Positions 1-64,000 of a DNA stretch of 64,000 bases are shown here, one piece after another. The notes beneath the pieces are model-generated. The model saw nothing but the letters and a program-made list of their open reading frames with translations. It had not been told where the DNA came from and ran no database searches. How positions within the stretch are numbered: position 1 is the stretch's first letter; every line of letters starts with the position of its first letter. Origin of the DNA: Myxococcales bacterium (GTDB lineage: Bacteria; Myxococcota_A; Polyangia; Polyangiales; Ga0077539); assembly GCA_016792845.1 (NCBI GenBank), contig JAEUKH010000018.1:10984-74983 (forward strand), read 5' to 3'. The position numbers were made by a program, and so were the translations under genes.

Positions 1-219
1 GAGATCGACAAATCGGCCGACCCCGCCGCCACCCGGAGCCGCTTTGTCGACCAGTACCAGCGCACCTTCGCCAACCCCTTCAAGGCCGCCGAGCTGGGCT
101 TCATCGACGAAGTGATTCACCCCCGGGTGACCCGCCAGCGCCTCGCCCGCGCGCTCGATCTGCTCAAAGACAAGCGCGAGACCTTGCCGCAGAAGAAGCA
201 CGGCAACATCCCCCTCTGA
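1..219 (+). CDS. acyl-CoA carboxylase carboxyltransferase (beta) subunit, C-terminal fragment (gene starts upstream of window)
   Basis: Open frame from base 1 to TGA at 217-219. Translation ...FANPFKAAELGFIDEVIHPRVTRQRLARALDLL... matches the conserved C-terminus of the PccB/AccD-type carboxyltransferase family. Confidence 0.7.
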   Translation, partial: EIDKSADPAATRSRFVDQYQRTFANPFKAAELGFIDEVIHPRVTRQRLARALDLLKDKRETLPQKKHGNIPL

Positions 220-288
220 GCGCCCTGCTCCCCTTTGACGCGAGGGCCGCTCATGGCCTAGCGTCTCACCGTTGGGGGGTATTGGCCG

Positions 289-1887
289 ATGGCACGCGCA
301 CCGCTCTTTGATCTCGTCGCTCGCACGCTCCGCCGTGCACAACACACAGACATTCAGCCGACCCCGAAGGGCCGCGCGGCTGCCCCAGGGTCGGGCGAAA
401 GGAGTCTCTCGCTCACGCGACGCGCCCTGCTCGGGGGTTCGATGGGGGCCGCGGGCTGCGCGGCGCTGGAGCCCGTCGACCAGGCCTTCACGACGGTTCG
501 GGCGCAGGGCGCGGTGGCGGTGGTCGGGGCCGGGCTCGCGGGCCTCGCCTGTGCGCGGGCGCTCGAGCGCGCGGGGCTCACGGTCACACTCTTTGAAGCG
601 GGCGCGCGGGTCGGCGGGCGCGTGGCCTCGCTGCGCGATCGCTTCCCGGGGCAGGTCGCAGAGCGGGGCGGCGAGTTCATCGACACCACGCACAGCACGA
701 TGCGGGGGTATGCCAACGAGTTCGACCTCGCGCTTGAATCGGTCTCGCGGCTCCCGGGCGAGGTGTTCTACCACTTCGGCGGGCAGCGACACCCAGAGGC
801 CGCGGTGGTCGAGGCGTATCGCGCGTTTGTGCCGCAAATGCGTGCTGATTTGCGCGAGATAGGCTCGCCCACGGCGCTGTCGTTCACCGCCGCCGAGGCC
901 GCCCTCGATCGCGTCTCGCTGGCCGAATACCTCGAAACCCGCGGCGCGAGCCGGCTGCTCTACCAGGTGCTCGAACAAGCCTACGGCATCGAGTACGGCA
1001 TCGACATCGGCGAGCAGAGCTGCCTCGCGTTCTTGATGTTCGCCCACGCCGACCGCCGCAGCCGATTCCGCCCCTACGGCGTCTTCAGCGACGAGCGCTT
1101 TCACGTACGGGCCGGCAACGACGCGATCGCGCAGGGCCTTCACGGCACCCTGCTTCGCCCGGCCGAGCTCGGCGCGCAGCTCGTCAGGGTCGCGAAGCGC
1201 AGCGACGGTCGCATCGCGCTCACCACACAGCGCGGCAGCCAGAGCCGCACCGAGGCCTTCGACGCGGCGGTGCTCACCCTGCCCTTCTCGGTGCTGCGTC
1301 ACGTCGCCCTCGACGCCTCGCTCGCGCTCCCGCCGACCAAGCGCGACGTCATCGACCGCGCGCGCTACGGCGCCAACAGCAAGCTCATGCTCGGGTTCAG
1401 CGCCCGCCCCTGGATCGACCGCGGCAACAACGGCGCCGCCTACGCCGACCTCGACGGCTTCCAAGCCTGTTGGGAGACCAACCCGAGCGACGCCTCGGCC
1501 ACCCGCGCCGTCATCACCGACTACACGGGCATGGCGCTTGGCGCGAGCCTCGACCCCGCGCGCACCCAAGACGAAGCCGCGCGCTTCCTCGACAGCTTCG
1601 AGCGCGTTGTGCCCGGCGCCCGGGCCGCCGCGAGACGCGACACCCGCGGCGCGCTGGTCGCGCACCTCGAAGCGTGGCCCCGCAACCCGCTCTCGCAAGG
1701 CAGCTACACCGCCAACGGGCTCGGGTACTTCACCACCCTCGCGGGCCACGAGGCGAGCCCCGTCGGCAACCTCTTCTTCGCAGGCGAGCACACCGACTCG
1801 TTCTACGAGTGGCAAGGCTTCATGGAGGGCGCCGCCAACTCAGGGCTCCGCGCGGCCCAAGAGGTCGTAAGGCTCCTTCGCCGCTGA
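289..1887 (+). CDS. FAD-dependent amine oxidase (flavin monoamine/L-amino-acid oxidase family), Tat-signal secreted
   Basis: 532-aa ORF. Twin-arginine-like motif TRRALLGGSMGAAG near the N-terminus. Rossmann dinucleotide motif VVGAGLAGLACA..LFEAGARVGGR. Overall amine-oxidase-like length and C-terminal FAGEHT motif. Confidence 0.7.
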   Translation: MARAPLFDLVARTLRRAQHTDIQPTPKGRAAAPGSGERSLSLTRRALLGGSMGAAGCAALEPVDQAFTTVRAQGAVAVVGAGLAGLACARALERAGLTVTLFEAGARVGGRVASLRDRFPGQVAERGGEFIDTTHSTMRGYANEFDLALESVSRLPGEVFYHFGGQRHPEAAVVEAYRAFVPQMRADLREIGSPTALSFTAAEAALDRVSLAEYLETRGASRLLYQVLEQAYGIEYGIDIGEQSCLAFLMFAHADRRSRFRPYGVFSDERFHVRAGNDAIAQGLHGTLLRPAELGAQLVRVAKRSDGRIALTTQRGSQSRTEAFDAAVLTLPFSVLRHVALDASLALPPTKRDVIDRARYGANSKLMLGFSARPWIDRGNNGAAYADLDGFQACWETNPSDASATRAVITDYTGMALGASLDPARTQDEAARFLDSFERVVPGARAAARRDTRGALVAHLEAWPRNPLSQGSYTANGLGYFTTLAGHEASPVGNLFFAGEHTDSFYEWQGFMEGAANSGLRAAQEVVRLLRR

Positions 1888-1901
1888 GCGCCCCGCCGCC
1901 T

Positions 1902-3395
1902 TCACCGACCGAGCCGCGCGCGCAGCTTCGCCCACGCGGCGGTCACGAGCCCCGCGCGCCACGCCCACAGCCCCGCCACCGCCAGCACCAGCGCCCGCGA
2001 CGCAGGCCAGCGCAGCGTCGCCCACTGCCCCGCGAAGGCCATCGTCGAGGCCCCGAGGGCCGCGGCCACGACGCGCCACGAGACCCGAACACCGCACGCC
2101 TGGCGCAAGAGAAAGGGCGCGATCATCAAGGTCGTGACCTGCATGAAGGCGTAGGCCCAGCCCACTCCCATGAGCCCCACCCGCGGCACGAGGAGCCACG
2201 CCGCGAGGGCGAAGACCCCGTTCGCGTAGACCTCGCTGAGCACGAAGTGCCCGAGGCGCTGGCGGTAGAGGAGCGGCCCCAAGAGAACCCACACCATCGC
2301 GCGCGACGCGTCGGCCACCGAGAGCATGCCGAGGAGCGGCGCCGCTTCGCCGAAACGCGAGGAATACAAGAGCCACACCGCGAGGTCGCGGGTGCCGACC
2401 AAGAGGAGCACCGCGGGCGGCACGACCCCCAACACGAAGCGCGCCGTCTCGTCGACCTCGCGGCCCAACGACGCCGCGTCGGTCGCCGCCGCGAAGCGCG
2501 GAAAGGCGTAGCTCCCGAGGCTCCCGAGCATCAGCGCGAAGTAGGTCGAGCCGATCGCCCAGGCGGCTTGAAACTGACCGTTGAGCGCGGGGCCGCCGCG
2601 GTGCTCAAGGCTGAGCCGTACGACGCTCATCGCGCCCTGGGCCGAGAAGCCCGCGACCATCGACGCGAGGCCGAGGGTGAGCGCGTCGCGGCCGTACTTC
2701 GGGTCAAAACGAAGCGAGAAGCGCCACGAGAGGGTCGGCACCGCGCGACGCCCGAGGCGCTGACCGAGCGGCATGAGCACCAAGGCCGAGAGCAGCATCG
2801 CAACGAACTGCCCGGTGAGGCCGAATCGCCAGGTGGCCGCGCACACCAGCGCCATCTGGACGAGGGCGTTGAGCACCTGGAGGCGCGTCGCCGTCGCGAT
2901 CTCGCCCATCGCGACGAGGGTCTGCGAGGGCAAGAGCGCCACCGCGAGGAGCCCCGTCGCCAGCCCCGCGGGCAGCACCAACGGCCACGCCTCGGCCCCC
3001 CACGGCGCCGGGAAGACCGCCCGCGCCGCCAGCGTCGCCCCCAACGTCGCCACGAGGGTCACCGCCGCCATGCCCGTCGACGCCGACGCGTAGGCCAGCG
3101 CCACGTCGTCGTGGTCGCCGCGCTTGAACGAAGGGCTCACCCGCTGCACGAGCGCAGGGCCCCCGAGCATGGCCAGCGGCACCATCGCGGTCGCCACGAT
3201 CTGGAGCACCTCGGCCGAGACGCCGACCCCCACGGGCCCGAGCACATGGGCGGTCACCTTGCCCCGAACGATGCTCGCGAAGGTGCCGACCAGGGCGCCC
3301 GCCAGCGCGATGGCCGCCGCGAGGCCGCGAGAGGGGGTGCGGGCCGCCGCGGCGGCGTTGGCGTCGTGAGGCGCTTGCATAGGGCTACGACGCAC
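1902..3395 (-). CDS. polysaccharide biosynthesis/export membrane protein (MOP/Wzx-like flippase family)
   Basis: 497-aa highly hydrophobic ORF with about 12-14 predicted TM segments. The N-terminal pattern (VRGKVTAHVLGPVGVGVSAEVLQIV) is typical of O-unit flippases. It is adjacent to a GT2 gene. Confidence 0.55.
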   Translation of the reverse strand: MRRSPMQAPHDANAAAAARTPSRGLAAAIALAGALVGTFASIVRGKVTAHVLGPVGVGVSAEVLQIVATAMVPLAMLGGPALVQRVSPSFKRGDHDDVALAYASASTGMAAVTLVATLGATLAARAVFPAPWGAEAWPLVLPAGLATGLLAVALLPSQTLVAMGEIATATRLQVLNALVQMALVCAATWRFGLTGQFVAMLLSALVLMPLGQRLGRRAVPTLSWRFSLRFDPKYGRDALTLGLASMVAGFSAQGAMSVVRLSLEHRGGPALNGQFQAAWAIGSTYFALMLGSLGSYAFPRFAAATDAASLGREVDETARFVLGVVPPAVLLLVGTRDLAVWLLYSSRFGEAAPLLGMLSVADASRAMVWVLLGPLLYRQRLGHFVLSEVYANGVFALAAWLLVPRVGLMGVGWAYAFMQVTTLMIAPFLLRQACGVRVSWRVVAAALGASTMAFAGQWATLRWPASRALVLAVAGLWAWRAGLVTAAWAKLRARLGR

Positions 3396-3480
3396 TCTCT
3401 ACGCCATCTCGGGCCCCGCGCGCAGCACGCGCGGTGACGATGAACCCTAAGCCCGGCGCCGTGCTACCAACCCCTACGGC

Positions 3481-4383
3481 ATGGACAACTCGCTGCGATT
3501 TACGCTCCTCATGGGCACCTACAACCACGCGAAGTACCTCCCGACGGCGCTCGACCATGTGCTCTCGCAGACGCGGCCCCCCGAGCGGATCGTGTTCTTC
3601 GACGACGGCTCTCGCGACGACAGCTTCGCCCTCGCGCGGGCGCGCTTCGCGGGCGACCCGCGGGTGGTGTTCGTGCCCGACGCCGACCGCAACATGGGCC
3701 TGCTCACCCGCATGCGCCTCGCGCGCCCGCTCTTGCTGCCCGGCAGCTTCGTCGTCCAGCATGCAGGCGACGACATGCTCGACCGCGCGTGCTTCGCCCG
3801 TCACGCCGAGAACCTCAGCCGACGCGCCGCGCGATGGAGCGTCGCCGCCATCGACGCCGTCGACGAGGAGAGCGGAGAGTTCTTGTACGCGATCAAGCCC
3901 GACCCCGCGGTGCTCGAATCCGCGGCGCCGCTGCTCGAACGGCTACTCCGGGGTGCGCCCTTTCCGCCGGTGCACGGGTGGGCCTATCACACCGCCCTGC
4001 TCGACGAGGTGGGCGGCTACGACCCAGGCTTCGCGATGGAGGATCTGCCCCTGCTCTTCCGTTTCGCGGCGCGCGAGCGCCCCTCGCTCACCGACGCCAC
4101 CGTCTGCGCCGTGCGCGTTCGCCCGAACCAGTACGCCCGGTGGCGAGGCCAGCTCCCGCGAGACGCCGCGCGCCTCGCCCTTGAGAGCGTGCGGCAGCAC
4201 CCCAGGGCCGCGCTCGAATACGCCTCGCGGCAGTACATGGCCGCCGCCACCGGGTCTGCGCGGCACCGCGCCTGGGCCGATGCCCTCGCCGACCTCACCC
4301 GCGCCGTCGCCCTCTGGCCCGTGCCCACAGCGCCCCACTTCGTCGCCCCGCTGAAGAAGCTGAAGACTCGTTTGGTCGGTTGA
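3481..4383 (+). CDS. family 2 glycosyltransferase
   Basis: 300-aa ORF. N-terminus FTLLMGTYNHAKYLPTALDHVLSQT...VFFDDGSRDDS is the GT2 signature (DXD-type, Rossmann-like). Confidence 0.7.
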   Translation: MDNSLRFTLLMGTYNHAKYLPTALDHVLSQTRPPERIVFFDDGSRDDSFALARARFAGDPRVVFVPDADRNMGLLTRMRLARPLLLPGSFVVQHAGDDMLDRACFARHAENLSRRAARWSVAAIDAVDEESGEFLYAIKPDPAVLESAAPLLERLLRGAPFPPVHGWAYHTALLDEVGGYDPGFAMEDLPLLFRFAARERPSLTDATVCAVRVRPNQYARWRGQLPRDAARLALESVRQHPRAALEYASRQYMAAATGSARHRAWADALADLTRAVALWPVPTAPHFVAPLKKLKTRLVG

Positions 4384-4447
4384 CGCGACAGGCCGAGAGG
4401 GGTTGAACTGCCGATCCAACCCTCGCATCGTGAGGCCCGGGCGCGAC

Positions 4448-6607
4448 GTGGAGATCATCAAAGACACACCCTTCGAGGTCGCCACGGTGACCTGGCAATT
4501 GTCACCGCCTGCGTGGTCGCTCACGGTGGTGGTCAAGGGCACCTTCAGCCTCGCCGACGATGGCAGCCTCAGCGTCGCAGAGACCCAGCGCCCCTGCGAG
4601 GGCGACATTCTGTGGGACGATGTCGAGCCCGGCTCGCCGCGCCGTGAGAGCGACCTGGCGGTGTACAAACCCCGAGGCGAGTGGTTCGTCGAAGGCCACT
4701 GTTACCCGCCCGGCGGCGAAGCCACCACGTCGGCGTGCAGCGTCACCCTCGGCCGTTCGGGCCGCGCCCTCGCCGTCTTCGGCGACCGCCACTGGGGCGC
4801 CGCAGGCGTCGCCTCAGCGCCCGCGCCCTTCACCGCGATGCCCCTCCGATGGGAGCGCGCCTACGGCGGCCCCGGGCACCCGTCGAACCCCGTGGGCCGC
4901 GGCGTCGAGGCCGTCGAGACCCGCGAGGGGCGGGTGCATCGCTTGCCCAACCTCGAAGCCCCCGAGGCGAGGGTCGAGAGCCCCCATCGCCCGGGTTTCG
5001 CAGCGTGTTTCGCCCCCGTCGGGCGCACCTGGCCGGTGCGGAGCGCCTTCGCGGGCACCTACGACGCGACCTGGCGCGCGACGCGCTTCCCGTGGTTCGC
5101 CGCCGACCTCGACACGGCGTACTTTTTGGGCAGCCAGCACCTCCAGTGGGCCGAGACGTATTGGCGCGGCGACGAGCCCTTCGAGCTGGTCAACCTCCAT
5201 CCGCAGCACCCCCGCCTGCGAGGCCAGCTCGCGGCGATGACCGCGCGGGTGCTCGCGACCCCCGCGGGCCTCGCACCCAATGAGACGAACGCCCGGGCCC
5301 TCAACGCCGTCCTCGACACGGTCACGTTTCTGCCCGACGAGATGGCCGTTACGTGTGTCTGGCGCGCGGTGCTCACGGTCACCGACGAGACCGCCTCGAA
5401 CCTCGGCTTTCTCTACGTCACCCACGACGACCTTGAGGCGCCGCGCCCCCTCGCGGCCCTCGTCGCAAGGCTCGCCGCGGAGCGCGACGCGCAGGCCGCC
5501 GAAGCGGGCGCCGACGCCGAGATGCCGCCCCCCGGCGCACCCCTCAGCGACGCCGAGCGGATGTTCTCGCCTGCCGTCGCGGGCCTCGCGGGCACCCTCG
5601 CCGCGCGCGGCATCAGCGCCTTCGACGCGACCCTCCGCACCCACGACGCCGCCCCCGCCCCATCGCCCCCGCAGGTCGATCACGCCGCGTTGCGGGGCCG
5701 CCTCATGGCGCGCCTCGCCAACGACGAGGCCGTCGACGATCTCGACCTGAGCGACGCCGACCTCCGCGGGCTCGACCTCGCCGGGCGGAGCCTCAAGGGC
5801 CTCCTCGCGCCCCGCGCCCAACTGAGCGGCGCGACCCTCGACCGTTGCGATCTCAGCGACGCGGTGCTCACCGACGCGAGCCTCGCCCACGCCGCCCTGC
5901 GCGGCGCGACGCTGACCCGGGCTGAGCTCTCGGGGTGCTCGGCCGAGGCCGCGAGCTTCGACCGCGCGGTGCTCCGCGAGGCGGTCTTCGAGGCCGCGAC
6001 CTTGAGCCGCGCGAGCTTCGCCAACGCCATCGTCGACGGCTGCGATTTCACCCGCGCGGCGCTCTCGGGCGCGGTGCTCCGAGAGGCCTCGGGCAAGGGC
6101 GTCGAATTCACCGCGGCGCGCCTCGACGGCGTTCAGGCCGAGCGCGCAGTGCTGCCCGACGCGACCTTCCGCCGCGCGAGCGTGGTGGGGGCCCGTTTCG
6201 ACGACGCGCGGCTCGACAACCTCCGGGCCCTCGACGGCGCGGTCTTCGACACCACCAGCTTCCGCGGGGCGAAGCTCGACGGCGCCAACTTCAGCGAGTC
6301 GCGGCTCGTCGGGTCACACTTCGCCTTCGCGAGCTTGAAGAAGGCCGAGTTCAGCGACGCCGCGCTCACCCGCGCGGGCTTCGAGGGCTGCGTGCTCAAG
6401 GGCGCGTGCTTCGACCGCGCTGACCTGCGAGAGGCCGCGATGCTGCGCTGCGACCTCCACGAAGCCCGCTTCGAAGCGAGCGACCTCCGCGGCGCCGACC
6501 TCCGCGGCTCGAACCTCTACGGCGCCGAGCTCTGGCGCGCGCAGACCGAAGGGCTACGCACCGAACTGGCCATCGTCACCCGCTCTGGCCTCGACCCCAA
6601 CCTCTGA
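4448..6607 (+). CDS. DUF2169-domain protein fused to C-terminal pentapeptide repeats (T6SS spike-associated family)
   Basis: The six-frame ORF starts at TTG 4403. I place the start at in-frame GTG 4448 (VEIIKDTPFEV..., the typical DUF2169 N-terminus). About 400 aa of DUF2169-like sequence is followed by about 300 aa of A(D/N)LxxA pentapeptide repeats (ADLSDADLRGLDLAGRSLKG...). Confidence 0.65.
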   Translation: MEIIKDTPFEVATVTWQLSPPAWSLTVVVKGTFSLADDGSLSVAETQRPCEGDILWDDVEPGSPRRESDLAVYKPRGEWFVEGHCYPPGGEATTSACSVTLGRSGRALAVFGDRHWGAAGVASAPAPFTAMPLRWERAYGGPGHPSNPVGRGVEAVETREGRVHRLPNLEAPEARVESPHRPGFAACFAPVGRTWPVRSAFAGTYDATWRATRFPWFAADLDTAYFLGSQHLQWAETYWRGDEPFELVNLHPQHPRLRGQLAAMTARVLATPAGLAPNETNARALNAVLDTVTFLPDEMAVTCVWRAVLTVTDETASNLGFLYVTHDDLEAPRPLAALVARLAAERDAQAAEAGADAEMPPPGAPLSDAERMFSPAVAGLAGTLAARGISAFDATLRTHDAAPAPSPPQVDHAALRGRLMARLANDEAVDDLDLSDADLRGLDLAGRSLKGLLAPRAQLSGATLDRCDLSDAVLTDASLAHAALRGATLTRAELSGCSAEAASFDRAVLREAVFEAATLSRASFANAIVDGCDFTRAALSGAVLREASGKGVEFTAARLDGVQAERAVLPDATFRRASVVGARFDDARLDNLRALDGAVFDTTSFRGAKLDGANFSESRLVGSHFAFASLKKAEFSDAALTRAGFEGCVLKGACFDRADLREAAMLRCDLHEARFEASDLRGADLRGSNLYGAELWRAQTEGLRTELAIVTRSGLDPNL

Positions 6608-6616
6608 GCACACCCC

Positions 6617-8566
6617 GTGAACGTACTGACCCACGCGCGCGCCGTGCTCGACCACATTGACGCCCACGGCGCCCTCGAAGACCTGGTGATTCGCGACGTC
6701 GAGCTCTCTGGGCAGACCCTCGCGGGGCTCAAGGTGCGCCGCTGTCGCTTCGAGCGCGTGCGGCTCTGGCGCTGCAATTTCGACAAGAGTCAGTGGCACG
6801 AGGTGACCTTCCGCACCGTCGACCTGCAAGAGTCGACCTGGCGCGGCTGCCGCCTCGAAGGCCTCGACCTGAGCCTCGACGGCGACGATTTTACCCAAGC
6901 CACCGGCGCCGATTTTACCGAGAGCCATTGGCTCCGCGTCAACGCCTCGCGGGCCAACTTCACCCGGGCCGTGCTCCGCGACGCGACGCTGGTGCAGTGC
7001 GACCTCTCGGGCGCCTCGTTCGAAGAGGGCGAGCTGTCGGGACTCACCGCGCCGGGCCTCGTCGCCGTGCAGTGCCAGCTCAGCCGGGCGCGCCTCCACC
7101 GGGCCCTCCTCCGCGGCGCCAACCTCTCGCACGCCATCGCCAAGGGCATCGAGCTGGTCGGCGCGACCCTCGACGAGGCGACGGTCCGGAAGGGCCAGTA
7201 TGACGGCGCCGACTTCTCCGGCGCGAGCGCAGAACGCGTTGATTTCTCAAGAGTTTTGGTACTCACCGGCGCCTTCCAGGGCGCCCGCCTCGGGGGAGCT
7301 CGGCTCGCGCGGTTGAACCTCGGCAGCAGCGATTTTCGCGGCGCCGACCTCCGCGAGGTGTCGTTCTCGGGTTCGCGGCTCGTCGAGTCGCGCTTCGACA
7401 GCGCCAACGCCGCCCGGGCGCGCTTTGCGGGCTCGCGCCTCCGCGCCTGCGTGTTCGAGGGCGCCGACCTCAGCGACGCAGACTTCTCATCGGCCATGCT
7501 CGAACAGGCCCGCTTCACCCGCGCGACCTTGCACCGCGCCGTGTTTCAAGGCGCCAACCTCCGAGAGGCCAGCCTCGACCACGCCGACCTCGGCCACGCC
7601 GACCTCGACGGCGCGACGCTCGCCCAGGCCTCGGGGCGCGGCGTCGGCTTCGCGCACGCCACCCTGCGCGGCGCGACGCTCGCCCACGCGCGCTTCGAGG
7701 GCTGCGATTTTCGAGCGGCCGTCCTCACCGAGGTCGACGCCCGCGAGGGTCACTTTCTCGCGAGCGAGTTCGTGCAGAGCAACCTGGCCAACAGCCAGTG
7801 GGCGCAGGCCAGGCTCGACGAGTGCCTCTTCACCGAGGCCGCCCTCACGGGCGCCACCCTCGCGCGCGCGTCGCTCTGCAAAGCCGTCTTCGCCGAGAGC
7901 GCCCTCGACGGGCTCGACCTGAGCGAGGCCACGCTCACCGAGGCCGACCTCGACGGGCTCGACCTCCGCGCGGTGTTCTTGCGCGGCGCCGACTTCACCC
8001 GCTGCGCCATGGGCGCCGTCGACCTGCGCGAGGCTGACTTGAGCCGCGCCATCCTCACCGACGCCGACCTCGCCGGCGCCCAGCTCAACGGCGCCGTCTT
8101 CGACGAGGCCTGCTGCCTCCGCACGCGCTTCACCGGCGCCGCGATGACAGGGCTCCGCGCCCGTCGCCTCGTCGCCCGCAGCGCCGATTTCAGCGAGGCC
8201 ACCCTCACCGCGGCAGACCTGCGCGGCGCCGACCTCCGCGAGGCCCACTTCGACCGCGCCGTCGTGACCCGCGCGCGCCTCGAACTCGCCCGCCTCGACC
8301 GATGCCGCTTCGTCGAGGCCGACCTCCGGCAGGTCGATGCCGCGTTCGCGCGCGCCCACCACGCCGATTTCGCACAGGCCCGGCTCGACCTCGCCAGCTT
8401 CGTCGACGCCGACCTGCAAGGCGCGAGCTTCCATCGCGCGAGCCGAGACACCGCCCGCTTCGAACGCGCCGACCTCCGCGGGGCCACAGGCACCGACGAA
8501 GAACGCGCGCGGGCCGAGACCTTCAGCCCTCCGAGCGGCCCAGACGCCATGACACACGCGAGGTGA
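6617..8566 (+). CDS. pentapeptide-repeat protein
   Basis: 649-aa ORF composed almost entirely of pentapeptide repeats (…ADLSDADFSSAMLEQARFTRATL…). Starts 10 nt after the previous stop. Same operon as the DUF2169 and PAAR-like genes. Confidence 0.7.
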   Translation: MNVLTHARAVLDHIDAHGALEDLVIRDVELSGQTLAGLKVRRCRFERVRLWRCNFDKSQWHEVTFRTVDLQESTWRGCRLEGLDLSLDGDDFTQATGADFTESHWLRVNASRANFTRAVLRDATLVQCDLSGASFEEGELSGLTAPGLVAVQCQLSRARLHRALLRGANLSHAIAKGIELVGATLDEATVRKGQYDGADFSGASAERVDFSRVLVLTGAFQGARLGGARLARLNLGSSDFRGADLREVSFSGSRLVESRFDSANAARARFAGSRLRACVFEGADLSDADFSSAMLEQARFTRATLHRAVFQGANLREASLDHADLGHADLDGATLAQASGRGVGFAHATLRGATLAHARFEGCDFRAAVLTEVDAREGHFLASEFVQSNLANSQWAQARLDECLFTEAALTGATLARASLCKAVFAESALDGLDLSEATLTEADLDGLDLRAVFLRGADFTRCAMGAVDLREADLSRAILTDADLAGAQLNGAVFDEACCLRTRFTGAAMTGLRARRLVARSADFSEATLTAADLRGADLREAHFDRAVVTRARLELARLDRCRFVEADLRQVDAAFARAHHADFAQARLDLASFVDADLQGASFHRASRDTARFERADLRGATGTDEERARAETFSPPSGPDAMTHAR

Positions 8567-8570
8567 TCCG

Positions 8571-8984
8571 ATGTTTCCAGCTTCGACCAAAGAGGGCGGC
8601 CAGTGTTTCGGCTTCCCTGACGTGTGCAAGGTGCCTGCGCCCCCGGCGCCGCCCATTCCGACACCGTTTCCCAACATTGCAATGTGTGCCAACGCGAGCG
8701 GCGCCTCGGTGACCCAGAAGGTCAAGATCCGTAACAAGCAGGTCTTGCACAAATCCAGTGAGATTCCGAATAGTTCTGGCGACGAGCCGGGCACCCTGGG
8801 GGGCATGATCTCGGGCGTCAACATGTCAAAGGCCGTTTACAAGACGGCATCGTCAAAGGTGCTCGTCGAGGGCAAGTACATCGTCACGCACCTCAAGACG
8901 ACCCCCCAGAACGGGAGCCGCGCGAACGTCCCCATGGGCACCCAGGTCGCCCCCAGTCAGACCAAAGTCATCATCGGTCGGTAG
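8571..8984 (+). CDS. PAAR-like (DUF4150) spike-tip protein, domain only, no C-terminal toxin extension
   Basis: 137-aa ORF. N-terminus FPDVCKVPAPPAPPIPTPFPNIAMCANAS is the hallmark of DUF4150 PAAR-like proteins. GC is about 58-60 %, against about 70 % in the flanks. Confidence 0.65.
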   Translation: MFPASTKEGGQCFGFPDVCKVPAPPAPPIPTPFPNIAMCANASGASVTQKVKIRNKQVLHKSSEIPNSSGDEPGTLGGMISGVNMSKAVYKTASSKVLVEGKYIVTHLKTTPQNGSRANVPMGTQVAPSQTKVIIGR

Positions 8985-9006
8985 CCCCAAGGCAAGAGGC
9001 ACGCGT

Positions 9007-17570: not shown

Positions 17571-19175
17571 ATGAAGTCGATTCGTCGGACGTTCGGAGCT
17601 GCCATCGTCGCAGCCGCCATGCTTGTGGGCGCTGCCCCGGTTTACGCCCAGGTGCCCCAGACCCTCGTGCACCAGGGCCGCCTTCTCGACCGCAACGGCG
17701 CTGCCGTGAGCGGCACCCAGACCCTCACCTACCGCATCTACGACGCCGCCACAGGCGGCTCGCCGGTTTGGTCAGAGACACACACCGTGACCTTCGATGA
17801 AGGGTACTTCTCGGTGCAACTCGGCTCGGTGACCATGATCCCGTCGACGGTGTTCAACGGCTCGACCCGCTACCTCGGGGTCACCGTGGGCAGCGACGCC
17901 GAGATGGCGCCCCGCGAAGTGGTGTCCAGCGTGCCCTACGCCCTCTTGGCGGGCAACGTGGTGGGCGACATCAGCCCCCGCAGCGTCACCGTGGGCGGCC
18001 GCCAGATCATCGACCCCTCGGGCAACTGGGTGGGCGGCTCATCGGGCATCGCGGGCCCCGCCGGTCCGCAGGGGCCTGCCGGGCCTGCCGGCGCTCAGGG
18101 GCCTGCCGGGCCTGCCGGACCGCAAGGCGCCGCGGGGCCTGCCGGCGCGACGGGGCCTGCCGGGCCTGCCGGGCCGCAAGGGCCTGCCGGCACCGGGGGC
18201 GGGGGCAGCGCGCTGAACGGCGGCTGCGTCCAGGGTGTGCGCATCCACGACGTGTGCGTGACCCACTTCGACAACTCGAACCCCGGCACCGACTGGAACA
18301 CCGCCGCCTCGACCTGCGCCGGTCTGCGGAGCGACCTCTGCTCGGCCACGCAGTACAACCGCTTGCGCTACACCAGCGCTTATGACGGCGAAGACTTGTT
18401 CTACAACGACCAGGTCGGTCGACGCGCGGTCTGGTCGCGTCACTTCTCTGACAACGATGCCGGTCGCATTTCGTTTACGTTGCAGAGTTCTGACGATCCC
18501 TCCATCAGCCAGACCTACGGCTTCGCCTGCTGCTCTGCGGCGGCCCCAGCCGATGTCGTCGCGGCCTCGACGCTGGTGCCCGCCCAAGGGTCAACCGACC
18601 GCGGTGTTCGCATCACCTACATCCGCAACGTCGAGTCGGTCACCAGCATGATGGCGGCCAACATCTGCGCGGGTCTCCACAGCGACCTGTGCTCGACGGC
18701 GCAGTACGTCACCCTCAACGACGCGGGCCGCTTCTCGGGCAGCACCCGTCGCCTCACCAACCACTACTCTGACAACGACGGCACGCTGTTCAACCCCATC
18801 CTCGGTTCGAACACGGCCGACAACCCTCAGTGGAACAACGCCTGGTCGTTCGCTTGCTGCGTCTCGCAGCGCCCGGCTGACCTCTCGTGCCCCTCGCCCG
18901 GCACCTCGGTCAACAACGTGTGTGTGATGGCCTTCAACGAGGTCGAGAACGCCACCTTCTTCGACGCCGCCCGCGCCTGCGCCCGGCTCGGGGCCGACGT
19001 CTGCTCGAACAGCCAGATGCAGAGCATCCGCAACGGCGGCCGCTTCGCCGGGGTGCGCGCATGGACGAACAACGGCGCCGACAACGACTCGAACCGCGTC
19101 GGCGGCTTGCTCACCAGCATGCCCGACAACCCCAACCCCACCTCAGACCGCTTCGGCTACGCCTGCTGCCTCTGA
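17571..19175 (+). CDS. secreted collagen-like triple-helix repeat protein with N-terminal beta-rich domain and three C-terminal Cys-rich modules
   Basis: RBS agaggag 8 nt upstream of ATG 17571. Signal peptide MKSIRRTFGAAIVAAAMLVGAAPVYA. About 30 Gly-X-Y triplets (GPAGPQGPAGPAGAQG...). Three modules of about 100 aa each contain CAGLxSDLCS...DND... and end F/Y-(G/A)-(F/Y)-ACC. Confidence 0.7.
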   Translation: MKSIRRTFGAAIVAAAMLVGAAPVYAQVPQTLVHQGRLLDRNGAAVSGTQTLTYRIYDAATGGSPVWSETHTVTFDEGYFSVQLGSVTMIPSTVFNGSTRYLGVTVGSDAEMAPREVVSSVPYALLAGNVVGDISPRSVTVGGRQIIDPSGNWVGGSSGIAGPAGPQGPAGPAGAQGPAGPAGPQGAAGPAGATGPAGPAGPQGPAGTGGGGSALNGGCVQGVRIHDVCVTHFDNSNPGTDWNTAASTCAGLRSDLCSATQYNRLRYTSAYDGEDLFYNDQVGRRAVWSRHFSDNDAGRISFTLQSSDDPSISQTYGFACCSAAAPADVVAASTLVPAQGSTDRGVRITYIRNVESVTSMMAANICAGLHSDLCSTAQYVTLNDAGRFSGSTRRLTNHYSDNDGTLFNPILGSNTADNPQWNNAWSFACCVSQRPADLSCPSPGTSVNNVCVMAFNEVENATFFDAARACARLGADVCSNSQMQSIRNGGRFAGVRAWTNNGADNDSNRVGGLLTSMPDNPNPTSDRFGYACCL

Positions 19176-19187
19176 GCTTCGCCTCCC

Positions 19188-19217
19188 GCGGGCCTCTCGT
19201 CATCTGAGAGGCCCGCC
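19188..19217. terminator. bidirectional stem-loop between convergent genes (11-bp perfect stem GCGGGCCTCTC / GAGAGGCCCGC, 8-nt loop)
   Basis: The perfect inverted repeat sits 13 nt after the stop of the collagen-like gene (+) and 24 nt before the stop of the PBP gene (-). It is followed by a C/T-rich tract. Confidence 0.5.
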
Positions 19218-19240
19218 GCCTCGCTCGCCCCTTTCTCGCG

Positions 19241-21802
19241 TCACTGCATCGGTAGAACCAGGCCCGGCGCTTCGGCCGCCGCGGTGCTCGGGGGGCCGCT
19301 GTCGTCGTCCTCGCTCCCGGCGTCGGCTTGGGGCGCCGTCGGGTTCTCGACCTCCGCGCCCGCGTCAATCGCCTCGCTCGGAGCCACCGCCGGAAGCACC
19401 GCCTGCCCCGCGTCGACCTCGATGGGTCGCTGCGGCTCGGTGCCCGCGAGAAAGTACTCCTCGATCGGTCGCGCCTGCTCGACCCCCGTCGCCATGGCGG
19501 CGCCCACCGAAGGCAAGCCGCCGGTCAGCGGGTCGATCATCGCCGTCACGACACCCGCGGGCCGCGCGAACTCCAACGCCGGAGCGCGGCTCACCCGCAC
19601 ATACTCGCGCATGAACTGCGTCCAGACGGGCACCGCGGCGCGCGCGCCCTCTTCGCCTGCGCCGAGAGGTTGTCGGTCGTCGAAGCCCACCCAGACGCCC
19701 GCCACGAGGTCAGGGGTGTATCCCACAAACCAGGCGTCTCGCGCCCGATCGGTGGTGCCGGTCTTGCCCGCAGCCGGACGCCCGAGCGCGCGGGCCGCAC
19801 GGGCGGTGCCCTCGTCGATCACCGAGCTGAGCAGGCTCGTCACCAGCCACGCCTCGGCCGCCCCCATCGCTTGCTGCGGCGCCGCCCGGGCCGGCAACGC
19901 GAGCTCGCGCCCCGAAGGATCGACCACCCGAGTGATCACCCTCCAATCTTGGTACTGACCGCCCGCGGCCCAGGTCGCATACGCGTTCGTCAGCTCGATC
20001 GGCGTCACCGACCCTGACCCGAGCGAGAGCGACAAATCAGCCGGGAGCGGCGAGCTCACCCCCAAGGCCCGCGCATGCCCGATCACGGGCTCTGGGCCGA
20101 GCGCGTCGAGCAGGCGCGCCGCGACCATGTTGCGCGACGCGGCCAAGGCCGGGCGCAATCGCATCGGCGCTTCAATCACGCCCGGGCGAGCGTGCGCCTC
20201 GGCCGGGCACCAGGCGTTACGGCCCGAACCAAAGCACCCAGGGTTCGGGTCAAGGGTCGAGGCCAGGGTGTACCGCCGTGCGCTCAGGGCGTACGAGTAC
20301 AGAAAGGGCTTAAAGGCGCTCCCAGGCTGCCGCGAGGCGCGGGTCGCGCGGTTGAACATCCCCGGAAGGGCGTCGTATCCGCCGACCATCGCGCGCAACT
20401 CGCGGGTGTGCGGGTCGATCACCACCATCGCCCCTTGGGGGCCGAGCTCAAGCCTGAAGGCGCCCGTCTCGTTGGCGTTGAGGGTGCGATCGGGCGAGAC
20501 GCGCACCACCGCACCGGGGGGCGCAAACTGCGTCGGGCTCAGCGAAGACGCGTAGCGAAGGGCGGCGTCATTCCACGGCACGCGGCCCGTGACGGTGCCG
20601 ATGCGCACGGTCAGAGCGCCGGGGTGTCTTGAATCTCCGTCTTCAGCAGATTCGACCACGGCTGTATAGATATGCCCAGAGACGACGCGACCGTCTCGCC
20701 CTGGGCGTTCTGCCCTGAGCACGTTGCCGGCCCCGCTCGGCCGTCGCTGGCCCGGCAGCACCAAGGGGCCGCGGTATCCGTGCCGCTGGTCGAGGCTCCG
20801 AAGCCCCCGTTCGAGCGCCTCACGGGCTGCCCGCTGCAGCTGCGGGTCGAGGGTGGTGTACACCGTGTATCCGCCGCGCCGAAGGGCGTCATCGCCGCCC
20901 ACTGCGGTGAGGGCCCGTCGCGCGAGTTCGACCACCTCGGGCGCGTACCCTTCGCTGTCTTCGGGCGCCGACGCGAGGCGCACGGGCTCGTTCGCCGCCC
21001 GCTCGGCCTCGCTCTGCGAGATGAAACCTTTGGCCACCATTTCGCCCAAGATCCAGCGGCGACGGCGCAGCGCGGCCTGGAGATCGTTGCGCGGCGAGTA
21101 GTGCACCGGGCTCTTCGGGATGCCCGCGAGCAGCACCGATTCGCCCAGGGTGAGCTCCGAGACGTGGCGCCCGAAGTAGTACCGCGCCGCCTCTTCGACC
21201 CCATTTCGGCCGTGCCCGAAGGCGATGTGATTCACATACAGATAGAGAATTTCGTTCTTGCTGAGGTCGCGCTCGATGCGGCGCGCGAGGAGCACCTCAC
21301 GCACCTTGCGCGCGAGCGTGCGCTCGCCGCCGAGGAGCACGTTCTTGACCACCTGCTGGGTGATCGTGCTGGCCCCTTGGGCCACCGTGCCGCGACGAAT
21401 GTTGACCACCAGCGCGCGCACCATGCCCGGCCAATCGAGGCCGCGGTGACGGTAGAAATCAGCATCTTCGGCCGCGAGGAGCGCCATCACAAGGTGCCGC
21501 GGCAGCCGCTCAAGCGGCACCACCGTGCGACGCTCCAGGAACAGCTCGGCCAGCACCGAGTTGTCGCGGGCCAGGATCCGCGTCGTCTGCGGCGGTCGCC
21601 ACGCGTTGCGCAGACCATGAACGTCGGGCAGATCGCGGCCATAGTAGGCGAAGAGGCCGACCACCACGAGCACGCCGGTGAGCCCCGCGCCGAGGCCGAG
21701 CGCCCCGACGAGCCCCCAGAGCCGTTTGCGCGAGCTGCGAGTGCGACGAAGACCCTGGTTCGAGGCAGACCCGCCGGGGTCGCGGGAGAGAGACGCTGAC
21801 AT
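19241..21802 (-). CDS. class A penicillin-binding protein (PBP1A-type bifunctional transglycosylase/transpeptidase)
   Basis: 853-aa ORF with an N-terminal TM anchor. GT51 motifs (EDADFYRHRGLD, ...GASTITQQ) and a transpeptidase domain. The C-terminus is Asp/Ser-rich. Confidence 0.8.
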   Translation of the reverse strand: MSASLSRDPGGSASNQGLRRTRSSRKRLWGLVGALGLGAGLTGVLVVVGLFAYYGRDLPDVHGLRNAWRPPQTTRILARDNSVLAELFLERRTVVPLERLPRHLVMALLAAEDADFYRHRGLDWPGMVRALVVNIRRGTVAQGASTITQQVVKNVLLGGERTLARKVREVLLARRIERDLSKNEILYLYVNHIAFGHGRNGVEEAARYYFGRHVSELTLGESVLLAGIPKSPVHYSPRNDLQAALRRRRWILGEMVAKGFISQSEAERAANEPVRLASAPEDSEGYAPEVVELARRALTAVGGDDALRRGGYTVYTTLDPQLQRAAREALERGLRSLDQRHGYRGPLVLPGQRRPSGAGNVLRAERPGRDGRVVSGHIYTAVVESAEDGDSRHPGALTVRIGTVTGRVPWNDAALRYASSLSPTQFAPPGAVVRVSPDRTLNANETGAFRLELGPQGAMVVIDPHTRELRAMVGGYDALPGMFNRATRASRQPGSAFKPFLYSYALSARRYTLASTLDPNPGCFGSGRNAWCPAEAHARPGVIEAPMRLRPALAASRNMVAARLLDALGPEPVIGHARALGVSSPLPADLSLSLGSGSVTPIELTNAYATWAAGGQYQDWRVITRVVDPSGRELALPARAAPQQAMGAAEAWLVTSLLSSVIDEGTARAARALGRPAAGKTGTTDRARDAWFVGYTPDLVAGVWVGFDDRQPLGAGEEGARAAVPVWTQFMREYVRVSRAPALEFARPAGVVTAMIDPLTGGLPSVGAAMATGVEQARPIEEYFLAGTEPQRPIEVDAGQAVLPAVAPSEAIDAGAEVENPTAPQADAGSEDDDSGPPSTAAAEAPGLVLPMQ

Positions 21803-21876
21803 CGTAGCGCGATGCTACCACCTCTCTCGCGATGGCCTCGGGGCATTGGCCCAAGGTCTGCTAGTGACGGCCTTTG

Positions 21877-23265
21877 ATGACTCACTCCATCGTGCGCAAC
21901 CGTAAGGCACGGGTCCTCGTGGTTGACGACGACCAAGACCTCGCGGCCTTCTTGGTCGACGTGCTGAACGCCTCAGGGCACGACGCGAGCGCGTGTCACG
22001 CCGCCACCAGCGCGATGGCCAGCATCGAAGAGACCACCCCCGACCTGGTCGTCACCGACGTCCACATGGAGGGCACCGACGGGATCGCCCTCATCGAGTG
22101 GGTGCGCGGCTTCGACCCCCGGGTGGCCATCATCGCCATCACGGCCTTTGGCAGCATCGAGACCGCCGTACGGGCCGTGCGCGCCGGGGCCTACGATTAC
22201 CTCACCAAACCCTTCGAACCGCAGGCCTTCCGTCTCGGCGTCGACCGCGCCCTAGAGACCACCGAGCTGCGCAGCGAGCTTCGGCGGCTCCGCGACGCGC
22301 TCGGCGAGCGCTTCGGCATCGCGGGCCTCGTCGGTCGTTCGAGGGCCCTGGCCGAGATCTCTGCGTTGGTCCAGCGCGTGGCCGACTCGAGCGCCACGGT
22401 GCTGGTCACGGGCCCCTCGGGCTCGGGCAAGGAGCTCATCGCGCGGGCCCTGCACACCGAGTCAAAGCGCCGAAACGCACGCTTCGTCGCGGTCAACTGT
22501 GCAGCCATCCCCGACACCCTGCTCGAGAGCGAGCTCTTCGGATACAAAAAGGGCGCCTTCACCGACGCCAAGGGCGACCGCACGGGGCTCTTCCAAGAGG
22601 CGCACCGCGGCACGCTGTTTCTCGACGAAATCGGCGACCTGCCGATGGCCCTTCAGGCCAAGATCTTGCGCGTCTTGCAAGAGCGCGAGGTGCGCCCCCT
22701 CGGGGCCGCGCGGGGCGAGGCCATCGACGTCAGGGTCGTCGCGGCGACCCACCATGATCTCCGCAAGGCCGTTCAAGAAGGGCGCTTTCGCGAAGATTTG
22801 TTCTACCGCCTCGCGGTCATCGAGGTGGGCGTGCCGGCCTTGCGCGACCGGCCCGAAGACGTCTTGCCGCTCGCAGAGCACTTTCTGAAACGCTTCACCG
22901 CACGGGCCAGCGCCAAGATCCGAGGCTTCTCGGGCGCCGCCGTCAAGCGCATGGAGAGCTACCACTGGCCCGGCAACGTGCGCGAGCTCGAGAACGCCGT
23001 CGAGCGCGCGGTGGCCCTCGCGCGCGAGGAGCTTGTCACCCCCGACGACCTCCCGCCGAGCCTCGCCTCGCCCGAGCCTGGCGATTTTCTCACCTTCGCC
23101 GCCGAGCGCGAGATGACCCTCGATGAGCTCACCATGGCCTACCTGCGCCGCGTGCTCGAGCGCACCGGCAACAACAAGAAGCGAACCGCGCGCATCCTGG
23201 GCGTCGACCGGCGCACCGTCCAGCGCTGGCTCGGCGAGCGACCTGACGCCGACGACGACACCTGA
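21877..23265 (+). CDS. sigma-54-dependent response regulator (NtrC/Fis family: receiver + AAA+ + HTH)
   Basis: ATG 21877 (MTHSIVRNRKARVLVVDDD...). Receiver Asp in DLVVTDVHMEG. AAA+ motifs GPSGSGKE and GAFTDA (GAFTGA variant). C-terminal Fis-type HTH (KKRTARILGVDRRTVQR). Confidence 0.8.
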   Translation: MTHSIVRNRKARVLVVDDDQDLAAFLVDVLNASGHDASACHAATSAMASIEETTPDLVVTDVHMEGTDGIALIEWVRGFDPRVAIIAITAFGSIETAVRAVRAGAYDYLTKPFEPQAFRLGVDRALETTELRSELRRLRDALGERFGIAGLVGRSRALAEISALVQRVADSSATVLVTGPSGSGKELIARALHTESKRRNARFVAVNCAAIPDTLLESELFGYKKGAFTDAKGDRTGLFQEAHRGTLFLDEIGDLPMALQAKILRVLQEREVRPLGAARGEAIDVRVVAATHHDLRKAVQEGRFREDLFYRLAVIEVGVPALRDRPEDVLPLAEHFLKRFTARASAKIRGFSGAAVKRMESYHWPGNVRELENAVERAVALAREELVTPDDLPPSLASPEPGDFLTFAAEREMTLDELTMAYLRRVLERTGNNKKRTARILGVDRRTVQRWLGERPDADDDT

Positions 23266-23372
23266 AACGCCGAAACGGCAACGCGCCACACCGTGCGGTA
23301 GAATGTCACACGCTCTCAACCGCAGCGCGTCAACGCGCGCCGCGTAGGGCCGGGTAAAGGCCTCGGGCGGGC

Positions 23373-23389
23373 TGGTCAGGGGGTTGCAT
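23373..23389 (+). promoter_or_regulatory. candidate sigma-54 (-24/-12) promoter TGGTCAGGGGGTTGCAT upstream of the RND efflux operon
   Basis: GG at 23374-75 and GC at 23386-87 have the canonical 12-nt register and are followed by A. Consensus is TGGCACG-N4-TTGCW. It lies about 110 nt upstream of ATG 23497 and immediately downstream of a sigma-54 EBP gene. Confidence 0.45.
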
Positions 23390-23496
23390 AGGGTGGGCGA
23401 CCGAGGCGACTTGCCGCTCAGTTTCGTGCTTGTGCGGTGTTTGGGCCGCTCTAGCAATTCTGTAGAAGCTCAGTAGATAGGGGCAGCGATGCTCTG

Positions 23497-24792
23497 ATGC
23501 GAGACAGCTTGCGACATACGGGTCTGACCCCAGAGAGTTCTGTACGGCGAGGCCGAGCGATTTTCGCCTTGGCGTTGTGTTTCTTCACCGCCCGGGTCGA
23601 GGCCCAGACGCCCGAGGCGAACCTGTGGGATGAGGCGCGCGTCATCGCCCGGGCGCGGCGCGCGTCGCCGACGGTGCGGAGCGCAGAGTCGGCCTTGCGG
23701 GTGGCGCAGGCGGGGCGCGCTTTTGGTGAGGTGCCGGTGATCGGCAACCCGACCGTGGGCGTGACGATGCTGCCGGGGTGGCCCGAGTTTGGGGCGTACA
23801 CGATGGCGGCCTCGGTGGGCATTCCGATCGAGGTGGGGGGGCGCCGGGCCCGGTATCGCAGCGAGGCCGAGATCGACATTCGGGCGGCCGAGGCGCGGGT
23901 CGACGCCGCCGTGGTGGCAGGCGTGGCCGAGGCCCGAATGGCCTACGTCGAGCTCGTCACCATTCACGAAGAGGTGAGCATTCAGCAGGCCCGTTTGACC
24001 GCCGCGCGCACCATCGACGAGCGGGTCCACGCCCGCGTCGACGCGGGGGCCGCCACCGCCGTCGAGCGCGCGCTCACGTCACGCGAACGCGCCGAGGCCG
24101 AGGCCGATCTCGCCGAAGCGCAACGTCGGCGGGTCGAGGCCGAGTCGCAGCTCCGGCGCCACCTCGACCTCGGCGCCAACGACGCCCTCGCGGTGGCTCC
24201 GTTGACCCATCCGTCGAGGGTCGAGGCCGGCGAGCAGAGCCAGGCCGCGCCGCGCGCGCAGCGTCAACGCCGCGATGTCGCAGCACTCGAACAGAGCGCG
24301 GCCCGCTTCGACGCCAGCGCGAGCCGTTGGCAGGCGGCCAGCGTCGCGCCGCTCATCGTGGGCCTCGAAGGGCAGCAGGTCGCAGTGAGCGACAACGCCC
24401 GCGCGTCGAGCCTGGGCGCATCGCTTCGATGGGAGCTCCCCTTGGCGCAGCGCAACCAGGGCGAGCGCGCGCTGGCCAGCGCCGAGGCCTCGGGGCAGCG
24501 CGTCTTGGCGACGCTCTTGCGGCGGCAGATCGACCGAGAGGTGATGTCGAGCATCGCCGGGTTGCACGCCGCCCTCGATGAGCTTGAGGTGTTGCAGCGC
24601 GACGCGCTCCCCGCGGCCGAGCGCCTGGTGACCGCGACCGAGGCGTCGTTCTCGGCGGGCGCCCTCGATTTCTTTCGTGTCTTGACAGCCCAACGCGACC
24701 TCCTCTCGGTGCGCAGCCGCATCCTTGAGGCCACCCGTCGGGCGTGGCGTGCGCGTCTTGAGTACGAGCGCACCACAGGAGCGATGCCATGA
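23497..24792 (+). CDS. outer membrane efflux protein (TolC/CzcC-like OMF)
   Basis: 431-aa ORF with a signal peptide (ALALCFFTARVEAQ). Two-repeat coiled-coil/beta organisation typical of OMFs. ATGA overlap with the downstream MFP gene. Confidence 0.7.
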   Translation: MRDSLRHTGLTPESSVRRGRAIFALALCFFTARVEAQTPEANLWDEARVIARARRASPTVRSAESALRVAQAGRAFGEVPVIGNPTVGVTMLPGWPEFGAYTMAASVGIPIEVGGRRARYRSEAEIDIRAAEARVDAAVVAGVAEARMAYVELVTIHEEVSIQQARLTAARTIDERVHARVDAGAATAVERALTSRERAEAEADLAEAQRRRVEAESQLRRHLDLGANDALAVAPLTHPSRVEAGEQSQAAPRAQRQRRDVAALEQSAARFDASASRWQAASVAPLIVGLEGQQVAVSDNARASSLGASLRWELPLAQRNQGERALASAEASGQRVLATLLRRQIDREVMSSIAGLHAALDELEVLQRDALPAAERLVTATEASFSAGALDFFRVLTAQRDLLSVRSRILEATRRAWRARLEYERTTGAMP

Positions 24793-25967
24793 TCCGCAAC
24801 TATTGGAAGATTCTTGTCATCGCCCTCGGGGCCTCGCTCGTCGTAGGCACCGTGGTGGTGGTCTCGGGGCGGAGCGGCGAGGCGCAGGTGCCGGCCCCCG
24901 CGCAGGTCGGCCCCGAGGTGCGCGGGCCTCGCACGGTGCGCCTCGACGCCGCGACCCTAGAGCGGCTCCGGGTTCGGGTCAGCGAAGCCGGGTCGGCCTC
25001 TGAGGCCCTCGCGCTCGAGCTCCAGGGCACCCTCGACTGGGATCGTGACCACTACGCCGAGGTGGGCGCGCGGCTCGACGGCCGCGTCACCCGGCTCAAC
25101 GCGCGCATCGGCGACCGAGTGAATCAAGGCGCGAACCTCGGTCAGGTCGCGGCCCCGCAGCTCGGCACGGCCCTGGCAGACTTCGTGAGCGCCCGGGCCA
25201 CGCTCGTGGCGGCCCAGTCGAACGCGCGGCGTCAGTCGTCGCTCCTCTCGCAGCAGCTCACCACGGCGCGCGAGGCCGAGGTCGCCCAAGAGCACCTTCA
25301 CCAGGCCGAAGCGGGGGTCGCCTCTGCGCGACAGCGGCTCGGTGCGCTCGGCCTCTCGACGCCGCAGAACACCACCAGCATCGCCAACGACGTGCATTTT
25401 ACGCTGGTGTCGCCGATCCGCGGCACGGTGGTGGCGCGGCGCGCGGTGCTCGGCGGCTTCCTCTCGGCCAGCGACGCGGCCTTCGTGATCGCCGACACGC
25501 AGCAGCTCTGGGCCATGATCGACGTCTTCGAGAGCGATCTGCGTTACGTCAACGTTGGCGCCGAGGTGAGCTTCAGCGTCGACGCCTACCCCGACCGCAC
25601 GTTCACCGGGCGCGTCGAGTACATCGAGCCCCAACAAGACGAAGCGAGCCGCGCGACCCGGGTGCGGGTGGTGGTGCCGAACCCCGACGGGCTCCTGAGG
25701 CACGGGCAGTTTGTGCGGGCGCGGCTGCAGGTTCCGGGGGCGGCCGCCAACGCGCGCACGGTGCGGGTGCCGGTCGAGGCGATTCAGCCCGTGGGCGACG
25801 GCGAGGTGGTCTTCGTCGAGCGGGCCCAAGGGCAGTTCGAGGTGCGCACGGTTCGGGTGGCGCGCCGCGGGCCGCAGGTGGCCGAGCTCGCAGAGGGGCT
25901 CCAGCGCGGCGAGCGCATCGTCACCGAGGGGGCCTTCCTCCTCCGGGGCGAGCTCTTGAAGCAGTGA
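24789..25967 (+). CDS. efflux RND periplasmic adaptor (membrane fusion protein, CzcB/CusB-like)
   Basis: 392-aa ORF with a single N-terminal TM segment. Lipoyl/beta-barrel MFP pattern (…VSPIRGTVVARRAVLGGFL…, …RVEYIEPQQDEASRATRVRVVV…). Confidence 0.75.
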   Translation: MIRNYWKILVIALGASLVVGTVVVVSGRSGEAQVPAPAQVGPEVRGPRTVRLDAATLERLRVRVSEAGSASEALALELQGTLDWDRDHYAEVGARLDGRVTRLNARIGDRVNQGANLGQVAAPQLGTALADFVSARATLVAAQSNARRQSSLLSQQLTTAREAEVAQEHLHQAEAGVASARQRLGALGLSTPQNTTSIANDVHFTLVSPIRGTVVARRAVLGGFLSASDAAFVIADTQQLWAMIDVFESDLRYVNVGAEVSFSVDAYPDRTFTGRVEYIEPQQDEASRATRVRVVVPNPDGLLRHGQFVRARLQVPGAAANARTVRVPVEAIQPVGDGEVVFVERAQGQFEVRTVRVARRGPQVAELAEGLQRGERIVTEGAFLLRGELLKQ

Positions 25968-26023
25968 GCCGGGTCGCGTCAGCGTCACGCTTTCAACATC
26001 ACAAGTACGTACTGAGGTGACCT

Positions 26024-29000
26024 GTGGGAGCCCTTGTCAAATGGGCCGACGCCAACCGGGTGGTGGCGCTCGCGTTGATGATTCTGTTGATGGTGATCGG
26101 CGGCTTCTCGGCCACGCGCTTACCCATCGACGCCGTGCCCGACGTCACCAACATTCAAGTGCAGGTGGTGACCCGCGCGCCCTCGCTCTCGGCCCCCGAA
26201 ATGGAGCAGATGGTCACCCTGCCCGTCGAGCGCGCCATGGCTGGCTTGCCGAAGCTCCGCGAGGTGCGCTCGATCACGAAGTTCGGGGTCAGCATCGTGA
26301 CCCTGGTCTTTACCGACGAGGTTGACATCTATTTCGCGCGAAACCAGGTCAGCGAGCGGCTGGTGTCGGTGCGCGAAGAGATCCCCGCGGCGGTGGGGCG
26401 CCCCGAGCTCGGGCCCATCTCGACGGGCCTCGGCGAGATCTTCATGTTCGAGCTCCGCTCGCCGCGCCGCACCCCCGACGAGCTCCGCACCATGATCGAC
26501 TGGAACGTCGGCGTACAGCTCCGTCAGGTGCCCGGCGTCATCGAGGTGGTGGGCTTCGGCGGCACCGTGCGCCAGTACCAGGTCACCGTCGACCCCGGGC
26601 GCATGCACGCCCACAACCTCTCGCTCTCAGAGGTCTTTCGCGCCCTCGACAGCGACAACCGCAACACCGGCGGCGGCTACATCGAGCGCGCCGGCGAGAT
26701 GGTGGTGATCCGCGGCGAGGCCCGCTTCCGCAGCATCGAAGACATCCGCGACGTGGTGATCAAGACCGACCGCGACGGCACCCCGGTGCGGGTCGGCCAG
26801 GTGGCCAACATCAGCGTCGGCGCGGTGCAGCGCCAGGGCGCGATGACCCGCGACGGCCGCGGCGAAGTGGTGGGCGCGAGCGTCTTGATGCTCAAGGGCG
26901 AGAACAGCGTCGCGGTGCTCGATCGCATCAACGCGCGGCTCACCGAGGTGCGCGCCCGGCTGCCCCGCGACGTCACCATCGAGCCCTACTACAACCGCGC
27001 CGACTTCATCGACCGCACCCTCGGCACGGTGAAGAAGAACCTCCTCGAAGGCGCGCTCCTGGTGACCCTCACCCTGGTGCTCACCCTCGGCTCGCTCCGC
27101 GCCGGGCTCGTGGTGTCGGGGGCCATCCCCTTCTCGATGCTCTTCGCCTTCATCTTCATGACGGCCTTCGGCGTGTCGGGCAACCTCATGTCGCTCGGCG
27201 CGGTCGACTTCGGCATCATCGTCGACGGCGGCGTGGTGATGATCGAGCACATCCTCCACGAGATCGCGCACCGAAAGGGAGACGGCTCTCGGCGGGCCAC
27301 GGTGACCCACGCCGCGGCCATGACGGCGCGCCCGGTGGTCTTCTCGGTGGTCATCGTGCTCTTGGTGTTCTTGCCCCTCGCGACCCTCGAAGACGTCGAG
27401 GGCAAGATGTTCCGCCCCTTGGTGATCGCCCTCGCGCTCATGCTCTCGGGGGCGGTGCTCTACTGCCTGTTTGTGATCCCCGCGATCTCACCGATGGTCT
27501 TCGCCAACGCCAAGGTGAAGGAAGAAGACCCCTGGCTCGCGCGCATGTTTCGCATCGGGTCTGAGCCCCTCGTGCACCGCGGGCTGCGCAACCCGTGGCC
27601 CACCATCGGGCTCCTCGGGCTCATCGCGGCGGCGCTCATGACCAGCGGCTCAGGCCTCGGCGCCGAGTTCTTGCCCCGCATCGACGAGGGCTCGATCGCC
27701 ATCGACGCGCGACGCCCGCCGAGCACCTCGCTCTCGCAAGCGATCACCCTGTCGCGCGAGACCGAGCAGGCGCTGCGCGAGATCCCCGAGGTGCTGAGCG
27801 TGGTCTGCCGCATCGGCCGCCCCGAGGGCGCCGTCGACCCCGCGGGCCCTGAGTCGAGCGACATCTTCGTCACCCTCAAGCCCCGCGATCAATGGCGGCA
27901 CGGGCTCACCCGAGAGGCCCTCGTCGAAGAGATGAGCCGGGTGCTCGATCGGCGCGTGCCCGCGACGCTCAACGCCTTCAGCCAGCCCATCGAGATGCGC
28001 GTCAACGACCTCATCGCGGGCGTCAAATCTGACGTCGCGGTGAAGGTCTTCGGCGACGACCTCGCGACCCTCGAAGCCCTGGCGGGGCGCATCCGCACGG
28101 TGCTCGCGCGGGTGCCCGGCGCCGCCGACGTGAAGGTCGAGTTCGCCTCGGGTCTGCCAGAGTACCGCGCCGTGCTCGACCGGCAGCGCGCGTCGCGCTA
28201 CGGCGTGCGGGCCGAGTCGGTGCTCCAGGCCATCGAGGCCAGCCGCGGGGGGCTCGAAGTGGGCCGGGTCTTCGAGGGGCAGCGGGTCTTCGACCTCGTG
28301 ATCCGTGCGGGCGGCGAGAGCGTCCGCGATGTGACCAACCTCGAAGACATCCCCGTCGAGGCTGCCAACGGTGAGGTGGTGCCCCTCGCCCTGGTGGCGC
28401 GCATCACCCAGGAGCGCGGCACCTTTCAGATCTCGCGCGAGCAGATGCAGCGCCGTCTCGTGATCGAGGCCAACGTGCGCGGGCGCGACCTCGTGGGCTT
28501 CGTGGCCGACGCCCGGGCCGCGGTCGAGCGCGAGGTGCAGCTCCCTCCCGGAGTGACCGTCACCTGGGGCGGTCAGTTTGAGAACTTCTCGCGCGCCACG
28601 GCGCGGCTCTCGATCCTGGTGCCCATCGCGTTTGTCATCCTCGCGGTGATGCTCTTCTTCGCCCTCGGCCAGCTCAGGCTCGTCGCGGTGTCGCTCTTGA
28701 ACCTCCCCTTCGCCTTGGGCGGCGGGCTCCTCGGGCTGAAGATCGCGGGCCTTCCCTTCTCGATCCCCGCGGGGGTCGGCTTCATCGCGCTCTCGGGCGT
28801 GGCGGTGATGTCGAGCGTGGTGCTCTGCACGCGCTGGCTAGAGCTCGACGAGACCCTCGCGCCGGTGTTGCGGGTCGAGCAGGCCGCCCACGACACGCTG
28901 CGGGCGCGCATCACCGCGGCGCTGGTGCCCGCCATCGGATTTGTTCCCATGGTGCTGGCCCACGGCGCCGGGGCTGAGGTTCAGAAGCCCCTCGCGGTGG

Positions 29001-29122
29001 TGGTGATCGGCGGCCTCACGTCGAGCATGATCCTCTCGCTGGTGGCCCTGCCGGTGATGCTGCTGATCGCCTCGCCGCCGGCCAAGCCCGCCACCGTCAG
29101 CGAAGACGCCGTACCGCTCTGA
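26024..29122 (+). CDS. heavy-metal-efflux (HME) RND permease, CzcA/CusA family
   Basis: 1032 aa. N-terminus ...ALMILLMVIGGFSATRLPIDAVPDVTNIQVQVVTRAPSLSAPEMEQMVTLPVE is the CzcA/CusA-family signature. 12-TM RND architecture. Confidence 0.85.
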   Translation: MGALVKWADANRVVALALMILLMVIGGFSATRLPIDAVPDVTNIQVQVVTRAPSLSAPEMEQMVTLPVERAMAGLPKLREVRSITKFGVSIVTLVFTDEVDIYFARNQVSERLVSVREEIPAAVGRPELGPISTGLGEIFMFELRSPRRTPDELRTMIDWNVGVQLRQVPGVIEVVGFGGTVRQYQVTVDPGRMHAHNLSLSEVFRALDSDNRNTGGGYIERAGEMVVIRGEARFRSIEDIRDVVIKTDRDGTPVRVGQVANISVGAVQRQGAMTRDGRGEVVGASVLMLKGENSVAVLDRINARLTEVRARLPRDVTIEPYYNRADFIDRTLGTVKKNLLEGALLVTLTLVLTLGSLRAGLVVSGAIPFSMLFAFIFMTAFGVSGNLMSLGAVDFGIIVDGGVVMIEHILHEIAHRKGDGSRRATVTHAAAMTARPVVFSVVIVLLVFLPLATLEDVEGKMFRPLVIALALMLSGAVLYCLFVIPAISPMVFANAKVKEEDPWLARMFRIGSEPLVHRGLRNPWPTIGLLGLIAAALMTSGSGLGAEFLPRIDEGSIAIDARRPPSTSLSQAITLSRETEQALREIPEVLSVVCRIGRPEGAVDPAGPESSDIFVTLKPRDQWRHGLTREALVEEMSRVLDRRVPATLNAFSQPIEMRVNDLIAGVKSDVAVKVFGDDLATLEALAGRIRTVLARVPGAADVKVEFASGLPEYRAVLDRQRASRYGVRAESVLQAIEASRGGLEVGRVFEGQRVFDLVIRAGGESVRDVTNLEDIPVEAANGEVVPLALVARITQERGTFQISREQMQRRLVIEANVRGRDLVGFVADARAAVEREVQLPPGVTVTWGGQFENFSRATARLSILVPIAFVILAVMLFFALGQLRLVAVSLLNLPFALGGGLLGLKIAGLPFSIPAGVGFIALSGVAVMSSVVLCTRWLELDETLAPVLRVEQAAHDTLRARITAALVPAIGFVPMVLAHGAGAEVQKPLAVVVIGGLTSSMILSLVALPVMLLIASPPAKPATVSEDAVPL

Positions 29123-29135
29123 GGGGGCTGCCTAC

Positions 29136-29852
29136 TCAGAGCGGCGCGATCTTCTCCCTGATCGCGTCGAGAAAGTCCTTGAGGCCGTTCGCTTGACCTC
29201 GCGCACGCAAGCGTTCGAGCGGAGCCCTTTCGAGAACTTCCTCTCTCCGCGTCTTCGAGAGCCTCAGCTCATCGAGCGCGCGCTTCGCATCGTTCGGGTC
29301 GGTCACCTTGGCTGAGGTCAGCCGCTCACTCTGCTCACACGGGTCGAAGCCGAGGCGCTTGCGAAGCGCTGCGAAGTTCGCCGTCTCGGTCTCCCCCTCG
29401 GGGCTGTATCCCGCAAGCACCCAAGCCTCGTGCTCTGGCTGCGCGATGCCGAAGGCTAGGCGATCTTTTTCGTGACGCTTCCACGCCGAGATGCCCGCTG
29501 CGATGCCCTCGGCCCAAGCTGAGGCGTTGCGGTCACCGTCATGCACGAACACCACGCAGCAGTGCTCCTTGCGTCGTTGCCTCTGAATCGCACGCGCGAG
29601 CCGGAGCACCTGGCGCTGGACCGGACTCCCAGACTCCCCGTGCACAGGCGGAACTGTGAGCGGGGCCGCAAGCTTGAGGATCTCAGTCCACGAGACGTAC
29701 CCGGCGCTGCCGTCTGGGTGCCACCACGTCACAACGCTTTCGGTGATGCCACGAACCCAGTCGTGCTCTTCTTCGATCACCCGGGTCGTCAACGCCCTGA
29801 GGTCGGCGGCATCGGCCCCTCCTTCGCAGACCAGCACGAGGGTCCAACTCAC
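29136..29852 (-). CDS. small Toprim-like protein (DUF4276-like; conserved LVCEGG Glu and VHDGD DxD), partner of upstream ABC-type ATPase
   Basis: I place the start at GTG 29852-29850, which overlaps the TGA of the upstream ATPase as GTGA. The alternative ATG at 29933 would overlap the ATPase by 84 nt. Motifs: VSWTLVLVCEGGAD..., ...CVVFVHDGD..., EAWVLAGY. Confidence 0.5.
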   Translation of the reverse strand: MSWTLVLVCEGGADAADLRALTTRVIEEEHDWVRGITESVVTWWHPDGSAGYVSWTEILKLAAPLTVPPVHGESGSPVQRQVLRLARAIQRQRRKEHCCVVFVHDGDRNASAWAEGIAAGISAWKRHEKDRLAFGIAQPEHEAWVLAGYSPEGETETANFAALRKRLGFDPCEQSERLTSAKVTDPNDAKRALDELRLSKTRREEVLERAPLERLRARGQANGLKDFLDAIREKIAPL

Positions 29853-31018
29853 GGATCGCCCCCCCCTCGCTGGGCCACCCAGCCTTCGAGTTGCGCCATC
29901 CAGAGTTCGCCGGGCTTCACCATGTCGCGCCACAACTCAAACTCGGGATGCGCGTCGAGACCGGCGCACCGCACGGCCCCCTTGGGGTCGAGGGTGGTGA
30001 CCCGCACCTCGTCGAAGCCCACCGCATCGAGCAGGTACGGAGAGTGCGTGGTGGCCAGGATCTGCAAGCCCGGGCGCACCACGCGTTGAAACTCCTTGAG
30101 TTGGGCCACCAGATCGATCTGGGCCTTCGGGTGCAGGCCTCGGTCTAGCTCGTCGAGCATCAGCACGCGCACATGCTCGTGCGCCAGCACCGCGGTCGCC
30201 ACCGCGAGCACCAGGGTCGTGCCCTCGCTCGCCGCCGAAAGCGGAATGTTCGACCCGCTGTCAGTGTCGACCACCACCCGCTGGCCCCACACGCTCTCGT
30301 CGCGGCGCTGCGACATCGCGTGTCCGTTCACCACGATCTCGTCGGCACGCACCCGGCTCACCCGCGCCCGCTCGACCCGCACACCCCGCACCGACGGAAT
30401 CACCCGCCGCACCATCCCCACGATGCCCTCGCGCGTCTCCGGCCTGCGCGCCCAGAGGTCACCCAACACCGACCCCAGCCCCTCGCCGTTGGGCCCCAGG
30501 CGCGGCACCGCCTCGTCTGAGTAGCTGGGTCGCGCCAGGGTCGGAGCGTCAAACGCATGCAACACCCCCTCGCCGAGCCACGCGCGAAGCTCAGCCCACG
30601 CGGGTTCGCGCGACTTCGCGAGGCCGCGCGCTTCCACCTCGCCGATCGACTCTTCGATCTGGCCAACGACCTTCGCAGACGCCAAGACCGGGCCGTCACC
30701 CAGCACGCGCCGCTGCACCGAGCCGACCTCACCCGGGCCGACCCGAAGCGTCGCCAGCAATAACTTCTGCGCGACCGCCTCAAGGCTGATCGTCGTCGCG
30801 CCGACGGCGTCACGCGAGAGCACCGACACGTCGTCACTCCACGCCGCGTCAACGCCCTCCGAGAGCGACCCCGCGAGCGCCTGGAGCACCAGCCCCACGC
30901 CCGCCAGGAGGCTCGACTTGCCCGCCCCGTTGGGCCCCACGAACACCGTAAACGGCGCCAGATCGACCGACACCGACCGCAGCGCTCGAAAGTTCTCGAA
31001 GCTCACCCGCTGAATCAT
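29849..31018 (-). CDS. ABC-type (AAA_21/OLD-like) ATPase
   Basis: Start ATG 31018-31016 (MIQRVSFENFRALRSVSVDLAPFTVFVGPNGAGKSSLL: Walker A). C-terminal signature-like LSAASEGT, Walker B VRVLMLDELD, H-loop ILATTHSP. The 204-codon N-terminal extension of the six-frame ORF (to 31630) is antisense to a real + strand gene and is rejected. Confidence 0.65.
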   Translation of the reverse strand: MIQRVSFENFRALRSVSVDLAPFTVFVGPNGAGKSSLLAGVGLVLQALAGSLSEGVDAAWSDDVSVLSRDAVGATTISLEAVAQKLLLATLRVGPGEVGSVQRRVLGDGPVLASAKVVGQIEESIGEVEARGLAKSREPAWAELRAWLGEGVLHAFDAPTLARPSYSDEAVPRLGPNGEGLGSVLGDLWARRPETREGIVGMVRRVIPSVRGVRVERARVSRVRADEIVVNGHAMSQRRDESVWGQRVVVDTDSGSNIPLSAASEGTTLVLAVATAVLAHEHVRVLMLDELDRGLHPKAQIDLVAQLKEFQRVVRPGLQILATTHSPYLLDAVGFDEVRVTTLDPKGAVRCAGLDAHPEFELWRDMVKPGELWMAQLEGWVAQRGGGDP

Positions 31019-31045
31019 CGTCGCCCGCAGTCGTACCCCGGCCCC

Positions 31046-31798
31046 GTGCGGCGTGTCACCCGCGCGGACCCGCCCTGGAGTACCCTTCGCCAGGTGACGC
31101 CTCCCCGACGCCTCGCCGCCGCGCTCGCGCTCGCCACCCTGGCCCTGGGTCTGCTCTGGCTCCGTCGCCGCCCCAGCGACCCCGAGACCGCCGCGGGCGC
31201 CCCGCAGCCCCGCCGAGGCACCTACGAGGCTCAGGAGCGCCCGAACCTGGGTGAGACCGAGCGACGCCCCTCGGAGCCCCCGCGCGCCCCCGCACGCACC
31301 CTCCACGACCGGGCGCAGCGCGACGCCTTGCGGGCGGCCCTGGTGACCCTCTGGCAGCGCGAGGCGGCCGCAGCACGCGCCGAGCAAGCCCGCGATGCGG
31401 CCACCGACGACGACGCGGGGGTGCGCTACCCCGCCATGCCCACCCGCGACGGAGGCGTCGACCCTGAGTACCTCCGGAGCCGCATCCGAGAAGACTTTCT
31501 GCCCATGGCCGGAGCTTGCTACGACCAGCTCCTCGCGCGGCGCCCGGGGGTCGAGGGCCGGGTGGTGATCGACTTCACCCTCGTGGGCGATTCGCGGGTC
31601 GGCGGCGTCGTCGACGAGGCCTCGCTGCACTATGGCGACGCAGGGGTTGCCGACGCGGGGCTCATGGAGTCGGGCTTCGAGACCTGCCTCCGCGAGTCGA
31701 TGCTCGCCATGGCCTTCGCCCCTCCCCCCGGGAGCGGTCAGCTCAGGGTTCGCTACCCGCTGAACCTCCGCCCCGACGCTCCCGACGCGGGCCGCTGA
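31046..31798 (+). CDS. membrane-anchored protein with C-terminal TonB-C/AgmX-like domain
   Basis: N-terminal signal-anchor (RRLAAALALATLALGLLWL). Charged/coiled middle region. C-terminus GRVVIDFTLVGDSRVGGVVDEAS...FETCLRESMLAMAFAPPP...LRVRYPLNL fits the TonB C-terminal-like fold. A second protein at 40750-41865 carries a similar domain. The exact start is uncertain. Confidence 0.45.
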   Translation: MRRVTRADPPWSTLRQVTPPRRLAAALALATLALGLLWLRRRPSDPETAAGAPQPRRGTYEAQERPNLGETERRPSEPPRAPARTLHDRAQRDALRAALVTLWQREAAAARAEQARDAATDDDAGVRYPAMPTRDGGVDPEYLRSRIREDFLPMAGACYDQLLARRPGVEGRVVIDFTLVGDSRVGGVVDEASLHYGDAGVADAGLMESGFETCLRESMLAMAFAPPPGSGQLRVRYPLNLRPDAPDAGR

Positions 31799-31820
31799 GC
31801 CGCGACGCCGCCCGGCGCGA

Positions 31821-32040
31821 GCGTATCTCCAGATTCGTCAGGGCGTATCTCCAGATACGTCAGGGCGTATCTCCAGATACGTCAGGGCGTATCTCCAGAT
31901 GCCTCGGGACGTGTCTCCAGATGCCTCGGGCGTATCTCCAGATGCCTCGGGCGTATCTCCAGATGCCTCGGGACGTATCTCCAGATGCCTCGGGACGTAT
32001 CTCCAGATGCCTCGGGACGTGTCTCCAGATACGTCGCGGG
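31821..32040. repeat. array of ten tandem 21-22 bp repeats (consensus CGTATCTCCAGAT[A/G]C[G/C]TC[A/G]GG[A]), each containing inverted hexamers GTATCT-CC-AGATAC
   Basis: Read directly from the sequence. There are 3 A-type units (…AGATACGTCAGGG) and 6 B-type units (…AGATGCCTCGGG[A]), plus a degenerate terminal unit. The array is intergenic between convergent 3' ends (31798 and 32043). Confidence 0.9.
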
Positions 32041-32042
32041 GC

Positions 32043-32597
32043 TCAGCCCTTGGCGGGCTTCTTCTCGCGCTTGGCCTTGCGGCCGAAGCCGCCGAAGTAG
32101 GCGAGCGGCTCTTGGAGCGCGCGGCGCAGCTCGGGGTTCGATTTCGCGAGCACCGAGAGGTCGTTGTAGACCCGCAGCGTGGGTTTGCGGCTCTTGGCGC
32201 CGTAGAAGAGGGCCGAGTCGCTGAGCCGCGACACCATCTGAACGCTCACCGCGTCGACCTGGGCTGCGGCCTCGGCGAAGCGCTCGTGGAGCGTAAGCCA
32301 GTCGCGCAGGATCTCGGCTTCGAAGCGCTGGGGGTCGACCCCGCCGTCGCCGTGGCCTGCGACCAGGGCCGGGTACTTCTCGGCAGCGTCGAGCACGCCC
32401 CGAAGCACCTCGCTCTCGCCCACCCGCAGCTTGCCGAGCGACACCTTGCGCGCGTCGGGGCTCAGCACCGTGACGTGCGGCGCGATCAACGCCGCGGCTT
32501 CTTCGACCAGGGCCACCGCCCGGGTCAGATCGGCCAGCATCGCAGCCCGCCTGGCCGACCCGTCGACCTTGTTCGCCTTCTTCGAGACCTTTGCCAT
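32043..32597 (-). CDS. hypothetical protein (Lys-rich termini), last gene of a Clp-like ATPase operon
   Basis: 184-aa ORF with GC3-rich codon usage consistent with coding. No family is recognisable from the sequence. Confidence 0.45.
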   Translation of the reverse strand: MAKVSKKANKVDGSARRAAMLADLTRAVALVEEAAALIAPHVTVLSPDARKVSLGKLRVGESEVLRGVLDAAEKYPALVAGHGDGGVDPQRFEAEILRDWLTLHERFAEAAAQVDAVSVQMVSRLSDSALFYGAKSRKPTLRVYNDLSVLAKSNPELRRALQEPLAYFGGFGRKAKREKKPAKG

Positions 32598-32645
32598 GTG
32601 AGACGTACCTCCGTTCTTGCGAAGGTAGCGCAGGGCGAGGTGTCG

Positions 32646-33410
32646 TTACCAGAGCCCGTCTCCGGCGATGCGAAGCCCCACCGAGCCCCAAGGCGCTTGG
32701 GCGGGTTGCCCCCAGAGCCCCGCGCCCACGGTGGTATCGAGCTGCACGGCGTGACTGAGGAGGTATCGAACGCCGCCTTGCATCGAGCCGCCAGACGCCC
32801 CGGCGTAGGGGTCACCCGAGAAGAGTTCTGCGACCCCGTAGAGGTCGCGCCAGAGGTGGAGCTGCGTGCCGACGCCCCAAGTGAGGGCCAGCGGGTGCTC
32901 GACCGCGGCGGTGGTGGCGTAGAAGCCCACGTTGGCGTGCACCAGGAAGTGGTCGTGAGGGCGCAGCGACTCGGTGAGCGCGAGATACCCGAAGCCGTCC
33001 CAACCGGTGGCGCCGAAGCCGCCCACGTGGAGCGGCGGCACGCCCCCGAGCACCATCGCCACCCCGGGGAAGCCCAGCCGCTCGGGCATGCGTCGCAGCA
33101 GCAGCTTGGCCTGAAAGAGCGGCCCCGTCGCCGAGAAGGCGCGGCCCCCCGCGAGCGTCGTCCCGTACACCCCGCCCAGGGTGAGTTCGACGCGCTCGTG
33201 CGGCCCGAAGGCAGGGAGCACCCAGTGCTGGAGCGCGTTGCGATCGAGCCTGAGCCAGGTCTCAAGCTGCGCCCCGCGCGCGCCGACCACCCGCGCATCG
33301 TCTGTAACGAAGGGCCTGATCGCCCACGCCGGCGAAGGCGCCAGCAGCAGCGACGCGAGGCAAACCCAACGACGCGCGTTCGGCGCCGCACCCGCAACAC
33401 GAGACAGCAT
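32646..33410 (-). CDS. outer-membrane beta-barrel protein (MetA-pathway/transporter-like family)
   Basis: Signal peptide MLSRVAGAAPNARRWVCLASLLLAPSPAWA. N-terminal RPFVTDDARVV motif. Alternating hydrophobic beta-strand pattern ending with an aromatic residue (…GLRIAGDGLW). Confidence 0.55.
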   Translation of the reverse strand: MLSRVAGAAPNARRWVCLASLLLAPSPAWAIRPFVTDDARVVGARGAQLETWLRLDRNALQHWVLPAFGPHERVELTLGGVYGTTLAGGRAFSATGPLFQAKLLLRRMPERLGFPGVAMVLGGVPPLHVGGFGATGWDGFGYLALTESLRPHDHFLVHANVGFYATTAAVEHPLALTWGVGTQLHLWRDLYGVAELFSGDPYAGASGGSMQGGVRYLLSHAVQLDTTVGAGLWGQPAQAPWGSVGLRIAGDGLW

Positions 33411-33412
33411 CC

Positions 33413-35719
33413 TCAGGCCCTCGGCCCCTCGGCTGCGCCGAGATCGATCACGCCGTCACCCCCGACGGTCACCCCGCGGTCACGCAGGGCGGGCTCCCGC
33501 GCGAGGAGCGCCGCCACCGGAGACACCACCCGGTCTTCGAGCACCCGCTTGAGCGGACGGGCCCCGCGGGTCGGGTGAAAGCCCTCTTCGGCGAGCTGGA
33601 GCCGCAGCGCGGGGGTCACCCTCAGGCTGAGGTTTCGCCGCACGAGGCCCGAGCGTTGGGCGGCCTTCGAGAGCTCGAGGTCGACGATCCGCAGCACGTC
33701 GTCGGGGCTGAGGTTGCGGAAGCTCACCACATGGTCGATGCGGTTGAAGAACTCAGGGCGAAAGTGCTGGCGCACGGCGCGGTCGAGCCCCGCGGCGGTG
33801 GCGTCGGCGTCGAAGCCCACGGGCCGCGTCTCGGTGACGCCGAGGTTCGAGGTCATCACCACCAGGGTCATGCGAAAGTCGACGACGCTGCCGAAGCTGT
33901 CGGTCATGCGCCCCTCGCCGAGCACCCCGAGGAGGAGGTCGAACACCTCAGGGTGGGCCTTCTCGACCTCGTCGAGGAGCACCAACGAGAGCGGCTGCTC
34001 GCGCACCCTTTGGGCGAGGCTGGTGACCCCGCTCCCCACCTCAAGGAGCCGCTGCGCCGACCCGGCGAACATGTACTCGCTCATGTCGAGCCGCACCATG
34101 CGCGCCTCGTTGCCGAACATGTACCGCGCGAGGGTGCGCGCGAGCTCGGTCTTGCCGACCCCCGTGGGGCCGACAAAGAGCAGCGTGCCGATGGGGCGCT
34201 CGGGGTCATCGAGGCCCGCTTTGAAGCGCGCGAGCACCCGGGCCGCCACCGCGCAGGCGTGGTCTTGACCGATCACGGCCCCCGAGAGCCGCGCGGCGAG
34301 GGCCGTCGCGCCCACCCGCGTCTCGTCGGCGATGAGCTCGACGGGCAGCCCGGTGTTGCGCGCGAACAGCTCTGACACGTCGCGGGGGTAGAGAGTCTTG
34401 GGCGCACGCACGCTCTGCCCGGGCGCGGGCGCGCCTTCTCCCGCGGCGAGCCAGTCGACAAAGCGCATCGCCTTCCCGGGGAAGGCCACGTCGCGCTGGA
34501 AGGTCGCGAGGTGATGAATGAGCCGCTTCATCGCCCCGGCGTGCAAGCTGAGATGCGGCGCCTTGCGCTGCTGGTAGCTCGCGAGGAGCACGGGCAGCTG
34601 GTACGCCGGCGGCGGCGTGAGCCTGAGCACCACCAAGGGCTCGACCAGCGAGGCGAAGCGACGGCGGCAGTGCTCGTACTCGGCCTCGGTGCACTCGGCG
34701 ATCACCGAGACCTCGCCGTCGCGGGCCGCGGGCAAGAGGATCTCTCCGAGCGAGGCGCCGTCGCTCTGCGGCTGGAGGAGCTTCACCAGCGCGTCGAGGT
34801 AGAGGTAATCGCCCTCGTGGCTGAGCTCGCTTAGCAGGTCGAAGCAGCGCTCTTGCCACATCCCGACGTAGGTCATGCCCGCGATGAGCCGCGTGGCGCT
34901 GGTGGCCCAAAGCCGCGGGGTGTGAGCCTCGCGGCCCTCGCGACGGCGGGCGAGGAGGCTCCGCGCGAGGCGCCGCACGAAGGTCGTCTTGCCGACGCCG
35001 CTCGGGCCCACCAAGAGCACCGACGGCGGCGGGCTGCGCGAGAGGAGCCCCAGCGCGTTGGTGAAGGCGTCGCTCTCGCCCACGACCCCCGGGAGCTTGT
35101 TGCGCGCCGCGCGCTCGACCCACTCGTCGGCGACCTGTGACAGCACCGGGAAGCGCCGCGCGGCGTCGAGGTCGTGGGCCTCGTCTTCGGTGGTGCCGGT
35201 GCCCCGCATCGACCAGCTCCTGACGTACTCATCGCCGACGTAGCGGAAGTCGTAGAGGGTCGAGGCCTGCTCGCCGAGGAGCGCCGACGACACCGCCGAT
35301 TGCAGCACCTCGGCCGCGATGTCGAGGCTCTCGATGACGAACCACCACCCGAAGCGCGGCAGCATCACGCGGTAGCCGCCCTTGCGCAGCGCGCACCACG
35401 CGTAGCTCATGCGAAGCGGGATCTCTTTGGCCCCGATCACCATGCGCTTGTTCGACACGCTCTGCGGAAACACCCGCAGCGACACCTGGCGGGTCTGGAA
35501 GTCTTCCTCCCACAGGTACCGCTCGACGTCGTCGTCGCCCACCGCGAGGGCTTGTTGCAGCGCCACTTCGAGCTGCCGCAGCACGTCGTCTTCGCTGGTG
35601 CCCACCGCGCTCGGCGGCGGGCGATCGAAGAACGCATCGAACTGCCGAATGAGCGTGCCGGTCAACAAACCCCTGGCGTGCGGCACGAAGTAAACGCGAA
35701 ACGAACGCTTGTCACCCAT
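33413..35719 (-). CDS. ClpA/ClpB-like double-ring AAA+ ATPase with a non-canonical 200-aa N-terminal domain
   Basis: 768 aa. D1 Walker A is LLVGPSGVGKTT. D2 has FVGPTGVGKTELARTLA, Walker B LVLLDEVEKAHPEVFDLLLGVL, and sensor-2 GARPLKRVLE. The N-terminal 200 aa have no Clp_N features. The next gene starts 3 nt after its stop. Confidence 0.7.
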   Translation of the reverse strand: MGDKRSFRVYFVPHARGLLTGTLIRQFDAFFDRPPPSAVGTSEDDVLRQLEVALQQALAVGDDDVERYLWEEDFQTRQVSLRVFPQSVSNKRMVIGAKEIPLRMSYAWCALRKGGYRVMLPRFGWWFVIESLDIAAEVLQSAVSSALLGEQASTLYDFRYVGDEYVRSWSMRGTGTTEDEAHDLDAARRFPVLSQVADEWVERAARNKLPGVVGESDAFTNALGLLSRSPPPSVLLVGPSGVGKTTFVRRLARSLLARRREGREAHTPRLWATSATRLIAGMTYVGMWQERCFDLLSELSHEGDYLYLDALVKLLQPQSDGASLGEILLPAARDGEVSVIAECTEAEYEHCRRRFASLVEPLVVLRLTPPPAYQLPVLLASYQQRKAPHLSLHAGAMKRLIHHLATFQRDVAFPGKAMRFVDWLAAGEGAPAPGQSVRAPKTLYPRDVSELFARNTGLPVELIADETRVGATALAARLSGAVIGQDHACAVAARVLARFKAGLDDPERPIGTLLFVGPTGVGKTELARTLARYMFGNEARMVRLDMSEYMFAGSAQRLLEVGSGVTSLAQRVREQPLSLVLLDEVEKAHPEVFDLLLGVLGEGRMTDSFGSVVDFRMTLVVMTSNLGVTETRPVGFDADATAAGLDRAVRQHFRPEFFNRIDHVVSFRNLSPDDVLRIVDLELSKAAQRSGLVRRNLSLRVTPALRLQLAEEGFHPTRGARPLKRVLEDRVVSPVAALLAREPALRDRGVTVGGDGVIDLGAAEGPRA

Positions 35720-35896
35720 CGCGAAGGCCCGCGAGTGTACGCGAAGCCCTCACCCGCGTCGCGTCGCGATCGCCGTAGGCCTCTCGCGACCCCGCGCATC
35801 GGCCCCTCGGCGACGCCGCGGCGGAGGGCCCAAATGCCACGCGGCCCATGAGAGACCCACGAGCCGCGGTGCGAGGGCGCGCCGAGAGGCTTCAGC

Positions 35897-37702
35897 TCAG
35901 GGCGACGAGCCCACGTTCTGGACGCACTCGATGAGGGCGCTGGCGCCGTTGTCGATGCTGGCCCCTTCGGTGAACGAGATGCGCTGGAGGCAGCTCGGCG
36001 CCGACGGGTCGACGGTGGTGTCGTAGTAGAAGCCCGCGCCCGCGGTGGGGCGGCCGCCGAGGGGGGCCGGCACCTGCTCGACGAGGCACTGCTCGTTGCC
36101 GTTGGCGTCGCGACCCGCAGGGCGACGGCCGCGGGCGGGGGTGCAGCGGTCGGCCGCGCGGAGGTTCGACGGCAAGGTCTCACGCACCACGCAGTTGACG
36201 CGCACCGGGGTGGTCGAGCCCATCGAGACGCAGCCCGCCGGAGTGCCCATGCCCGTACAGATCGGCGGCGTGGTCTGAAGCGGACGCGGCAGACACCGAC
36301 CCGAGAGCTGGTTCTGGATGCGCTCGACGATCTGCTGGAGGGCCGTCGAGTAGTCGCTGCGGCAGATCGAGCTGACGGTGCCGTTCTGGTAGCCCACGGC
36401 GAAGCGGCGGGCGACCTCGACGATGCGGCGCGAGGGCCACGCGAAGTACTGCGAGGTGGTGTCGCAGGCCGGGCGCGAGGGGTCGTACGAGGTGCCCTCG
36501 CGGCGACAGGCCGGCACCACGCGCATCGCGCAGGCGGGATCCATGTTGCGCTGGCGCATCGAGACGGGGCCCTCGGTGCTCATGCCCGTGAAGCCCTCAG
36601 AGCCGTTCGGGTTGGCGCCGAGCAGGGTGCCCCAGTCGATCTGGGTGGTGCCGCCCGAGGTGGTGCTCGGGAGGTTGATCGGCACGCCCAAGATGCCTGC
36701 GAAGATCACGAGGTTCGGCCGCCCAGGCTTGAGCGAGAGGAAGCCGCGCGTCGGGCGCATCGGGTCGATGTACCGGTTCAAGTTCCACGTGGGGTCTTGC
36801 CGCGTGCCGGGCTCGTACATGTAGAACCTGAGGTTCAGGTCGTTCGAGGCCCAGTCGCCCGAGCTGCTGTCGAAGACGCCGAGGGCGTCGCCGCGAGGCG
36901 CCCGGCAGTCGCCGTCGGGGTCGCCCTGCTCTTGGTAACGGCAGTCGCGCACCGAGCCGTCTTCTTCGTCAGACACGAGCACGATGGCGAGCACCGAGTC
37001 GTTGCGCACGAAGCCCGCGTTCGGGTCGGTGTTGCCGGCCTGCGCGCGGGGGTTGCGCACCACGAGGGCGCGGTACGCCGACTCGAGCTGCTGCTCAAGG
37101 CCGCAGCCGCCCGTCGACAAGAAGGCGTTGCACACGAAGTCTTCACGAAACGCCGCCGCGTCAGTCATCTGCGCGTCGAAGGTCAGGAAGTTCGGGTACT
37201 GGTTCAGGTTCATCGTGCAGCGGGCGGGGCGGATGCCCGCGGGCGCCGTCGTCCACGGTTGGTGCATGCGGATCGCGAGGCCGTTGCGCACGGGGTTCAA
37301 CAACCCGTCGTCGCCCGAATCGCTGTTCACACACGACGGCACCGTCGAGCCCGGAGTGCCGAGGTCTGAGCTGATCACACCGACGTGCATCGAGCGCACG
37401 GGCGTGTAGCGCGGCCGCATGGTGGCAGGGTCGACCGGCGGCGACACCAGCTGCGAGATCAGCACGTCGAACTGACGCGCGAGCTGCGCCTGGTTGTCAC
37501 GCATCGAGTTCGAGTTGTCGATTTCGAAGAGAATGTCGACCGAATCGACCGCGTTGTTGACCACCGGAAGGCGGACACCCGACTGCAGCTTCGGCTCAGG
37601 CGCCGACACCGGACGATCAAGACAGCCCGCCGTGAGCGCGCCCAACACGCCCACCGCCATCACGCTGCCAACCCAGAAGCGGAAGCCAACCCGCTGCGAC
37701 AT
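35897..37702 (-). CDS. secreted lipoprotein with von Willebrand factor A-like (MIDAS) domain
   Basis: Signal plus lipobox VLGALTAGC. DxSxS MIDAS motif in DILFEIDNSNSMRDNQ. Cys-rich C-terminal half. Confidence 0.6.
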   Translation of the reverse strand: MSQRVGFRFWVGSVMAVGVLGALTAGCLDRPVSAPEPKLQSGVRLPVVNNAVDSVDILFEIDNSNSMRDNQAQLARQFDVLISQLVSPPVDPATMRPRYTPVRSMHVGVISSDLGTPGSTVPSCVNSDSGDDGLLNPVRNGLAIRMHQPWTTAPAGIRPARCTMNLNQYPNFLTFDAQMTDAAAFREDFVCNAFLSTGGCGLEQQLESAYRALVVRNPRAQAGNTDPNAGFVRNDSVLAIVLVSDEEDGSVRDCRYQEQGDPDGDCRAPRGDALGVFDSSSGDWASNDLNLRFYMYEPGTRQDPTWNLNRYIDPMRPTRGFLSLKPGRPNLVIFAGILGVPINLPSTTSGGTTQIDWGTLLGANPNGSEGFTGMSTEGPVSMRQRNMDPACAMRVVPACRREGTSYDPSRPACDTTSQYFAWPSRRIVEVARRFAVGYQNGTVSSICRSDYSTALQQIVERIQNQLSGRCLPRPLQTTPPICTGMGTPAGCVSMGSTTPVRVNCVVRETLPSNLRAADRCTPARGRRPAGRDANGNEQCLVEQVPAPLGGRPTAGAGFYYDTTVDPSAPSCLQRISFTEGASIDNGASALIECVQNVGSSP

Positions 37703-37970
37703 AAACTACATCTCCTTCGAGACAGACAACGCTACGAAGCCGCGCGACGATACCGACTGTCACGCCCCGCAGCAATCCATTTGTCGCGCTCGCCGCACCA
37801 TCGCCCTGCACCCCGCGGGCCAGCGCCGACTCACCCCGGTTTCGTCGGCGTCACCGCCCAGAACCACGCGCCACGACCGCCAACCAAGTTGGCACTTGTC
37901 GAAACGGGGTTGTCACTGAAATTAGTTCACGCGGGGCGCGGAGCGGCCGTTATGCTTGGTGTTGAGAGCC

Positions 37971-39329
<1,359 letters not shown>

Positions 39330-39332
39330 GCG

Positions 39333-39845
39333 TCACCCGAGCGGCGTGAGGCTCACGAGCACCGCGTTGGCCTCGACGGTCTTGCCCGCGGCGACATGGA
39401 CCCGGCTCACCGTGGCGGCCGCGCGGGCGCGCACTTCGTTCTCCATCTTCATGGCCTCGACGATGACCACGGCCTGCCCCGCAGCGACCACGTCGCCCTC
39501 GTTGACGAGCACCTTGACCACCCGGCCCGGCATCGGAGAGCGCACCTCGCCTGCCCCGGCGCCGCTGTCTTTGCGCTGGGCCCGGGCGGCCATCCGCATG
39601 CGCTCGCTCTCGACCTCGATGTAGCTCCGATGGCCCGAGGCCACGACGCCGAGCTTCGGCGGCGCGCCCTCGATGGTGAGGTCGACCACCCGATCGCCGA
39701 CCCGCACCGAGAGCTGGTGGTCGTTGATGTTGACGGCGTCGAGGGCGACCGGGCGCCCGCCCACCGCAGCGGCCACCGAACCGTCGGGGCGGCGGGTGAT
39801 ATCAACTTCGTGCTCACGACCCGAGACCGTCACAAAATACCGCAT
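39333..39845 (-). CDS. biotin/lipoyl-attachment domain protein (BCCP-like)
   Basis: Start ATG 39845 (MRYFVTV...). The C-terminus ...AVVIVEAMKMENEVRA... has the EAMKM biotinylation motif. The upstream 285 codons of the six-frame ORF (to 40700) are antisense to the CPBP gene and are rejected. Confidence 0.6.
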   Translation of the reverse strand: MRYFVTVSGREHEVDITRRPDGSVAAAVGGRPVALDAVNINDHQLSVRVGDRVVDLTIEGAPPKLGVVASGHRSYIEVESERMRMAARAQRKDSGAGAGEVRSPMPGRVVKVLVNEGDVVAAGQAVVIVEAMKMENEVRARAAATVSRVHVAAGKTVEANAVLVSLTPLG

Positions 39846-39950
39846 TAGTACCTCTGTAGGGGGTGACGAAGCTACGAGAGCCCGAGCAAGTTTGGCAATG
39901 CCAGATGCGCGCCCCCGGCGCCCGTGGCACCTTCGCCCGAGGGTGACGCG

Positions 39951-40742
39951 ATGGCACACGAGCCCGAATCGAACCGTACGCCTCGCTTCTGGCGCGACCG
40001 CCAGGGGGTGATCATGCCTGAGCCCGTGAGGCGTTGGTTTTTGCCGCGCATCGACCCGCTGACGAACCTCTTTCTGGTCTTGCCGGTCTACCTCTTTTAC
40101 CAGCTCGGGGTGCTCTTCACGCTGCGGCGCGGGCCCTCGGGCGCGTACCAGTGGGTTGGCAACGGCGTCGATTTTCTCACCGGCACGCTCTTGTCGCTCT
40201 CGGGGGGCAGCCTCGCGGTGTACGCGGGCGTGACGTCGGCGGTAGGGGCGGCGCTCGGCGGGCTCACGCTTTGGGCGCGGCGGCGCTCGAAGCTGTCGCC
40301 GCGGCTGTTCATCCCGGTGGTGATCGAGAGCGGGGTGTATGCGCTCTTGATGGCCGCGGGCGTGGGGGCCCTGGTGTCTTCGCTGGGGCTCGGCGTGCTC
40401 GACGGGCTGAGCTTGCCGGCGCAGTGGGTCTCGTCGGCTGGGGCGGGGCTCCACGAGGAGCTGGTGTTTCGTCTCGGGCTCTTTCACGGGCTCGCGTACC
40501 TCGCGGTTCCGCGGCTCGGTCGTTGGGCGGGGTGGAGCCTGGCCCTCGTGGTCTCGGCCACGCTCTTTTCGGCGATGCATTACCTCGGCCCCTTGGGCGA
40601 CCGGCTCACCGTCGAGAGCTTCGTGTTTCGGCTGTTTCTCGGCATCGTGCTGAGCGGCGTGTACCGCTTCCGCGGCTTCGCCATCGCCGTGTGGACGCAC
40701 TTCCTCTACGACGTCTTGTACTTCAGCCTGCGCGCGAGCTGA
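39951..40742 (+). CDS. CPBP-family intramembrane metalloprotease (CAAX protease/bacteriocin-processing family)
   Basis: ATG 39951. Multiple TM helices. Motif 1 EELVFRLGLF, and a later FSAMHY...-type His motif and YRF..AIAVWTHFLYD. Confidence 0.65.
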   Translation: MAHEPESNRTPRFWRDRQGVIMPEPVRRWFLPRIDPLTNLFLVLPVYLFYQLGVLFTLRRGPSGAYQWVGNGVDFLTGTLLSLSGGSLAVYAGVTSAVGAALGGLTLWARRRSKLSPRLFIPVVIESGVYALLMAAGVGALVSSLGLGVLDGLSLPAQWVSSAGAGLHEELVFRLGLFHGLAYLAVPRLGRWAGWSLALVVSATLFSAMHYLGPLGDRLTVESFVFRLFLGIVLSGVYRFRGFAIAVWTHFLYDVLYFSLRAS

Positions 40743-40749
40743 GCGCGGC

Positions 40750-41865
40750 CTAGCGGGCGCTGCCGAAGCGCATGGGATAATCGACCTCGACCTCGCCCCC
40801 CTCAGGCTGCGGATACCGCCAGGTCGCGACTTGATTCTGGAGACAGGTCACGAGCTCAGGCACGCGCACGGTGTCGCTCATGACCCGGGTGCGACGCACG
40901 CGGCCGTCTTCGCCGATGCGCACCCGCATCACCACCACGCCGTTGACCTCGCGGTTGCGCGAAGCGCTCGAATAACAGCTCGAAATCTGCGGGCTGTAGT
41001 GGCGGTACACGTACGTGAAAGCCTGCGGATCCATGCGGCCCGTGGCGTCGGTCTCGTCGCCCATCGCGTAGCCGCCGCGGGAGGTGCGGGGCCCCCGCTC
41101 GGTGACGCCATTCTCGTCAGGCCCCGAGGGCGCGGGCGCGGCCCCGTTGGCCGCAGTGTTCGTGTTGGCCGCGGCGGCGGGTGCGGCCTGGCCGGGGTCT
41201 GGCGACGCGGGCGTCGCAGGGTTGTTGTTGGCCGCGGTCGGCGTCGCAGGGTTGCCGTTGGCCGCGGTGGGCGTCGCAGGGTTGCCGTTGGCCGCGGTGG
41301 GGCGCTGGGCGGCGGGCGCGGCGGCGCGTGGGGCTTGCGCGAGCGCGGCGCCATTGGGAGCCCGCGGGGGGTTGCCCACAGGGCGCCCGGAGGGTTCGAC
41401 TGGCGCAGGGCCGCCGCGCTCGACGGGGCCCGCGTCGACGGGCTCGACGGGGGCGGGCTGACCGATCAGGCCCACCGGGGTCACTGGCTCGCCCTCGGGC
41501 GTGTTGCCGCGAAAGGCGCGCACCGCCACGAGGGCGCCGAGGGCCGCGCACCCGAGGCCCACGCCGAGAAACATCGCGAGCAAGGTGCGCTTCGAAGGCC
41601 CGGTCATCGGGAGCTCGATGGCATCACCCGTCGAGAGGCCGAGGTCGAGCCTCGCAGAGCTCTGCCCCGAGAGCGAGGCGCGACGCGGAGAGGTCGCCCC
41701 CGCGGCGGTCACCCGGTCGGCAGGCGGCGCGCCCGAAGCCGCGCCCGACGCCCCGTGCCCTGTGGGCGGAGACGCCACCGGGGCCATGCTCTCGATGCGC
41801 ACGCCGCACTGGTTGCAGAAGCGCGCGCTGTCAACATTTTCGACCCCGCAAGCTGGGCAAAACAC
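40750..41865 (-). CDS. zinc-ribbon membrane protein with Pro/Ala-rich repeats and C-terminal TonB-C/AgmX-like domain
   Basis: N-terminus MFCPACGVENVDSARFCNQCG (zinc ribbon). TM segment LLAMFLGVGLGCAALGALVAV. Repeats TAANGNPATP x3. C-terminus ...VNGVVVMRVRIGEDGRVRRTRVMSDTV...LVTCLQNQVATWRYP... Confidence 0.55.
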   Translation of the reverse strand: MFCPACGVENVDSARFCNQCGVRIESMAPVASPPTGHGASGAASGAPPADRVTAAGATSPRRASLSGQSSARLDLGLSTGDAIELPMTGPSKRTLLAMFLGVGLGCAALGALVAVRAFRGNTPEGEPVTPVGLIGQPAPVEPVDAGPVERGGPAPVEPSGRPVGNPPRAPNGAALAQAPRAAAPAAQRPTAANGNPATPTAANGNPATPTAANNNPATPASPDPGQAAPAAAANTNTAANGAAPAPSGPDENGVTERGPRTSRGGYAMGDETDATGRMDPQAFTYVYRHYSPQISSCYSSASRNREVNGVVVMRVRIGEDGRVRRTRVMSDTVRVPELVTCLQNQVATWRYPQPEGGEVEVDYPMRFGSAR

Positions 41866-41952
41866 GACCTCGACGCTAGCCGAGGCCCCTCACCTTCGCA
41901 ACGATTGCCTCTTTCTTCTGCTTTTCTCTGCACTCCTGAAACACTACGCTTT

Positions 41953-42540
41953 ATGGAATCTCACTCCCGCGACGCGGGCTGGATCGAGGTGATCTGTGGG
42001 CCGATGTTCAGCGGCAAGACCGAGGAATTGATCCGTCGGTTGCGGCGCGCGGTGATCGCCCGACAGGCCGTTCAGGTCTTCAAGCCTGCGATCGACAAGC
42101 GGTATCACGACACCCGGGTGACCTCGCACAGCGCGCAGTCGGTCGAGGCCGTCGCGGTGGCCGACGTCGAGGCCCTGAAGCGCGCCGTCGGCGCCGGCAC
42201 CCGGGTGGTCGGCATCGACGAGGCGCAGTTCTTCGGAGCGGGCCTGGTCGAGGCGGTCCAGTCGCTCGCAGACAACGGCACCCGCGTGGTAATCGCGGGG
42301 CTCGACCAAGACTACCGCGGGCAGCCCTTCGACCCCATGCCCGCCCTCATGGCGGTGGCCGAACAGGTCACCAAGTGCCTCGCGGTGTGCGCCCAGTGTG
42401 GCGCCCTCGGGAGCCGCTCGTTCAGGCTCTCGGGCGGCGACGGGCGCGTTCAAGTCGGGGCCGCAGACAGCTACGAGGCCCGCTGCCGTCAGTGCTTTCA
42501 TCAAGGGATGCTCGAAGCCAGCCGCGGCCGCGTAGCCTGA
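41953..42540 (+). CDS. tdk: thymidine kinase
   Basis: ATG 41953. GWIEVICGPMFSGKTEELIRR (P-loop), VVGIDEAQFF, and a C-terminal zinc ribbon C..C...C.QC. About 195 aa. Confidence 0.8.
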   Translation: MESHSRDAGWIEVICGPMFSGKTEELIRRLRRAVIARQAVQVFKPAIDKRYHDTRVTSHSAQSVEAVAVADVEALKRAVGAGTRVVGIDEAQFFGAGLVEAVQSLADNGTRVVIAGLDQDYRGQPFDPMPALMAVAEQVTKCLAVCAQCGALGSRSFRLSGGDGRVQVGAADSYEARCRQCFHQGMLEASRGRVA

Positions 42541-42710
42541 CCCGCGCGCCCTTCAGACGGTCTGTGGAGCCCGCATCGGTCGCACGGGGCCACAGGCCGT
42601 CTCTCTTTGGGGCCGCGGGGTCAGCCTCGTCGTTCGCGGCCCAACGCAAAGCGCCCGCTGAGGCCCGCGCAGGGCTCAACGGGCGCGGCGAGGCAGCCCC
42701 GGGAGGGCGC

Positions 42711-43661
42711 TCAGCGCGGGCAGCTCATACCCGAAACACGAGAGTAACCGCGGGGTTGGCAGACCGCGTCGCGGGCGAAGGGCCCGTTCGAGGGGCAAGC
42801 CCGGCAGTCCATCGGGAAGTCTTGGCCGGGCGAGCACGTCGACTGATCGACCGGCGCGACGCCGTTGTTGCAGTCAGGGTTCGCCACCGCGCCCATCGCC
42901 GTCTCGGGCGCGTTGGCGTCAGCCGGGAAGCGCACGAGGCAGTGGCAGCACACGTTGACCGGGTGATCGTAATAGGGCGTCTGCACTTCGACGCCGCCGA
43001 GGGTGCGGCCGTAGGCGCGAAAGCGCACGATGAGCCGGCGGTCGTTCGAGGTGAAGCTCGGCACCGGGCACTCGTTGGTGACGCCCGTATTGTTGACCAC
43101 ACAGACCGGCGGCAAGGTGACCGTCTGGCCATCCACGGTGATCTGCGCGCCGTTGCGGAGTTGCGTCACCAACGCCGGCGGGATCGCCTCGAAGATGGTC
43201 ACCGCGGCCGACACCTGCCCGCCCACGCTGGCTGGGATGACCGTCGACTGCGGCACCCCGAAGGCCGACTGGTTGATGATCGGCCCATCGGGCGACTGGT
43301 CGTGCACCTCGACCTCGAAGCCGTCGATCTGCACGATGTTCGACTCGGTGCGGCCCGAGGTCTGGTCGGCCCGGGCCACGAGCTGGCTCTGGATCACCGC
43401 CGCGGTCTGGTACGAGTTCGACACGCTCAGGTCGAGACGCCCCTCGGTGATGCGCGTGCCGTTCTGGTCGAGCGGCACGGTGCAGAACGTCCCCATGGGG
43501 ACTTGCGCCACGATCGAGCGAATGAAGATCGACGGTGAGTCGTCTGCGCAGCCGCCCGACATGACCGCCACAGCGGCGGTTAGCAAGGCCGCGACCCGAT
43601 TGCCCTGCATCATCCTCGAAGCACCCATACGCTGTAGGATAATCCAGTCAGCGGGCATCAT
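42711..43661 (-). CDS. hypothetical secreted lipoprotein (Cys-rich C-terminus)
   Basis: Signal plus lipobox ...AALLTAAVAVMSGGCADD. Alternative starts lie at codons 12 and 17. Start/stop overlap with upstream aroKB. No family recognised. Confidence 0.45.
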   Translation of the reverse strand: MMPADWIILQRMGASRMMQGNRVAALLTAAVAVMSGGCADDSPSIFIRSIVAQVPMGTFCTVPLDQNGTRITEGRLDLSVSNSYQTAAVIQSQLVARADQTSGRTESNIVQIDGFEVEVHDQSPDGPIINQSAFGVPQSTVIPASVGGQVSAAVTIFEAIPPALVTQLRNGAQITVDGQTVTLPPVCVVNNTGVTNECPVPSFTSNDRRLIVRFRAYGRTLGGVEVQTPYYDHPVNVCCHCLVRFPADANAPETAMGAVANPDCNNGVAPVDQSTCSPGQDFPMDCRACPSNGPFARDAVCQPRGYSRVSGMSCPR

Positions 43662-45271
43662 CCATTTTCGAGCGCAGCCCGAAACACATCGGCCACCTCG
43701 GGGGCGTCGACGTGCCGCAGGCGCGCCCGACCGGGGGCCTCGGCGAGCACAAATCGCAGCCCCTGCGAGTCGCGCTTTTTATCGTGAAACAAAGCCTTCC
43801 ACGCGAGGTCATAGTCGACCCCCGGCGAGGCCCCGAGCCGCATCGCGCGGAGGGTGCCCACCACCCTCTGACGGAGCTCCGCCGGGGTGATGCCCAGCCG
43901 TACCCCGAGGTCAAGGGCCGCGCGCATCCCAAAACCGACGGCCTCACCATGTCGCAGCGCATACCCCGAAGCCTGCTCGACCGCGTGCCCGAGGGTGTGC
44001 CCGAAATTCAGCACCGCGCGGAGGCCCGCCTCGCGCTCATCGGCCGCCACCACGGCGATCTTGGCCGCGATGGCGCCGCGGATCACCTCGACCCGAAGCG
44101 CCCGCGCCTCGGCCCACCCCGCTGCCCGCGGCGCGACGGCGAGGGCCGCAGCGTGAGCCTCACAGAAATCGAGGAGCCCCGGGTCGACCACCACGCCGAC
44201 CTTCAGCACCTCGGCGAGCCCCGCGCGGTACTCACCCGCCGACAGGGTGTCGAGGGTGTCGACATCAACGCAGACCGCGCGCGGGTGATGAAAGGCGCCG
44301 ATGAGGTTCTTGCCCTCGGCGAGATCGACCGCGGTCTTGCCGCCCACCGCGGCGTCGGCCATCGCGAGCAGCGTGGTGGGCACCGAGACGTAGTCGATCC
44401 CGCGGAGGTAGAGCGCTGCGGCGAGGCCCACCATGTCGCTCACGACGCCTCCGCCGAGGGCTGCCACGAGGCCCTGACGGTCGACCCCGAGGCGCAAGAG
44501 CGTCGACCACACGGGCCCGAGCGCCGCGAGCTGCTTGTGGGCCTCGCCGGCTTCGAGCCGCAACGACTCGGCGCCCCAAGCGCGACAGAGCGCGTCGAGG
44601 GCTCGGGCCTGCGCGACGGCCACCGTGGTGTCGGTGACCACCAACCCGACGCGACGCGAAGGGCCGCCGCCGCGCGCCAGGTGTGATGCGAAGCTCGCAG
44701 CGGGGCCGAAGGAGATCGGGTAGCTGCGTCGCCCCAAGGGCACCACGAGGCTGTCACCGAGGGCGTCGTTGAGACCCGCGAGGGCGGCCGCCGCCGAGGC
44801 CACCGAGCCGCTGTTCTCGACGGTGGCGTCGACCTCGGCGTATCCCTCTTCGCGCGCGCTCAGAAGGGCCGCCAGCTGCCGCGCGGGGTCGTCGCTGACG
44901 AGGGGCCGGTGGCCCTCACGCGCGGCCCGCGAGACGAGCGTCGGCAGCGGCGCAGAGAGGCCGAACACCCGCGCACGGGTGAGCACGGTGTGACGCCAGG
45001 CCGTGTCGGTGAGGGCGCCTCCGCCGACCGCGATCACGCGCTCGGTGCCCGAGAGCAGGCTGTCGAGCATCGCCCGCTCTGCGGCGCGAAACGAGGCCTC
45101 GCCCGACTCTGCGAACCAGGTCGAGATCGCGCGACCGTGGGCGGCTTCGAGGGCGCGGTCGAGGTCGATGAACTGCCACCCGAGAGACGCCGCGAGGGCA
45201 GCCCCCACGGTGCTCTTGCCGACCGCCGGCGGGCCCCCAAGCACGATGCGGCGCGCGCGTGCGACGCTCAC
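43658..45271 (-). CDS. aroKB: bifunctional shikimate kinase / 3-dehydroquinate synthase (AroK-AroB fusion)
   Basis: Start GTG 45271-45269 overlaps the aroC TGA (GTGA). N-terminus RRIVLGGPPAVGKSTVGAALA is the shikimate kinase P-loop. Downstream are DHQ synthase motifs (GGGVVSDMVGLAAALYLRGIDYVSVPTTLLAMAD, NFGHTLGHAVE). The six-frame extension to 45733 is rejected. Confidence 0.75.
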   Translation of the reverse strand: MSVARARRIVLGGPPAVGKSTVGAALAASLGWQFIDLDRALEAAHGRAISTWFAESGEASFRAAERAMLDSLLSGTERVIAVGGGALTDTAWRHTVLTRARVFGLSAPLPTLVSRAAREGHRPLVSDDPARQLAALLSAREEGYAEVDATVENSGSVASAAAALAGLNDALGDSLVVPLGRRSYPISFGPAASFASHLARGGGPSRRVGLVVTDTTVAVAQARALDALCRAWGAESLRLEAGEAHKQLAALGPVWSTLLRLGVDRQGLVAALGGGVVSDMVGLAAALYLRGIDYVSVPTTLLAMADAAVGGKTAVDLAEGKNLIGAFHHPRAVCVDVDTLDTLSAGEYRAGLAEVLKVGVVVDPGLLDFCEAHAAALAVAPRAAGWAEARALRVEVIRGAIAAKIAVVAADEREAGLRAVLNFGHTLGHAVEQASGYALRHGEAVGFGMRAALDLGVRLGITPAELRQRVVGTLRAMRLGASPGVDYDLAWKALFHDKKRDSQGLRFVLAEAPGRARLRHVDAPEVADVFRAALENG

Positions 45272-46446
45272 GGGTGAGCCCCCATCTGTTGCCGCACGGC
45301 CTCGACGTTGCGGAGCAGCTCGCGCATGCTGTCGCCCCCGCACTTTTCGAGCAGGGCGTCGGCGAGCACGAGGCACACCATGGCCTCGACCACGACCCCC
45401 GCCGCGGGCACGGCGCAGAGGTCGCTGCGCTCGGTGTTGGCGTCGACGGGTCGGTGGGTCAAGAGATCGACCGAGGGCAGCGGGCGCCGCAAGGTCGAGA
45501 TCGGCTTCATGGCCGCCCGAAGCGTCAGCGCCTCGCCGTTGGTGACGCCGCCTTCGAGCCCCCCTGCGACGTTCTGGGTGCGGAGGTAGCGCCCGTGCTG
45601 GCGGGTGATCGGGTCGTGCACGGCGCTGCCCCGGCGACCCGCCGCGGCCCATCCGTCTCCCAGTTCGACGGCCTTGATGGCGTGCACGCTCATCACCGCG
45701 CCGGCGAGACGGGCGTCGAGTTTGCGATCCCATTGGGTGTAGCTCCCGAGGCCCACCGGGAGCCCCAAGGCCACCACTTCGACCACGCCGCCGAGGGTGT
45801 CGCCTTCATGCGAGACGCTGTGAATGGCCTCGCGCATGGCCTCCTCGGCCTCGGCCGAGAGCACCCTCAGGCTCGACGCTTCGAGCGCGTCGCGGCCTGG
45901 CCCGGGCAGGCACCATTGCCTCGGGTCGACCTCGGTGGGGTCTTCGACGCCGCCGATGGCGCAGACCCTCGACGCGACCCGAACCTCGACCGCCGCGAGG
46001 AGCGCGCGGGCCACCGCCCCGGCAGCCACCCGCGCCGCGGTCTCGCGTGCGCTCGCGCGTTCGAGCACGTCACGCACATCGCGACGGTCGAACTTCAGGG
46101 CCCCTGCGAGGTCGGCGTGCCCAGGCCTCGGGGTGCTGAGCGGGGCCGGCGCGGTCTCAAAGACCTCGGCCCCCATGCGGCCCTGCCAGTTGGCGAAATC
46201 GCGGTTCTCGATGCGCAGCCCGATGGGGGCCCCGAGGGTCTCGCCGCCGCGCACGCCGCCCTCGATGAGCGCCCGATCGCGCTCGATTTTCATGCGGCCG
46301 CCGCGGCCGTACCCGAGCTGCCGTCGCGCGAGGTCGTGGTTGATGGCCTCGGCCCCAAGAGAGAGCCCCGCGGGCACCCCGTCAACGATGACAGAGAGCG
46401 CGGGGCCGTGTGATTCGCCTGAGGTCAACCAGCGGAGGTGAGGCAT
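45268..46446 (-). CDS. aroC: chorismate synthase
   Basis: MPHLRWLTSGESHGPALSVIVDGVPAGL N-terminus. Conserved ...RSSARETAARV..., ...GGISNG-like GGVTNGEAL. Confidence 0.85.
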   Translation of the reverse strand: MPHLRWLTSGESHGPALSVIVDGVPAGLSLGAEAINHDLARRQLGYGRGGRMKIERDRALIEGGVRGGETLGAPIGLRIENRDFANWQGRMGAEVFETAPAPLSTPRPGHADLAGALKFDRRDVRDVLERASARETAARVAAGAVARALLAAVEVRVASRVCAIGGVEDPTEVDPRQWCLPGPGRDALEASSLRVLSAEAEEAMREAIHSVSHEGDTLGGVVEVVALGLPVGLGSYTQWDRKLDARLAGAVMSVHAIKAVELGDGWAAAGRRGSAVHDPITRQHGRYLRTQNVAGGLEGGVTNGEALTLRAAMKPISTLRRPLPSVDLLTHRPVDANTERSDLCAVPAAGVVVEAMVCLVLADALLEKCGGDSMRELLRNVEAVRQQMGAHP

Positions 46447-46492
46447 CTTCGGGGGCCTCGTTTTGCCCCCGAAGCGGTCTCACGCGCAACGG

Positions 46493-48094
46493 TCAGCGGC
46501 CGATTGACTCGGCGCGGTTGACGATGCGCGGGGTGAGGAAGATGAGCAGCTCAGCGCGGGTGTCGTTCTGTCGGTTGCGGCGAAAGAGCGCCCCGAGGAT
46601 CGGGATCTCGCTGAGCACCGGCACGCCCGTCACGTTACGACCCGTGGTGCGGCTGTAGATGCCGCCGATCACCGCGGTGCGGCCGTCTTGCACGAGGAGG
46701 TCGGTCTCGGCCTGGCGGCGCAAGATCGTGGGGTCGCCGCGGGCGCCGGTGTTGTTGAAGTCAGGCTCGTCGCGGTTGATCTGGACGTGCATCGAGATCG
46801 AACCGTCGGCGGTGACGTGGGGCCGCACCCGCAGCGCGAGCCGCGCCTCCTGAAAGGCCGTCTGGACGCCCGCGGCGCTCACCTGCGAGTACGGGATGAG
46901 CGTACCCTGCGAGATGGTGGCCTCGCGGTTGTCGAGGGTGAGCACCCGCGGCGAGCTCACGATGCGCAAGATGCCTGAGTTTTCAGCGGCCGAGAGGCGG
47001 GCGTTGAGGTTCAGGTTCTGAGAGAGCGAGCCGAGGCTCAACCCGAGCGCACCGCCCGCGCCGGTGCCCACCGAGGCCGGGAGGTTGATGGCGAAGTTCG
47101 GGTTCGCCACGGTGCGTGAGATGGGCGACAGACCCGCCGTCGGGGCGTTGGCATCGGCCGCGCCGCCGACGAGACCGATCGAGGCCGGGAAGGTGAGCCC
47201 GGTCTGATTGCCAAAGGCCGGCGAGAAGGCCACGTCACCGCCCCACTGGATGCCCACGTCGCGGGTAAACGTGCTCGTGGCCTCGACGATCCGCGCCTCG
47301 ACCAACACCTGCGGCGTCTGCGTGTCGAGCGAGCGGACGAGCTGCTCGATCTGGTTCAGGTTGGCCACCACGTCGCGCACGATCAGCACGTTGGTGCGGT
47401 CGTCGACCGAGAGGTTGCCGCGCCCCGAGAGGAGCTCCCGCGCCCGCGGCGCGATCTCAGAGCCCGTCGCGTAGCTCACGGGGATGAGCCGCGTCTCAAG
47501 GGGCTCAAGCGTCACGAGCTGCTTCTGCCGCTCGATCTGGAGCTCGCGCTCTTTATCGAGCACCGACTGCGGCGCGATGCGAATGATGTTGCCGTCGCGC
47601 TGCATCCCGAGCGAGCGCGCCGCGAGGATCACCTCAAGCGCACGATCCCACGGCACGTTGTGCATGCGGATGGTGACGTTGCCCGCTACGTCGTCAGAGG
47701 TGACAATGTTGACATTGCCCACTTCGGCGAGGAGCCGCAGCACGTTGTGAATGTCGGCGTCTCGGAGGTCGATGTCGATGCGACGCCCGGTACCCAGGGT
47801 CTGACCCCGCGCGCCGGTGATCTGCATCGGCACGGTTGAGAGAAAGCCCGCCTCGGCGCTGTCATCGTGGGCGGTGACCCCTGCGAGCGGGGCCTCGCGG
47901 GCGATGACCCGAGAGGGCGGCCGGGTGGGCGCCTCGGTGGGGGGCGTCAGGGGTTGTGCGTTGGCGGGCCTCGCCGTGCCCAACACCGCGGCAAGCACCA
48001 GCAGCGGCGCGAGCACGCACCACGGCCCGAACGGCCGCCCCGGCGCGTGTCGAAGGCCTGCTTGAATAGGGTGACCGTACATCCAAAACCTCAC
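46493..48094 (-). CDS. pilQ: type IV pilus secretin PilQ
   Basis: Signal peptide. AMIN/N0-like N-terminal region. Secretin core (…NLNARLSAAENSGILRIVSSPRVLTLDNREATI…VPVLSEIPILGALFRRNRQNDTRAELLIFLTPRIV). Confidence 0.8.
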   Translation of the reverse strand: MRFWMYGHPIQAGLRHAPGRPFGPWCVLAPLLVLAAVLGTARPANAQPLTPPTEAPTRPPSRVIAREAPLAGVTAHDDSAEAGFLSTVPMQITGARGQTLGTGRRIDIDLRDADIHNVLRLLAEVGNVNIVTSDDVAGNVTIRMHNVPWDRALEVILAARSLGMQRDGNIIRIAPQSVLDKERELQIERQKQLVTLEPLETRLIPVSYATGSEIAPRARELLSGRGNLSVDDRTNVLIVRDVVANLNQIEQLVRSLDTQTPQVLVEARIVEATSTFTRDVGIQWGGDVAFSPAFGNQTGLTFPASIGLVGGAADANAPTAGLSPISRTVANPNFAINLPASVGTGAGGALGLSLGSLSQNLNLNARLSAAENSGILRIVSSPRVLTLDNREATISQGTLIPYSQVSAAGVQTAFQEARLALRVRPHVTADGSISMHVQINRDEPDFNNTGARGDPTILRRQAETDLLVQDGRTAVIGGIYSRTTGRNVTGVPVLSEIPILGALFRRNRQNDTRAELLIFLTPRIVNRAESIGR

Positions 48095-48270
48095 AGAAGG
48101 GTGACGTCTCAGGGGAGGCTATGACGGCCTCACGAAGGACCCCACATTTTGAGCAACTCTTGTCTCAGCCCGACAGAACCCTTCGTCTGCCCGCTCCGAC
48201 GATGCCGCGATCAAGCAAACATCGTCGTGTTTCTACCGCTCCGCACGGCCCCCTACGGGTGGCTTCGCGC

Positions 48271-49260
48271 TCAGCGAAGCGGCGACTCGCCCCCGGTGAT
48301 CACCACCGGCGGCGGCGTCGTGGGCACGGCCATCGGCTGAACCGCTTGTTGAGCCGGAGGCGCTTGCACGATCACCGTCGTCTGCTGTGGCGGCGGCGGC
48401 GCGCCCACAGCGCCCCGCACCCCCGCCGGCGTGGGCGGTACGATGCGCCCCCCACCCGGCGCTGCGCCGGGCACGCCAGGGCCCCCTGGAGGCCCTGACG
48501 GGCCACCTCCGCCGAGGTTCGACGGCAGGTACGCCGGGCCCCCGCCTCCGAGACCGGGCGGCAGGGCGCCCACGGCGCTCGGGTCGACGGCGCCGGTGCT
48601 CGTGACAGCGCTCGCCTGGTCGTTGCCCGCGAGGGGCAGCGAGCGCTCGACAACCTGGGCGGTGGGGTTGAGCGGGTCGGGCCGCTCGAGCACGAGCTCT
48701 GCGGGCACCTCGAACATCTGCCCGTCGGGGCCGCGACGGAGCCGCGACGGGAGCACCCGCGCGACACGCCAATGCACGGCGTAGTCGTTACGGTTCTCGG
48801 TGTTCGAGTGGATCATCTCGGGCCGACCGACGAGCACCCCGCGGCGCAGGATGGTGCCGCGCCGGGTCGGGTCGACCACCATCGCGTAGGGGCTGTCGGT
48901 GCCGAGCACCACGGCCACGAGGCGGAGGTCGTCGAGCGAGTAGTTCGACAAGGCCACCGAGCGGGTGTCTTGATTCACCACGGTGCCGTCGGTGCGAAAC
49001 ACTTCGGCGTACGACCTGAAGGGGTCGCGCACCTGGCCGCTCTCGACGAACGAGTTGTCGGTGACCGTGAGCGCCGGCAGCGAGGCGTCGGCCTCGGTCG
49101 CGGCATCGCCGCGGTTGCGGTTTCGGTTACGGGGCCCGCCGGTGGGGGTCGCCGTCGGAGGCGCGGGGGCCGCCGCGGGGGGCGCTTCGTCGTCGCCGCA
49201 ACCGGCCAAGGCGACGGTCGAGGCGAGCACGATCGCGCCAAACGAGGTGTTGCGTTTCAT
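48271..49260 (-). CDS. pilP: type IV pilus assembly lipoprotein PilP (with Pro/Gly-rich C-terminal extension)
   Basis: Lipobox LAGCGDD. Conserved PilP core (RDPFRSY...LDDLRLVAVVLG...YAMV). Position between pilO and pilQ. Confidence 0.6.
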   Translation of the reverse strand: MKRNTSFGAIVLASTVALAGCGDDEAPPAAAPAPPTATPTGGPRNRNRNRGDAATEADASLPALTVTDNSFVESGQVRDPFRSYAEVFRTDGTVVNQDTRSVALSNYSLDDLRLVAVVLGTDSPYAMVVDPTRRGTILRRGVLVGRPEMIHSNTENRNDYAVHWRVARVLPSRLRRGPDGQMFEVPAELVLERPDPLNPTAQVVERSLPLAGNDQASAVTSTGAVDPSAVGALPPGLGGGGPAYLPSNLGGGGPSGPPGGPGVPGAAPGGGRIVPPTPAGVRGAVGAPPPPQQTTVIVQAPPAQQAVQPMAVPTTPPPVVITGGESPLR

Positions 49261-49928
49261 GGGCGGGCTCCGTCGGTCACGCCGCGACCGGTTTGATTGC
49301 GGGGCGCCGCGGCGCCGTTACGCGGCCCACCCTCGACGCTGCGGAAGGTCGTCGCCTGCACGTCGGCTTCGAGGTGCCACTCGTTGGTCGCCGGGTCGAG
49401 GGTCGGCTGCCGGAGACGAATGTTCTCCATATTGATCACACGCGGCAGCTGCGACACCGAGTGAAAGAAGCGCGCGAGCTGCAAGAAGCCGCCGCGGATC
49501 TTCAGCTCGACCGGGATGCGCGCATAGTACTGCTCGACGCGCTCTTCGACGGGTCGAATCAGGCTCAGCTGGAGGCCGCTGGCCTCGGCGAGCGCGTTCA
49601 CGTTTCGGATGAACCCGGGGATGTCTGGGTCGCTCGGCAACACCTGCCGCAGCGACTCTTCGCGCTGCCGGGCGCGGGCCAGCTCGGCCTGGTCGCTGTT
49701 GTACCGCCGGAGGTCTTCTTCGACCTGGCGGCGCTGCGTCTGGAGGGTGCCGCGACGGGTCTCCTCCATCTGCCGGTTCTCATCGAGCGGCGTGTAGAAC
49801 ATGGTGTAGTACAGCGCGCCGACCGCGAGCACCGCCACGACCCAGGCGCCGACCACGAGCGCGTTCGGGTTGATCGAGCCCAGGGCCCGCGGCTGCGAGA
49901 GCTGGGTATTCTTCTTCGCGGTGGCCAT
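49257..49928 (-). CDS. pilO: type IV pilus assembly protein PilO
   Basis: Single TM segment, coiled coil, and the PilO C-terminal domain (…IPVELKIRGGFLQLARFFHSVSQLPRVINMENIRL…). Order pilM-N-O-P-Q. Confidence 0.65.
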   Translation of the reverse strand: MATAKKNTQLSQPRALGSINPNALVVGAWVVAVLAVGALYYTMFYTPLDENRQMEETRRGTLQTQRRQVEEDLRRYNSDQAELARARQREESLRQVLPSDPDIPGFIRNVNALAEASGLQLSLIRPVEERVEQYYARIPVELKIRGGFLQLARFFHSVSQLPRVINMENIRLRQPTLDPATNEWHLEADVQATTFRSVEGGPRNGAAAPRNQTGRGVTDGARP

Positions 49929-50594
49929 TCAGTACCTCACCCGCGCAACAATGGTGAACTTCTGCACCGTTACACCGCCGCCCCGAGGGCCCGACGCGGT
50001 CGCGGCCTGGGTGCTGTCGAGCCGCACATCGCGGAAGTAAACCGAGAGCTGCAAGCGCCGCATGAACTCGCCCACGTCGTCGGGCGTGCGACCCTCGCCG
50101 CTGATCCGCACCGAGCGATTCTCTTCGATCAGCTCGGTGATCCAGAGGCGTTGAAAATCCCAGGTGGGGCTCCACATCCGGTCGCGCTGGTTGGTGCTCC
50201 GGAGCCGCTCGACCACGGTCGGGTCAGCGGTCGGCACGCCGCCGCGCGAGAGCATCCGCGAGACCTCGACGAACATCGCCGTCGGGCCCGTGCGGGCGTT
50301 CTGAAGCTCGCGAATGGCGTCTTCGCGGCGCTGCGCTTCGGCCAGCTCGTCGAGGATGCGCTGGTGGTCGCCGACCCGCGAACGGATCGACTCGATCTCG
50401 CTCTGGACGCGGGTGTTCTGCTCGACAAGACTCTGGAGCTCTTTGTCTTGCGAGGCGTGGAAGAGGAAGAGCCCCCCGAGCAGGAGCACCACCGATGCCA
50501 CGGCGCCCACCAGCAGAAACGTCGACACCGTGTTGGTGCTCGGCGTCGAGGCCCTGCGGGCTTTGTCCTCGGTAAGTAGGTTGATCTTCAGCAT
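49929..50594 (-). CDS. pilN: type IV pilus assembly protein PilN
   Basis: MLKINLL N-terminus (PilN hallmark), one TM segment and a coiled coil. Confidence 0.7.
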   Translation of the reverse strand: MLKINLLTEDKARRASTPSTNTVSTFLLVGAVASVVLLLGGLFLFHASQDKELQSLVEQNTRVQSEIESIRSRVGDHQRILDELAEAQRREDAIRELQNARTGPTAMFVEVSRMLSRGGVPTADPTVVERLRSTNQRDRMWSPTWDFQRLWITELIEENRSVRISGEGRTPDDVGEFMRRLQLSVYFRDVRLDSTQAATASGPRGGGVTVQKFTIVARVRY

Positions 50595-50601
50595 CGTGGG
50601 C

Positions 50602-51669
50602 TCACACCTTCTCGCGGTCTTTCCGCAGGGCGAGGCCGATGGCCACGCACACCTGGGCGCGGTGGAGGTTCAACTGTTCGGTGTTGACCTCTTTGGGGTC
50701 TACCGCAATGTCTCGAAACGGATCGAGCGGCTCGACCGGCGCCTTCGCGCGCCGCTCAAGGGCCACTGCCATCTCCGGAATGTTCGCCGTGCCGCCCGAG
50801 AGATAGATGCGCCCGATCTCGCGCTCGCCGCTGGTGGCGAGGTAGAAATCGAGCGAGCGCAGGATCTCGGCCGAGAGCTGCTCGACCGCCTGACGGATGA
50901 TCTGCGGCACCTCGGCGGGCACCACCGCGCGGGCGTCGAGCTGGCCGCCGGCGGCGTGGGTCTTGTAGACCTCGGCCTCCTCCCAGCTGATGCCGAGCCG
51001 CTTCTGGATCTCTTCGGTGATGGCGTTGCCGCCGTTCACGATGCTGCGGGTGAAGGCCGGGATGCCCCCGGACAAGATGTTCACCGTGGTGAGACCCGCG
51101 CCGATGTTGATGAGCGCGACGTTGCCCTCGCGGGGCAGCCCGTAGTTGACCTCGAAGGCGTTCTGCACCGTGAAGGCGTCGACGTCGACCACGGCGGGCT
51201 TGAGCTTGGCTTCCCGCGCCACCTGCGCCGCGTCGTTGATCTCTTCCTTCTTGGCCGCGACGAGGAGGACGTCCATCTGCCCCTGTTCGGGTCGACGGCG
51301 CAGCACCTCGTAGTCGATCTGCACGTCTTTGATGTCGTAGGGGATCTGCTGCTCGGCCTCCCACGGGATCTGCTCGGCCAGCTCGGCCTGCGTCATCATC
51401 GGCAGCGCGAGTCGGCGGATGATCACCGCGTGGCCGCTCACCGCGAGCGAGCACTCCTTGCGCTTCAGCTTGAGCTGACTCCACAGACTGTTGAGGCCCT
51501 GGATGATCGCCGACGCGTTCATCACGTGACCGTCGACGACGGTCTGCGAGGGCAACGGATAATAGCCGAATTTCACCAACGTCCGTTTGCCGCGGACGTC
51601 TTTCAGCTGACAGAGCTTGATAGAGCTCGACCCAATGTCGACGCCCACGAGGTAATTGCCCTCGGCCAT
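50602..51669 (-). CDS. pilM: type IV pilus assembly ATPase-like actin-fold protein PilM
   Basis: N-terminus YLVGVDIGSSSIKLCQL... of the actin/FtsA-like fold. Length 355 aa. Confidence 0.85.
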   Translation of the reverse strand: MAEGNYLVGVDIGSSSIKLCQLKDVRGKRTLVKFGYYPLPSQTVVDGHVMNASAIIQGLNSLWSQLKLKRKECSLAVSGHAVIIRRLALPMMTQAELAEQIPWEAEQQIPYDIKDVQIDYEVLRRRPEQGQMDVLLVAAKKEEINDAAQVAREAKLKPAVVDVDAFTVQNAFEVNYGLPREGNVALINIGAGLTTVNILSGGIPAFTRSIVNGGNAITEEIQKRLGISWEEAEVYKTHAAGGQLDARAVVPAEVPQIIRQAVEQLSAEILRSLDFYLATSGEREIGRIYLSGGTANIPEMAVALERRAKAPVEPLDPFRDIAVDPKEVNTEQLNLHRAQVCVAIGLALRKDREKV

Positions 51670-51770
51670 TCGACGCTCCTCGGACTACGCAATACGCGTT
51701 GCCCTCAACCGCATTGAAGCACCTTCAATGTGACCCGGTCAAAACAAGCGTGGAATGTGAGCACCCGAGG

Positions 51771-51819
51771 CGGAGCTCTCTTAGAGCTCTCACGGAGCTC
51801 TCGTCGAATCCGAGAGCTC
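51771..51819. promoter_or_regulatory. cluster of GAGCTC-containing repeats: three direct (G)GAGCTCTC copies at 11-bp spacing plus an inverted copy forming a 9-bp stem hairpin
   Basis: + strand GGAGCTCTC(51771), TTAGAGCTCTC(51781), ACGGAGCTCTC(51791), GTCGAATCC, GAGAGCTCC(51811). Intergenic, 3' of the membrane-protein gene and about 100-150 nt 5' of pilM (both on the - strand). Confidence 0.3.
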
Positions 51820-51840
51820 CAGGTCGAAGCGAGACGAAGC

Positions 51841-52350
51841 TCAGGCCTTCTTGCGGGCCCGGGCGCCGTTCTGGGCGGGCGCTTCTTCTTCATCAACCTT
51901 GATGTCTTCGAGGTTGATTCGCACCTTTGACTGCACCGCGGGCTCGGGGTTCTCACCGCCGTCGTCGACCTCGACCAGCGTCGCGTACACCGTCGCGATG
52001 GTCGGCGCGAGCAAGAGCGGGATCTGTTGCAGCGTGTGCCCCGCGCCCACCCCGGCGAGCGGCACCTCGAACTTCAAGAGCCCCGCCAACGCGTAGAGCC
52101 CCACACCGACCCCGAGGCCGAACACCGCCCGAAGGATGGCCGCAACCCCCGCCCCCTCACGCCACGCCGGACGCCCCGCGAGGAGCCCCGCCAGCGCCCC
52201 GACCACTGCGTAAAAGACGTACGCCAGCGGCCCGATCAGCGTCGTGGCCCCGAGGCCGAAATGGAGCGCCGCCCCGAGTGCACCGCCGACCAGGAGGCCC
52301 TTCACGAGACCAATTACGAGTCGTTTCATGCGAGGCGTAGACGGTGCCAC
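51841..52350 (-). CDS. small integral membrane protein (4 predicted TM helices, acidic/Lys-rich C-tail)
   Basis: Hydrophobic Gly/Ala/Leu-rich ORF. The likely start is the internal MKRLVIGLV (52329). No family assigned. Confidence 0.4.
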   Translation of the reverse strand: MAPSTPRMKRLVIGLVKGLLVGGALGAALHFGLGATTLIGPLAYVFYAVVGALAGLLAGRPAWREGAGVAAILRAVFGLGVGVGLYALAGLLKFEVPLAGVGAGHTLQQIPLLLAPTIATVYATLVEVDDGGENPEPAVQSKVRINLEDIKVDEEEAPAQNGARARKKA

Positions 52351-52412
52351 GGGCGCCCCGAGGCGGCAACCCTTCGATCAGTCGCCGCTCGGGTCGCGCC
52401 GCGCGCCCGCGA

Positions 52413-55079
52413 TCAGAAGCCCGGCGTCGCGCCGGTGGGGACGAGCTGCGTCGAGAGCGCGCCGTGCGCGTCGACACCCTCGGCGCGAAGCACGAAGAGC
52501 GCTTCGACGTAGAGCCGCCCCTCGTCGAGGCGACCCTCGCCGATGGCGCTCACCCGCACGTTGCCGTCGCCGAGCCGTGAGAGCTCGATGACGAGCGGCT
52601 GAGAGGCCCCGAGGCGCAGCGCCGCGTCGCCCTTCTCGAAGCCCGTTGGGTGCGCCGCGAGCGCCGCCAGGGCGTGAAGCCCCGCGTCGGCCGAGGGCCC
52701 TTCGAAGCCGAGCAGCATGCCCTCGCTGCCCGTAGTGAGACGGCCCACAAAGGCCCGCGCGACCTCGGCGTTGCTGTCGCCGAAGGCCACACGCCCCGCG
52801 CGCATCGAGAGCGCCAGCTGAACCGCAGGCCCCCACCCCGAAGCCCCCTGCGCGCGGAACGACAAGGCCGACCGACGCGCCCGCGAGAGCTCGTCGTGCG
52901 CCTCGACCAGCGCGACCCGATCACCCGCCGGGAGCTCGCCGAGCAACGCAGCCAGGAGCGTCGTACGCCCCGCGCCCCGCGCGCCCACCACGACGATGTT
53001 GCGCCGCGAGACCAGCGCGTTGTGCAGCAGAGCCACCGCGGGCGCCGAGAGCACCCCACGGGTGGCCAGCTCTTGCAGCGAGGCCGGCCGCGCCGCCGCG
53101 CGCTCAAGGGTCGCCACCACCCCGTGCGGCACCAACGGAGCGTAGGCCGCCACCACCCGCACGCCGCCGTGCACCACGGTGTCGATGTGGCTCGACGCGC
53201 CGCGGTTGAAGCCCTGGGCCCCGAGCCAGCGGTCAAGACACTCGGCCGCCGCTTCGCTGCTCGAGAACCACTGCCCTGTCGCGGCAATGGCGCCCCCGCG
53301 GGCCGCGTGCACAGCCCCCGCGCCGTCGATCACCACCGCGGTGGTCTCGCCGTCTTCGAGGAGCGCCTCAAGGGCGCCGCTGCCCGCGATCTCTGCCAGG
53401 GCGTCGCGGGTCAGCCGCTCGACGGTGACCCCCGCGGGCATCGGGCCTACGGCGCGGGCCGTCTGCTCGACCAGGGGCCGAAGCCGCGCGCGCGCAACCT
53501 CGTCGCCCGCAGCGCCGTCACCGCCGCGCTGCCTGGCCTGCCGAACAACCTGCCCCAAGACCTCTTGATACTCGTTGCCGACCTGCGGTTCGAGCGCCCG
53601 CGCCACGGGCCGCGAGGCGATCTGAGCCGTGGCCCCGAGGCCCAACGAAGGCGCAGCGAGAGGCGTCGGCGCAGGGCCCGAAGGCGGCAGCCCCAAAGCC
53701 GGCGCTGACAGCGACTCTGCCATCATCGGCTCGGGCTGCGACTCGCGGTGAATCTCAACCGGCACCGGCGCCATCACGGGCTCGATGGGCGCCGCCTGCG
53801 GTGCGCCGAAACCAGGCGGAGGGCCCATCATCGGCGGGGCCCCGAGACCAGGCGGAGGGCCCATCATCGGAGCACCCAGACCGGGCGGAGGGCCCATCAT
53901 CGGAGCACCCAGACCGGGCGGAGGGCCCGGCGGTGCGCTCAACCCTGGGCCCATGCTCGGCGCCGCCAACGGCGGGGTCGCGAGATTGGGAGGAGGGCCA
54001 CCAAGCGACGGCGGAGGGCCGCCAAGCGACGGCGGTGGGCCACCAAGCGACGGCGGTGGGCCACCAAGCGACGGCGGTGGGCCGCCAAAGGAGGGTGCGG
54101 GCCCACCAAACGACGGCGCAGGCCCCCCCATCGGAGGCGGAGGGCCGCCCAGCGACGGCGGAGGGCCGCCAAGCGACGGCGCGCCGGGCTGGCTTGAACG
54201 GAGCGGCGGAGGCCCACCCACAGGAGCCCCTCCGGGCGGTGTGGCCATGGGGCCAGGAGGCCCGCCAAGCGGCGCGGCCGAGAGCCCACCCGCAGCAGGG
54301 CCCATCGAGGGTCGATTGCCAGGACCCCCAGAGGCAGACCCCACGCGCGGCGCAGGCCCGTTCGACAAGCCCGGCGGCGGGCCCATCGGCGGAGGGCCAC
54401 CCATCGGCGCGCCACCCATCGGCGGAGGGCCGCCCATTGGCGCACCACCCATCGGCGGAGGGCCGCCCATCGGCGCACCACGCATCGGCGGAGGGCCACC
54501 CATCGGCGCGCCACCCATCGGCGCGCCACCCATCGGCGGAGGGCCGCCCATCGGCGCGCCACCCATCGGCGGAGGGCCGCCCATCGGGCGCGGACCACCC
54601 GGCGGCGGACCCATCATCCCGGGCGGTGCGGTCATCGCGCGGGGACCACCCGGCGGGCCCGCAAAGCTCGGCGCCGGAGCCGGTGCTTCTTCTTCGTCGC
54701 CCCCGCCCCCGCCGTCGTCTTCGGGCGGCATCGCGTCGGCCGAGCCGTCGTCGACAAACTGGGCGTTCGGGTCGTCGACCATGGGCTGATCGCCCATCTC
54801 GACCATCACCACGAAATCGCCGATGTAGATCTTGTCGCCGGGGCGAACCACCGAGGGCGTCGTGATACGCCGACCGTTGAGGTAGGTGCCGTTGGTGCTC
54901 TTGAGGTCAACGACGAAGAAACGCCCGTCTTGACGCACCACCCGAGAGTGCCGCTTCGAAACATTGCCCTTCGGCAGCACAATGTCATTGCCCGGGACCC
55001 GACCGACCGTCACCTCGTCTCGGTCGAACTCCATCCGCTTCGGGGTACCGCCCTTTTCAGTGACGATCAGTGTCAGCAT
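52413..55079 (-). CDS. FHA-domain protein with long Pro/Gly-rich repeat region and C-terminal CpaF/VirB11-like (type II/IV secretion-type) ATPase domain
   Basis: N-terminal FHA domain (VTVGRVPGNDIVLPKGNVSKRHSRVV...TNGTYLNG). About 350 aa of GGPPPM / GGPPPSL tandem repeats. C-terminal Walker A VVGARGAGRTTLL and VALVEAHDEL. Immediately upstream of the pilM operon on the same strand. Confidence 0.7.
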   Translation of the reverse strand: MLTLIVTEKGGTPKRMEFDRDEVTVGRVPGNDIVLPKGNVSKRHSRVVRQDGRFFVVDLKSTNGTYLNGRRITTPSVVRPGDKIYIGDFVVMVEMGDQPMVDDPNAQFVDDGSADAMPPEDDGGGGGDEEEAPAPAPSFAGPPGGPRAMTAPPGMMGPPPGGPRPMGGPPPMGGAPMGGPPPMGGAPMGGAPMGGPPPMRGAPMGGPPPMGGAPMGGPPPMGGAPMGGPPPMGPPPGLSNGPAPRVGSASGGPGNRPSMGPAAGGLSAAPLGGPPGPMATPPGGAPVGGPPPLRSSQPGAPSLGGPPPSLGGPPPPMGGPAPSFGGPAPSFGGPPPSLGGPPPSLGGPPPSLGGPPPSLGGPPPNLATPPLAAPSMGPGLSAPPGPPPGLGAPMMGPPPGLGAPMMGPPPGLGAPPMMGPPPGFGAPQAAPIEPVMAPVPVEIHRESQPEPMMAESLSAPALGLPPSGPAPTPLAAPSLGLGATAQIASRPVARALEPQVGNEYQEVLGQVVRQARQRGGDGAAGDEVARARLRPLVEQTARAVGPMPAGVTVERLTRDALAEIAGSGALEALLEDGETTAVVIDGAGAVHAARGGAIAATGQWFSSSEAAAECLDRWLGAQGFNRGASSHIDTVVHGGVRVVAAYAPLVPHGVVATLERAAARPASLQELATRGVLSAPAVALLHNALVSRRNIVVVGARGAGRTTLLAALLGELPAGDRVALVEAHDELSRARRSALSFRAQGASGWGPAVQLALSMRAGRVAFGDSNAEVARAFVGRLTTGSEGMLLGFEGPSADAGLHALAALAAHPTGFEKGDAALRLGASQPLVIELSRLGDGNVRVSAIGEGRLDEGRLYVEALFVLRAEGVDAHGALSTQLVPTGATPGF

Positions 55080-55203
55080 CGGCGCCGTCTACTCCTCGTT
55101 CTCGTGCCAGAGCACGCTACCAGACCCTACCCTGTCAAGGGCACTCTTTTATGTTGTCTTCGCGCGAAAGTGCGCCCCGCGCCGCCGACCCGACGGCGCG
55201 TCG

Positions 55204-56334
55204 TCACCACAACGGATCGTCAGCGTCGGCCTCGCGCGCCTCGACGGCCTCAACCCGCCGCATCGGAGACGCCGCGAGCCGCGCACGCACCGCCCCCACC
55301 AGCACCTCGGCGTACCCCGCAAAGGGCGGGCACTCAATCGCTGCGCCGCGCAGCCAACGCTGCGAATTCGAAGCACCAAACCACGCCCGCGAGGCCACCT
55401 GGTCGAAGAAGGCCCTGGGGCTCCGCGCGAGGCGCTCAAGGCCCGGCGCCGACAAGAGCGCGCGCGCGACGTGAACCGGCACAACGCCGCGCCCAAGCTG
55501 CTTCGAGCTCGCGCGGGCCAGGAGCTCCCACACGCGCCTCACCGGCAAGGGCGACGGGTCGACCAGATGGACGGTCTGCCCCGCCATGGTCACGTCTTGC
55601 CCCAGCGCCACACTCGCGCGGGCCACAAAATCGACCGGAACGATGTTGAGCGGCTGCTCGCCGATGACCGGCAGGGGCACCACCTGGAGGTCGACCGGCG
55701 CGCTCAGCAGCAGCAAGATCAGCACGTAGAGCCCGTCGAGGAGGTCGACCTCGCCGGTGACCGAGTGCCCGACCATGAGGGCCCGTCGCACCACGGTCAC
55801 GCCCCACGCCGCGGGGGCGCGCCGCCACGCGCGTTCGGCCCGAAAGAGCGACGACTCGATGGGGCCTCGGAAGCCCTGCCCGAGCTCAAGGTCGGCCTCT
55901 GAGAGGGTGCCGACGAAATCACCGGCGACCCGCACCGACGATTGGATCACCACCCGCGGGCGGCGGCCCCAACCGTGGGCGGCGTCGACGAGGGCGATGA
56001 GCTCGCGGGTGCCTTGAAGGTTCAGCTGCTCGGCGAGGCGCACTTGTTCGCCCTCGGCGGTGGCGACGGCGGCGTGGTGGATGACATCGGCCCGGGTGGC
56101 CAGCGCGCGATACGCGGCCCCGCTCAGCCCGAGGTCGATCGACGACACGTCGCCGAGCACCGCCTCGACCCGCGCGGCGCGCTCGCCGAGGCGCTGCGCC
56201 CAAGCGCCCCACTCGCCGTGATGCCGCGGCCTCACCAGCATCACCGCGGTGACCTCGGGGTCTTCGAGGCTCTCTTCGGCGATGAGCCGCGCGAGCTGTC
56301 GCGGGTACCCGGTGATGAACACCGTGCGCTTCAT
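55204..56334 (-). CDS. NAD(P)-dependent epimerase/dehydratase (extended SDR) family protein
   Basis: Start ATG 56334 (MKRTVFITGYPRQLARLIAEE, with a TGxxGxxG-like Rossmann N-terminus). ATGA overlap with the upstream coaE. Confidence 0.6.
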   Translation of the reverse strand: MKRTVFITGYPRQLARLIAEESLEDPEVTAVMLVRPRHHGEWGAWAQRLGERAARVEAVLGDVSSIDLGLSGAAYRALATRADVIHHAAVATAEGEQVRLAEQLNLQGTRELIALVDAAHGWGRRPRVVIQSSVRVAGDFVGTLSEADLELGQGFRGPIESSLFRAERAWRRAPAAWGVTVVRRALMVGHSVTGEVDLLDGLYVLILLLLSAPVDLQVVPLPVIGEQPLNIVPVDFVARASVALGQDVTMAGQTVHLVDPSPLPVRRVWELLARASSKQLGRGVVPVHVARALLSAPGLERLARSPRAFFDQVASRAWFGASNSQRWLRGAAIECPPFAGYAEVLVGAVRARLAASPMRRVEAVEAREADADDPLW

Positions 56335-56942
56335 CTCGGGGCCCCGAAGCGCGCGACCAGGGCCTCGTAGACCGACGTGACCTGTGCGGTGAGGGCCTCG
56401 CGGTCGCCGCTGTTGTCGATGACCCAGTCGGCGACGCTGACCTTCTCGGCGAGGGGCCATTGGGCGTCGATGCGGGCTTGGGCCTCATCGCGGGTCGAGC
56501 CGTCGCGGGCCATGAGCCGGGCGCGCTGGACCTCGGGCGCGGCGCTCACCACGACGAGGGCCGCCATGCCTCGATAGACCCCGTTCTCGACGAGGAGCGC
56601 GGCTTCGTAGAGGGCGAAGCGGCGGCCCTCGGCGGCGAGCTCAGCGAAGCGGCGTGCGCTCTCGGCGCCGATGCGCGGGTGCAAGATGCCGTTGAGCGTC
56701 GCGCGGGCCGTGGCGTCAGTGAAGACGCGCTGACCGAGCTTCTTTCGATCGAGGGAGCCGTCGGCCGCGAGCACCTCGGGGCCGAAGGCGTCGACCACCG
56801 CGGCGAGGCCCTCAGAGCCCGGCAGCACCACGTCGCGGGCCACCGCGTCGGCGTCGATGACCGCGACGCCACGGGCGCGAAAGCCTTCTGCCACCGCGCT
56901 CTTGCCACAAGCGATGCCACCCGTCAGCCCAACCACCTGCAT
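56331..56942 (-). CDS. coaE: dephospho-CoA kinase
   Basis: MQVVGLTGGIACGKSAV P-loop N-terminus characteristic of CoaE. About 200 aa. The alternative upstream ATG at 56981 is less likely. Confidence 0.7.
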   Translation of the reverse strand: MQVVGLTGGIACGKSAVAEGFRARGVAVIDADAVARDVVLPGSEGLAAVVDAFGPEVLAADGSLDRKKLGQRVFTDATARATLNGILHPRIGAESARRFAELAAEGRRFALYEAALLVENGVYRGMAALVVVSAAPEVQRARLMARDGSTRDEAQARIDAQWPLAEKVSVADWVIDNSGDREALTAQVTSVYEALVARFGAPR

Positions 56943-57145
56943 ACCGGTTTCAAGACCTTGCAGGAACTCCAAGGCCATCACAACGCTTTCGAACGGAATC
57001 CTTGCCAGCGCCCCTCGAAGGCGGCCAAGTTGAGGGCGCAGTGAAGGCTCCCAGAGACCCCTCCGTGCTGCCTGATGAGCGCGTCATTCACGTCGATTTC
57101 GAGCGTGGCCGTCGCGTCGACCAGGCCTTGCTGCGGGCCCCCGCG

Positions 57146-58051
57146 GTGCGCGAGCCCGACCGTGACACCGTCGCGCGCACCTTCACCCGCGCCGAGGTGG
57201 CCGAGCGCTTCGGCGTCGCGGCGCGGCGGCTCTCGTCTTGGGAGCGCGCGGGGATCATTGTCCCTTCGGGGCCGCGCGCGCGGGGAGCGGCGAAGTACAC
57301 CTTCACCGACCTCTTGGCGGTTCGCATCGCGAAGGGGCTCTCGGCGTCGGGCTTTAGCACCGCGCAGCTTCGGGCGGCGATCGCGCACTTGCAGACGCAG
57401 CTCCCGCCGCTCGCTCAGCCGCTCACCGAGATGCGCCTGGGCGCCGAGGGCCGTTCGCTGGTGGCGCGGCACGAGGGCGCGCGCTTCGACCCGCTCACCG
57501 GCCAGCTGATCTTCGACTTCGACGTCCGCGCGCTCCGCGACGACGTGGTGCGGGTGATCCGCCCGCGGGTCTCGGCGCGCCAGCAAGAAGCCTGGAAGTG
57601 GTACCTTGAGGGCCTGCGCCTCGACGAAGACGAGACCGCCCGCGGGCGCGCCGAAGCGGCCTACCGCAAGGCCATCGAGCTCGACCCGAACCTCGCCACG
57701 GCCCTGACCAACCTCGGCAACCTTCGGCTCACCGACGACGACCGCGACGAGGCCGAGGCTCTCTACCGCCGGGCCCTCGCGGCAGACCCCAACCTTGCCG
57801 AGGCGCCGTACAACCTCGCGTACCTCTTGGTCGAGCGCAACGAGCGCGAGGCCGCGGTGGTGCTCTTCGCGCGGGCCATCGAGCTCCGCCCTGACTTCGC
57901 CGAGGCCCACTACAACCTCGCCATGGCGCTCTCAGAGCTGGGTCAACACCTTCAGGCCCGCCCGCACTGGAAGCGGTACCTCGAGCTCGACCCGCGGGGC
58001 CCGTGGAGCGCCCTCGCGCGGCAGCGGCTCGACGCGCATCGGCCCGCTTGA
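57146..58051 (+). CDS. MerR-family HTH protein fused to TPR repeats
   Basis: The six-frame ORF starts at TTG 57002. In-frame GTG 57146 puts the MerR-type HTH (TRAEVAERFGVAARRLSSWERAGII) at the N-terminus, as expected for this family. C-terminal TPRs (AYRKAIELDPNLATALTNLGNL..., AHYNLAMAL...). Confidence 0.5.
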   Translation: MREPDRDTVARTFTRAEVAERFGVAARRLSSWERAGIIVPSGPRARGAAKYTFTDLLAVRIAKGLSASGFSTAQLRAAIAHLQTQLPPLAQPLTEMRLGAEGRSLVARHEGARFDPLTGQLIFDFDVRALRDDVVRVIRPRVSARQQEAWKWYLEGLRLDEDETARGRAEAAYRKAIELDPNLATALTNLGNLRLTDDDRDEAEALYRRALAADPNLAEAPYNLAYLLVERNEREAAVVLFARAIELRPDFAEAHYNLAMALSELGQHLQARPHWKRYLELDPRGPWSALARQRLDAHRPA

Positions 58052-58060
58052 GCGTTGACC

Positions 58061-58993
58061 TCAGCGCTCTGAATGCCCGCAGCGAATGCCCACGTCGACC
58101 GAGGGCTCTCTCGATTCGGTGCGGCACCTTTCGTTGAGGCTGACCGGGCGCTCTCGAAAGCTCGACCCGCAGCTCTCGATGTAGAGGCTCGTCGTCCAGT
58201 AGCGAAGGTTGCCGACCAGGTCTTCGACCCCGACCGCCGAGCGCGGTCTCGCGGGGCTCGCCTCACAGGGTAATGTGCGCCGCGCTTGCGGGCTCCAGCA
58301 GGTCTCGGTCGTCGGCGCTTCGTTGCCCCAGGGGTAACGTCGATCGTCGCCCGCACGGCCCACCGCGGGCCACATCCCAGACTGTGGGATCTCGGCCTCG
58401 CGAAACCGACAGAATGCCCGCGCGTTTTCGAACGAGACGCAGTTGATGGGGCGCAGGGGCTCGCCAGGCCGGGCGGCGCTGCACCCGGGCCCGAGCCCCG
58501 GTGGGGGGCAGGCGCGCGCGGCCACACACGCGAGATACTCGCCTACGGTCACCAACCGTGTCGACAGGCAGTTCGTCGGCCCGATGCTGCCCTCGCCCAC
58601 CTCGGGGATGCCGCTGTAGCCGGCCCGACACAGCGGAATCGGACCGATCCTTTCCAGCCGATGGATCTCACCCACGACCTCCTCGGGGCGCCGCTCGGTC
58701 GCTCTCGGAGGGGGCCCTGAAGGCCCTGAAGGCCCCGAAGGCTCTGATGACCCCGAAGGAGCTGATGACCCCGAAGGAGCTGATGACGCCGATGACGCCT
58801 GGTCGCGACCACCCGCCACGCAACGCAGGACCCCCGACACGTTGACCTGGCGGTAGCCCGGGGCGCACAGACATTGCTGGCCATCGGGTGCGGGGCGACC
58901 GCGGTTGCTCGGGCCGCACTGGAGCCGCGCCTGCGCCCAAACCGACGATGTTGACAGTGTCAACATGAGCAAGGCCGTCAGCGAGCGCTTCAT
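58061..58993 (-). CDS. secreted FGE-sulfatase (SUMF1/formylglycine-generating-enzyme-like) domain protein
   Basis: Start ATG 58993 (MKRSLTALLMLTLSTSSVWA signal). Ser-rich linker. FGE-domain motifs INCVSFENARAFC, RYPWGNE, GNLRYWT. Confidence 0.6.
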   Translation of the reverse strand: MKRSLTALLMLTLSTSSVWAQARLQCGPSNRGRPAPDGQQCLCAPGYRQVNVSGVLRCVAGGRDQASSASSAPSGSSAPSGSSEPSGPSGPSGPPPRATERRPEEVVGEIHRLERIGPIPLCRAGYSGIPEVGEGSIGPTNCLSTRLVTVGEYLACVAARACPPPGLGPGCSAARPGEPLRPINCVSFENARAFCRFREAEIPQSGMWPAVGRAGDDRRYPWGNEAPTTETCWSPQARRTLPCEASPARPRSAVGVEDLVGNLRYWTTSLYIESCGSSFRERPVSLNERCRTESREPSVDVGIRCGHSER

Positions 58994-59811
58994 CGCGCAC
59001 CGAGCGGGGCGACGCATCGAAAGCCGACGCGGCGGAGGTGGGTGGCGTTGGCCGCAACGCCGATGCGTGAGGTGACGGTGACGAACTCGGGCGAGACGTC
59101 GCCGTATCCGCCGCCTCGCACGGCGACCCGGGCCTGCGCGAGGGGGGCGTCAGGCTGGAGATTGGCGGGCATCTCCAAGGAGACGGGCTGGGCTGAGCCG
59201 GCACTCTGGGGGCCGCCCATCGGCAGGAAGAGGTTGAGGGTGAACTCCCAGACGTTGCCGGCCATGTCGTCGAGGCCGAGCGGGCTGCGCCCTGCGGCGA
59301 AGCTCCCGACCTGGCAGGTGCCTTCGCGCTGGCCTTCGAAGGCGCCGCTCCAACAGAGCTGTGAGACAGGCGGAGCGTCGCCCCAAGGGTACCGCCTTGG
59401 GTCGCCGCTCTGGGCGGCGTACTCCCACTGCGCCTCGGTAGGGAGGCTGAACCCGAAGGCCTGACAGTACCGACTGGCCTCGATGAAGCTCACGCAGTTC
59501 ATCGGGTGCCTGCCGTTGCCTGCGCGCACGATGTTGCAGTTCTCTTGAAAGGCTCGCCCCGAGCATGCGCCGCGCGCGACGCACGCGCTGTAGTCGTCAG
59601 CGGTGACCTCTGCGGTGTGGATGCAGAACCCGCTCTGCGAGACGGCCTGGGCCTGGACCTGGCGTTGGGACGCGCTGAGGCCGATGATGACCTGCCCGGC
59701 GGTGACCGCGACCATGCCCTGAGGGCACGCCGGGCCGACTTGCGCGAGCGCTGCGGCGGAGCCTAGCAGCGCCGCGAAGAACGACACGCTTCTTGTGTGA
59801 TGCACTGTCAT
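58990..59811 (-). CDS. secreted FGE-sulfatase domain protein (paralog)
   Basis: Start ATG 59811 (MTVHHTRSVSFFAALLGSAAALA). Motifs MNCVSFIEASRYCQAFG, RRYPWGD, GNVWEFT. TGA overlaps the ATG of the downstream paralog (ATGA). Confidence 0.6.
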   Translation of the reverse strand: MTVHHTRSVSFFAALLGSAAALAQVGPACPQGMVAVTAGQVIIGLSASQRQVQAQAVSQSGFCIHTAEVTADDYSACVARGACSGRAFQENCNIVRAGNGRHPMNCVSFIEASRYCQAFGFSLPTEAQWEYAAQSGDPRRYPWGDAPPVSQLCWSGAFEGQREGTCQVGSFAAGRSPLGLDDMAGNVWEFTLNLFLPMGGPQSAGSAQPVSLEMPANLQPDAPLAQARVAVRGGGYGDVSPEFVTVTSRIGVAANATHLRRVGFRCVAPLGAR

Positions 59812-59822
59812 GATCGCCCTCC

Positions 59823-60785
59823 TCACCGAATGCAACGAATGCCGACGCCGGCCAGCGCCCCGGGCTCATCGGGGACGGGGTAGCGCACCGTCGCGCCGAG
59901 GTACTCGGTGTTGACGACGCGCCAGCTGCCGCCCCGCGCGACGCCGAGCGCCCCGGCGGCGCCCCGCACCGGTACGTTCGCCAGCACGTTCTCTCGGGTG
60001 GCATAGGCGTTGGCGACGTAGACGTCGGCGGTCCACTCCCAGAGGCTGCCGACCATGTCGGCGACGCCGAAGGCCGAGAGGTTGGCCGCGCAATTGCCCG
60101 GGTAGCGATACTCGACCGGCCGCTCTTCACCCGGTCGCCGAATCAGACACGGCACCTCGTTGAGGCTCGTGCCCCACGGGTAGCGCGCCCCGGTGGCGCC
60201 GCGCGCTGCGAACTCCCACTCGGCCTCGGTGGGCAAGCGCATATTCCGCCACGCACAGAAAGCCGCCGCCTGCGCCTGGGTCACGCAGCTGATCGGCCGA
60301 TCGTACGTCGTGTCGGTGCGCGGCACGGTGCTCGGCGGCACGCTGCATCCCGCCCATCGCCCGGGCGGCGTGCACGCTTGCGCGTCGACACACTCGAGGT
60401 ACGCGCGCGCGGTCACCTCGCGGGTCATCATACAAAACGGCGCGACCTCGACGAGGACCCGCGGGCGCTCATCGGGGCGCCCCTCGCCCTCGCGAGAGCC
60501 CATCATGAACCACCCGCCTTCGACCGCGCGGGAGTCGACGTCGCAGCCGCGGCGCAGCGGCCACAACAGCCGCCCGGGGGGCCGCCCGTCGGCCACCGTG
60601 ATCGACAGCGCCACGCACATCGAGACCGACCCCTCGGTGCGCTCCTCGGCGCCCGCAGGGCACTCGCAGCGCGCGGCCGTGGGCGACGGACGCCCGGCGC
60701 CGCAGCGCATCACCGTCGGCACCGCGAGCGCAGTGCCAACATGCGCCATCATGAGACAGAATAGCAAGACTCGGGGGTGGGTCAT
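59823..60785 (-). CDS. secreted FGE-sulfatase domain protein (paralog)
   Basis: Signal peptide MTHPRVLLFCLMMAHVGTALA. Motifs ISCVTQAQAAAFCAWRNMRLPTEAEWEFAA, ARYPWG, GSLWEWT. Confidence 0.65.
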   Translation of the reverse strand: MTHPRVLLFCLMMAHVGTALAVPTVMRCGAGRPSPTAARCECPAGAEERTEGSVSMCVALSITVADGRPPGRLLWPLRRGCDVDSRAVEGGWFMMGSREGEGRPDERPRVLVEVAPFCMMTREVTARAYLECVDAQACTPPGRWAGCSVPPSTVPRTDTTYDRPISCVTQAQAAAFCAWRNMRLPTEAEWEFAARGATGARYPWGTSLNEVPCLIRRPGEERPVEYRYPGNCAANLSAFGVADMVGSLWEWTADVYVANAYATRENVLANVPVRGAAGALGVARGGSWRVVNTEYLGATVRYPVPDEPGALAGVGIRCIR

Positions 60786-60791
60786 GGGTGT

Positions 60792-62606
60792 CTAGTTCGG
60801 CGCCTTCACGCATCGAAAACCGGTGTGTTCTGTGCCGCTCGCCCGCTCTTCGGTGCCGTGGATGACGTAGTCTTCGAGGTCATCGTGCGGGACCCCGAAG
60901 TAGCCGCCCATGGCGTGCTGAAAGGGCTCGTGTTGGGTGGCGTCGACCCACTCGTTGACGTTGCCGAGCGCGTGGCGATACCCGTCGTTTTCGTCAGTCG
61001 GGAGTGCGATCGGGGTGTCAGCGCGGCTGAGGAGTTGCAGCTCGGGGGTGAAGCCGCGCGCCCACGGAGGGAGGCCCGAAGCGTCGACGCCGAGGGCCTG
61101 AGCCCACTCGGCACGGGTCGGGAGTCTCGCGTCGAGCCGCGCGCACCACGCCGCGGCTTCGGCGTGCCCGATCTTGACCACCGGGAGCTGTGACTCGGCC
61201 TCACCCAGCGATTCTCGCGCGACCAAGAGGTTATATTCACCACGCGAAACCTCCATACGCTGAATATACACACCATTTCTCATCGCAAAAGGATTGCTAC
61301 GAAGCACGATGTCGCGGGGTTGCAGCGCGGGCGGTAATTCACGGGGCGCCGCGCGAGGGCCCGCCGTGGCGGTGCGCGGCGTGGTCACCGAGGGGGTTGC
61401 GGGCGCGGGTTGCGGCCGAGGCGCCCGGCGCAGAACCCAGATGACCGCCGCGGCGAGTACGAGGCCCATCGCCGCCGCCACGCCAAGGCTTGAGCGCCTC
61501 AGGCGGGCTCCCCCCGGAGGGGCTACACCGTTCGGTGTCGCGGCCCCCGACGACGCCGCCGCGACGGTCGCCTGGGCCACCACCGACAGCGGCTGAGTGG
61601 CCGCGGTCTCGCCCCCGGGCGCGCGCGCCACGGCGTCGACCACAACCCGCGGCAGCGGCGCGGTCGGCGCGAAGGGCGTCGCGCGCAACGGCTGCGTCTC
61701 GTGCGACGGCTCGGCGGCGGGCGGGGGCTCGACCGGGACGCCTGCGAGCGCGCTCTCGAAGGCGGTCACGCAGGCCGCGACGTCGACGAATCGGTCAGAC
61801 GGCTCCCATGCGATGCAGGTCGAAAACCACGCGTCGAACTGAGGCCCCGTCGGCACGCCGTAGTCGCCCGATCGCGCGGAGAACGGCGCGTTCGAGCGCG
61901 AGAGGACCTCGCGCCGCACATCCTCGGGGTGCAGCGCTTCGCCGTTCGCGGTCGGCCAGTAGTGCCGCCCCGTGACGAGGTAGAAGGCCACGAGGCCGAG
62001 GGCCCAAACGTCAGCGGCGGGGGTGACCGCGCCGACCGAGACGAGCTGTTCGGGCGCCGCGTAGGCGGGCCTGAGCGCACCCCGGGCCCCCTCACCCGCC
62101 GACGTCGCGGCGAGCGCCTCTTGGAGGCCTAGATCGAAGATCTTGAGCGTCGGCAGCGCGCCGCCCCCCTCGACGAGAAAGAGCGTCTCGGGCCGGAGGT
62201 CGCGGTGCGCGAGGCCCCGCGCGTGAAGCCCCCCGAGCGCCGCACCGAGCGACCGAAGGAGCCACTGGAGGTCGTCGCGCGCCCACCGACCCGCGCGCTG
62301 GACCCGCGACGCGACGCTCTCGCCGCGCAAGAGCTCGCGCACCTCGAAGAGCCCCGCGGTCGCGTCGCACCCTACCTCGACGAGCCGTACGCCGTGCCGC
62401 GGCCCCAGGGTCGCAGCGTGGGCCTCGACCCCCGCGCGGATCGCCGCGAGGGAGGCCGCGTCAACGCGCTGATCTGGCACGAGCCTCAGCGCGAGCCGGT
62501 CGCCCCCGCGGGGCGCCTCGACCTCGTACACGGCGCCGAGGCGGCCTTGCCCGATGGTGCGCACCACGACATATCGCCCATCGATCACCATGCCCGCACG
62601 AAGCAC
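60792..62606 (-). CDS. Ser/Thr protein kinase-like domain (VAIK Lys replaced by Arg) - TM segment - extracellular FGE-sulfatase domain fusion
   Basis: Gly-loop IGQGRLGAVYEV. Beta-3 LALRLV (Arg where the catalytic Lys is expected). HRDLRPETL catalytic loop. DLG variant of DFG. AYAAPE. TM segment LGVAAAMGLVLAAAVIWVL. C-terminal FGE-like region (HAEAAAWCARLDARLPTRAEW..., GNVNEWV). Confidence 0.7.
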   Translation of the reverse strand: MLRAGMVIDGRYVVVRTIGQGRLGAVYEVEAPRGGDRLALRLVPDQRVDAASLAAIRAGVEAHAATLGPRHGVRLVEVGCDATAGLFEVRELLRGESVASRVQRAGRWARDDLQWLLRSLGAALGGLHARGLAHRDLRPETLFLVEGGGALPTLKIFDLGLQEALAATSAGEGARGALRPAYAAPEQLVSVGAVTPAADVWALGLVAFYLVTGRHYWPTANGEALHPEDVRREVLSRSNAPFSARSGDYGVPTGPQFDAWFSTCIAWEPSDRFVDVAACVTAFESALAGVPVEPPPAAEPSHETQPLRATPFAPTAPLPRVVVDAVARAPGGETAATQPLSVVAQATVAAASSGAATPNGVAPPGGARLRRSSLGVAAAMGLVLAAAVIWVLRRAPRPQPAPATPSVTTPRTATAGPRAAPRELPPALQPRDIVLRSNPFAMRNGVYIQRMEVSRGEYNLLVARESLGEAESQLPVVKIGHAEAAAWCARLDARLPTRAEWAQALGVDASGLPPWARGFTPELQLLSRADTPIALPTDENDGYRHALGNVNEWVDATQHEPFQHAMGGYFGVPHDDLEDYVIHGTEERASGTEHTGFRCVKAPN

Positions 62607-62852
62607 ACCTTAGTCTGCCCCGCCGCGCCTCTCGACTCAACGGATTTTCGACACAGCGGTCGACCGCAAACCAATAAGAGCGGTGCCCGACGCGCGGGCG
62701 ATGGGGCCGCGCACGAGGTCAGCGGGGCGCCGCGCCGACGACGGCGCGAGGGCGCGCGGGGCGCGAGAGAGAGCAGTACACAGGGCCGTCGAATTCGACT
62801 AAGAGCACCGGCGCTTCGCGGGGCCGTTGTGGCGCCCCGGCGGGGCCCTGAG

Positions 62853-64000
62853 GTGACCGTGGCGCTTGATCTTGTGACGGTGATTGCGAACGAGCTCGGC
62901 GTACCCGAGCGCGGGGTTCGCGCGGTGGTGGCGATGCTCGTCGAGGGGGCGACGGTGCCCTTCATCGCGAGGTATCGCAAAGAGCAGACCGGCGGCCTCG
63001 ACGAGGTCGCGATCCGCACCGTTGAGGAGCGACACGGGTACCTTCGCGAGCTCGACGAGCGCAAAAAGACCATCATCGAAGAGATCGAGCGTCAGGGCAA
63101 GCTCACCCCCGCGCTCAGGGCCCAGATCGAGGCGTGCACCGTCAAGAGCGAGCTCGAAGACTTGTATCTGCCGTACAAGCCGAAGCGCCGCACCCGCGCG
63201 ATGATCGCACGCGAGAAGGGCCTTCAGCCGCTCGCCGACCGCATCGCGTCACAGCCCGAAGAGGGTGACCCCGCGGCCGAGGCGGCGGCCTTTGTGAACG
63301 CCGACAAGGGCGTCGCGACGGTGAAGGAGGCGCTCCAAGGGGCGCGCGACATCGTGGCCGAGGCGGTGGCCGAGCAGGCGCCGGTGCGGGCCATGGCGCG
63401 CGAGCTCTTCCTCAACGAGGGCGTGCTGGTGGTGAGCCGCGCGCCGGAGGTGAGCGGGCCCACGAAATTCGAGATGTATTACGAGTTTCGCGAGGCGTGC
63501 CGCACCATCCCCTCGCATCGCTTCCTCGCGGTGCGGCGCGGCGAGACCGAGAACGTGCTCCGCACCGAGGTCGAGGTCGACGTCGCGCGGGCCATCGGCC
63601 AGGCCGCGGCGCTGGCGGGGCGCAGGGCCGCGTCGCCCTTCGCGGGCGAGCTTGATCTGAGCCTCGCCGACATGTGGCGGAGGCTCCTCGCGCCGAGCGT
63701 CGAGAGCGAAGTGCGGGTCGAGATGAAGCTCCACGCCGACCGCGGGGCGGTCGACATTTTCGCGCAGAATCTACGCTCGTTGCTGCTCGCGGCGCCGCTC
63801 GGGCCGCGGCCGGTGATCGGCATCGACCCCGGGCAGCGCACGGGCTGCAAGCTCGTGGTGATCGACGCCACGGGGCGCATGATCGAGCACACGGTGCTCT
63901 ACCTCGTTCAGGGCGACGCCGCGGTGGCGCGGTCGCGCGAGACGCTCCGCGGTCTGGTGAGCCGGCACCGCCCGGTGGCCGTGGCGGTGGGCAACGGCAC
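62853..64000 (+). CDS. tex: transcription accessory protein Tex (N-terminal part; continues beyond window)
   Basis: Open frame to the window end. N-terminus ...IANELGVPERGVRAVVAMLVEGATVPFIARYRKEQTGGLDEV is the Tex signature, followed by a YqgF/RuvC-like region. Candidate GTG starts lie at 62853/62859, so the exact start is uncertain. Confidence 0.75.
   Translation, partial: MTVALDLVTVIANELGVPERGVRAVVAMLVEGATVPFIARYRKEQTGGLDEVAIRTVEERHGYLRELDERKKTIIEEIERQGKLTPALRAQIEACTVKSELEDLYLPYKPKRRTRAMIAREKGLQPLADRIASQPEEGDPAAEAAAFVNADKGVATVKEALQGARDIVAEAVAEQAPVRAMARELFLNEGVLVVSRAPEVSGPTKFEMYYEFREACRTIPSHRFLAVRRGETENVLRTEVEVDVARAIGQAAALAGRRAASPFAGELDLSLADMWRRLLAPSVESEVRVEMKLHADRGAVDIFAQNLRSLLLAAPLGPRPVIGIDPGQRTGCKLVVIDATGRMIEHTVLYLVQGDAAVARSRETLRGLVSRHRPVAVAVGNG

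Follow-up and report, generated by a model that had tools for sequence, protein, structure and literature searches.

The locus described here raises the question of how a type VI secretion system (T6SS) spike can be assembled when its VgrG ends before the prism. T6SS models take VgrG to be a single polypeptide, with a prism to which the PAAR cone is anchored and by which effectors are selected. Within a 64,000-nt stretch of a Myxococcales bacterium contig, here referred to as the window, we examined a cassette in which a vgrG without a prism is followed by a gene for a 924-aa protein with a prism-like C-terminus. On balance, the locus appears to be an orphan auxiliary T6SS spike module, of the kind called Class III Tvp or synteny type C, with its spike encoded in two pieces.

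The cassette comprises five co-directional genes on the plus strand, separated by only 9, 4, 22 and 20 nt, which form one tight operon. All five ORFs are unbroken and have a coding-type GC3 of 0.84–0.91. No sigma-70-like promoters or meaningful terminators were detected in the 3300–17500 region, and no tRNA genes were found in the 64-kb window. The first gene (4448–6607, 719 aa, GTG start) encodes a TvpAB-like chaperone, with DUF2169 at aa ~40–321 (PF09937; E=9.2e-75; 252 bits, cutoff 25). Its C-terminal half matches Pentapeptide (E=7.3e-41), with a pentapeptide-repeat beta-helix spanning aa ~440–716. In NCBI the identical protein is MBL8601393.1, which comes from a Myxococcales MAG and is named "DUF2169 domain-containing protein"; it shows 38% identity to its counterpart in L005, one of the related loci compared. 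The second gene (6617–8566, 649 aa) encodes a TvpB-like stand-alone pentapeptide-repeat protein (Pentapeptide E=7.8e-83 in 17 stretches, with repeats at aa ~110–625) and has syntenic counterparts in L005, L008, L009 and L016. The third (8571–8984, 137 aa) encodes a stand-alone PAAR-like (DUF4150 or "PIPY") cone, matching Tox-PAAR-like (PF13665, the former DUF4150; E=1.5e-28) and carrying the motif PIPTPFPN, which is kept in relatives. It is the best conserved gene of the cassette, at 72–80% identity between loci, and no toxin domain was recognisable on the cone. The original prediction had called a DUF2169–pentapeptide fusion, a pentapeptide-repeat protein, a PAAR-like protein and a VgrG here, with the accessory genes upstream of vgrG in one co-directional operon. 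HMM searches recovered all four far above chance, and the ORF coordinates confirmed their arrangement.

The fourth gene (9007–10662, 551 aa) encodes the VgrG. Its Phage_GPD match (E=6.6e-51) covers aa 36–395, a gp27-like hub domain is present, and the protein scores above the cutoffs of both curated VgrG models, with 218.5 bits for TIGR03361 TssI/VgrG (cutoff 186.35) and 195 bits for TIGR01646 (cutoff 121.8). The gp5-type OB fold is also present, as the alignment to solved VgrGs extends through ...VGAEVLLVHLRGDPDRPVIAG, and Phage_base_V reached 21.1 bits, just below its cutoff of 23.8. The closest solved relatives are T6SS VgrGs (E~1e-30), and the alignment to solved VgrGs ends at their residue ~473–476 of 643–645, which is where the prism starts. 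The C-terminus lies 39 aa past the OB-fold motif GDPDRP, with ...VVDYINDDA-COOH as its last residues, and the protein thus has no beta-prism; it ends where canonical VgrGs have their first prism strand (NEIRFED, here ...DYINDDA). Eleven independent VgrG homologues, at 25–60% identity, likewise end 39–42 aa past GDPDRP, nearly all of them with ...DDA-COOH, and upwards of 15 loci, metagenome loci included, have kept both the truncation point and the ...DDA end. More distant VgrG relatives have tails of 200–500 aa. Judged from the aligned sequences, the truncation is real and conserved. It had been overlooked in the original prediction.

Searches with Pfam and NCBIfam detected none of TssA–M, Hcp or TssB/C among the about 45 ORFs of the 64 kb, and no T6SS core genes were found within ±10 kb of the homologous cassettes examined, which sit among housekeeping genes in L005, L009, L020 and L022. 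The original prediction of a core-free window therefore held, and its reading of the locus as a probable auxiliary island was supported: vgrG, adaptor and PAAR genes occur without core genes here and in the homologous cassettes. A ClpB-like ATPase encoded on the minus strand (33413–35749) was considered as ClpV and rejected, scoring 214 bits against the ClpV1 cutoff of 885. T6SS genes have been reported in Polyangiales (PMC10196010).

The lack of core genes, in the window and around the homologous cassettes, would also suit a module that serves a contractile system other than a canonical T6SS (for example an extracellular contractile injection system, eCIS) or a T6SS-independent use of the spike. 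Short VgrG-like proteins serve as eCIS spikes too, and the VgrG had a weak PDB match to the AlgoCIS spike (7aef_q, E=4.8e-4). We nevertheless regard this reading as quite improbable, and the original suggestion that another contractile-injection apparatus uses the module was not borne out. The VgrG passes both T6SS models and has T6SS VgrGs as its best solved relatives; in L010, the gene just before that of a related short VgrG is TagH (FHA and T6SS_FHA_C); and none of the cassettes has genes for a sheath, tube or baseplate nearby, whatever the type of contractile injection system. Furthermore, strict co-occurrence of DUF2169 and DUF4150 with T6SS VgrG spikes is reported in one survey (Sachar et al., JBC 2025, PMC11883445).

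The fifth gene (10683–13457) encodes a 924-aa protein, annotated as hypothetical in NCBI (MBL8601397.1), which we refer to as VgrG-C. No Pfam or NCBIfam family reached threshold on it. The protein begins with a disordered Lys/Ala-rich leader (aa 1–95), followed by a conserved, novel N-module (aa ~99–229; 10977–11369 in the window), an alpha-helical insert (aa ~225–658) with a Gly/Ala-rich and hydrophobic centre and an EF-hand-like loop (12486–12521), and a C-terminal beta module (aa ~640–924; 12600–13457), which ends with ...GTKINIG. None of its helices is of transmembrane-grade hydrophobicity (maximum Kyte-Doolittle 19-residue mean 1.25). The family is small, with 18 representatives among 1.84 billion proteins. 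Its short members (430–550 aa) consist of the N-module and the C-module only, which marks the helical block as an insertion specific to a lineage, in keeping with a payload. Three tandem paralogues are present in L010. AF2 models of the protein had low to moderate confidence (pLDDT 55.9 and 65.4) and are monomers of a presumed trimer.

The original prediction had named this gene a large tail gene; nothing was found in support of that name, and the C-terminus is instead VgrG-prism-like. The C-terminal ~280 aa of the family resemble a VgrG prism tip with weak but repeated significance, consistent among searches and below family thresholds. In the PDB, a profile of the C-module matched VgrGs (9rce_F, E=3.6e-4; 6sjl, E=0.013) and also gamma-sarcoglycan, a trimeric beta-helix protein. 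In Pfam, the sub-threshold matches were DUF2345 (E=2.5e-4, 21.3 bits against a cutoff of 30.7) and Sarcoglycan_1 (E=3.6e-4), and sub-threshold DUF2345/DUF3540 matches came from three family members (2.5e-4, 6.7e-5 / 4.1e-4, 3.3e-3). By BLASTP, family C-termini aligned end-to-end with canonical VgrG C-termini (P0038 against P0017, 4e-7), and the hhalign P values for the C-module were 7e-4 with VgrG prisms and 1.6e-3 with DUF3540. The low to moderate confidence AF2 monomer has short beta-hairpin repeats predicted in this module. The C-terminal motif of the family is ...K(I/V)N(I/L)G, and that of the TvpC/DUF3540 proteins found alongside it is ...GE(K/R)IHLG. In Serratia the Paar1 interface is formed by the last residues of TvpC (PMC13373197).

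A profile search of a 5.8-billion-protein database with the alignment of the N-module gave no matches, and the module resembled neither OB folds nor DUF3540. We considered it as the missing start of the prism and rejected this, as hhalign gave P=0.098 and an HMM of the start of the module failed to map to the post-OB segment. By eye, its G-x-x-Q...P...T-x-L-x-L-G pattern is like GKERILLHTPQSNTWIRMG of long VgrG relatives, a likeness with no statistical support. The 924-aa protein was also considered as a DUF3540 fusion; this was discarded, since it aligns end-to-end with its 1106-aa homologue in L005, where the DUF3540 gene adjoins separately, and BLASTP against the L005 DUF3540 gave no match.

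The family is closely tied to the short VgrGs. Of the loci that could be tested, 13 have a VgrG ending in ...DDA, and in every one of them a family member is immediately downstream, its gene starting within a few nt of vgrG, with the exception of L010, where one small gene lies between. A programmed frameshift or readthrough from vgrG into the next gene was considered and rejected: the relative reading frame varies among loci (0, 1 and 2), the gaps are 12–41 nt, and no slippery site was found. The varying frames and the gaps indicate that vgrG and the family gene are separate genes. In at least 13 related loci the order is (tvpAB-tvpB-[DUF3540])-paar-vgrG followed by the downstream gene, and its retention in related Polyangiales and metagenome loci makes it a lineage trait. 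One locus, L012, has a short VgrG, a full Tvp set and DUF3540 without a family member, indicating that the short VgrG can occur without this partner.

It could be argued that the locus is a decaying remnant, in which vgrG is a truncated pseudogene, the ORF after it the out-of-frame or rearranged remainder, and the whole module functionless. One related copy, in L015, is indeed broken, with the start of the N-module followed by a frame disruption; tvpC is missing from the window, and the GC content drops over 8–16 kb. However, the truncation point and ...DDA end persist across the more than 15 loci despite identities of 25–60%, the five ORFs are intact, tightly spaced and of coding-type GC3, and the 924-aa family has its own conserved N-module that is not derived from VgrG. 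We thus consider decay very improbable.

Class III Tvp of Serratia marcescens Db10 is described as VgrG1-TvpAB-TvpB-TvpC-Paar1 (Monlezun, Earl and Coulthurst, EMBO J 2026, PMC13373197), and corresponds to the "DUF2169 synteny type C" of Sachar et al. (PMC11883445). Myxococcota are among the phyla listed as carrying TvpA. Class III Tvp shares with the window a TvpA made of DUF2169 and pentapeptide repeats, a second stand-alone pentapeptide protein, a stand-alone DUF4150/PIPY cone without a recognisable toxin domain, and a dedicated VgrG. On the other hand, the same descriptions have vgrG preceding tvp and paar, whereas here it follows tvpAB-tvpB-paar; they give Class III VgrGs the longest prisms, at 700–800 aa in total, whereas the VgrG of the window is prism-less at 551 aa; and the window cassette is detached from a T6SS core, with none in the 64 kb, unlike Class III Tvp. 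A 924-aa family after vgrG is a feature of the window that those descriptions do not contain. The gene order, which the original prediction had taken as reversed and unusual, is in fact a cyclic permutation of the published vgrG-tvpAB-tvpB-tvpC-paar and, by synteny comparison, is normal in the clade.

Class III Tvp, as described, also has DUF3540/TvpC. No DUF3540 was found in the 64 kb by tblastn with the L005 DUF3540 as query (best E=0.87), and the 4-nt gap between tvpB and paar leaves no room there for such a gene. It is present in L005, L009, L012, L014, L016 and most metagenome relatives. The original prediction had counted DUF2169, pentapeptide and DUF4150 as all of the accessory families of the spike tip; those three are present, and DUF3540/TvpC, which belongs in such clusters, is missing. 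In its absence, the 924-aa protein would be the sole prism tip at the locus for the cone and the chaperones.

The missing DUF3540 bears on another explanation, in which the 924-aa protein is not needed to complete the spike. In that case the cone would sit directly on the single layer of beta-strands that ends the VgrG stub, with Tvp help, and the 924-aa protein would be either a cargo effector or a TvpC-like mimic in a pre-complex; its prism-like C-terminus would temporarily hold the cone and chaperones, or it would hitch a ride on the spike. Serratia TvpC is itself reported as a prism-bearing VgrG mimic that is exchanged for VgrG (PMC13373197), and the 2025–2026 DUF2169/Tvp work proposes that it keeps hold of the cone and the chaperones up to the point where VgrG replaces it. 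The C-terminus of the 924-aa family is like that of TvpC, the family could substitute for the DUF3540 absent from the window, L012 combines a short VgrG with the Tvp set and no family member, and the N-module is homologous to no part of VgrG. Simple substitution is countered by seven loci (L005, L009, L016, L020, L022, L033 and L093) that carry both DUF3540 and the family. Besides, the adjacency to ...DDA VgrGs in 13 of 13 loci, together with the exact truncation point, would be hard to explain for ordinary cargo, and the long TvpAB/TvpB rods are modelled as wrapping a prism (PMC13373197), which the VgrG stub does not provide. We hold this explanation to be unlikely, though worth keeping in mind. 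The lack of similarity between the N-module and the post-OB segment of long VgrGs was counted against a two-piece spike.

Returning to the two-piece spike, it is quite possible, although we put it forward tentatively, that the VgrG head ending in ...DDA-COOH is completed in trans by a separate, exchangeable shaft subunit, VgrG-C, with the helical insert as an internal payload and the tip capped by the PIPY cone under Tvp control. The 924-aa protein would trimerise, and its conserved N-module would, by inference, attach to the VgrG head at its ...NDDA terminus. Its C-module would form a triple-stranded prism, with the PAAR-like cone capping the blunt ...KINIG end. The DUF2169 domain would shield the cone, with the two pentapeptide rods wound around the tip of the prism, following the model of TvpAB/TvpB in Serratia, while the ~430-aa helical insert would ride on the side of the spike as a payload, analogous to the lysozyme domain of T4 gp5. 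A T6SS with its genes in another part of the genome would perhaps fire the loaded spike. No recognisable toxin domain was found, nor does a conserved immunity gene follow the 924-aa gene in the related loci compared; the latter makes an antibacterial payload a poor fit. The 95-aa disordered leader ahead of the N-module is awkward for a simple prism continuation.

A spike in parts is known from phage T4, where the hub and needle of gp27-gp5-gp5.4 are separate polypeptides and the PAAR-type cone gp5.4 caps the tip of the helix. In gp5, the lysozyme domain lies between the OB fold and the triple-stranded beta-helix, and the helix stays non-covalently attached after cleavage. The T4 split separates the OB fold from the hub gp27, whereas in the window it would separate the prism from the OB fold, and the domain inserted in the 924-aa protein is helical. 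No sequence similarity to T4 gp5 was detected beyond generic prism-like repeats. In evolved or specialised VgrGs, as in the spike proposed here, the spike protein itself carries the payload; there the effector follows the prism in one polypeptide, whereas the 924-aa protein has its additional domain inside the chain, which would leave the tip of the prism free. VgrG mimics of the TvpC/DUF3540 or DUF6484 kind are comparable as well. TvpC-type proteins show that a free-standing trimeric PAAR-binding prism can exist apart from the gp27 hub, and their C-terminal ...KIHLG is similar to the ...KINIG of the 924-aa family. TvpC contains an OB fold and lacks an insert, whereas the N-module of the 924-aa family is of another kind and unlike OB folds. 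We did not find a description in the literature of a VgrG split into head and shaft, with a large helical insert in the shaft.

If the proposal is true, spikes could diversify by swapping shafts rather than whole VgrGs, which the three tandem paralogues of L010 fit, and the Tvp hand-over from pre-complex to VgrG would turn into one protein docking on another. If a clade makes its prism from a gene of its own, that would show that head and shaft can be put together from parts. A split spike would further suggest a modular route of spike and effector diversification in predatory myxobacteria, and would offer a tractable test of the transfer of a chaperoned tip onto a hub. A family of hypothetical proteins would probably gain a role, and annotators could use the C-terminal ...DDA signature to recognise prism-less VgrGs.

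Two more co-directional genes follow the cassette. The second of them (15091–16383, plus strand) encodes a TPR-repeat protein with TPR family matches; it is not conserved beside the cassette in the related loci examined, and nothing ties it to the module. The first (13472–15037, plus strand) begins 14 nt past the 924-aa gene and encodes a lipoprotein with the lipobox ...ATLGC, a Cys-rich MXAN_6577-like segment and an RCC1 beta-propeller (WD40_RLD, E=1.4e-54; RCC1, E=2.3e-38; NF041328, E=3.5e-10). Its membership of the module is uncertain, as RCC1 proteins are absent near the cassette in L005 and L009 and present in L008 and L022; possibly it is an accessory gene of the module.

The operon comprises five co-directional + strand genes, as called by GC3-based frame analysis and, independently, by the gene calls of identical Logan contigs. 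The first (4448-6607) encodes a 719-aa fusion of DUF2169 with pentapeptide repeats (Pfam DUF2169 E=9.2e-75), followed by a 649-aa pentapeptide-repeat protein (6617-8566; Pfam E=7.8e-83), a 137-aa Tox-PAAR-like/DUF4150 cone protein (8571-8984; Pfam E=1.5e-28), a 551-aa VgrG (9007-10662; Pfam Phage_GPD E=6.6e-51) and a 924-aa protein (10683-13457) with no Pfam family at threshold, annotated as hypothetical in NCBI. The gaps between them are 9, 4, 22 and 20 nt. As the family matches were recovered and the operon is co-directional and tightly spaced, the original prediction of spike-accessory families in a single operon at 4448-13457 is confirmed. Three of the operon proteins are exact matches to MBL8601393, MBL8601395 and MBL8601397 from an NCBI 'Myxococcales bacterium' MAG; the window has a GC content of ~70% and contains myxobacterial marker domains such as myxo_SS_tail. 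GC falls to 0.67-0.68 at 8000-16000, compared with 0.71-0.74 upstream and ~0.69-0.71 downstream, and vgrG and the 924-aa gene have a lower GC3 (0.84) than the neighbouring genes (0.88-0.93), which suggests a mild compositional island. The window has no tRNA genes, and no integrase lies near this dip.

The chaperone-cone part of the operon is of a known kind. Sachar et al. defined three DUF2169 syntenies, of which type C consists of a DUF2169-pentapeptide fusion, a pentapeptide protein, DUF3540, a DUF4150 ('PIPY') cone and VgrG (PMC11883445); Monlezun et al. named this set TvpAB, TvpB, TvpC and Paar1, or 'Class III' (PMC13373197). In Serratia, the Tvp proteins and Paar1 assemble into a pre-complex on TvpC, which mimics VgrG with its OB fold and prism and contacts Paar1 through its last residues; VgrG1 then replaces TvpC (PMC13373197). 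Myxococcota sequences were only noted there as fitting the classes (PMC13373197). The first three genes of our operon fit Class III, including the cone motif PIPTPFPN. On the other hand, DUF3540 is absent from the whole 64 kb, vgrG follows the tvp genes instead of coming first, and the VgrG is short, whereas the prisms of Class III VgrGs are unusually long (PMC13373197). A COMM-domain protein (cf. PMC13392464) was not detected in the operon. Related cassettes have small uncharacterised ORFs beside them, of 130 aa in L012 and 121 aa in L014.

We compared the operon with homologous cassettes from Polyangiales and other Myxococcota MAGs (L005/L007, L008 and L009), from Logan and JGI contigs (L014 and L016), and with 80 metagenome loci retrieved with the cone protein as query. 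The gene order, which had been regarded as reversed and unusual, recurs in the related cassettes as tvpAB-tvpB-[DUF3540]-paar-vgrG-X, where X is the gene that follows vgrG. It is the published vgrG-...-paar order, cyclically permuted, and is a lineage trait; the more distant Myxococcota loci L010 and L012 retain the published form. The position of DUF3540 varies: most loci have it between tvpB and paar, L005 and L014 have it after X, L009 and L016 before tvpAB, and the window and L008 have none. Cassettes of this type are generally orphan, since their examined flanks carry housekeeping genes, kinases and RCC1 proteins and not T6SS core genes. RCC1-repeat beta-propeller proteins adjoin the cassette in three loci (window 13472-15037, L008 6504-7214 and L022 15443-17254), and Ser/Thr kinases recur near those of L005, L012, L020 and L022; immunity or regulation are possible roles for both. 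The window's RCC1 protein is a lipoprotein that includes a Cys-rich MXAN_6577-like segment; a TPR protein (15091-16383) comes next on the same strand.

The VgrG scored 218.5 bits against the TIGR03361 cutoff of 186.35 and aligned to the solved VgrGs 7q5p and 4mtk with E-values of ~1e-30 to 1e-32. The original prediction offered either an auxiliary vgrG island or a module of another contractile apparatus; the former agrees with a module lacking core genes in 64 kb, but use by a non-T6SS injector is unlikely given these matches and the TagH adjoining the related short VgrG in L010. The alignment covers the OB fold and extends no further than target residue ~473-476 of ~645. The protein ends with ...GDPDRPVIAGSLPNFSNVPPVTARNATHGGVRSRNGVVDYINDDA, its final residues corresponding to NEIRFEDKKG, the first strand of the prism in canonical VgrGs, and it has no prism. 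Eleven homologues (25-60% identity) end 39-42 residues past GDPDRP, nearly all with ...DDA, and metagenome copies end with ...FEDDA exactly 39 residues past it; the next relatives have tails of 200-500 aa. The shortening is not peculiar to one sequence, and decay of the locus into a pseudogene is unlikely because the truncation point is kept in the 11 homologues despite their divergence.

An exhaustive HMMER search of 1.84 billion proteins returned only 18 representatives of the 924-aa family. The family alignment showed a conserved N-module (aa ~99-229; motifs VPxPxTxLxLGE, FGYPG, TVFQ, WTQ and TSG) and C-module (aa ~640-924) ending in K(I/V)N(I/L)G, separated by a variable region of ~430 aa here that is almost missing in the 430-550-aa members. 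Several independent but weak tests suggest that the C-module resembles a VgrG prism. A PDB profile search matched VgrG 9rce_F (E=3.6e-4) and EAEC VgrG 6sjl (0.013), and also gamma-sarcoglycan; the hhalign P-values were 7e-4 for VgrG prisms and 1.6e-3 for DUF3540; three members had sub-threshold Pfam matches to DUF2345 or DUF3540; and by BLASTP the extreme C-termini of canonical VgrGs paired with those of family members (best 4e-7). The DUF3540 proteins of the same loci end in ...GE(K/R)IHLG.

In all 13 loci with enough downstream DNA, a ...DDA-ending VgrG is followed by a family member, a few nt downstream except in L010, where one small DUF3467 gene intervenes. This Sandaracinaceae MAG contig (10001-16681) encodes TagH (FHA + T6SS_FHA_C), a short VgrG (...ELEDDA), the DUF3467 protein and three tandem family paralogues (693, 442 and 449 aa), then TvpAB, TvpB and DUF3540; the paralogues look like alternative shafts for one head. 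In L015, the ORF directly 3′ of a short VgrG (...FNDHA) opens with the N-module signature (...TRLVLGEWVS...), after which it no longer looks coding (4732-5595); it is probably a decayed copy or an assembly frameshift. In L014, the VgrG ends with ...NDGGF and a 325-aa DUF2345-like ORF takes the place of the family member. Because the frame of the family gene relative to vgrG varies among loci and no slippery site was found between them, these are two genes, and a joint product made by recoding is ruled out.

The best-supported reading is a two-piece spike of a VgrG head and a separate 'VgrG-C' shaft, since a prism tip is the target of the cone and Tvp chaperones, neither the VgrG (prism-less) nor TvpC (absent from the window) provides one here, and the gene after vgrG encodes a prism-like one. 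The 924-aa protein would trimerise, dock on the VgrG head through its N-module and bind the cone at its tip, and the spike would be fired by a T6SS. As the main rival, the cone may sit on the VgrG stub, with the 924-aa protein being cargo or a TvpC-like intermediate; this agrees with L012, where, as in L053, L061 and L068, a short VgrG with another ending has no family member, and with the N-module, for which no homology to VgrG was found. The two-piece reading draws on weak homology statistics and synteny. Full-text literature searches turned up no description of a VgrG that is split, or naturally lacks its prism, and whose shaft is encoded by a separate gene.

Under the two-piece reading, the helical insert of the 924-aa protein may be an internal payload with an activity of its own, analogous to the lysozyme domain that phage T4 gp5 carries within it. 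The idea of an antibacterial toxin is weakened by the absence of a conserved immunity gene from the examined flanks of related cassettes. The AF2 model (pLDDT 55.9 overall, 65.4 for the C-module) has a disordered leader, an N-module without resolved fold, two long-helix blocks (aa 225-347 and 496-658; pLDDT 72-81) separated by a Gly/Ala-rich segment, and a C-terminal series of short beta-hairpins. The insert has a conserved Gly/Ala-rich patch and an EF-hand-like loop, and no transmembrane-grade helices by Kyte-Doolittle. Every long member has a mildly hydrophobic Gly/Ala/Leu-rich segment between the helical blocks (window 11715-12227, aa ~348-510; P0002, P0003 and P0005), exemplified by AVAVGGGAALGVAAVGAGA in P0003 (Kyte-Doolittle 1.72) and reminiscent of glycine-zipper membrane-insertion motifs. 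The putative Ca2+-binding loop (12486-12521, aa 602-613; DANQDGKVSFGE; sub-threshold Pfam EF-hand_1 E=1e-4) is conserved in homologues P0002 (DADGDGHVSMKE) and P0004 (DKNKDGTVTFDE), and could be a calcium-dependent switch after delivery.

As originally predicted, the Pfam and NCBIfam scan detected no TssA-M or Hcp among ~45 ORFs across the 64 kb. The other scanned ORFs include polysaccharide genes, a class A PBP, two sigma-54 activators, an RND efflux operon, aro genes and kinases. About 1 kb 3′ of the operon, a 614-aa protein (17331-19175) contains a collagen-like Gly-X-Y stretch and weakly matches the N-domain of a Bdellovibrio 'mosaic adhesive trimer' fibre. A minus-strand block (29849-37705), possibly a defence or disaggregase-type island, encodes an AAA_21/AbiEii-type ATPase (best NCBIfam match MADS3, far under cutoff), two ORFs of unknown function, a ClpB-like double-AAA+ protein without the Clp N-domain and a 602-aa protein with a faint MIDAS-adhesin match. 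The ClpB-like protein is under all ClpA/B/V cutoffs and was rejected as ClpV1 (214 bits vs 885). Also on the minus strand, a type IV pilus pilMNOPQ cluster adjoins aroC and aroKB (46493-55079), beside an 888-aa FHA + TadA/VirB11-like secretion ATPase whose FHA domain has a weak match to TagH, a match that is not T6SS-specific. Three consecutive minus-strand genes (58990-62609) encode FGE-sulfatase (formylglycine-generating-enzyme-like) domains, in one case joined to a Ser/Thr kinase.

Follow-up and report, generated by a model that had tools for sequence, protein, structure and literature searches.

The forward strand of the analyzed window, a stretch of 64,000 nucleotides from a Myxococcales bacterium, encodes two lipoproteins followed by a protein with a collagen-like tract and three C-terminal modules, referred to here as the fiber protein (Table 1). 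The open frame of the fiber gene reaches back as far as GTG 17331, and its likely start is ATG 17571, with GAGGAG located 8 nt 5' of the ATG. The product is 100% identical to GenBank entry MBL8601402.1, 'hypothetical protein [Myxococcales bacterium]'. Its signal peptide, MKSIRRTFGAAIVAAAMLVGAAPVYA, followed by QVPQ, was called by eye on the sequence, and the ...A(A/S)AQVP junction at the end of the leader is kept among homologs. Both the signal peptide and the N-domain motifs quoted in the first-pass annotation of this DNA were found in the ORF. The sequence of the fiber protein contains no evident surface-anchor signal and no outer-membrane export route.

Table 1. Features of the fiber locus and their positions in the window
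Feature	Position	Strand	Remarks
Lipoprotein A	16461..16886	+	lipobox LAVGC; C-terminal motif HMM E 4.8e-29
Lipoprotein B	16942..17526	+	lipobox MLAGC; C-terminal motif HMM E 7.4e-31
Fiber gene	17571..19175	+	534 aa + stop codon; GAGGAG ribosome-binding site
Sec (type I) signal peptide	17571..17648	+	aa 1-26; cleavage after VYA
Conserved N-terminal base domain	17649..18038	+	aa 27-156; NCBIfam NF053851 E 7.2e-6
Collagen-like Gly-X-Y tract	18045..18206	+	aa 159-212; 16 GP(A/Q)-type triplets + GTG GGG
C-type lectin-like module 1	18213..18533	+	aa 215-321; 6 Cys
C-type lectin-like module 2	18534..18860	+	aa 322-430; 4 Cys; without N-terminal hairpin disulfide
C-type lectin-like module 3	18861..19172	+	aa 431-534; 6 Cys; most conserved of the three

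The N-domain, about 130 aa long, matched the NCBIfam model NF053851 (Bdello_MAT_N) with 25.9 bits, below the 60-bit cutoff of that model. All 23 aligned family members matched NF053851 as well (best E = 2.8e-9), every one of them with a score below the cutoff. These matches spanned profile positions 13-77 of 162 only, i.e., the first half of the model. Since NF053851 describes a Bdellovibrio-specific subfamily, a sub-threshold score is expected in another phylum. Judged from these profile matches, the domain is probably a remote, sub-threshold relative of the N-terminal domain found in mosaic adhesive trimer (MAT) proteins of Bdellovibrio, a link that was absent from the first-pass annotation. 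The N-domain had no match in PDB, Pfam, or PHROG; the enterotoxin A returned when its profile was compared with PDB sequences was noise (E > 0.1).

MAT fibers consist of an invariant N-domain, a trimeric stalk, and swappable tips (Caulton et al. 2024, PMC10769870). Here, too, exchangeable C-terminal tips were found on an unchanging N-terminal region. The full N-domain was present in at least 116 retrieved proteins, and it occurred, at 41-70% identity, on other heads, with or without collagen: a single related module (P0028), Collar (P0113), COLFI (P0109), long beta stalks, and others. Conversely, no fewer than five N-terminal architectures were found joined to the triple head. MAT proteins in Myxococcales are listed in Table S3 of Caulton et al. 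2024, where the tip domains include collagen-like, FGE, and invasin/intimin domains (PMC10769870).

The collagen-like tract comprises 18 Gly-X-Y triplets, 16 of them of the canonical GP(A/Q) type; the final two (GTG GGG) are part of a Gly linker. The previously reported run of about 30 uninterrupted triplets was thus an overcount, the counted number being 16 to 18. The tract lies in the reading frame of the ORF, not out of frame as the same description had allowed for. Pfam Collagen matched it with E = 3.8e-5 and 23.8 bits, slightly below the gathering score of 27.2. At the DNA level, the tract is a 27/54-bp tandem repeat. The number of triplets varied between orthologs (18, 14, 9, or 0), and 7 close orthologs were entirely without collagen. 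By this comparison, the collagen stalk is dispensable in close orthologs. With 16 canonical triplets, triple-helix formation is implied, as established for Gly-X-Y repeats, and the fiber is presumed to be trimeric on this basis. The top PDB sequence match to the fiber protein was BclA (E = 1.4e-4), which covered little beyond the collagen repeats.

The rest of the protein is composed of three tandem repeats of about 105 aa each, which pairwise BLASTP aligned at 32-35% identity (E = 4e-12 and 2e-14). Much as in the earlier reading, the repeats terminate in ACC (YGFACC, WSFACC, and FGYACC) and contain at least four conserved cysteines per module, their numbers being 6, 4, and 6, respectively; this pattern was kept in all 20 full-length homologs. 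The hairpin cysteines were missing from 73 of 73 second modules. Each of the 67 complete family members analyzed contained exactly three C-terminal modules, and the modules were orthologous by position across the family. In the model of the triple-module monomer (pLDDT of 91.7 and pTM of 0.92), the three modules are predicted to pack as one rigid unit.

Each module displays the elements of the C-type lectin-like domain (CTLD) fold: strand beta1 is followed by two helices, a long-loop region, and a last strand that pairs back with beta1. Judged from conserved cysteines, each also has the CTLD disulfide that links helix alpha1 with this last strand. The cysteines of 'AxxxC' in alpha1 and of the terminal CC are invariant. 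In three proteins (P0154, P0156, and P0162), the 'DLC' cysteine and the second cysteine of CC were lost together, which leaves, by elimination, the first cysteine of CC as the partner of the alpha1 cysteine. We infer that the alpha1 cysteine bonds to the first cysteine of CC and the 'DLC' cysteine to the second, and that modules 1 and 3 have an additional N-terminal hairpin disulfide, for a total of eight predicted disulfides. The long-loop region of each module contains an invariant acidic motif, D-N-D ... D-(D/N)-P. None of the three contained the EPN/QPD or WND Ca2+/sugar motifs.

Pfam PF00059 (Lectin_C) did not match any module, even at E <= 10. When the module profile was compared with PDB sequences, 8oks_B ranked first with a marginal E of 0.025. 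Among 1.84 billion proteins, the profile matched P0189 (E = 1.2e-11), in which Pfam found 9 Lectin_C stretches, providing an indirect Lectin_C link for the modules. The three-domain arrangement of the whole head was unmatched in a Foldseek search of solved and viral structures. Scores of Pfam MHC_II_alpha, DUF5795, and Gp58 on the modules were far under threshold and were disregarded. The proposal that a collagen stalk carries disulfide-stabilized modules of a lectin-like or adhesin kind is supported, their binding function being putative.

The ORF of lipoprotein A is open from TTG 16398, and ATG 16461, which is preceded by AGAGG, is the likelier start. The linker of this protein is short and acidic; a C-x-G-E-L-C-P loop and, at the C-terminus, a conserved domain of 50 aa (...FRMVSTLGQSSIHQ...FVLRGGLVGA...) are also present. 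In lipoprotein B, the linker is about 115 aa long, rich in Asp, Thr, Gly, and Pro, and encoded by tandem DNA repeats, including a 48-bp repeat at 17097-17212; 44 bp separate the end of this gene from the fiber gene. The two proteins are paralogs, 50% identical, with the 50-aa C-terminal domain common to both, and their lipoboxes agree with their earlier description as lipoproteins. The shared domain, at about aa 150-201 of lipoprotein B, is marked by the motif S-x-x-[FY]-R-[ML]...R-L-R-G-G-L-V-G. NCBIfam 'invert_tail' hits on the lipoproteins (E = 0.014-0.02) fell on the signal-peptide/lipobox region and were regarded as spurious.

Locus searches were made with single-protein queries, which reached close relatives only. 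In 14 of 19 distinct loci, a lipoprotein homolog was found directly upstream of the fiber gene, with two copies in this window. In 3 of the 19 loci, the lipoprotein was missing at E <= 1e-3; in 2 more, a weakly scoring copy was encoded on the other strand. Reverse look-ups, from lipoprotein to fiber, found the fiber adjacent in 3 of 3 loci. In one MAG with two fiber paralogs (L007 and L010), each of the two had a separate upstream lipoprotein. A fiber locus (L019) also occurs in Polyangium sp. 6x1, a culturable relative. The upstream lipoprotein adjoins fibers with other heads as well. Synteny in both directions supports the suggestion that the lipoproteins may work together with the fiber in a surface-fiber system. 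Profile-profile comparison revealed no relation of the lipoprotein domain to the N-domain, and a homolog search with a 62-aa lipoprotein C-terminal query had no word triplets in common with the database.

We propose, with a probability of roughly 60%, that the locus encodes a secreted adhesive fiber of the MAT type, presumably trimeric and collectin-like, in a Myxococcota bacterium. The N-terminal base domain and the collagen tract would give rise to a trimer carrying up to nine lectin-like domains per fiber. The head would recognize a ligand on a surface, with a glycan as the most likely candidate, and a metal bound at the acidic motif may take part. Calcium is not required for binding by Bd2740 and Lcl, the closest relatives among bacterial proteins. 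The ligand may reside on prey, substrate, or kin cells, with multivalency increasing avidity, and the lipoprotein would tether or assemble the fiber base at the outer membrane.

Resemblance to the MAT fibers, and to Bd2740 in particular, extends to the signal peptide and, tentatively, the conserved N-terminal base domain (at a sub-threshold NF053851 score), the fiber stalk with its swappable C-terminal tip, and the predatory bacteria that serve as hosts. In Bd2740, the tip is a structurally characterized trimeric C-type lectin (Caulton et al. 2024, PMC10769870; PDB 8OKS). The stalk is a short collagen tract or none in the present family but coiled or beta-helical in MAT fibers. The head contains three tandem domains per chain, predicted to pack as one unit, whereas Bd2740 has one per chain and forms a homotrimer. 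Unlike Bd2740, the modules described here are rich in disulfides and end in a vicinal CC. Finally, a dedicated upstream lipoprotein is conserved here, whereas the main text of the MAT paper describes none (PMC10769870).

Alternatively, the protein could be a soluble or matrix-embedded collectin-like lectin that is secreted, not cell-anchored, and that cross-links polysaccharide in the matrix, biofilm, fruiting body, or spore coat or else agglutinates cells, with the upstream lipoprotein acting as an assembly or secretion helper. The collagen tract followed by C-type lectin-like domains, as in collectins, is consistent with this possibility, as is the missing anchor motif. Furthermore, Lcl, which also combines collagen with a lectin-like domain, is secreted and only peripherally bound (PMC11162425), and BclA, the best PDB match to the collagen tract, is an exosporium protein. 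However, the BclA match is confined to the Gly-X-Y repeats, the conserved N-domain is similar to the base domain that, according to Caulton et al. (PMC10769870), lies adjacent to the cell surface in MAT fibers, and the tight synteny with a lipid-anchored partner suggests tethering. We consider a free matrix lectin rather unlikely.

The known collagen-containing proteins on which this alternative draws differ from the fiber protein in several respects. In Lcl of Legionella pneumophila (C-terminal domain, PDB 8Q4E), the N-terminus is a 30-residue amphipathic helix as opposed to the 130-aa domain found here, and the head has one DUF1566-type domain per chain, without disulfides, forming a homotrimer, in place of three disulfide-rich domains (PMC11162425). 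The NCBIfam adhesin_Lcl model scored 29 bits on the fiber protein against a cutoff of 500, matching the collagen tract only; more generally, the Lcl/Scl1/Scl2 models (NF046116, NF038329, and NF038330) reached 24-30 bits against cutoffs of 325-500, within aa 156-210 only. BclA of Bacillus anthracis (PDB 1WCK) likewise forms a collagen-like filament on a bacterial surface, with a globular head at its C-terminus, but this head has a jelly-roll fold of the C1q/TNF type instead of C-type lectin-like domains. The same distinction speaks against the likeness to C1q put forward in the first-pass annotation, as the modules are alpha/beta C-type lectin-like domains and not the gC1q (TNF-like) jelly roll.

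The collectin likeness proposed along with it held for the order of a collagen tract and C-type lectin-like domains but not for the neck, the number of domains, or the EPN/WND motifs. Vertebrate collectins (MBL, SP-A, SP-D, and CL-K1) have an alpha-helical coiled-coil neck where the fiber protein has the Gly linker GTGGGGSALNGG. They carry one lectin domain per chain with EPN/QPD and WND, as opposed to three domains without those motifs, and their disulfide pattern is different, as is the N-terminus, which here is the 130-aa MAT-like domain. The collectin layout of an N-terminal Cys-rich segment, collagen, a neck, and one C-type CRD was not found in the fiber protein. Any likeness to collectins in layout is probably convergent.

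It is more improbable still that the product is a periplasmic or cell-envelope structural protein whose lectin-like domains bind peptidoglycan or an envelope glycan from inside, with the lipoprotein tethering it to the periplasmic side of the outer membrane. A Sec signal in a protein without a recognizable signal for crossing the outer membrane would fit such a role, the abundance of disulfides is compatible with the periplasm, and a class A PBP is encoded downstream by a convergently oriented gene. Yet the PBP neighbor was not kept in other loci, swapped heads on a constant base typify surface recognition of diverse targets, and the nearest relatives, MAT fibers and Lcl, are surface-exposed.

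The first-pass annotation also mentioned phage tail fibers, and PHROG tail-fiber families indeed matched the fiber protein (best E = 3e-18). Collagen-like tail fibers and C-type-lectin receptor-binding proteins, such as Mtd of Bordetella phage, are known precedents and share with the fiber protein variable C-terminal recognition domains and a trimeric state (presumed here). However, the PHROG matches all fell within aa 93-282, on the Gly-X-Y tract and the residues next to it, with no PHROG match for the N-domain, the head, or the lipoproteins, and Foldseek returned only weak matches among viral structures, to eukaryotic-virus lectins. There were no adjacent phage structural genes; the neighbors are chromosomal, and the flanks differ between loci. 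A Sec signal peptide, moreover, is unusual in a virion protein. The collagen repeat itself was thus the sole similarity, and a receptor-binding protein of a phage, prophage, or tailocin is highly improbable. A type VI secretion vgrG island lies 2.5-13 kb upstream on the same strand and encodes VgrG (Phage_GPD, E = 6.6e-51), DUF2169-pentapeptide, and pentapeptide proteins (4403-10659); a role of the fiber protein as its accessory or effector was rejected, since a Sec signal peptide is not expected of type VI cargo, a VgrG/DUF2169 neighbor occurred at none of the other fiber loci with called genes, and a TPR gene and an RCC1 gene intervene between the island and the fiber locus.

If the MAT-type adhesive fiber is the correct reading, its significance would lie in its relation to the MAT fibers, defined in 2024 as a multi-specific prey-recognition toolkit of Bdellovibrio. 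A distantly related fiber family would now be placed in Myxococcota, whose members include 'wolf-pack' predators. In many proteins with the base domain, collagen would serve as an adjustable spacer and heads as interchangeable parts, and the neighboring lipoprotein is a concrete candidate for tethering or assembly of such fibers. In combining collagen with C-type lectin-like domains, the locus could be viewed as the bacterial equivalent of the way collectins are built in animals.

A more speculative and fairly unlikely possibility is that the head is an intrachain pseudo-trimer and, jointly, that the lipoprotein is a dedicated outer-membrane anchor. The three tandem domains would form a clover-like pseudo-trimer in place of the homotrimeric single-domain tip of Bd2740, in which case each polypeptide would present a full 'trimeric' recognition face, with three such faces per collagen trimer. 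The 50-aa C-terminal domain of the lipoprotein, in turn, would dock the MAT-like N-terminal base. According to Caulton et al., the MAT N-domain must bind a 'surface element' (PMC10769870); the lipoprotein may be that element.

The fiber gene lies on the plus strand and ends with a stop codon at 19175. Its frame is open back to a GTG at 17331; the ATG at 17571 is the likely start, with GAGGAG 8 nt upstream, and a product starting there has a typical Sec signal peptide at its N terminus (MKSIRRTFGAAIVAAAMLVGAAPVYA, followed by QVPQ). This 534-aa protein and GenBank MBL8601402.1, recorded as 'hypothetical protein [Myxococcales bacterium]', are 100% identical. The Gly-X-Y tract occupies aa 159-212 in the gene's own reading frame; the first-pass annotation's estimate of about 30 triplets was an overcount. 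We found 18 triplets, 16 of them of GP(A/Q) type, with Pro at 12 of the 16 X positions; the final two (GTG GGG) are part of a glycine linker. The Pfam Collagen score falls slightly short of the gathering score (23.8 versus 27.2 bits). The length of the tract is unstable: orthologues at 55-96% identity carry 18, 14, 9, or 0 collagen triplets and distant members 28-96. The underlying DNA is a tandem repeat with a 27/54-bp period (18052-18190) in a 64-kb window of ~70% G+C.

Three tandem repeats make up the rest of the protein (M1, aa 215-321; M2, aa 322-430; M3, aa 431-534). They share 32-35% identity with one another (BLASTP E values of 4e-12 and 2e-14) and contain six, four, and six cysteines, a pattern kept in all 20 full-length homologues examined. 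The predicted three Cys-rich repeats of ~100 aa with at least four conserved cysteines were thereby borne out, and the counts made specific. No family in the Pfam, NCBIfam, or PHROG searches covered the repeats. Several results nevertheless point to a C-type-lectin-like domain (CTLD) fold. An AlphaFold2 model of M3, built from a 21-sequence module alignment (pLDDT 76.8), has a hairpin, two helices, a long loop, and a final strand, in that order. Against PDB sequences, the module profile ranked 8oks_B first, with a marginal E value of 0.025; 8OKS is the tip of Bd2740, one of the mosaic adhesive trimer (MAT) fibers of Bdellovibrio. When 1.84 billion representative proteins were searched exhaustively, the profile matched P0189 (E = 1.2e-11), a protein with nine Pfam Lectin_C stretches.

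M1 and M3 begin with C-P-x(8-9)-C-V-x-x-F, then T-F-x-x-A-x-x-x-C-x-x-x-G-A-x-[LV]-C-S, which we take to resemble the N-terminal half of a 'long-form' CTLD. Judged by its cysteines, the N-terminal hairpin disulfide is absent from 73 of 73 M2 modules and present in 72 of 73 M3 modules and at least 55 of 73 M1 modules; in another 16 M1 modules, only the second hairpin Cys is visible in the alignment, probably an alignment artifact. In M1 of three homologues (P0154, P0156, and P0162), the 'DLC' Cys and the second Cys of the terminal CC are both lost. This joint loss argues that the two are paired, which would leave the alpha1 Cys to pair with the first Cys of CC, the canonical CTLD disulfide. The modules lack the EPN/QPD and WND motifs of a canonical calcium/sugar site. 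D-N-D, followed 11-14 residues on by D-(D/N)-P, is kept in all modules of all family members and may be where a metal or ligand binds.

The module family is small, with 91 clusters at E ≤ 1e-3 in the exhaustive search, 63 of them at E ≤ 1e-30. All 67 complete proteins analyzed have exactly three modules at the extreme C terminus. Mean identity is 44% for M1-M1, 46% for M2-M2, and 53% for M3-M3, as opposed to 31-33% across positions. The modules are thus orthologous by position, which makes the triplication older than the spread of the family. The AlphaFold2 model of aa 212-534, based on 36 diverse sequences, reached a pLDDT of 91.7 and a pTM of 0.92; in a three-domain chain, such values mean that the domains are predicted with confidence to pack into a single body and not to be strung like beads. 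A pseudo-threefold 'clover' mimicking the Bd2740 homotrimer is geometrically plausible, given the short linkers here and the closeness of the two termini in a CTLD. The whole head matched nothing among solved or viral structures. A related fiber, P0028, carries one such module after a long collagen stalk, an arrangement like that of Bd2740. The three-CTLD head is an obligate, previously uncharacterized cassette worth following up.

The only curated model matched by the 130-aa N-domain was NCBIfam NF053851 ('Bdello_MAT_N, mosaic adhesive trimer family chimeric fiber protein'), at 25.9 bits, under its cutoff of 60 bits, with the match spanning positions 13-77 of the 162 in the profile. The match is nevertheless consistent across the family, as 23 of 23 aligned members hit this model (best E = 2.8e-9). 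A profile search found no relative among PDB sequences; the MAT N-domain likewise lacks a structural homologue there (Caulton et al. 2024, PMC10769870). The N-domain is widespread in Myxococcota. At least 116 retrieved proteins have it in full, from Sorangium, Nannocystis, Polyangium, Minicystis, and many metagenome-assembled genomes (MAGs). Other heads on it include Collar, COLFI, and other beta domains. Conversely, the N-terminal parts that carry the triple head are of at least five kinds. In three, the MAT-like domain is present, either with or without collagen, with long beta-stalk repeats after it, or with a module resembling a P-domain after it; the other two are Cys-rich/IPT-like lipoproteins that have a coiled-coil neck and lipoproteins with collagen only. 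The family follows the mosaic logic of Bdellovibrio MAT fibers, in which the N-domain is invariant, the stalk trimeric, and the tip exchangeable (PMC10769870). Table S3 of that work already includes MAT proteins from a 'Myxococcales bacterium'; among the tip domains that the table gives are collagen-like, FGE, and invasin/intimin domains.

Among long triple-head fibers (P0148, P0157, P0158, P0161, P0163, P0167, and P0170-P0176), a conserved segment ahead of the head, IPDNNPxG...GDLTxWxGKNPKGxWxLxVxD...DGxIxxWSIxxQTLSxKKIQVKG, resembles a proprotein-convertase P-domain. In the triple-head proteins P0136, P0140, and P0144, the MAT-like base is replaced by an N-terminal domain that is unrelated to it and contains the motif T-P-C-R-x-x-D-[ST]-R, so the head cassette has moved onto non-MAT scaffolds too. 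Triple-head fibers P0022 and P0126 have a D-x-D-x-D-G-rich insertion (DTDSDGFVDWIE...DADQNGVPD) at aa ~165-215, the N-domain/collagen junction, resembling thrombospondin type-3 calcium-binding repeats.

Upstream of the fiber gene are two paralogous lipoproteins (50% identity), A and B, with lipoboxes LAVGC and MLAGC and likely ATG starts at 16461 and 16942. In both, an Asp/Thr/Gly/Pro-rich linker leads to a C-x-G-E-L-C-P loop and then to a conserved C-terminal domain of 50 aa, in which the motif S-x-x-[FY]-R-[ML] occurs twice (...FRMVSTLGQSSIHQ...FRLRGGLVGA.GGR). Searches of Pfam and NCBIfam found no annotated family for them, and a profile comparison found no similarity between the 50-aa domain and the N-domain. 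The acidic linker of B is encoded by tandem repeats with a 48-bp period (17097-17212); its length and that of the collagen tract could both shift by slippage, and the two might covary.

An HMM of the 50-aa domain found only these two copies in the window. Run on 19 distinct fiber loci from genomes and MAGs, it placed the domain directly upstream of the fiber on the same strand in 14, including fibers with other heads (L006 from Sorangium, L018, L019 from Polyangium, and L021). Two loci had a weak match just downstream on the opposite strand, and the HMM found none in the other three. One MAG has two fiber paralogues (L007 and L010), both with a lipoprotein copy of their own, and reverse look-up by the lipoprotein motif found a fiber gene directly downstream in 3 of 3 metagenome loci. 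Synteny supports the suggested tie between lipoproteins and fiber. As the wider neighborhood varies, the conserved unit is lipoprotein plus fiber, and the presence of the lipoprotein follows base and stalk, not head. It may act as an anchor or in assembly, or have some other role.

In Polyangium jinanense (L005, 7703-9828, minus strand), a 97-aa gene with a weak motif match (E = 6e-5) lies downstream of the fiber on the opposite strand and adjoins an OmpA + TSP_3 outer-membrane protein, which could represent an alternative anchoring arrangement. Fibers with the same N-domain in L017 (3917-6418) and L015 (3926-4963) have no upstream lipoprotein. The former, whose sole Pfam match is Collagen, ends in a different segment resembling a CTLD (…NYNDAQNVCYALGGHLPTYNEMYRLA…NGDWIGHRTGDDDAYCV…RPFRCV); the latter ends in a short beta-rich head of no assigned type.

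The protein is best filed as a MAT-like, collectin-like bacterial fiber. The results establish its domain anatomy, the CTLD fold, the fixed head of three modules, the mosaic nature of the family, and the pairing of the two genes; the mechanism that follows is a proposal. The protein would be exported by Sec and trimerize through base domain and collagen tract, so that as many as nine lectin-like domains, locked by disulfides, would stand about 14 nm away from the base (48 residues at the collagen rise of ~0.29 nm per residue). The head would bind with avidity to a ligand on a surface, most probably a glycan, and the lipid anchor and long acidic linker of the lipoprotein would tether or assemble the fiber base at the outer membrane. 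The conserved partner, which also merits follow-up, is a testable candidate for the surface attachment partner of MAT fibers. The main alternative, a soluble or matrix collectin-like lectin, is unlikely but deserves some weight; a periplasmic envelope protein is improbable. The feature noticed at first is real, and the early adhesin or lectin interpretation is largely right with the triplet count corrected and its C1q and phage comparisons dropped. A phage tail fiber is very doubtful: no phage genes lie nearby, and the PHROG families match the Gly-X-Y tract only (within aa 93-282). Least probable is an accessory role in type VI secretion, which the vgrG island (4403-10659) brought to mind: the fiber has a Sec signal, and adjacency to the island is not conserved.

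Genes surrounding the fiber gene in the window
Product	Position	Strand	Remarks
DUF2169 + pentapeptide-repeat protein	4403-6604	+	
Pentapeptide-repeat protein	6617-8563	+	
VgrG	9007-10659	+	Phage_GPD, E 6.6e-51
932-aa protein	10659-13457	+	no Pfam match
RCC1-repeat protein	13454-15037	+	Stig1/MXAN_6577-like Cys-rich segment; overlaps stop codon of 932-aa gene
TPR-repeat protein	15091-16383	+	N-terminal hydrophobic region; between RCC1 gene and lipoproteins
Lipoprotein A	16461-16886	+	
Lipoprotein B	16942-17526	+	
Fiber protein	17571-19175	+	
Class A penicillin-binding protein (PBP)	19241-21802	-	Transgly + Transpeptidase; convergent with fiber gene
NtrC-type sigma-54 response regulator	21874-23265	+	divergent from PBP gene

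The vgrG island and the genes that follow it (4403-15037) lie upstream on the same strand as the fiber, and the 932-aa protein may be a cargo effector. A search between the convergent fiber and PBP genes found no terminator-like hairpin. L001/L002 and L005 likewise have TPR proteins near the fiber gene, but they differ in strand and position.

Follow-up and report, generated by a model that had tools for sequence, protein, structure and literature searches.

A translationally coupled ABC-type ATPase and Toprim-like protein form a candidate accessory defence cassette in a Myxococcales genome

The pairing of an ABC ATPase with a TOPRIM protein is a well-established design in defence, found in OLD, Gabija, PARIS and AbiL, and MADS3-4 is listed with them (PMC11464382). 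[quoted passage not shown] According to the authors of the embedding study, many RM- or Hma-embedded systems also occur in a non-embedded form. Mad4, which accompanies the AAA ATPase Mad3 in the methylation-associated defence system (MADS), is a DUF4276/Toprim protein, and both DUF4276 and RloB are members of the Toprim superfamily (PMC12065111). PARIS, which consists of the ABC ATPase AriA and the DUF4435 Toprim protein AriB, has been proposed as a 'class 4' OLD-like system. The catalytic set of BpOLD is E400/E404/D455/D457/E508/K562, in which E508 is a ligand of metal B and K562 is catalytic (PMC6755086). Here, we compared with these systems a two-gene locus found in a 64,000-nucleotide stretch of DNA from a Myxococcales bacterium (contig JAEUKH010000018.1 of assembly GCA_016792845.1, positions 10,984 to 74,983), which is called the window below.

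Gene A (29849..31018) encodes a 389-aa ABC-type ATPase of the AAA_15/AAA_21 kind, similar to HEC-01A, and gene B (29136..29852) encodes a 238-aa stand-alone Toprim-like protein of an unannotated family. Both genes lie on the minus strand of the window, as do all of their features described below. Gene A starts with ATG at 31018 and ends with TGA at 29851-29849, and gene B starts with GTG at 29852-29850 and ends with TGA at 29138-29136. The stop codon of A and the start codon of B have in common the four nucleotides GTGA (29849..29852). The initial annotation had described a pair of genes with this overlap, and both points were borne out, although the strand was not stated there. A G-rich run, GAGGGGGGGG (29859..29868), lies within the 3' end of A and stops 6 nt before the GTG of B, where it may function as a Shine-Dalgarno sequence. 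The mechanically predicted ORFs reach further upstream (593 aa for A and 265 aa for B); the start codons adopted here are those at which the homologues begin in alignments A1 and A4. In other assemblies, an independent gene caller likewise predicted genes of 389 and 238 aa that overlap by 4 nt, and an exact protein look-up found the A protein deposited as MBL8601409.1, 'AAA family ATPase'. More than 120 homologues of A were obtained at E <= 1e-5, and a profile search for B gave about 1,160 cluster representatives at 50% identity, 229 of them at E <= 1e-30. From these counts, A and B are real genes and not chance ORFs.

The A protein belongs to the ABC-type ATPases, as had been proposed. In searches with the two Pfam models suggested for this purpose, it passed the thresholds of both AAA_21 (PF13304; 89.2 bits against a cut-off of 27, E = 7e-25) and AAA_15 (PF13175; 70.3 bits against 32.1, E = 3e-19). 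Its best matches were the ATPases of ABC-ATPase/Toprim systems. The top PADLOC model was HEC-01A (PDLC04178; 5.2e-34), for which residues 2-373 of A aligned with positions 9-375 of the 399 in the model. This was followed by mad3 (1.4e-23), AriA (2e-23 and 3e-20, both partial) and AbiLi (9e-18), and the models PDC-M07A and PtuA also matched A, ranking after HEC-01A. In NCBIfam, antiphage_MADS3 (NF047739) was the best match; it scored 99 bits, and its cut-off is 420. The four ATPase motifs quoted in the initial annotation were all present and were invariant or nearly so among 33 homologues. In the Walker A motif GPNGAGKSS (residues 28-36; 30911..30937), G28, N30, G33 and K34 are invariant. The ABC signature-like SEGT (residues 264-267; 30218..30229) has E265, G266 and T267 invariant and S264 conserved in at least 90% of the sequences. 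In the Walker B/D-loop sequence VLMLDELD (residues 285-292; 30143..30166), D289 is invariant, and D/E at position 290 and D292 are conserved at 90% or more. H325 and S326 of the H-loop TTHSP (residues 323-327; 30038..30052) are also invariant. Between Walker A and the signature, an insert at about residues 80-148 (30574..30782) is poorly conserved and has no majority residue in the consensus.

The closest solved relative of A by sequence was TsOLD (6p74), which matched only the N-terminal 48 residues (1.3e-9). This N-terminal P-loop region is also common to RecF, RecN and SMC (SMC_N, 9e-8; TIGR00611, 1e-8), and the pair has housekeeping genes of the chromosome as neighbours and a native GC content. 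It could therefore be asked whether A and B serve DNA maintenance, in RecF/SbcCD-like repair or in the cell cycle. Such a non-defence role is reported for Cran1, an archaeal ATPase of the OLD family (PMC12796447). We consider such a role highly improbable for this pair. The RecF and SMC matches covered only about 45 N-terminal residues and were below the family cut-offs, whereas the full-length matches of A were the ATPases of defence systems. Furthermore, as described below, nearly identical genomes lack the pair or carry it in a degraded form, and it is without synteny across loci. A pattern scan of 185,579 species genomes with alignment A1 found at least five loci, a number that is limited by the pattern and is an undercount, and this low count also argues against a housekeeping function.

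In the structure model, the B protein consists of an alpha/beta domain at the N terminus (residues 1-150) and a helical domain at the C terminus (153-238). The glutamate of LVCEGG and the aspartates of VHDGD, to which the initial annotation had drawn attention, were conserved at 90% or more, or invariant, in 83 diverse homologues. E10 lies at the end of the first strand (residues 3-8) and is followed four residues later by D14 (29811..29825), each conserved in at least 90% of the sequences. The DxD motif, D105-G-D107 (29532..29540), is placed at the end of the strand 97-105, with D105 invariant and D107 conserved at 90% or more. E140-H-E142 in the sequence PEHEAW (29427..29435) opens the helix that follows the last core strand, and E142 and W144 are invariant. 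K190 in DAKR (29283..29285), located in the helical domain, is invariant in the 83 sequences. E10, D14, D105, D107, E142 and K190 follow the order of the BpOLD set and occupy comparable structural positions. From this agreement, E10 and D14 are putative equivalents of E400 and E404, E142 would correspond to E508, and K190 to K562. The conserved set of B appears to resemble a two-metal Toprim site of the OLD type, an equivalence that is read from order and position.

No curated threshold was reached by B in Pfam, NCBIfam or PHROGs, its family has no model in these three collections, and the PADLOC matches were only marginal. Window B was matched by HEC-01B at best with 1.7e-4 (19.7 bits, residues 69-150 only), by PDC-M31B with 1.1e-4 and by PDC-M25B with 7e-4. 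Among the 83 family members, weak matches were given by PDC-M25B for 19 (best, 4e-7), by HEC-01B for 14 and by RloB for three (best, 4e-4), as well as by PDC-M31B. DUF4276 (PF14103; cut-off, 30.2 bits) did not match window B and matched two of the 83 members (best, 6.7e-4); it was the only Pfam model found with the family consensus from the diverse alignment A2 (12.6 bits, E = 0.17). When the B profile A2 was compared with an alignment of genuine DUF4276 proteins (A5) by hhalign, the probability was 78% (P = 1.8e-5, 123 columns), and it fell to 48% (P = 1.8e-4) with a deeper DUF4276 alignment (A6). In both hhalign alignments the E, DxD and ExEAW motifs were in register, and the E142 motif of B was aligned with EExEAW of DUF4276. 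Reciprocal HMM matches between the two families amounted to only 7-21 bits. The proposal of a Toprim-like, DUF4276-like protein therefore stands in its first part, with the conserved E...DxD motifs and weak matches to Toprim models only; any kinship with DUF4276 is distant, and B is not a member of the Pfam family.

Comparison of the B profile (83 homologues) with PDB sequences gave only spurious matches, and hhalign of the profile with two single OLD proteins, E. coli YbjD and P2 Old, gave no signal, so that a direct sequence link between B and the Toprim domain of OLD is not demonstrated. Foldseek with the B model found nothing at E <= 0.001 in the PDB or among the BFVD viral structures. The top structural match, outside this limit in the PDB search, was PH0156/2p62. 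The lack of a significant Foldseek match and of a curated Toprim model passed by B would also be expected if B were not a nuclease, and if its alpha/beta domain bound a nucleotide or signal or regulated A, the likeness to Toprim being convergent. We regard this as very unlikely. The conserved acidic cluster and the lysine are at the positions expected for a two-metal Toprim site, and the weak profile matches (DUF4276, RloB, HEC-01B, PDC-M25B and PDC-M31B) are all to Toprim-superfamily or small-partner models, with no other fold among them.

No ATPase-fused relative was present among the top 150 representatives of the B family, which were 127-308 aa long. Nine loci of the family had a named organism, and these were mostly Myxococcota-type MAGs. 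B directly followed A in each of the eight independent loci for which DNA was available (L001-L005, L010/L011, L012 and L013), and the homologous pairs overlap by 4 nt or 8 nt where genes were called. In a contig of GCA_041447075.1, a 245-aa gene that may be a B homologue overlaps the A gene by 4 nt. None of the window neighbours flank the pair in the related loci examined. Some copies of the pair adjoin further genes of a defence type. These are a Type II MTase in L010 and HEPN/NTase and DUF6602 genes in L012, and GCA_041447075.1 has another pair of an ATPase and a small ORF at this place. A pair from Verrucomicrobia (L014) was considered as a bridge between families and was rejected; it has a HEC-01A-like ATPase, with a 213-aa partner that matched neither the B profile nor Pfam or PADLOC models.

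The pair is an accessory cassette that is polymorphic for presence and absence. In four samples (L006-L009), sister contigs of the window lack a 703-nt segment (29149..29851) that contains nearly all of B, and the flanks of this deletion are about 99-99.6% identical between L006 and the window by blastn. No clean microhomology was found at the junction. In L006, an unrelated segment of 73 nt stands in place of the poorly conserved insert of A (30574..30782) and disrupts the frame. The intact A-B allele is present in three other samples, and a sample from the same SRR series is among those with this allele. In addition, B is interrupted in three MAG loci, by an in-frame stop in L002 and by frameshifts in L003 and L013, which could be due to assembly error or decay.

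The repeated loss or interruption of B (L006-L009, L002, L003 and L013) fits a costly or toxic gene, and the tight overlapping unit occurs in unrelated contexts. These observations would suit a selfish, toxin-antitoxin-like addiction cassette or a module directed against plasmids or other MGEs, in which B is a toxic nuclease restrained by A and phages have no part. The result of the HEC-01 test (10.1101/2024.01.29.577857) also favours a non-phage role, and AAA_21 is named in Pfam as 'putative AbiEii toxin, Type IV TA system'. We nevertheless consider this explanation unlikely. An ABC ATPase of 389 aa would be an unusually elaborate antitoxin, and every experimentally characterised ABC-ATPase/Toprim system reviewed acts in phage defence. 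Moreover, tblastn of A and B against the plasmids of PLSDB gave no match, which argues that plasmid stabilisation is not the usual niche of the pair.

In the window, the pair stands alone among housekeeping and efflux genes, as described in the initial annotation. An RND efflux operon, a sigma-54 activator and PBP1A are located upstream, and hypothetical genes and a Clp-like ATPase downstream, with shikimate and secretin genes farther out. The GC content does not deviate. No integrase or transposase Pfam domain was detected in the larger window ORFs scanned, and the window contains no tRNA gene. Rfam gave no match around the pair or the repeat array described below, and scanning for sigma-70 promoters and terminators gave nothing useful in this DNA of 70% GC. 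Of the other MADS genes, the only trace nearby was an unspecific AAA+ hit of the Clp-like gene to mad8. A tandem array of 22 nt in 9.6 copies (31821-32030) is real, as had been noted; it is not directly next to the pair, however, since a 250-aa ORF stands between the array and A. We rejected this array as a part of the module, because of the intervening ORF and because it is unique to this spot and not CRISPR-like.

The pair in the window is not embedded in a defence island or in an RM or Hma system, is not accompanied by mobility genes and has no MTase or helicase partner. HEC-01-type pairs are located between hsdS and hsdR in L015 and between an MTase and a helicase in L017, and adjoin SNF2 or MTase genes in L021 and L022. 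Together with the Type II MTase next to the L010 homologue and the degraded sister allele, this could indicate that the window pair is left over, as an orphan or in decay, from a module that functions only as an accessory within an RM, Hma or MADS system, and is inactive here. Such a history seems quite improbable to us. The ORFs in the window are intact and keep all of the catalytic residues, and the B family is large and under strong constraint, as seen from the 229 representatives given above. Among the related loci with annotated neighbours (L010, L012, L013 and GCA_041447075.1), an MTase is next to the pair only in L010, and many embedded-type systems are reported in non-embedded form.

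[quoted passage not shown] The 'uncharacterised variant of this defence family' of the initial annotation is a fair description. The defence role, the complex, the trigger, and the activity and target of the nuclease are inferred; the working model, in which the nuclease is sequestered on an ATPase scaffold and later set free, is that of PARIS. A would be an ATPase of the sensor or regulator kind known from OLD-like defence systems, and B a stand-alone Toprim nuclease of a family distantly related to DUF4276, whose Toprim core and helical domain would resemble the catalytic region of OLD. Together, the two domains of B would contribute the lysine K190 and two sites for metal, one of E10/D105/D107 and the other of D14/E142. 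A shared mRNA may give the two proteins in a constant ratio, and they would form a complex in which the ATPase silences the nuclease. A cue derived from a phage or MGE, possibly sensed by the variable insert of A together with ATP binding or hydrolysis, would release or activate B. The nuclease would then cut nucleic acid, either DNA, as OLD and Gabija do, or tRNA, as AriB of PARIS does, and the invader or the infected cell would be stopped. We further propose, tentatively and with slightly less than even confidence, that the B family represents a separate branch of split OLD-like immunity, in which a nuclease with the full OLD-style two-metal-plus-lysine region is controlled in trans by a compact HEC-01A-like ATPase. 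The trigger or target of such a system could be unlike those of PARIS, Gabija and OLD.

An active pair would extend the ABC-ATPase/Toprim (OLD-like) defence systems by a branch at the family level, and would do so in Myxococcota, a phylum in which defence against phages has been little studied. With 389 and 238 aa, the pair offers a compact split system for studying the gating of a Toprim nuclease in trans by an ABC ATPase, a question that was opened by PARIS. The models of Pfam, NCBIfam and PADLOC fail on about 1000 clusters of the B-type Toprim partner, and the defence-finding tools of today would probably miss systems of this family; an HMM of alignment A2 would fill this gap. Since nearly identical genomes carry either the intact or the deleted allele in nature, they lend themselves to a comparison of fitness or phage susceptibility.

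The architecture of the pair and its likely logic are already known from described systems, and nothing is overturned by this locus. [quoted passage not shown] However, P2 Old and TsOLD (class 1) and GajA and BpOLD (class 2) are single polypeptides, whereas the window pair is split into two ORFs. Class 2 goes with a UvrD-like helicase and class 3 with a retron RT/ncRNA, whereas class 1 has the ATPase and Toprim_OLD in a single chain. Neither a GajB-like helicase nor a retron RT or ncRNA is near the pair, and with no helicase or RT neighbour, no Toprim_OLD match and no Rfam match, the pair falls outside OLD classes 1-3. It resembles AbiL and RloA-RloB in that A matches AbiLi and some members of the B family weakly match RloB, but window B matches neither AbiLii nor RloB, and the pair is outside a type I RM locus. 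PARIS also has the ATPase and the Toprim effector on separate genes, A partially matches the AriA models, and the top structural match of B, PH0156/2p62, is the reported match of a lactococcal AriB. On the other hand, B has no DUF4435 or AriB match, and AriA and AriB are about 53-55 kDa and 35 kDa, as compared with the 389 and 238 aa found here; with only a partial AriA match in addition, the pair is not a PARIS system. A resembles MADS in its matches to mad3 and antiphage_MADS3, but B has no mad4-type match and no MTase or other mad gene adjoins the pair, and with these genes missing and the NCBIfam score far below its cut-off, it is not a MADS (Mad1-8) system. HEC-01, the closest of the described candidates, is likewise a two-gene unit of an ATPase overlapping with a following small Toprim protein, and both have a predicted metal-binding Toprim site comparable to that of BpOLD. 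In contrast to HEC-01, B exceeds the DUF4276 partners that we fetched (186-228 aa) by about 30-40 residues, a stretch of some 45 residues from strand 1 to the strand of DxD is largely unmatched in the hhalign alignment, and this alignment stops before the C-terminal helical domain of B; in addition, the window pair lies free of any Hma or RM system.

The locus consists of two genes on the minus strand. Gene A, encoding the ABC-type ATPase, runs from ATG at 31018 to TGA at 29851-29849 (389 aa), and gene B, encoding the small Toprim-like partner, runs from GTG at 29852-29850 to TGA at 29138-29136 (238 aa), with an overlap of the tetranucleotide GTGA. A Shine-Dalgarno-like G-rich run is located at 29859-29868 on the same strand, its 3' edge 6 nt from the start of B. 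The mechanical ORFs reach farther upstream (593 aa for A and 265 aa for B), and the start codons of both genes were set by homologue alignments. In other assemblies of the same locus, an independent gene caller gave a 389-aa and a 238-aa gene with a 4-nt overlap. The gene structure of the initial annotation, with these two sizes and the GTGA overlap, was confirmed by the ORFs and by the gene caller. Protein A is present in the database as MBL8601409.1, 'AAA family ATPase'.

The Pfam scan of A detected AAA_21 (89 bits) and AAA_15 (70 bits), both above threshold. The matches to SMC_N, RecF and ABC transporter models were below the cut-offs and were confined to the N-terminal P-loop, and we regard a housekeeping repair function of the pair as very improbable. 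Among the PADLOC models, HEC-01A was the top match and covered the full length (residues 2-373; 5e-34), followed by mad3 (1e-23), AriA (2e-23), PDC-M07A (about 1e-22), PtuA (about 1e-19) and AbiLi (9e-18). The NCBIfam MADS3 equivalog has a cut-off of 420 bits, and A scored 99. Across 33 homologues, the Walker A residues G28, N30, G33 and K34, the SEGT signature (residues 264-267), D289, D/E290 and D292 of the Walker B/D-loop, and H325 of the H-loop were conserved, as expected from the ABC-type motifs read at first, while the stretch from Walker A to the signature motif showed little conservation. The nearest solved relative of A by sequence was the class 1 OLD nuclease 6p74, over 48 residues only.

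Protein B had no match in Pfam, NCBIfam or PHROGs, and its PADLOC matches were partial and marginal (PDC-M31B, 1e-4; HEC-01B, 1.7e-4; PDC-M25B, 7e-4). A word-indexed search with B yielded 8 relatives. When 1.84 billion cluster representatives were searched with a profile built from them, 1,160 proteins matched at E <= 1e-3, of which 901 reached E <= 1e-10 and 229 reached E <= 1e-30. Among the best 150 of the 1,160 proteins, most measured about 230-270 aa, a few were shorter fragments and no protein was longer than 308 aa; therefore, none of these 150 is fused to an ATPase. In an alignment of 83 family members, D105, E142, W144, P171, K190 and L224 were invariant, and the positions conserved in at least 90% included E10, D14 and D107. 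The Toprim-type residues that had been recognized in the LVCEGG and VHDGD motifs of B are thus maintained in the family. In the AF2 model of B (pLDDT 82, pTM 0.83), E10 immediately follows strand 1, a central strand ends in D105-x-D107, E140/E142 open the helix after the last core strand, and K190 sits in the C-terminal helical domain. In the catalytic region of the OLD nuclease BpOLD, metal A is assigned to E400, D455 and D457, metal B to E404 and E508, and K562 is contributed by the helical domain (PMC6755086). The conserved residues of B match this set in order and placement in the model, from which we infer that they are equivalent. We consider it quite improbable that B is not a nuclease.

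Foldseek searches of PDB and BFVD with B gave no significant match, and hhalign of the B family with single OLD proteins gave no signal. A DUF4276 reference set was built from genuine 'DUF4276 family protein' genes adjoining AAA ATPases on plasmids, and its profile recovered thousands of PF14103 proteins. When the B family was aligned with 8 sequences of this kind, hhalign reported 78% probability (P 1.8e-5, 123 columns), and with 34 sequences 48% (P 1.8e-4). Both runs placed the motifs in the same register (VCE/LVE, RDxD/DxD and PEREAW/EExEAW; B family/DUF4276). Reciprocal HMM-sequence matches reached 7-21 bits, and the B-family consensus scored 12.6 bits against Pfam DUF4276, for which the cut-off is 30.2. 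PDC-M25B was matched by 19 of the 83 members (best 4e-7) and HEC-01B by 14; the other models matched were PDC-M31B, RloB and DUF4276, and nothing outside these five. DUF4276 and RloB are placed in the Toprim superfamily (PMC12065111), and HEC-01B is described as a TOPRIM protein with a BpOLD-like metal site (bioRxiv 10.1101/2024.01.29.577857). We conclude that B is most probably a Toprim-type protein of a distinct, unannotated family. The DUF4276-like label given initially holds as a distant likeness and not as membership.

A B homologue was found directly downstream of the A homologue in all eight independent loci represented by DNA sequence, comprising two Polyangiales, one Myxococcaceae, one alphaproteobacterial, one deltaproteobacterial and one Polyangiaceae MAG and two metagenome contigs. 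By gene calls only, a 245-aa gene overlaps the A homologue by 4 nt in the GCA_041447075.1 contig. Wherever both genes of a pair had been called, the overlap was 4 or 8 nt. None of the window's neighbour genes was found beside the pair at other loci. The neighbourhood in GCA_041447075.1 contains a second, divergent AAA_21 + 253-aa pair; one pair (407 aa + 253 aa) stands back to back with the other (359 aa + 245 aa), on opposite strands, and within each the two genes overlap by 4 nt. The arrangement points to duplicated or stacked cassettes of this type. In a Verrucomicrobia MAG (L014, 8001-9619), the gene of an HEC-01A-like ATPase (5e-38) shares 4 nt with that of a 213-aa partner without a match to the B-family profile, Pfam or PADLOC models; this partner may represent yet another unmodelled family. 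A Type II MTase neighbours the pair in one related locus (L010), and a HEPN/NTase protein and DUF6602 in another (L012). Genuine AAA ATPase + DUF4276 pairs on four plasmids (L015, L017, L021, L022) lay embedded between hsdS and hsdR or between MTase and DEAD-box helicase genes, or stood beside SNF2 or MTase genes. The published 'embedded' pattern of HEC-01 matches these plasmid pairs, whereas the window pair is solitary. The contrast would fit an orphan accessory of RM-type systems, a reading of the window pair that we find rather unlikely.

Intact and degraded alleles of the pair occur in nature. Over about 8 kb, sister contigs from four samples (L006-L009) share about 99-99.6% nucleotide identity with the window. 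A stretch of 703 nt (window 29149-29851), almost exactly gene B, is missing from these contigs, and in their gene A 209 nt of the variable insert (window 30574-30782) are replaced by 73 unrelated nt; therefore, the reading frame is broken. The intact allele (L026-L028) was found in one further sample of the SRR series to which these contigs belong, and also in two runs unrelated to it. At three related loci, B homologues are cut next to an A that looks intact, by an in-frame stop (L002, 8337-8339) or by frameshifts or insertion (L003, 8285-8545; L013, 8951-9783), and these interruptions may be errors in the assembly of the MAGs or may mean that B is inactivated repeatedly. Overall, the pair has the behaviour of a unit that is mobile and can be dispensed with. 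No tRNA gene or GC anomaly was found at the pair in the window, and the window ORFs scanned contained neither integrase nor transposase domains. On one side of the pair lies an operon for RND efflux and on the other lie hypothetical genes, in agreement with the solitary setting first described. The unit might instead be a TA-like or anti-MGE cassette, which we regard as unlikely.

At 31821-32030, a 22-nt unit with the consensus GCGTATCTCCAGATGCCTCGGG is repeated 9.6 times in a tandem array, the only one in the window and without an Rfam match. Several units carry a 7-8 bp inverted repeat, CGTATCT-CC-AGATACG, and have the look of binding sites in series or of hairpins. ORF 31046-31798(+) and ORF 32043-32597(-) converge on the array with their 3' ends; the array is real, as the initial annotation had it, and is separated from A by the former ORF rather than adjoining the pair. 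All Logan contigs of the locus start inside the array, which points to an assembly break. Farther along, 33413-35719 (-) encodes a 768-aa ClpB-like double AAA+ protein (AAA_2, ClpB_D2-small), whose N-terminal 200 residues have no assigned domain. Its PADLOC matches to PDC-M37B (7e-26) and DolB (1e-22) may be plain generic AAA+ similarity. The adjoining 601-aa ORF (35897-37702, -) has no Pfam or PADLOC match.

The evidence best supports reading the pair as an OLD-like system of two components, with ATPase and Toprim effector on separate polypeptides, an arrangement also found in PARIS, MADS3-4, AbiL and HEC-01 (PMC11464382; bioRxiv 10.1101/2024.01.29.577857). The coupled genes would produce an A-B complex in which A restrains B. 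The variable insert of A may sense an invader-derived cue, an ATP-dependent change would release or activate B, and B would then cleave DNA or tRNA by a two-metal mechanism. A defence role is somewhat probable by analogy with these systems. In E. coli, no protection was obtained with HEC-01, which is the closest candidate described so far (bioRxiv 10.1101/2024.01.29.577857), and therefore the uncertainty about this role is real.

The value of the pair lies in a family of Toprim partners that comprises about a thousand clusters and has no model, in the OLD-like catalytic constellation predicted for a stand-alone protein, and in natural intact and deleted alleles open to experiment. A is recognisably HEC-01A-like, and the pair would work like HEC-01, MADS3-4 and PARIS if the analogy holds. 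B did not qualify as a member of DUF4276, DUF4435/AriB of PARIS or Toprim_OLD, nor A as MADS3, nor the pair as a fused OLD protein. Therefore, this is a variant at the family level of a system kind already known, and the initial proposal of an uncharacterised variant of the ATPase/Toprim defence family was essentially right. The family-level variant is new and the kind of system is not; the split ATPase/Toprim architecture and its probable logic are already established, and no result obtained here conflicts with current understanding.

Follow-up and report, generated by a model that had tools for sequence, protein, structure and literature searches.

A probable pseudo-ATPase combining an FHA domain with a CpaF-like fold, encoded near pilMNOPQ in uncultured Polyangia

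Among the motor ATPases of Tad pili, the class III CpaF proteins constitute a published class with the layout FHA-IDR-3HB-NTD-CAD, exemplified by E3HIW0 of Achromobacter xylosoxidans (Nat Commun 2025, PMC12019362), and an FHA-fused Tad-like ATPase, KilF, belongs to the Kil prey-killing apparatus of Myxococcus xanthus (eLife 2021, PMC8460266). Here we analysed a gene for an 888-aa protein of this FHA-IDR-CpaF architecture, lying in a 64-kb window (the whole stretch of DNA that was analysed). The first-pass annotation of this DNA had called the architecture unusual, although it had already been published in both of these systems.

The gene is a single ATG-to-stop frame running from 55079 to 52413 on the minus strand, with the stop codon at 52413-52415, a GAGGAG motif 12-17 nt 5' of the ATG and a GC3 of 0.81. 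Its main parts are the following:

52413..55079, minus strand: whole gene, encoding the 888-aa protein composed of an FHA domain, a disordered P/G-rich tether and a degenerate CpaF-like domain (ORF list and translation)
54786..55079, minus strand: FHA domain, aa 1-98 (Pfam PF00498, E=3e-18; GarA/OdhI alignment)
54660..54785, minus strand: acidic segment after the FHA domain, aa 99-140, including GGGGGDEEE and then APAPAP (composition)
53613..54659, minus strand: P/G-rich intrinsically disordered region, aa 141-489 (composition; no Pfam match)
52416..53579, minus strand: CpaF/TadA-like domain (C-domain), aa 501-888 (phmmer, TIGR03819, AF2, Foldseek)

The N-terminus, MLTLIVTEKGG, is common to the orthologues, and the full-length ones, of 892, 919 and 948 aa, are identical to the 888-aa protein there. 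The clade comprises 36 sequences, those with a named source all coming from uncultured Polyangia/Myxococcales, and the layout of FHA domain, linker and C-domain is kept in each of its full-length members. Both domains flanking the P/G tract were found to be under purifying selection, with a dN/dS of 0.00-0.09 for the FHA domain and of 0.14 for the C-domain in the least saturated pair; since dS was saturated in most pairs, the C-domain values of 0.3-0.6 are unreliable. Long plus-strand ORFs antisense to the P/G tract (e.g., 53785-54789) were judged to be high-GC shadows. A PADLOC scan returned a weak P-loop match alone (mad8, E=4e-4), and no defence system was assigned.

The FHA domain and the CpaF/VirB11-like fold, both proposed in the first-pass annotation, were each confirmed. 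Pfam FHA (PF00498) matched aa 23-87 at 66.5 bits, above its gathering score of 20.7, and NCBIfam TagH and the PDB ArnA FHA were also among the matches to the domain, which is 92-100% identical among orthologues. Alignment with GarA/OdhI showed that the residues that bind phosphothreonine (pThr) are present as G26-R27, S41-x-x-H44 and N63-G64-T65 (the GR, SxxH and NGT motifs). Because these residues are intact, it is plausible that the domain is a phosphothreonine reader under Ser/Thr kinase control; across the compared loci, no kinase or phosphatase consistently adjoined the gene. As for the C-domain, its AF2 model (pLDDT 88, pTM 0.77) indicates that the complete CpaF fold is kept, with a three-helix bundle (~502-575), an NTD (~581-659) and a RecA-like C-terminal domain (~668-881). 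CpaF was the best match by sequence (PDB 8rkd/9e24 in phmmer, E=8e-16, i.e., ~1e-15, over 334 aa) as well as by structure (8rjf/9e24 in Foldseek, E~5e-26), with FlaI, archaeal GspE and VirB11 following in the latter. The TadA-type NCBIfam model TIGR03819 matched at E=2.7e-26 with 92.6 bits (cut-off 373) and the VirB11 model TIGR02788 reached 37.9 bits (cut-off 250). The CpaF-like character put forward earlier holds, whereas Pfam T2SSE (PF00437), at 18.4 bits, falls under its gathering threshold of 24.9.

Taking the roles of CpaF residues from PMC12019362, we compared the ATPase site with that of C. crescentus CpaF residue by residue and located four motif regions:

52959..52985, minus strand: degenerate Walker A, GARGAGR705TT (residue-by-residue CpaF alignment)
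52887..52907, minus strand: Asp-box equivalent, VE726AHDE730L (CpaF alignment)
52767..52811, minus strand: alpha9 and Walker B region, LS758MRAGRVAFGD768SNA (CpaF alignment)
52692..52736, minus strand: His-box remnant, TTGSEGMLLGFEGPS (CpaF alignment)

The Walker A motif had been described as intact, but its invariant catalytic lysine (K287 in CpaF, where the K287A mutant is inactive) is replaced by Arg705. This lysine occurs in 0 of the 36 clade members, the motif table listing Arg in 34 and Ser in two, and in the sister clades the position is V, L, T or R, except in one two-member sister retaining Lys. In some members the P-loop is destroyed (GPCASSRGA, GD-SSAVAA), yet similarity across the whole fold is still kept. 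Neither Walker B nor the His box is intact: the Walker B glutamate (CpaF E357) has become D768 in VAFGD768, relatives carrying E or D at this position with the subsequent R-G/D gone throughout (V-R-G lost here), and both histidines of the His box (NTGHDGSxxTxHANS) are replaced, by Ser and Glu, and are absent in every clade member. Two of the three arginine fingers are lost as well (R347 to S758, R217 to V635), while the third, R223, is kept as R641 and D215 as D633. Both Asp-box glutamates (CpaF E308 and E312) are retained as E726 and E730, and are lost in sub-clades P0014-19.

Most members conserve Thr706, the two Asp-box glutamates and the Arg that replaces the Lys, which hints that nucleotide binding still matters. 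In RecA-like P-loops, a Lys-to-Arg change classically leaves binding in place and abolishes hydrolysis; an Arg at this position could conceivably support slow hydrolysis. Given that catalytic residues are lost throughout the clade while purifying selection persists, the protein is probably a conserved pseudo-ATPase, serving as a regulator or scaffold and not as a motor. The energising role suggested in the first pass is unlikely, since the site is degenerate, the Lys, the Walker B Glu, R347, R217 and both His-box histidines all being changed in this copy, and degeneracy is found across the family.

Between the two domains runs a linker which, measured from the end of the FHA domain to where the C-terminal profile match begins, spans ~400 aa here and 260-470 aa in all full-length relatives, among which its length and composition are conserved and its sequence poorly so. 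At the linker start, the sole semi-conserved island in the full-length alignment is an acidic stretch followed by a PPP patch; here the acidic segment (aa 99-140) contains 20% D and 10% E. The region that follows (aa ~141-489; 33% Pro, 24% Gly, 8% Met), within which a Pfam scan matched nothing, includes three tandem arrays:

54381..54602, minus strand: array A, (GGPPPM-GGAPM)n in 33-nt units, aa 160-233 (TRF)
53982..54191, minus strand: array B, GGPPPSL / GGPAPSF heptads in 21-nt units, 9-10 copies, aa 297-366 (TRF)
53799..53933, minus strand: array C, (MM)GPPPGLGAP in 33-nt units, 3.5 copies, aa 383-427 (TRF)

TRF gave periods of 33/81/114 for array A (54372-54619, 86-90% matches, with three units identical at the nucleotide level), a period of 21 with 9 copies for array B (53992-54181, 83% matches) and a period of 33 for array C (53811-53928, 91% matches). 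The core units of array B share 90-100% nucleotide identity, differing at synonymous sites, and its GGPPPSL array is also present in orthologues L001, L005, L013 and P0008. Earlier claims of about 350 aa of tandem repeats, encoded by near-perfect nucleotide repeats, therefore stand in part: the P/G-rich region has this extent, but only about half of it is clear tandem repeat, the remainder being non-repetitive and P/G/A-rich. At the nucleotide level, the core units are 90-100% identical, and TRF gave 83-91% matches for the arrays. A collagen-like or structural repeat was rejected, since units of 7 and 11 residues do not follow the G-X-Y pattern and nothing in Pfam matches the tract. Copy numbers are given as assembled here: five independent short-read contigs from the same population start within the gene, four in its repeats; the two that we aligned (L011 and L012, 99.3-99.5% identical) begin at window positions 53880 and 53874, inside array C.

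The gene is followed on the same strand by these neighbours:

51841..52350, minus strand: downstream partner gene, encoding a 169-aa (or 162-aa, from M8) Gly-rich four-helix membrane protein
46493..51669, minus strand: type IVa pilus alignment/secretin genes pilM-N-O-P-Q (Pfam)
50602-51669, minus strand: pilM (Pfam PilM_2, E=9e-72)
49929-50594, minus strand: pilN (Pfam PilN)
49257-49928, minus strand: pilO (Pfam PilO)
48271-49260, minus strand: pilP, 329 aa (assigned by position alone, without a Pfam match)
46493-48094, minus strand: pilQ (Pfam Secretin with STN and Secretin_N)

Our NJ tree is crude and the synteny statistics come from about 10 lineages, scans of genome contigs and of metagenome contigs giving at least 2 and at least 3 loci, respectively. 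The gene had been placed directly upstream of pilMNOPQ, and these genes do follow it here on the same strand in the order M-N-O-P-Q, but the partner gene intervenes between it and pilM. The pil genes follow the gene in five lineages, and the order of gene, partner and pilMNOPQ is found across lineages with C-domain identities of only 49-66%; the conserved block further contains the housekeeping genes coaE, aroC, aroKB and tdk and a NAD-binding reductase gene. In four lineages (L003, L021, L008 and L009/L010), no pil genes lie beside the orthologue, and so the adjacency that had suggested a pil-linked role is real at this locus but not universal. The partner, whose C-terminal tail is acidic and disordered and whose structure was predicted on database homologues, is encoded downstream of the gene in the majority of lineages, among them three of the five loci that lack pil neighbours (L004, L008, L009/L010), and is absent beside the orthologue in L003 and L021. 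The ~170-aa four-helix membrane protein is thus a steadier neighbour than pilMNOPQ. Since four lineages lack neighbouring pil genes and unrelated housekeeping genes are conserved in the block as well, the link to type IVa pili (T4aP) may be incidental.

Pfam scans of the ~45 main ORFs across the 64-kb window detected no tad/cpa platform (TadB/TadC), Flp pilin, RcpA/CpaC secretin or TadZ/CpaE. On the coding strand, there were no strong terminator-like sites between the gene, its partner and pilM, the lone match being a weak site with a 5-bp stem inside the FHA-coding region, and our scan found no sigma-70-like promoter, a result that is uninformative for a myxobacterial genome of 70% GC. P0097, a KilF-like protein whose FHA domain shares 62% identity with that of the 888-aa protein, sits in a Kil/Tad-type cluster, with a short secretin on one side and a multi-FHA protein on the other.

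Several alternative readings have to be weighed against these data. It is highly improbable that there is no 888-aa protein of the form read here, the repeat tract being an assembly collapse or expansion or the gene a decaying relic. Such an artefact would accord with the short-read contigs starting within the gene (L011/L012 in array C), with two compensating frameshifts in the tract of a relative's 3.78-Mb contig and with the truncation or mis-stranding of most database entries by gene callers at this point; however, the frame is open and the composition coherent through all three arrays, the synonymous differences between units are not those of a simple assembler loop, both flanking domains are under purifying selection, and at least six independent assemblies contain the FHA domain, a 400-470-aa P/G tract and the C-domain in one frame (among them L001, L005 and L003, with L020 and L021 by tblastn spacing). 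We also consider it quite improbable that the protein still works as a secretion-type ATPase, with Arg705 standing in for the Walker A lysine, and powers type IV pili or some related machine under the control of Ser/Thr kinases. The full CpaF fold, the preserved P-loop glycines, Thr706, Glu726/Glu730 and acidic Walker B residue, an Arg that is conserved (34/36) and not random, and the pilMNOPQ genes adjoining in five lineages all speak for such activity, but the inactivity of CpaF K287A, the loss of hydrolysis generally caused by K-to-R changes in RecA-like P-loops, the concurrent loss of both His-box histidines and of the R347 and R217 fingers, the persistence of sub-clades with a wholly destroyed P-loop, the sub-threshold T2SSE score and the fact that T4aP machines are served by PilB/PilT, not by CpaF-type motors, weigh against it.

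A further reading, possible though held tentatively, accepts a pseudo-ATPase adaptor but detaches it from type IV pili: together with its four-TM partner it would act in another process, for instance in a membrane signalling complex or in a contact-dependent machine of the Kil/Tad type whose genes lie elsewhere, with pilMNOPQ adjacency reflecting inherited gene order. The loci without neighbouring pil genes, in some of which the partner is kept, the housekeeping genes of the conserved block and the Kil/Tad-type affiliation of the nearest catalytic relatives are all consistent with this; against it stand the survival of the gene-partner-pilMNOPQ order through the C-domain divergence noted above, the lack of a strong coding-strand terminator-like site between the genes and the fact that no Tad/Kil genes are visible in the 64-kb window.

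Our preferred reading, to which we assign a probability of roughly 60%, is that the protein is a pseudo-ATPase, a paralogue of the FHA-fused class III CpaF/KilF motor ATPases of Tad pili that has lost catalysis and is known only from uncultured Polyangia/Myxococcales, and that it serves as a phospho-dependent inner-membrane scaffold or regulator, possibly acting on type IVa pili. According to this model, the FHA domain would bind a phosphothreonine mark set by a Ser/Thr kinase, and the long flexible tether would give the C-terminal module reach to its site. This CpaF-shaped module, not turning over ATP, would sit at the inner membrane as a static unit for docking or oligomerisation, its retained P-loop glycines, Thr706, Glu726/730 and the Arg at the Lys position permitting at most nucleotide binding, as in RecA K72R-type mutants. 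The most likely anchor would be the ~170-aa four-helix membrane protein encoded just downstream, and a possible target in this lineage, suggested by synteny, would be the adjacent PilMNOPQ machine, where the module might for instance occupy or regulate the site of the real motors. A bolder version, which strikes us as doubtful, holds that a Tad-type motor ATPase was exapted in Polyangia into a dead, phosphothreonine-gated plug or brake under the T4aP basal body (PilM/PilC), anchored by its private four-TM partner, with the repeat number of the ~400-residue polyproline-rich tether tuning its reach; if true, type IV filament systems would have their first natural example of a regulatory pseudo-ATPase that descends from the motor family itself, and Tad-derived and T4aP machinery would be cross-wired.

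These proteins are labelled in databases as "pilus assembly protein CpaF" or "ATPase, T2SS/T4P/T4SS family", and such CpaF/T2SS-ATPase labels would falsely assign a Tad motor to their genomes. Short-read assemblies break at the P/G repeat tract and gene callers are misled by it, and as a result the family is systematically truncated in public protein sets. With its catalytic lysine gone and its FHA domain nearly invariant, the conserved clade suggests that a fold derived from a motor has a role that depends on phosphorylation and not on enzymatic activity, and it offers a concrete candidate for a Ser/Thr signalling route to pilus or Kil-type machines in myxobacteria. Within Myxococcota, the FHA-IDR-CpaF architecture has diversified into several paralogue groups with decayed catalytic sites.

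Other envelope machines provide looser parallels. In the T6SS Fha (TagH)/PpkA/PppA pathway and in ArnA control of the archaellum, an FHA protein reads pThr and gates assembly of an envelope nanomachine; there, however, the FHA domain is not fused to a motor-ATPase fold, and at our locus no cognate kinase/phosphatase pair is consistently linked. TadZ/CpaE and archaellum ArlH/FlaH are accessory proteins of type IV filament (TFF) machines that bind nucleotides but hydrolyse them poorly or not at all, and resemble the proposed role in that a degenerate NTPase, instead of being the TFF motor, helps to dock or localise it, but they have ParA/MinD-like and KaiC-like folds, whereas the 888-aa protein derives from the motor ATPase family itself. 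With KilF it shares the phylum and the FHA-linker-CpaF architecture, yet P0097 and KilF-type proteins have canonical motifs (GGTGSGKTT, VEDAAEL, IVVGECRS and NTGHDGSLTTVHAN) in a Tad-like cluster, whereas its own motifs are degenerate and its gene lies beside the T4aP genes pilMNOPQ, or alone. Its domain order is identical to that of class III CpaF (FHA, disordered linker, three-helix bundle, NTD, RecA-like domain), from which it differs by the missing catalytic Lys, His box and two arginine fingers, by a location outside any tad/cpa locus and by a TadA-type NCBIfam score far under the cut-off, and its tether of ~400 aa with tandem repeats compares with 79 aa in the class II CpaF of Caulobacter. 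We found no catalytically dead FHA-CpaF in the literature searched; judged from its sequence, the 888-aa protein is a degenerate, orphan variant of the published FHA-IDR-CpaF architecture.

The gene under study lies on the minus strand, with GAGGAG 12-17 nt 5' of its ATG and a GC3 of 0.81 in a window of 70% GC, and was resolved into the following features:

52413-55079 (-): 888-aa ORF, ATG at 55079, stop at 52413-52415 (ORF list and translation)
aa 23-87: FHA domain (Pfam, E=3e-18)
aa 160-233, TRF 54372-54619: array A, (GGPPPM-GGAPM)n
aa 297-366, TRF 53992-54181: array B, GGPPPSL/GGPAPSF heptads
aa 383-427, TRF 53811-53928: array C, (MM)GPPPGLGAP

Three antisense ORFs of 334-354 aa (53785-54789, 53801-54865 and 52650-53708, all +) were rejected as genes: they shadow a coding strand that is rich in GC and in repeats. 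The homology evidence lies entirely on the minus strand. The FHA domain proposed in the first-pass annotation was confirmed by Pfam and, judged from its sequence, is competent for pThr binding. In the C-terminal part, the Pfam T2SSE match was sub-threshold (aa 658-784, 18.4 versus 24.9 bits), and the TadA-type NCBIfam model TIGR03819 gave a near full-length match (aa 544-847, E=2.7e-26) at a score far under its cut-off. The CpaF/VirB11-type fold that had been proposed nonetheless held, as three approaches agreed on it: in a phmmer search of PDB sequences, Caulobacter CpaF aligned with aa ~550-883 (E=8e-16); the model that AlphaFold2 built for aa 501-888 (16 family sequences; pLDDT 88, pTM 0.77) has an NTD between a three-helix bundle and a RecA-like domain; and Foldseek ranked CpaF first for this model (E=5e-26), followed by FlaI, archaeal GspE and VirB11.

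Using the phmmer alignment and the residue roles reported for CpaF (PMC12019362), we mapped the active site as follows:

Active-site residues of CpaF and their equivalents in the 888-aa protein
K287 (Walker A): R705
T288 (Mg2+ coordination): T706, kept
E308 and E312 (Asp box): E726 and E730, kept
E357 (Walker B): D768
R347 (arginine finger): S758
R217 (arginine finger): V635
R223 (arginine finger): R641, kept
D215 (stabilises R347): D633, kept
His box NTGHDGSxxTxHANS: both His replaced, by Ser and Glu

The Walker A motif, annotated earlier as intact, thus carries Arg at the position of a lysine whose mutation (K287A) renders CpaF enzymatically dead (PMC12019362), and the Walker B motif and His box, left for checking at that stage, are altered as well. 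With its active site degenerate, the protein is unlikely to have the energising role once suggested for it. RecA-like P-loops with a K-to-R change classically keep nucleotide binding and lose hydrolysis, and the 888-aa protein would, from its sequence, bind nucleotide at most.

A profile of the C-terminal domain retrieved 17,734 CpaF-like proteins from 1.84 billion representative proteins, and motifs were read in the best 150 of these plus earlier hits, aligned to the profile (canonical CpaF motifs being GGTGSGKTT, IEDAAEL, IVVGECRG and NTGHDGSLTTxHANS). Among them, the top-scoring group formed one NJ clade of 36 members, with Arg (34/36) or Ser (2/36) at the Walker A Lys position and the His-box histidines kept in none (0/36). 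In the sister groups closest to this clade the lysine is likewise missing (Val, Leu, Thr or Arg instead), except for one two-member sister that has it, and in some members the whole P-loop is gone (GPCASSRGA, GD-SSAVAA) with similarity over the rest of the domain retained. The FHA domain showed a dN/dS of 0.00-0.09 and 92-100% amino acid identity across lineages that share only 47-84% identity in the C-domain, and C-domain dN/dS was 0.14 in the least saturated pair. From this family-wide motif loss under continued constraint we read the 888-aa protein as a conserved pseudo-ATPase, and the catalytic decay, as read from the alignments, is a property of the family, not a lesion of a single gene.

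Outside the clade, we observed other FHA-linker-CpaF-like groups (database proteins P0020, P0053, P0055, P0071, P0102 and others) whose FHA domains closely resemble that of the 888-aa protein (E~1e-40) and whose catalytic decay varies; for example, the lysine is kept and the His box lost (GGAGAGKTT/ASxxDG...) or the P-loop is wholly destroyed (GD-SSAVAA). Their two named sources (P0191, P0199) are both Myxococcales/Polyangia MAGs, and the orphan P0020 has an FHA/PP2C/kinase trio at a distance of ~4 kb. Together, the sequences suggest that motor-derived pseudo-ATPases have radiated broadly.

The tract between the FHA and C-terminal domains spans 349 aa (33% Pro, 24% Gly), and its three arrays have TRF matches of 83-91%. 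Five independent short-read contigs of the window population begin inside the gene: L011 and L012 (99.3-99.5% identical to the window) start within array C, at 53880 and 53874, L015 and L016 share the gene layout of L011, and L017 begins only downstream of the arrays, inside the C-terminal domain. Moreover, a relative's 3.78-Mb contig (L013:7186-9909; GCA_963853115.1, CAWKWE010000004.1) has two frameshifts here that compensate each other, both inside the tract, and so the array copy numbers are given as assembled and are provisional. The tract itself is real, since the reading frame runs through it without a break and with a coherent composition, nucleotide identity among core units is 90-100% with several differing only synonymously, and comparable 400-470-aa tracts lie between the same two domains in at least six independent assemblies. 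Sequencing, assembly and gene calling all fail on the tract, and in one annotation a 512-aa antisense ORF is called across it. Among the family's database proteins (P0001-P0019), most have lost their N-terminus, at an internal Met codon or a contig end; many entries are therefore 400-500-aa fragments, arising from gene callers starting at internal Met codons or contigs ending in repeats.

Re-reading the DNA yielded full-length orthologues with the same N-terminus in L001 (892 aa), L005 (919 aa) and L003 (948 aa), and the representative-protein search added members of 743-923 aa; all consist of an FHA domain, a 260-470-aa Pro-rich linker and a degenerate CpaF body. Wherever the source of a family member is named, it is an uncultured organism ('Polyangiales bacterium', 'Polyangia bacterium', 'Myxococcales bacterium' or 'Deltaproteobacteria bacterium'), and the family's database annotation is CpaF or T2SS/T4P/T4SS ATPase. 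Linker sequence is poorly conserved: close relatives keep both the GGPP(P)M and the GGPPPSL arrays, and also their order, and distant ones are P/A/S-rich without tandem repeats. A GGPPPLR[SGA]SQP motif mid-linker (54183-54218, aa 288-299) recurs in L001, L005, L013 and P0031, and most relatives have [HQG]R[ED]V[MIL]P ~70-100 aa ahead of the three-helix bundle, a motif diverged to HRESQP in the 888-aa protein; both are possible short linear binding motifs.

The gene had been placed directly upstream of pilMNOPQ; it does lie upstream, on the same strand, but a 169-aa gene intervenes (51841-52350, -; 62-nt gap), followed by pilM (171-nt gap), pilN, pilO, a PilP-position gene, pilQ, aroC and aroKB, and scanning with consensus patterns revealed no strong terminator-like site separating the 888-aa gene from those downstream. 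The 162-aa form of the intervening partner is identical to JNK72_05840 of a 'Myxococcales bacterium' MAG; the partner is rich in Gly, a four-helix membrane protein whose acidic tail is disordered, and Pfam, NCBIfam and a fold search found no family or fold match for it. By tblastn of window proteins against all fetched loci, the order orthologue, partner, pilMNOPQ, aroC is shared by the window population (L011/12/15/16/17), L001/L002, L005, L013/L014 and L006/L007/L019/L020, with C-domains 49-66% identical to the window's. The same search found no pil genes beside orthologue and partner in L008 and L009/L010, and neither partner nor pil genes in L003 and L021; L004, a 5-kb contig, holds orthologue and partner only. 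The partner is thus a steadier companion than the pil genes. The conserved block also includes a MerR-TPR gene, coaE, an NAD-binding reductase, aroC, aroKB and tdk (plus, in relatives, usually a HAD hydrolase, absent here), and adjacency alone is weak evidence of function, since these include housekeeping genes. No tad/cpa genes, pilB, pilT or pilC were found in the 64-kb window by Pfam scans of its main ORFs (about 45). Further features are:

60792-62606 (-): Ser/Thr kinase fused to an FGE-sulfatase-like domain, 5.7 kb upstream of the 888-aa gene; this adjacency is not conserved in relatives' loci
59823-60785, 58990-59835, 58061-59017 (-): three tandem FGE-sulfatase-domain paralogues, after the kinase fusion
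48271-49260 (-): PilP-position gene, 329 aa, no Pfam match
43658-48094 (-): pilQ, aroC, fused aroK-aroB (SKI and DHQ synthase)
9007-10662 (+): VgrG-like Phage_GPD protein

The PilP-position protein bears a long Gly/Pro-rich C-terminal extension (GGGGPSGPPGGPGVPGAAPGGG...PPPPQQ), unusual for PilP. The pilQ-aroC-aroKB arrangement, kept in all related loci with pil genes, echoes the pilMNOPQ-aroK-aroB arrangement of Pseudomonas. At 4403-13457 (+), a DUF2169 and pentapeptide-repeat protein, a second large pentapeptide-repeat protein and a 932-aa protein without a significant family match (sub-threshold EF-hand only) accompany the VgrG-like gene, in what looks, by sequence, like a T6SS spike/effector module.

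A long disordered tether, a CpaF-shaped, catalytically degenerate body, a pThr-competent FHA domain and a small membrane-protein neighbour are all conserved. We suggest that the 888-aa protein would act at the inner membrane as a scaffold or regulator that depends on phosphorylation, its dead motor fold serving as a docking or oligomerising module and its tether giving reach. The obvious candidate target in the window lineage is the T4aP PilMNOPQ machine, with a likelihood that we put at about one in three; a machine of the Kil/Tad type encoded at another place in the genome would be equally compatible with the FHA similarity, as the FHA of P0097, a protein of the same architecture with canonical motifs, whose gene is flanked by those of a short secretin and a multi-FHA protein in a Kil-like cluster, is 62% identical to that of the 888-aa protein.

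The architecture, described as unusual in the first-pass annotation, has precedents: class III CpaF is defined as FHA-IDR-3HB-NTD-CAD (PMC12019362), and KilF, the Myxococcus Kil motor, has an N-terminal FHA domain (PMC8460266). Set against these, the 888-aa protein and its relatives apparently constitute a so far undescribed, catalytically decayed orphan clade of the class III FHA-CpaF/KilF kind.
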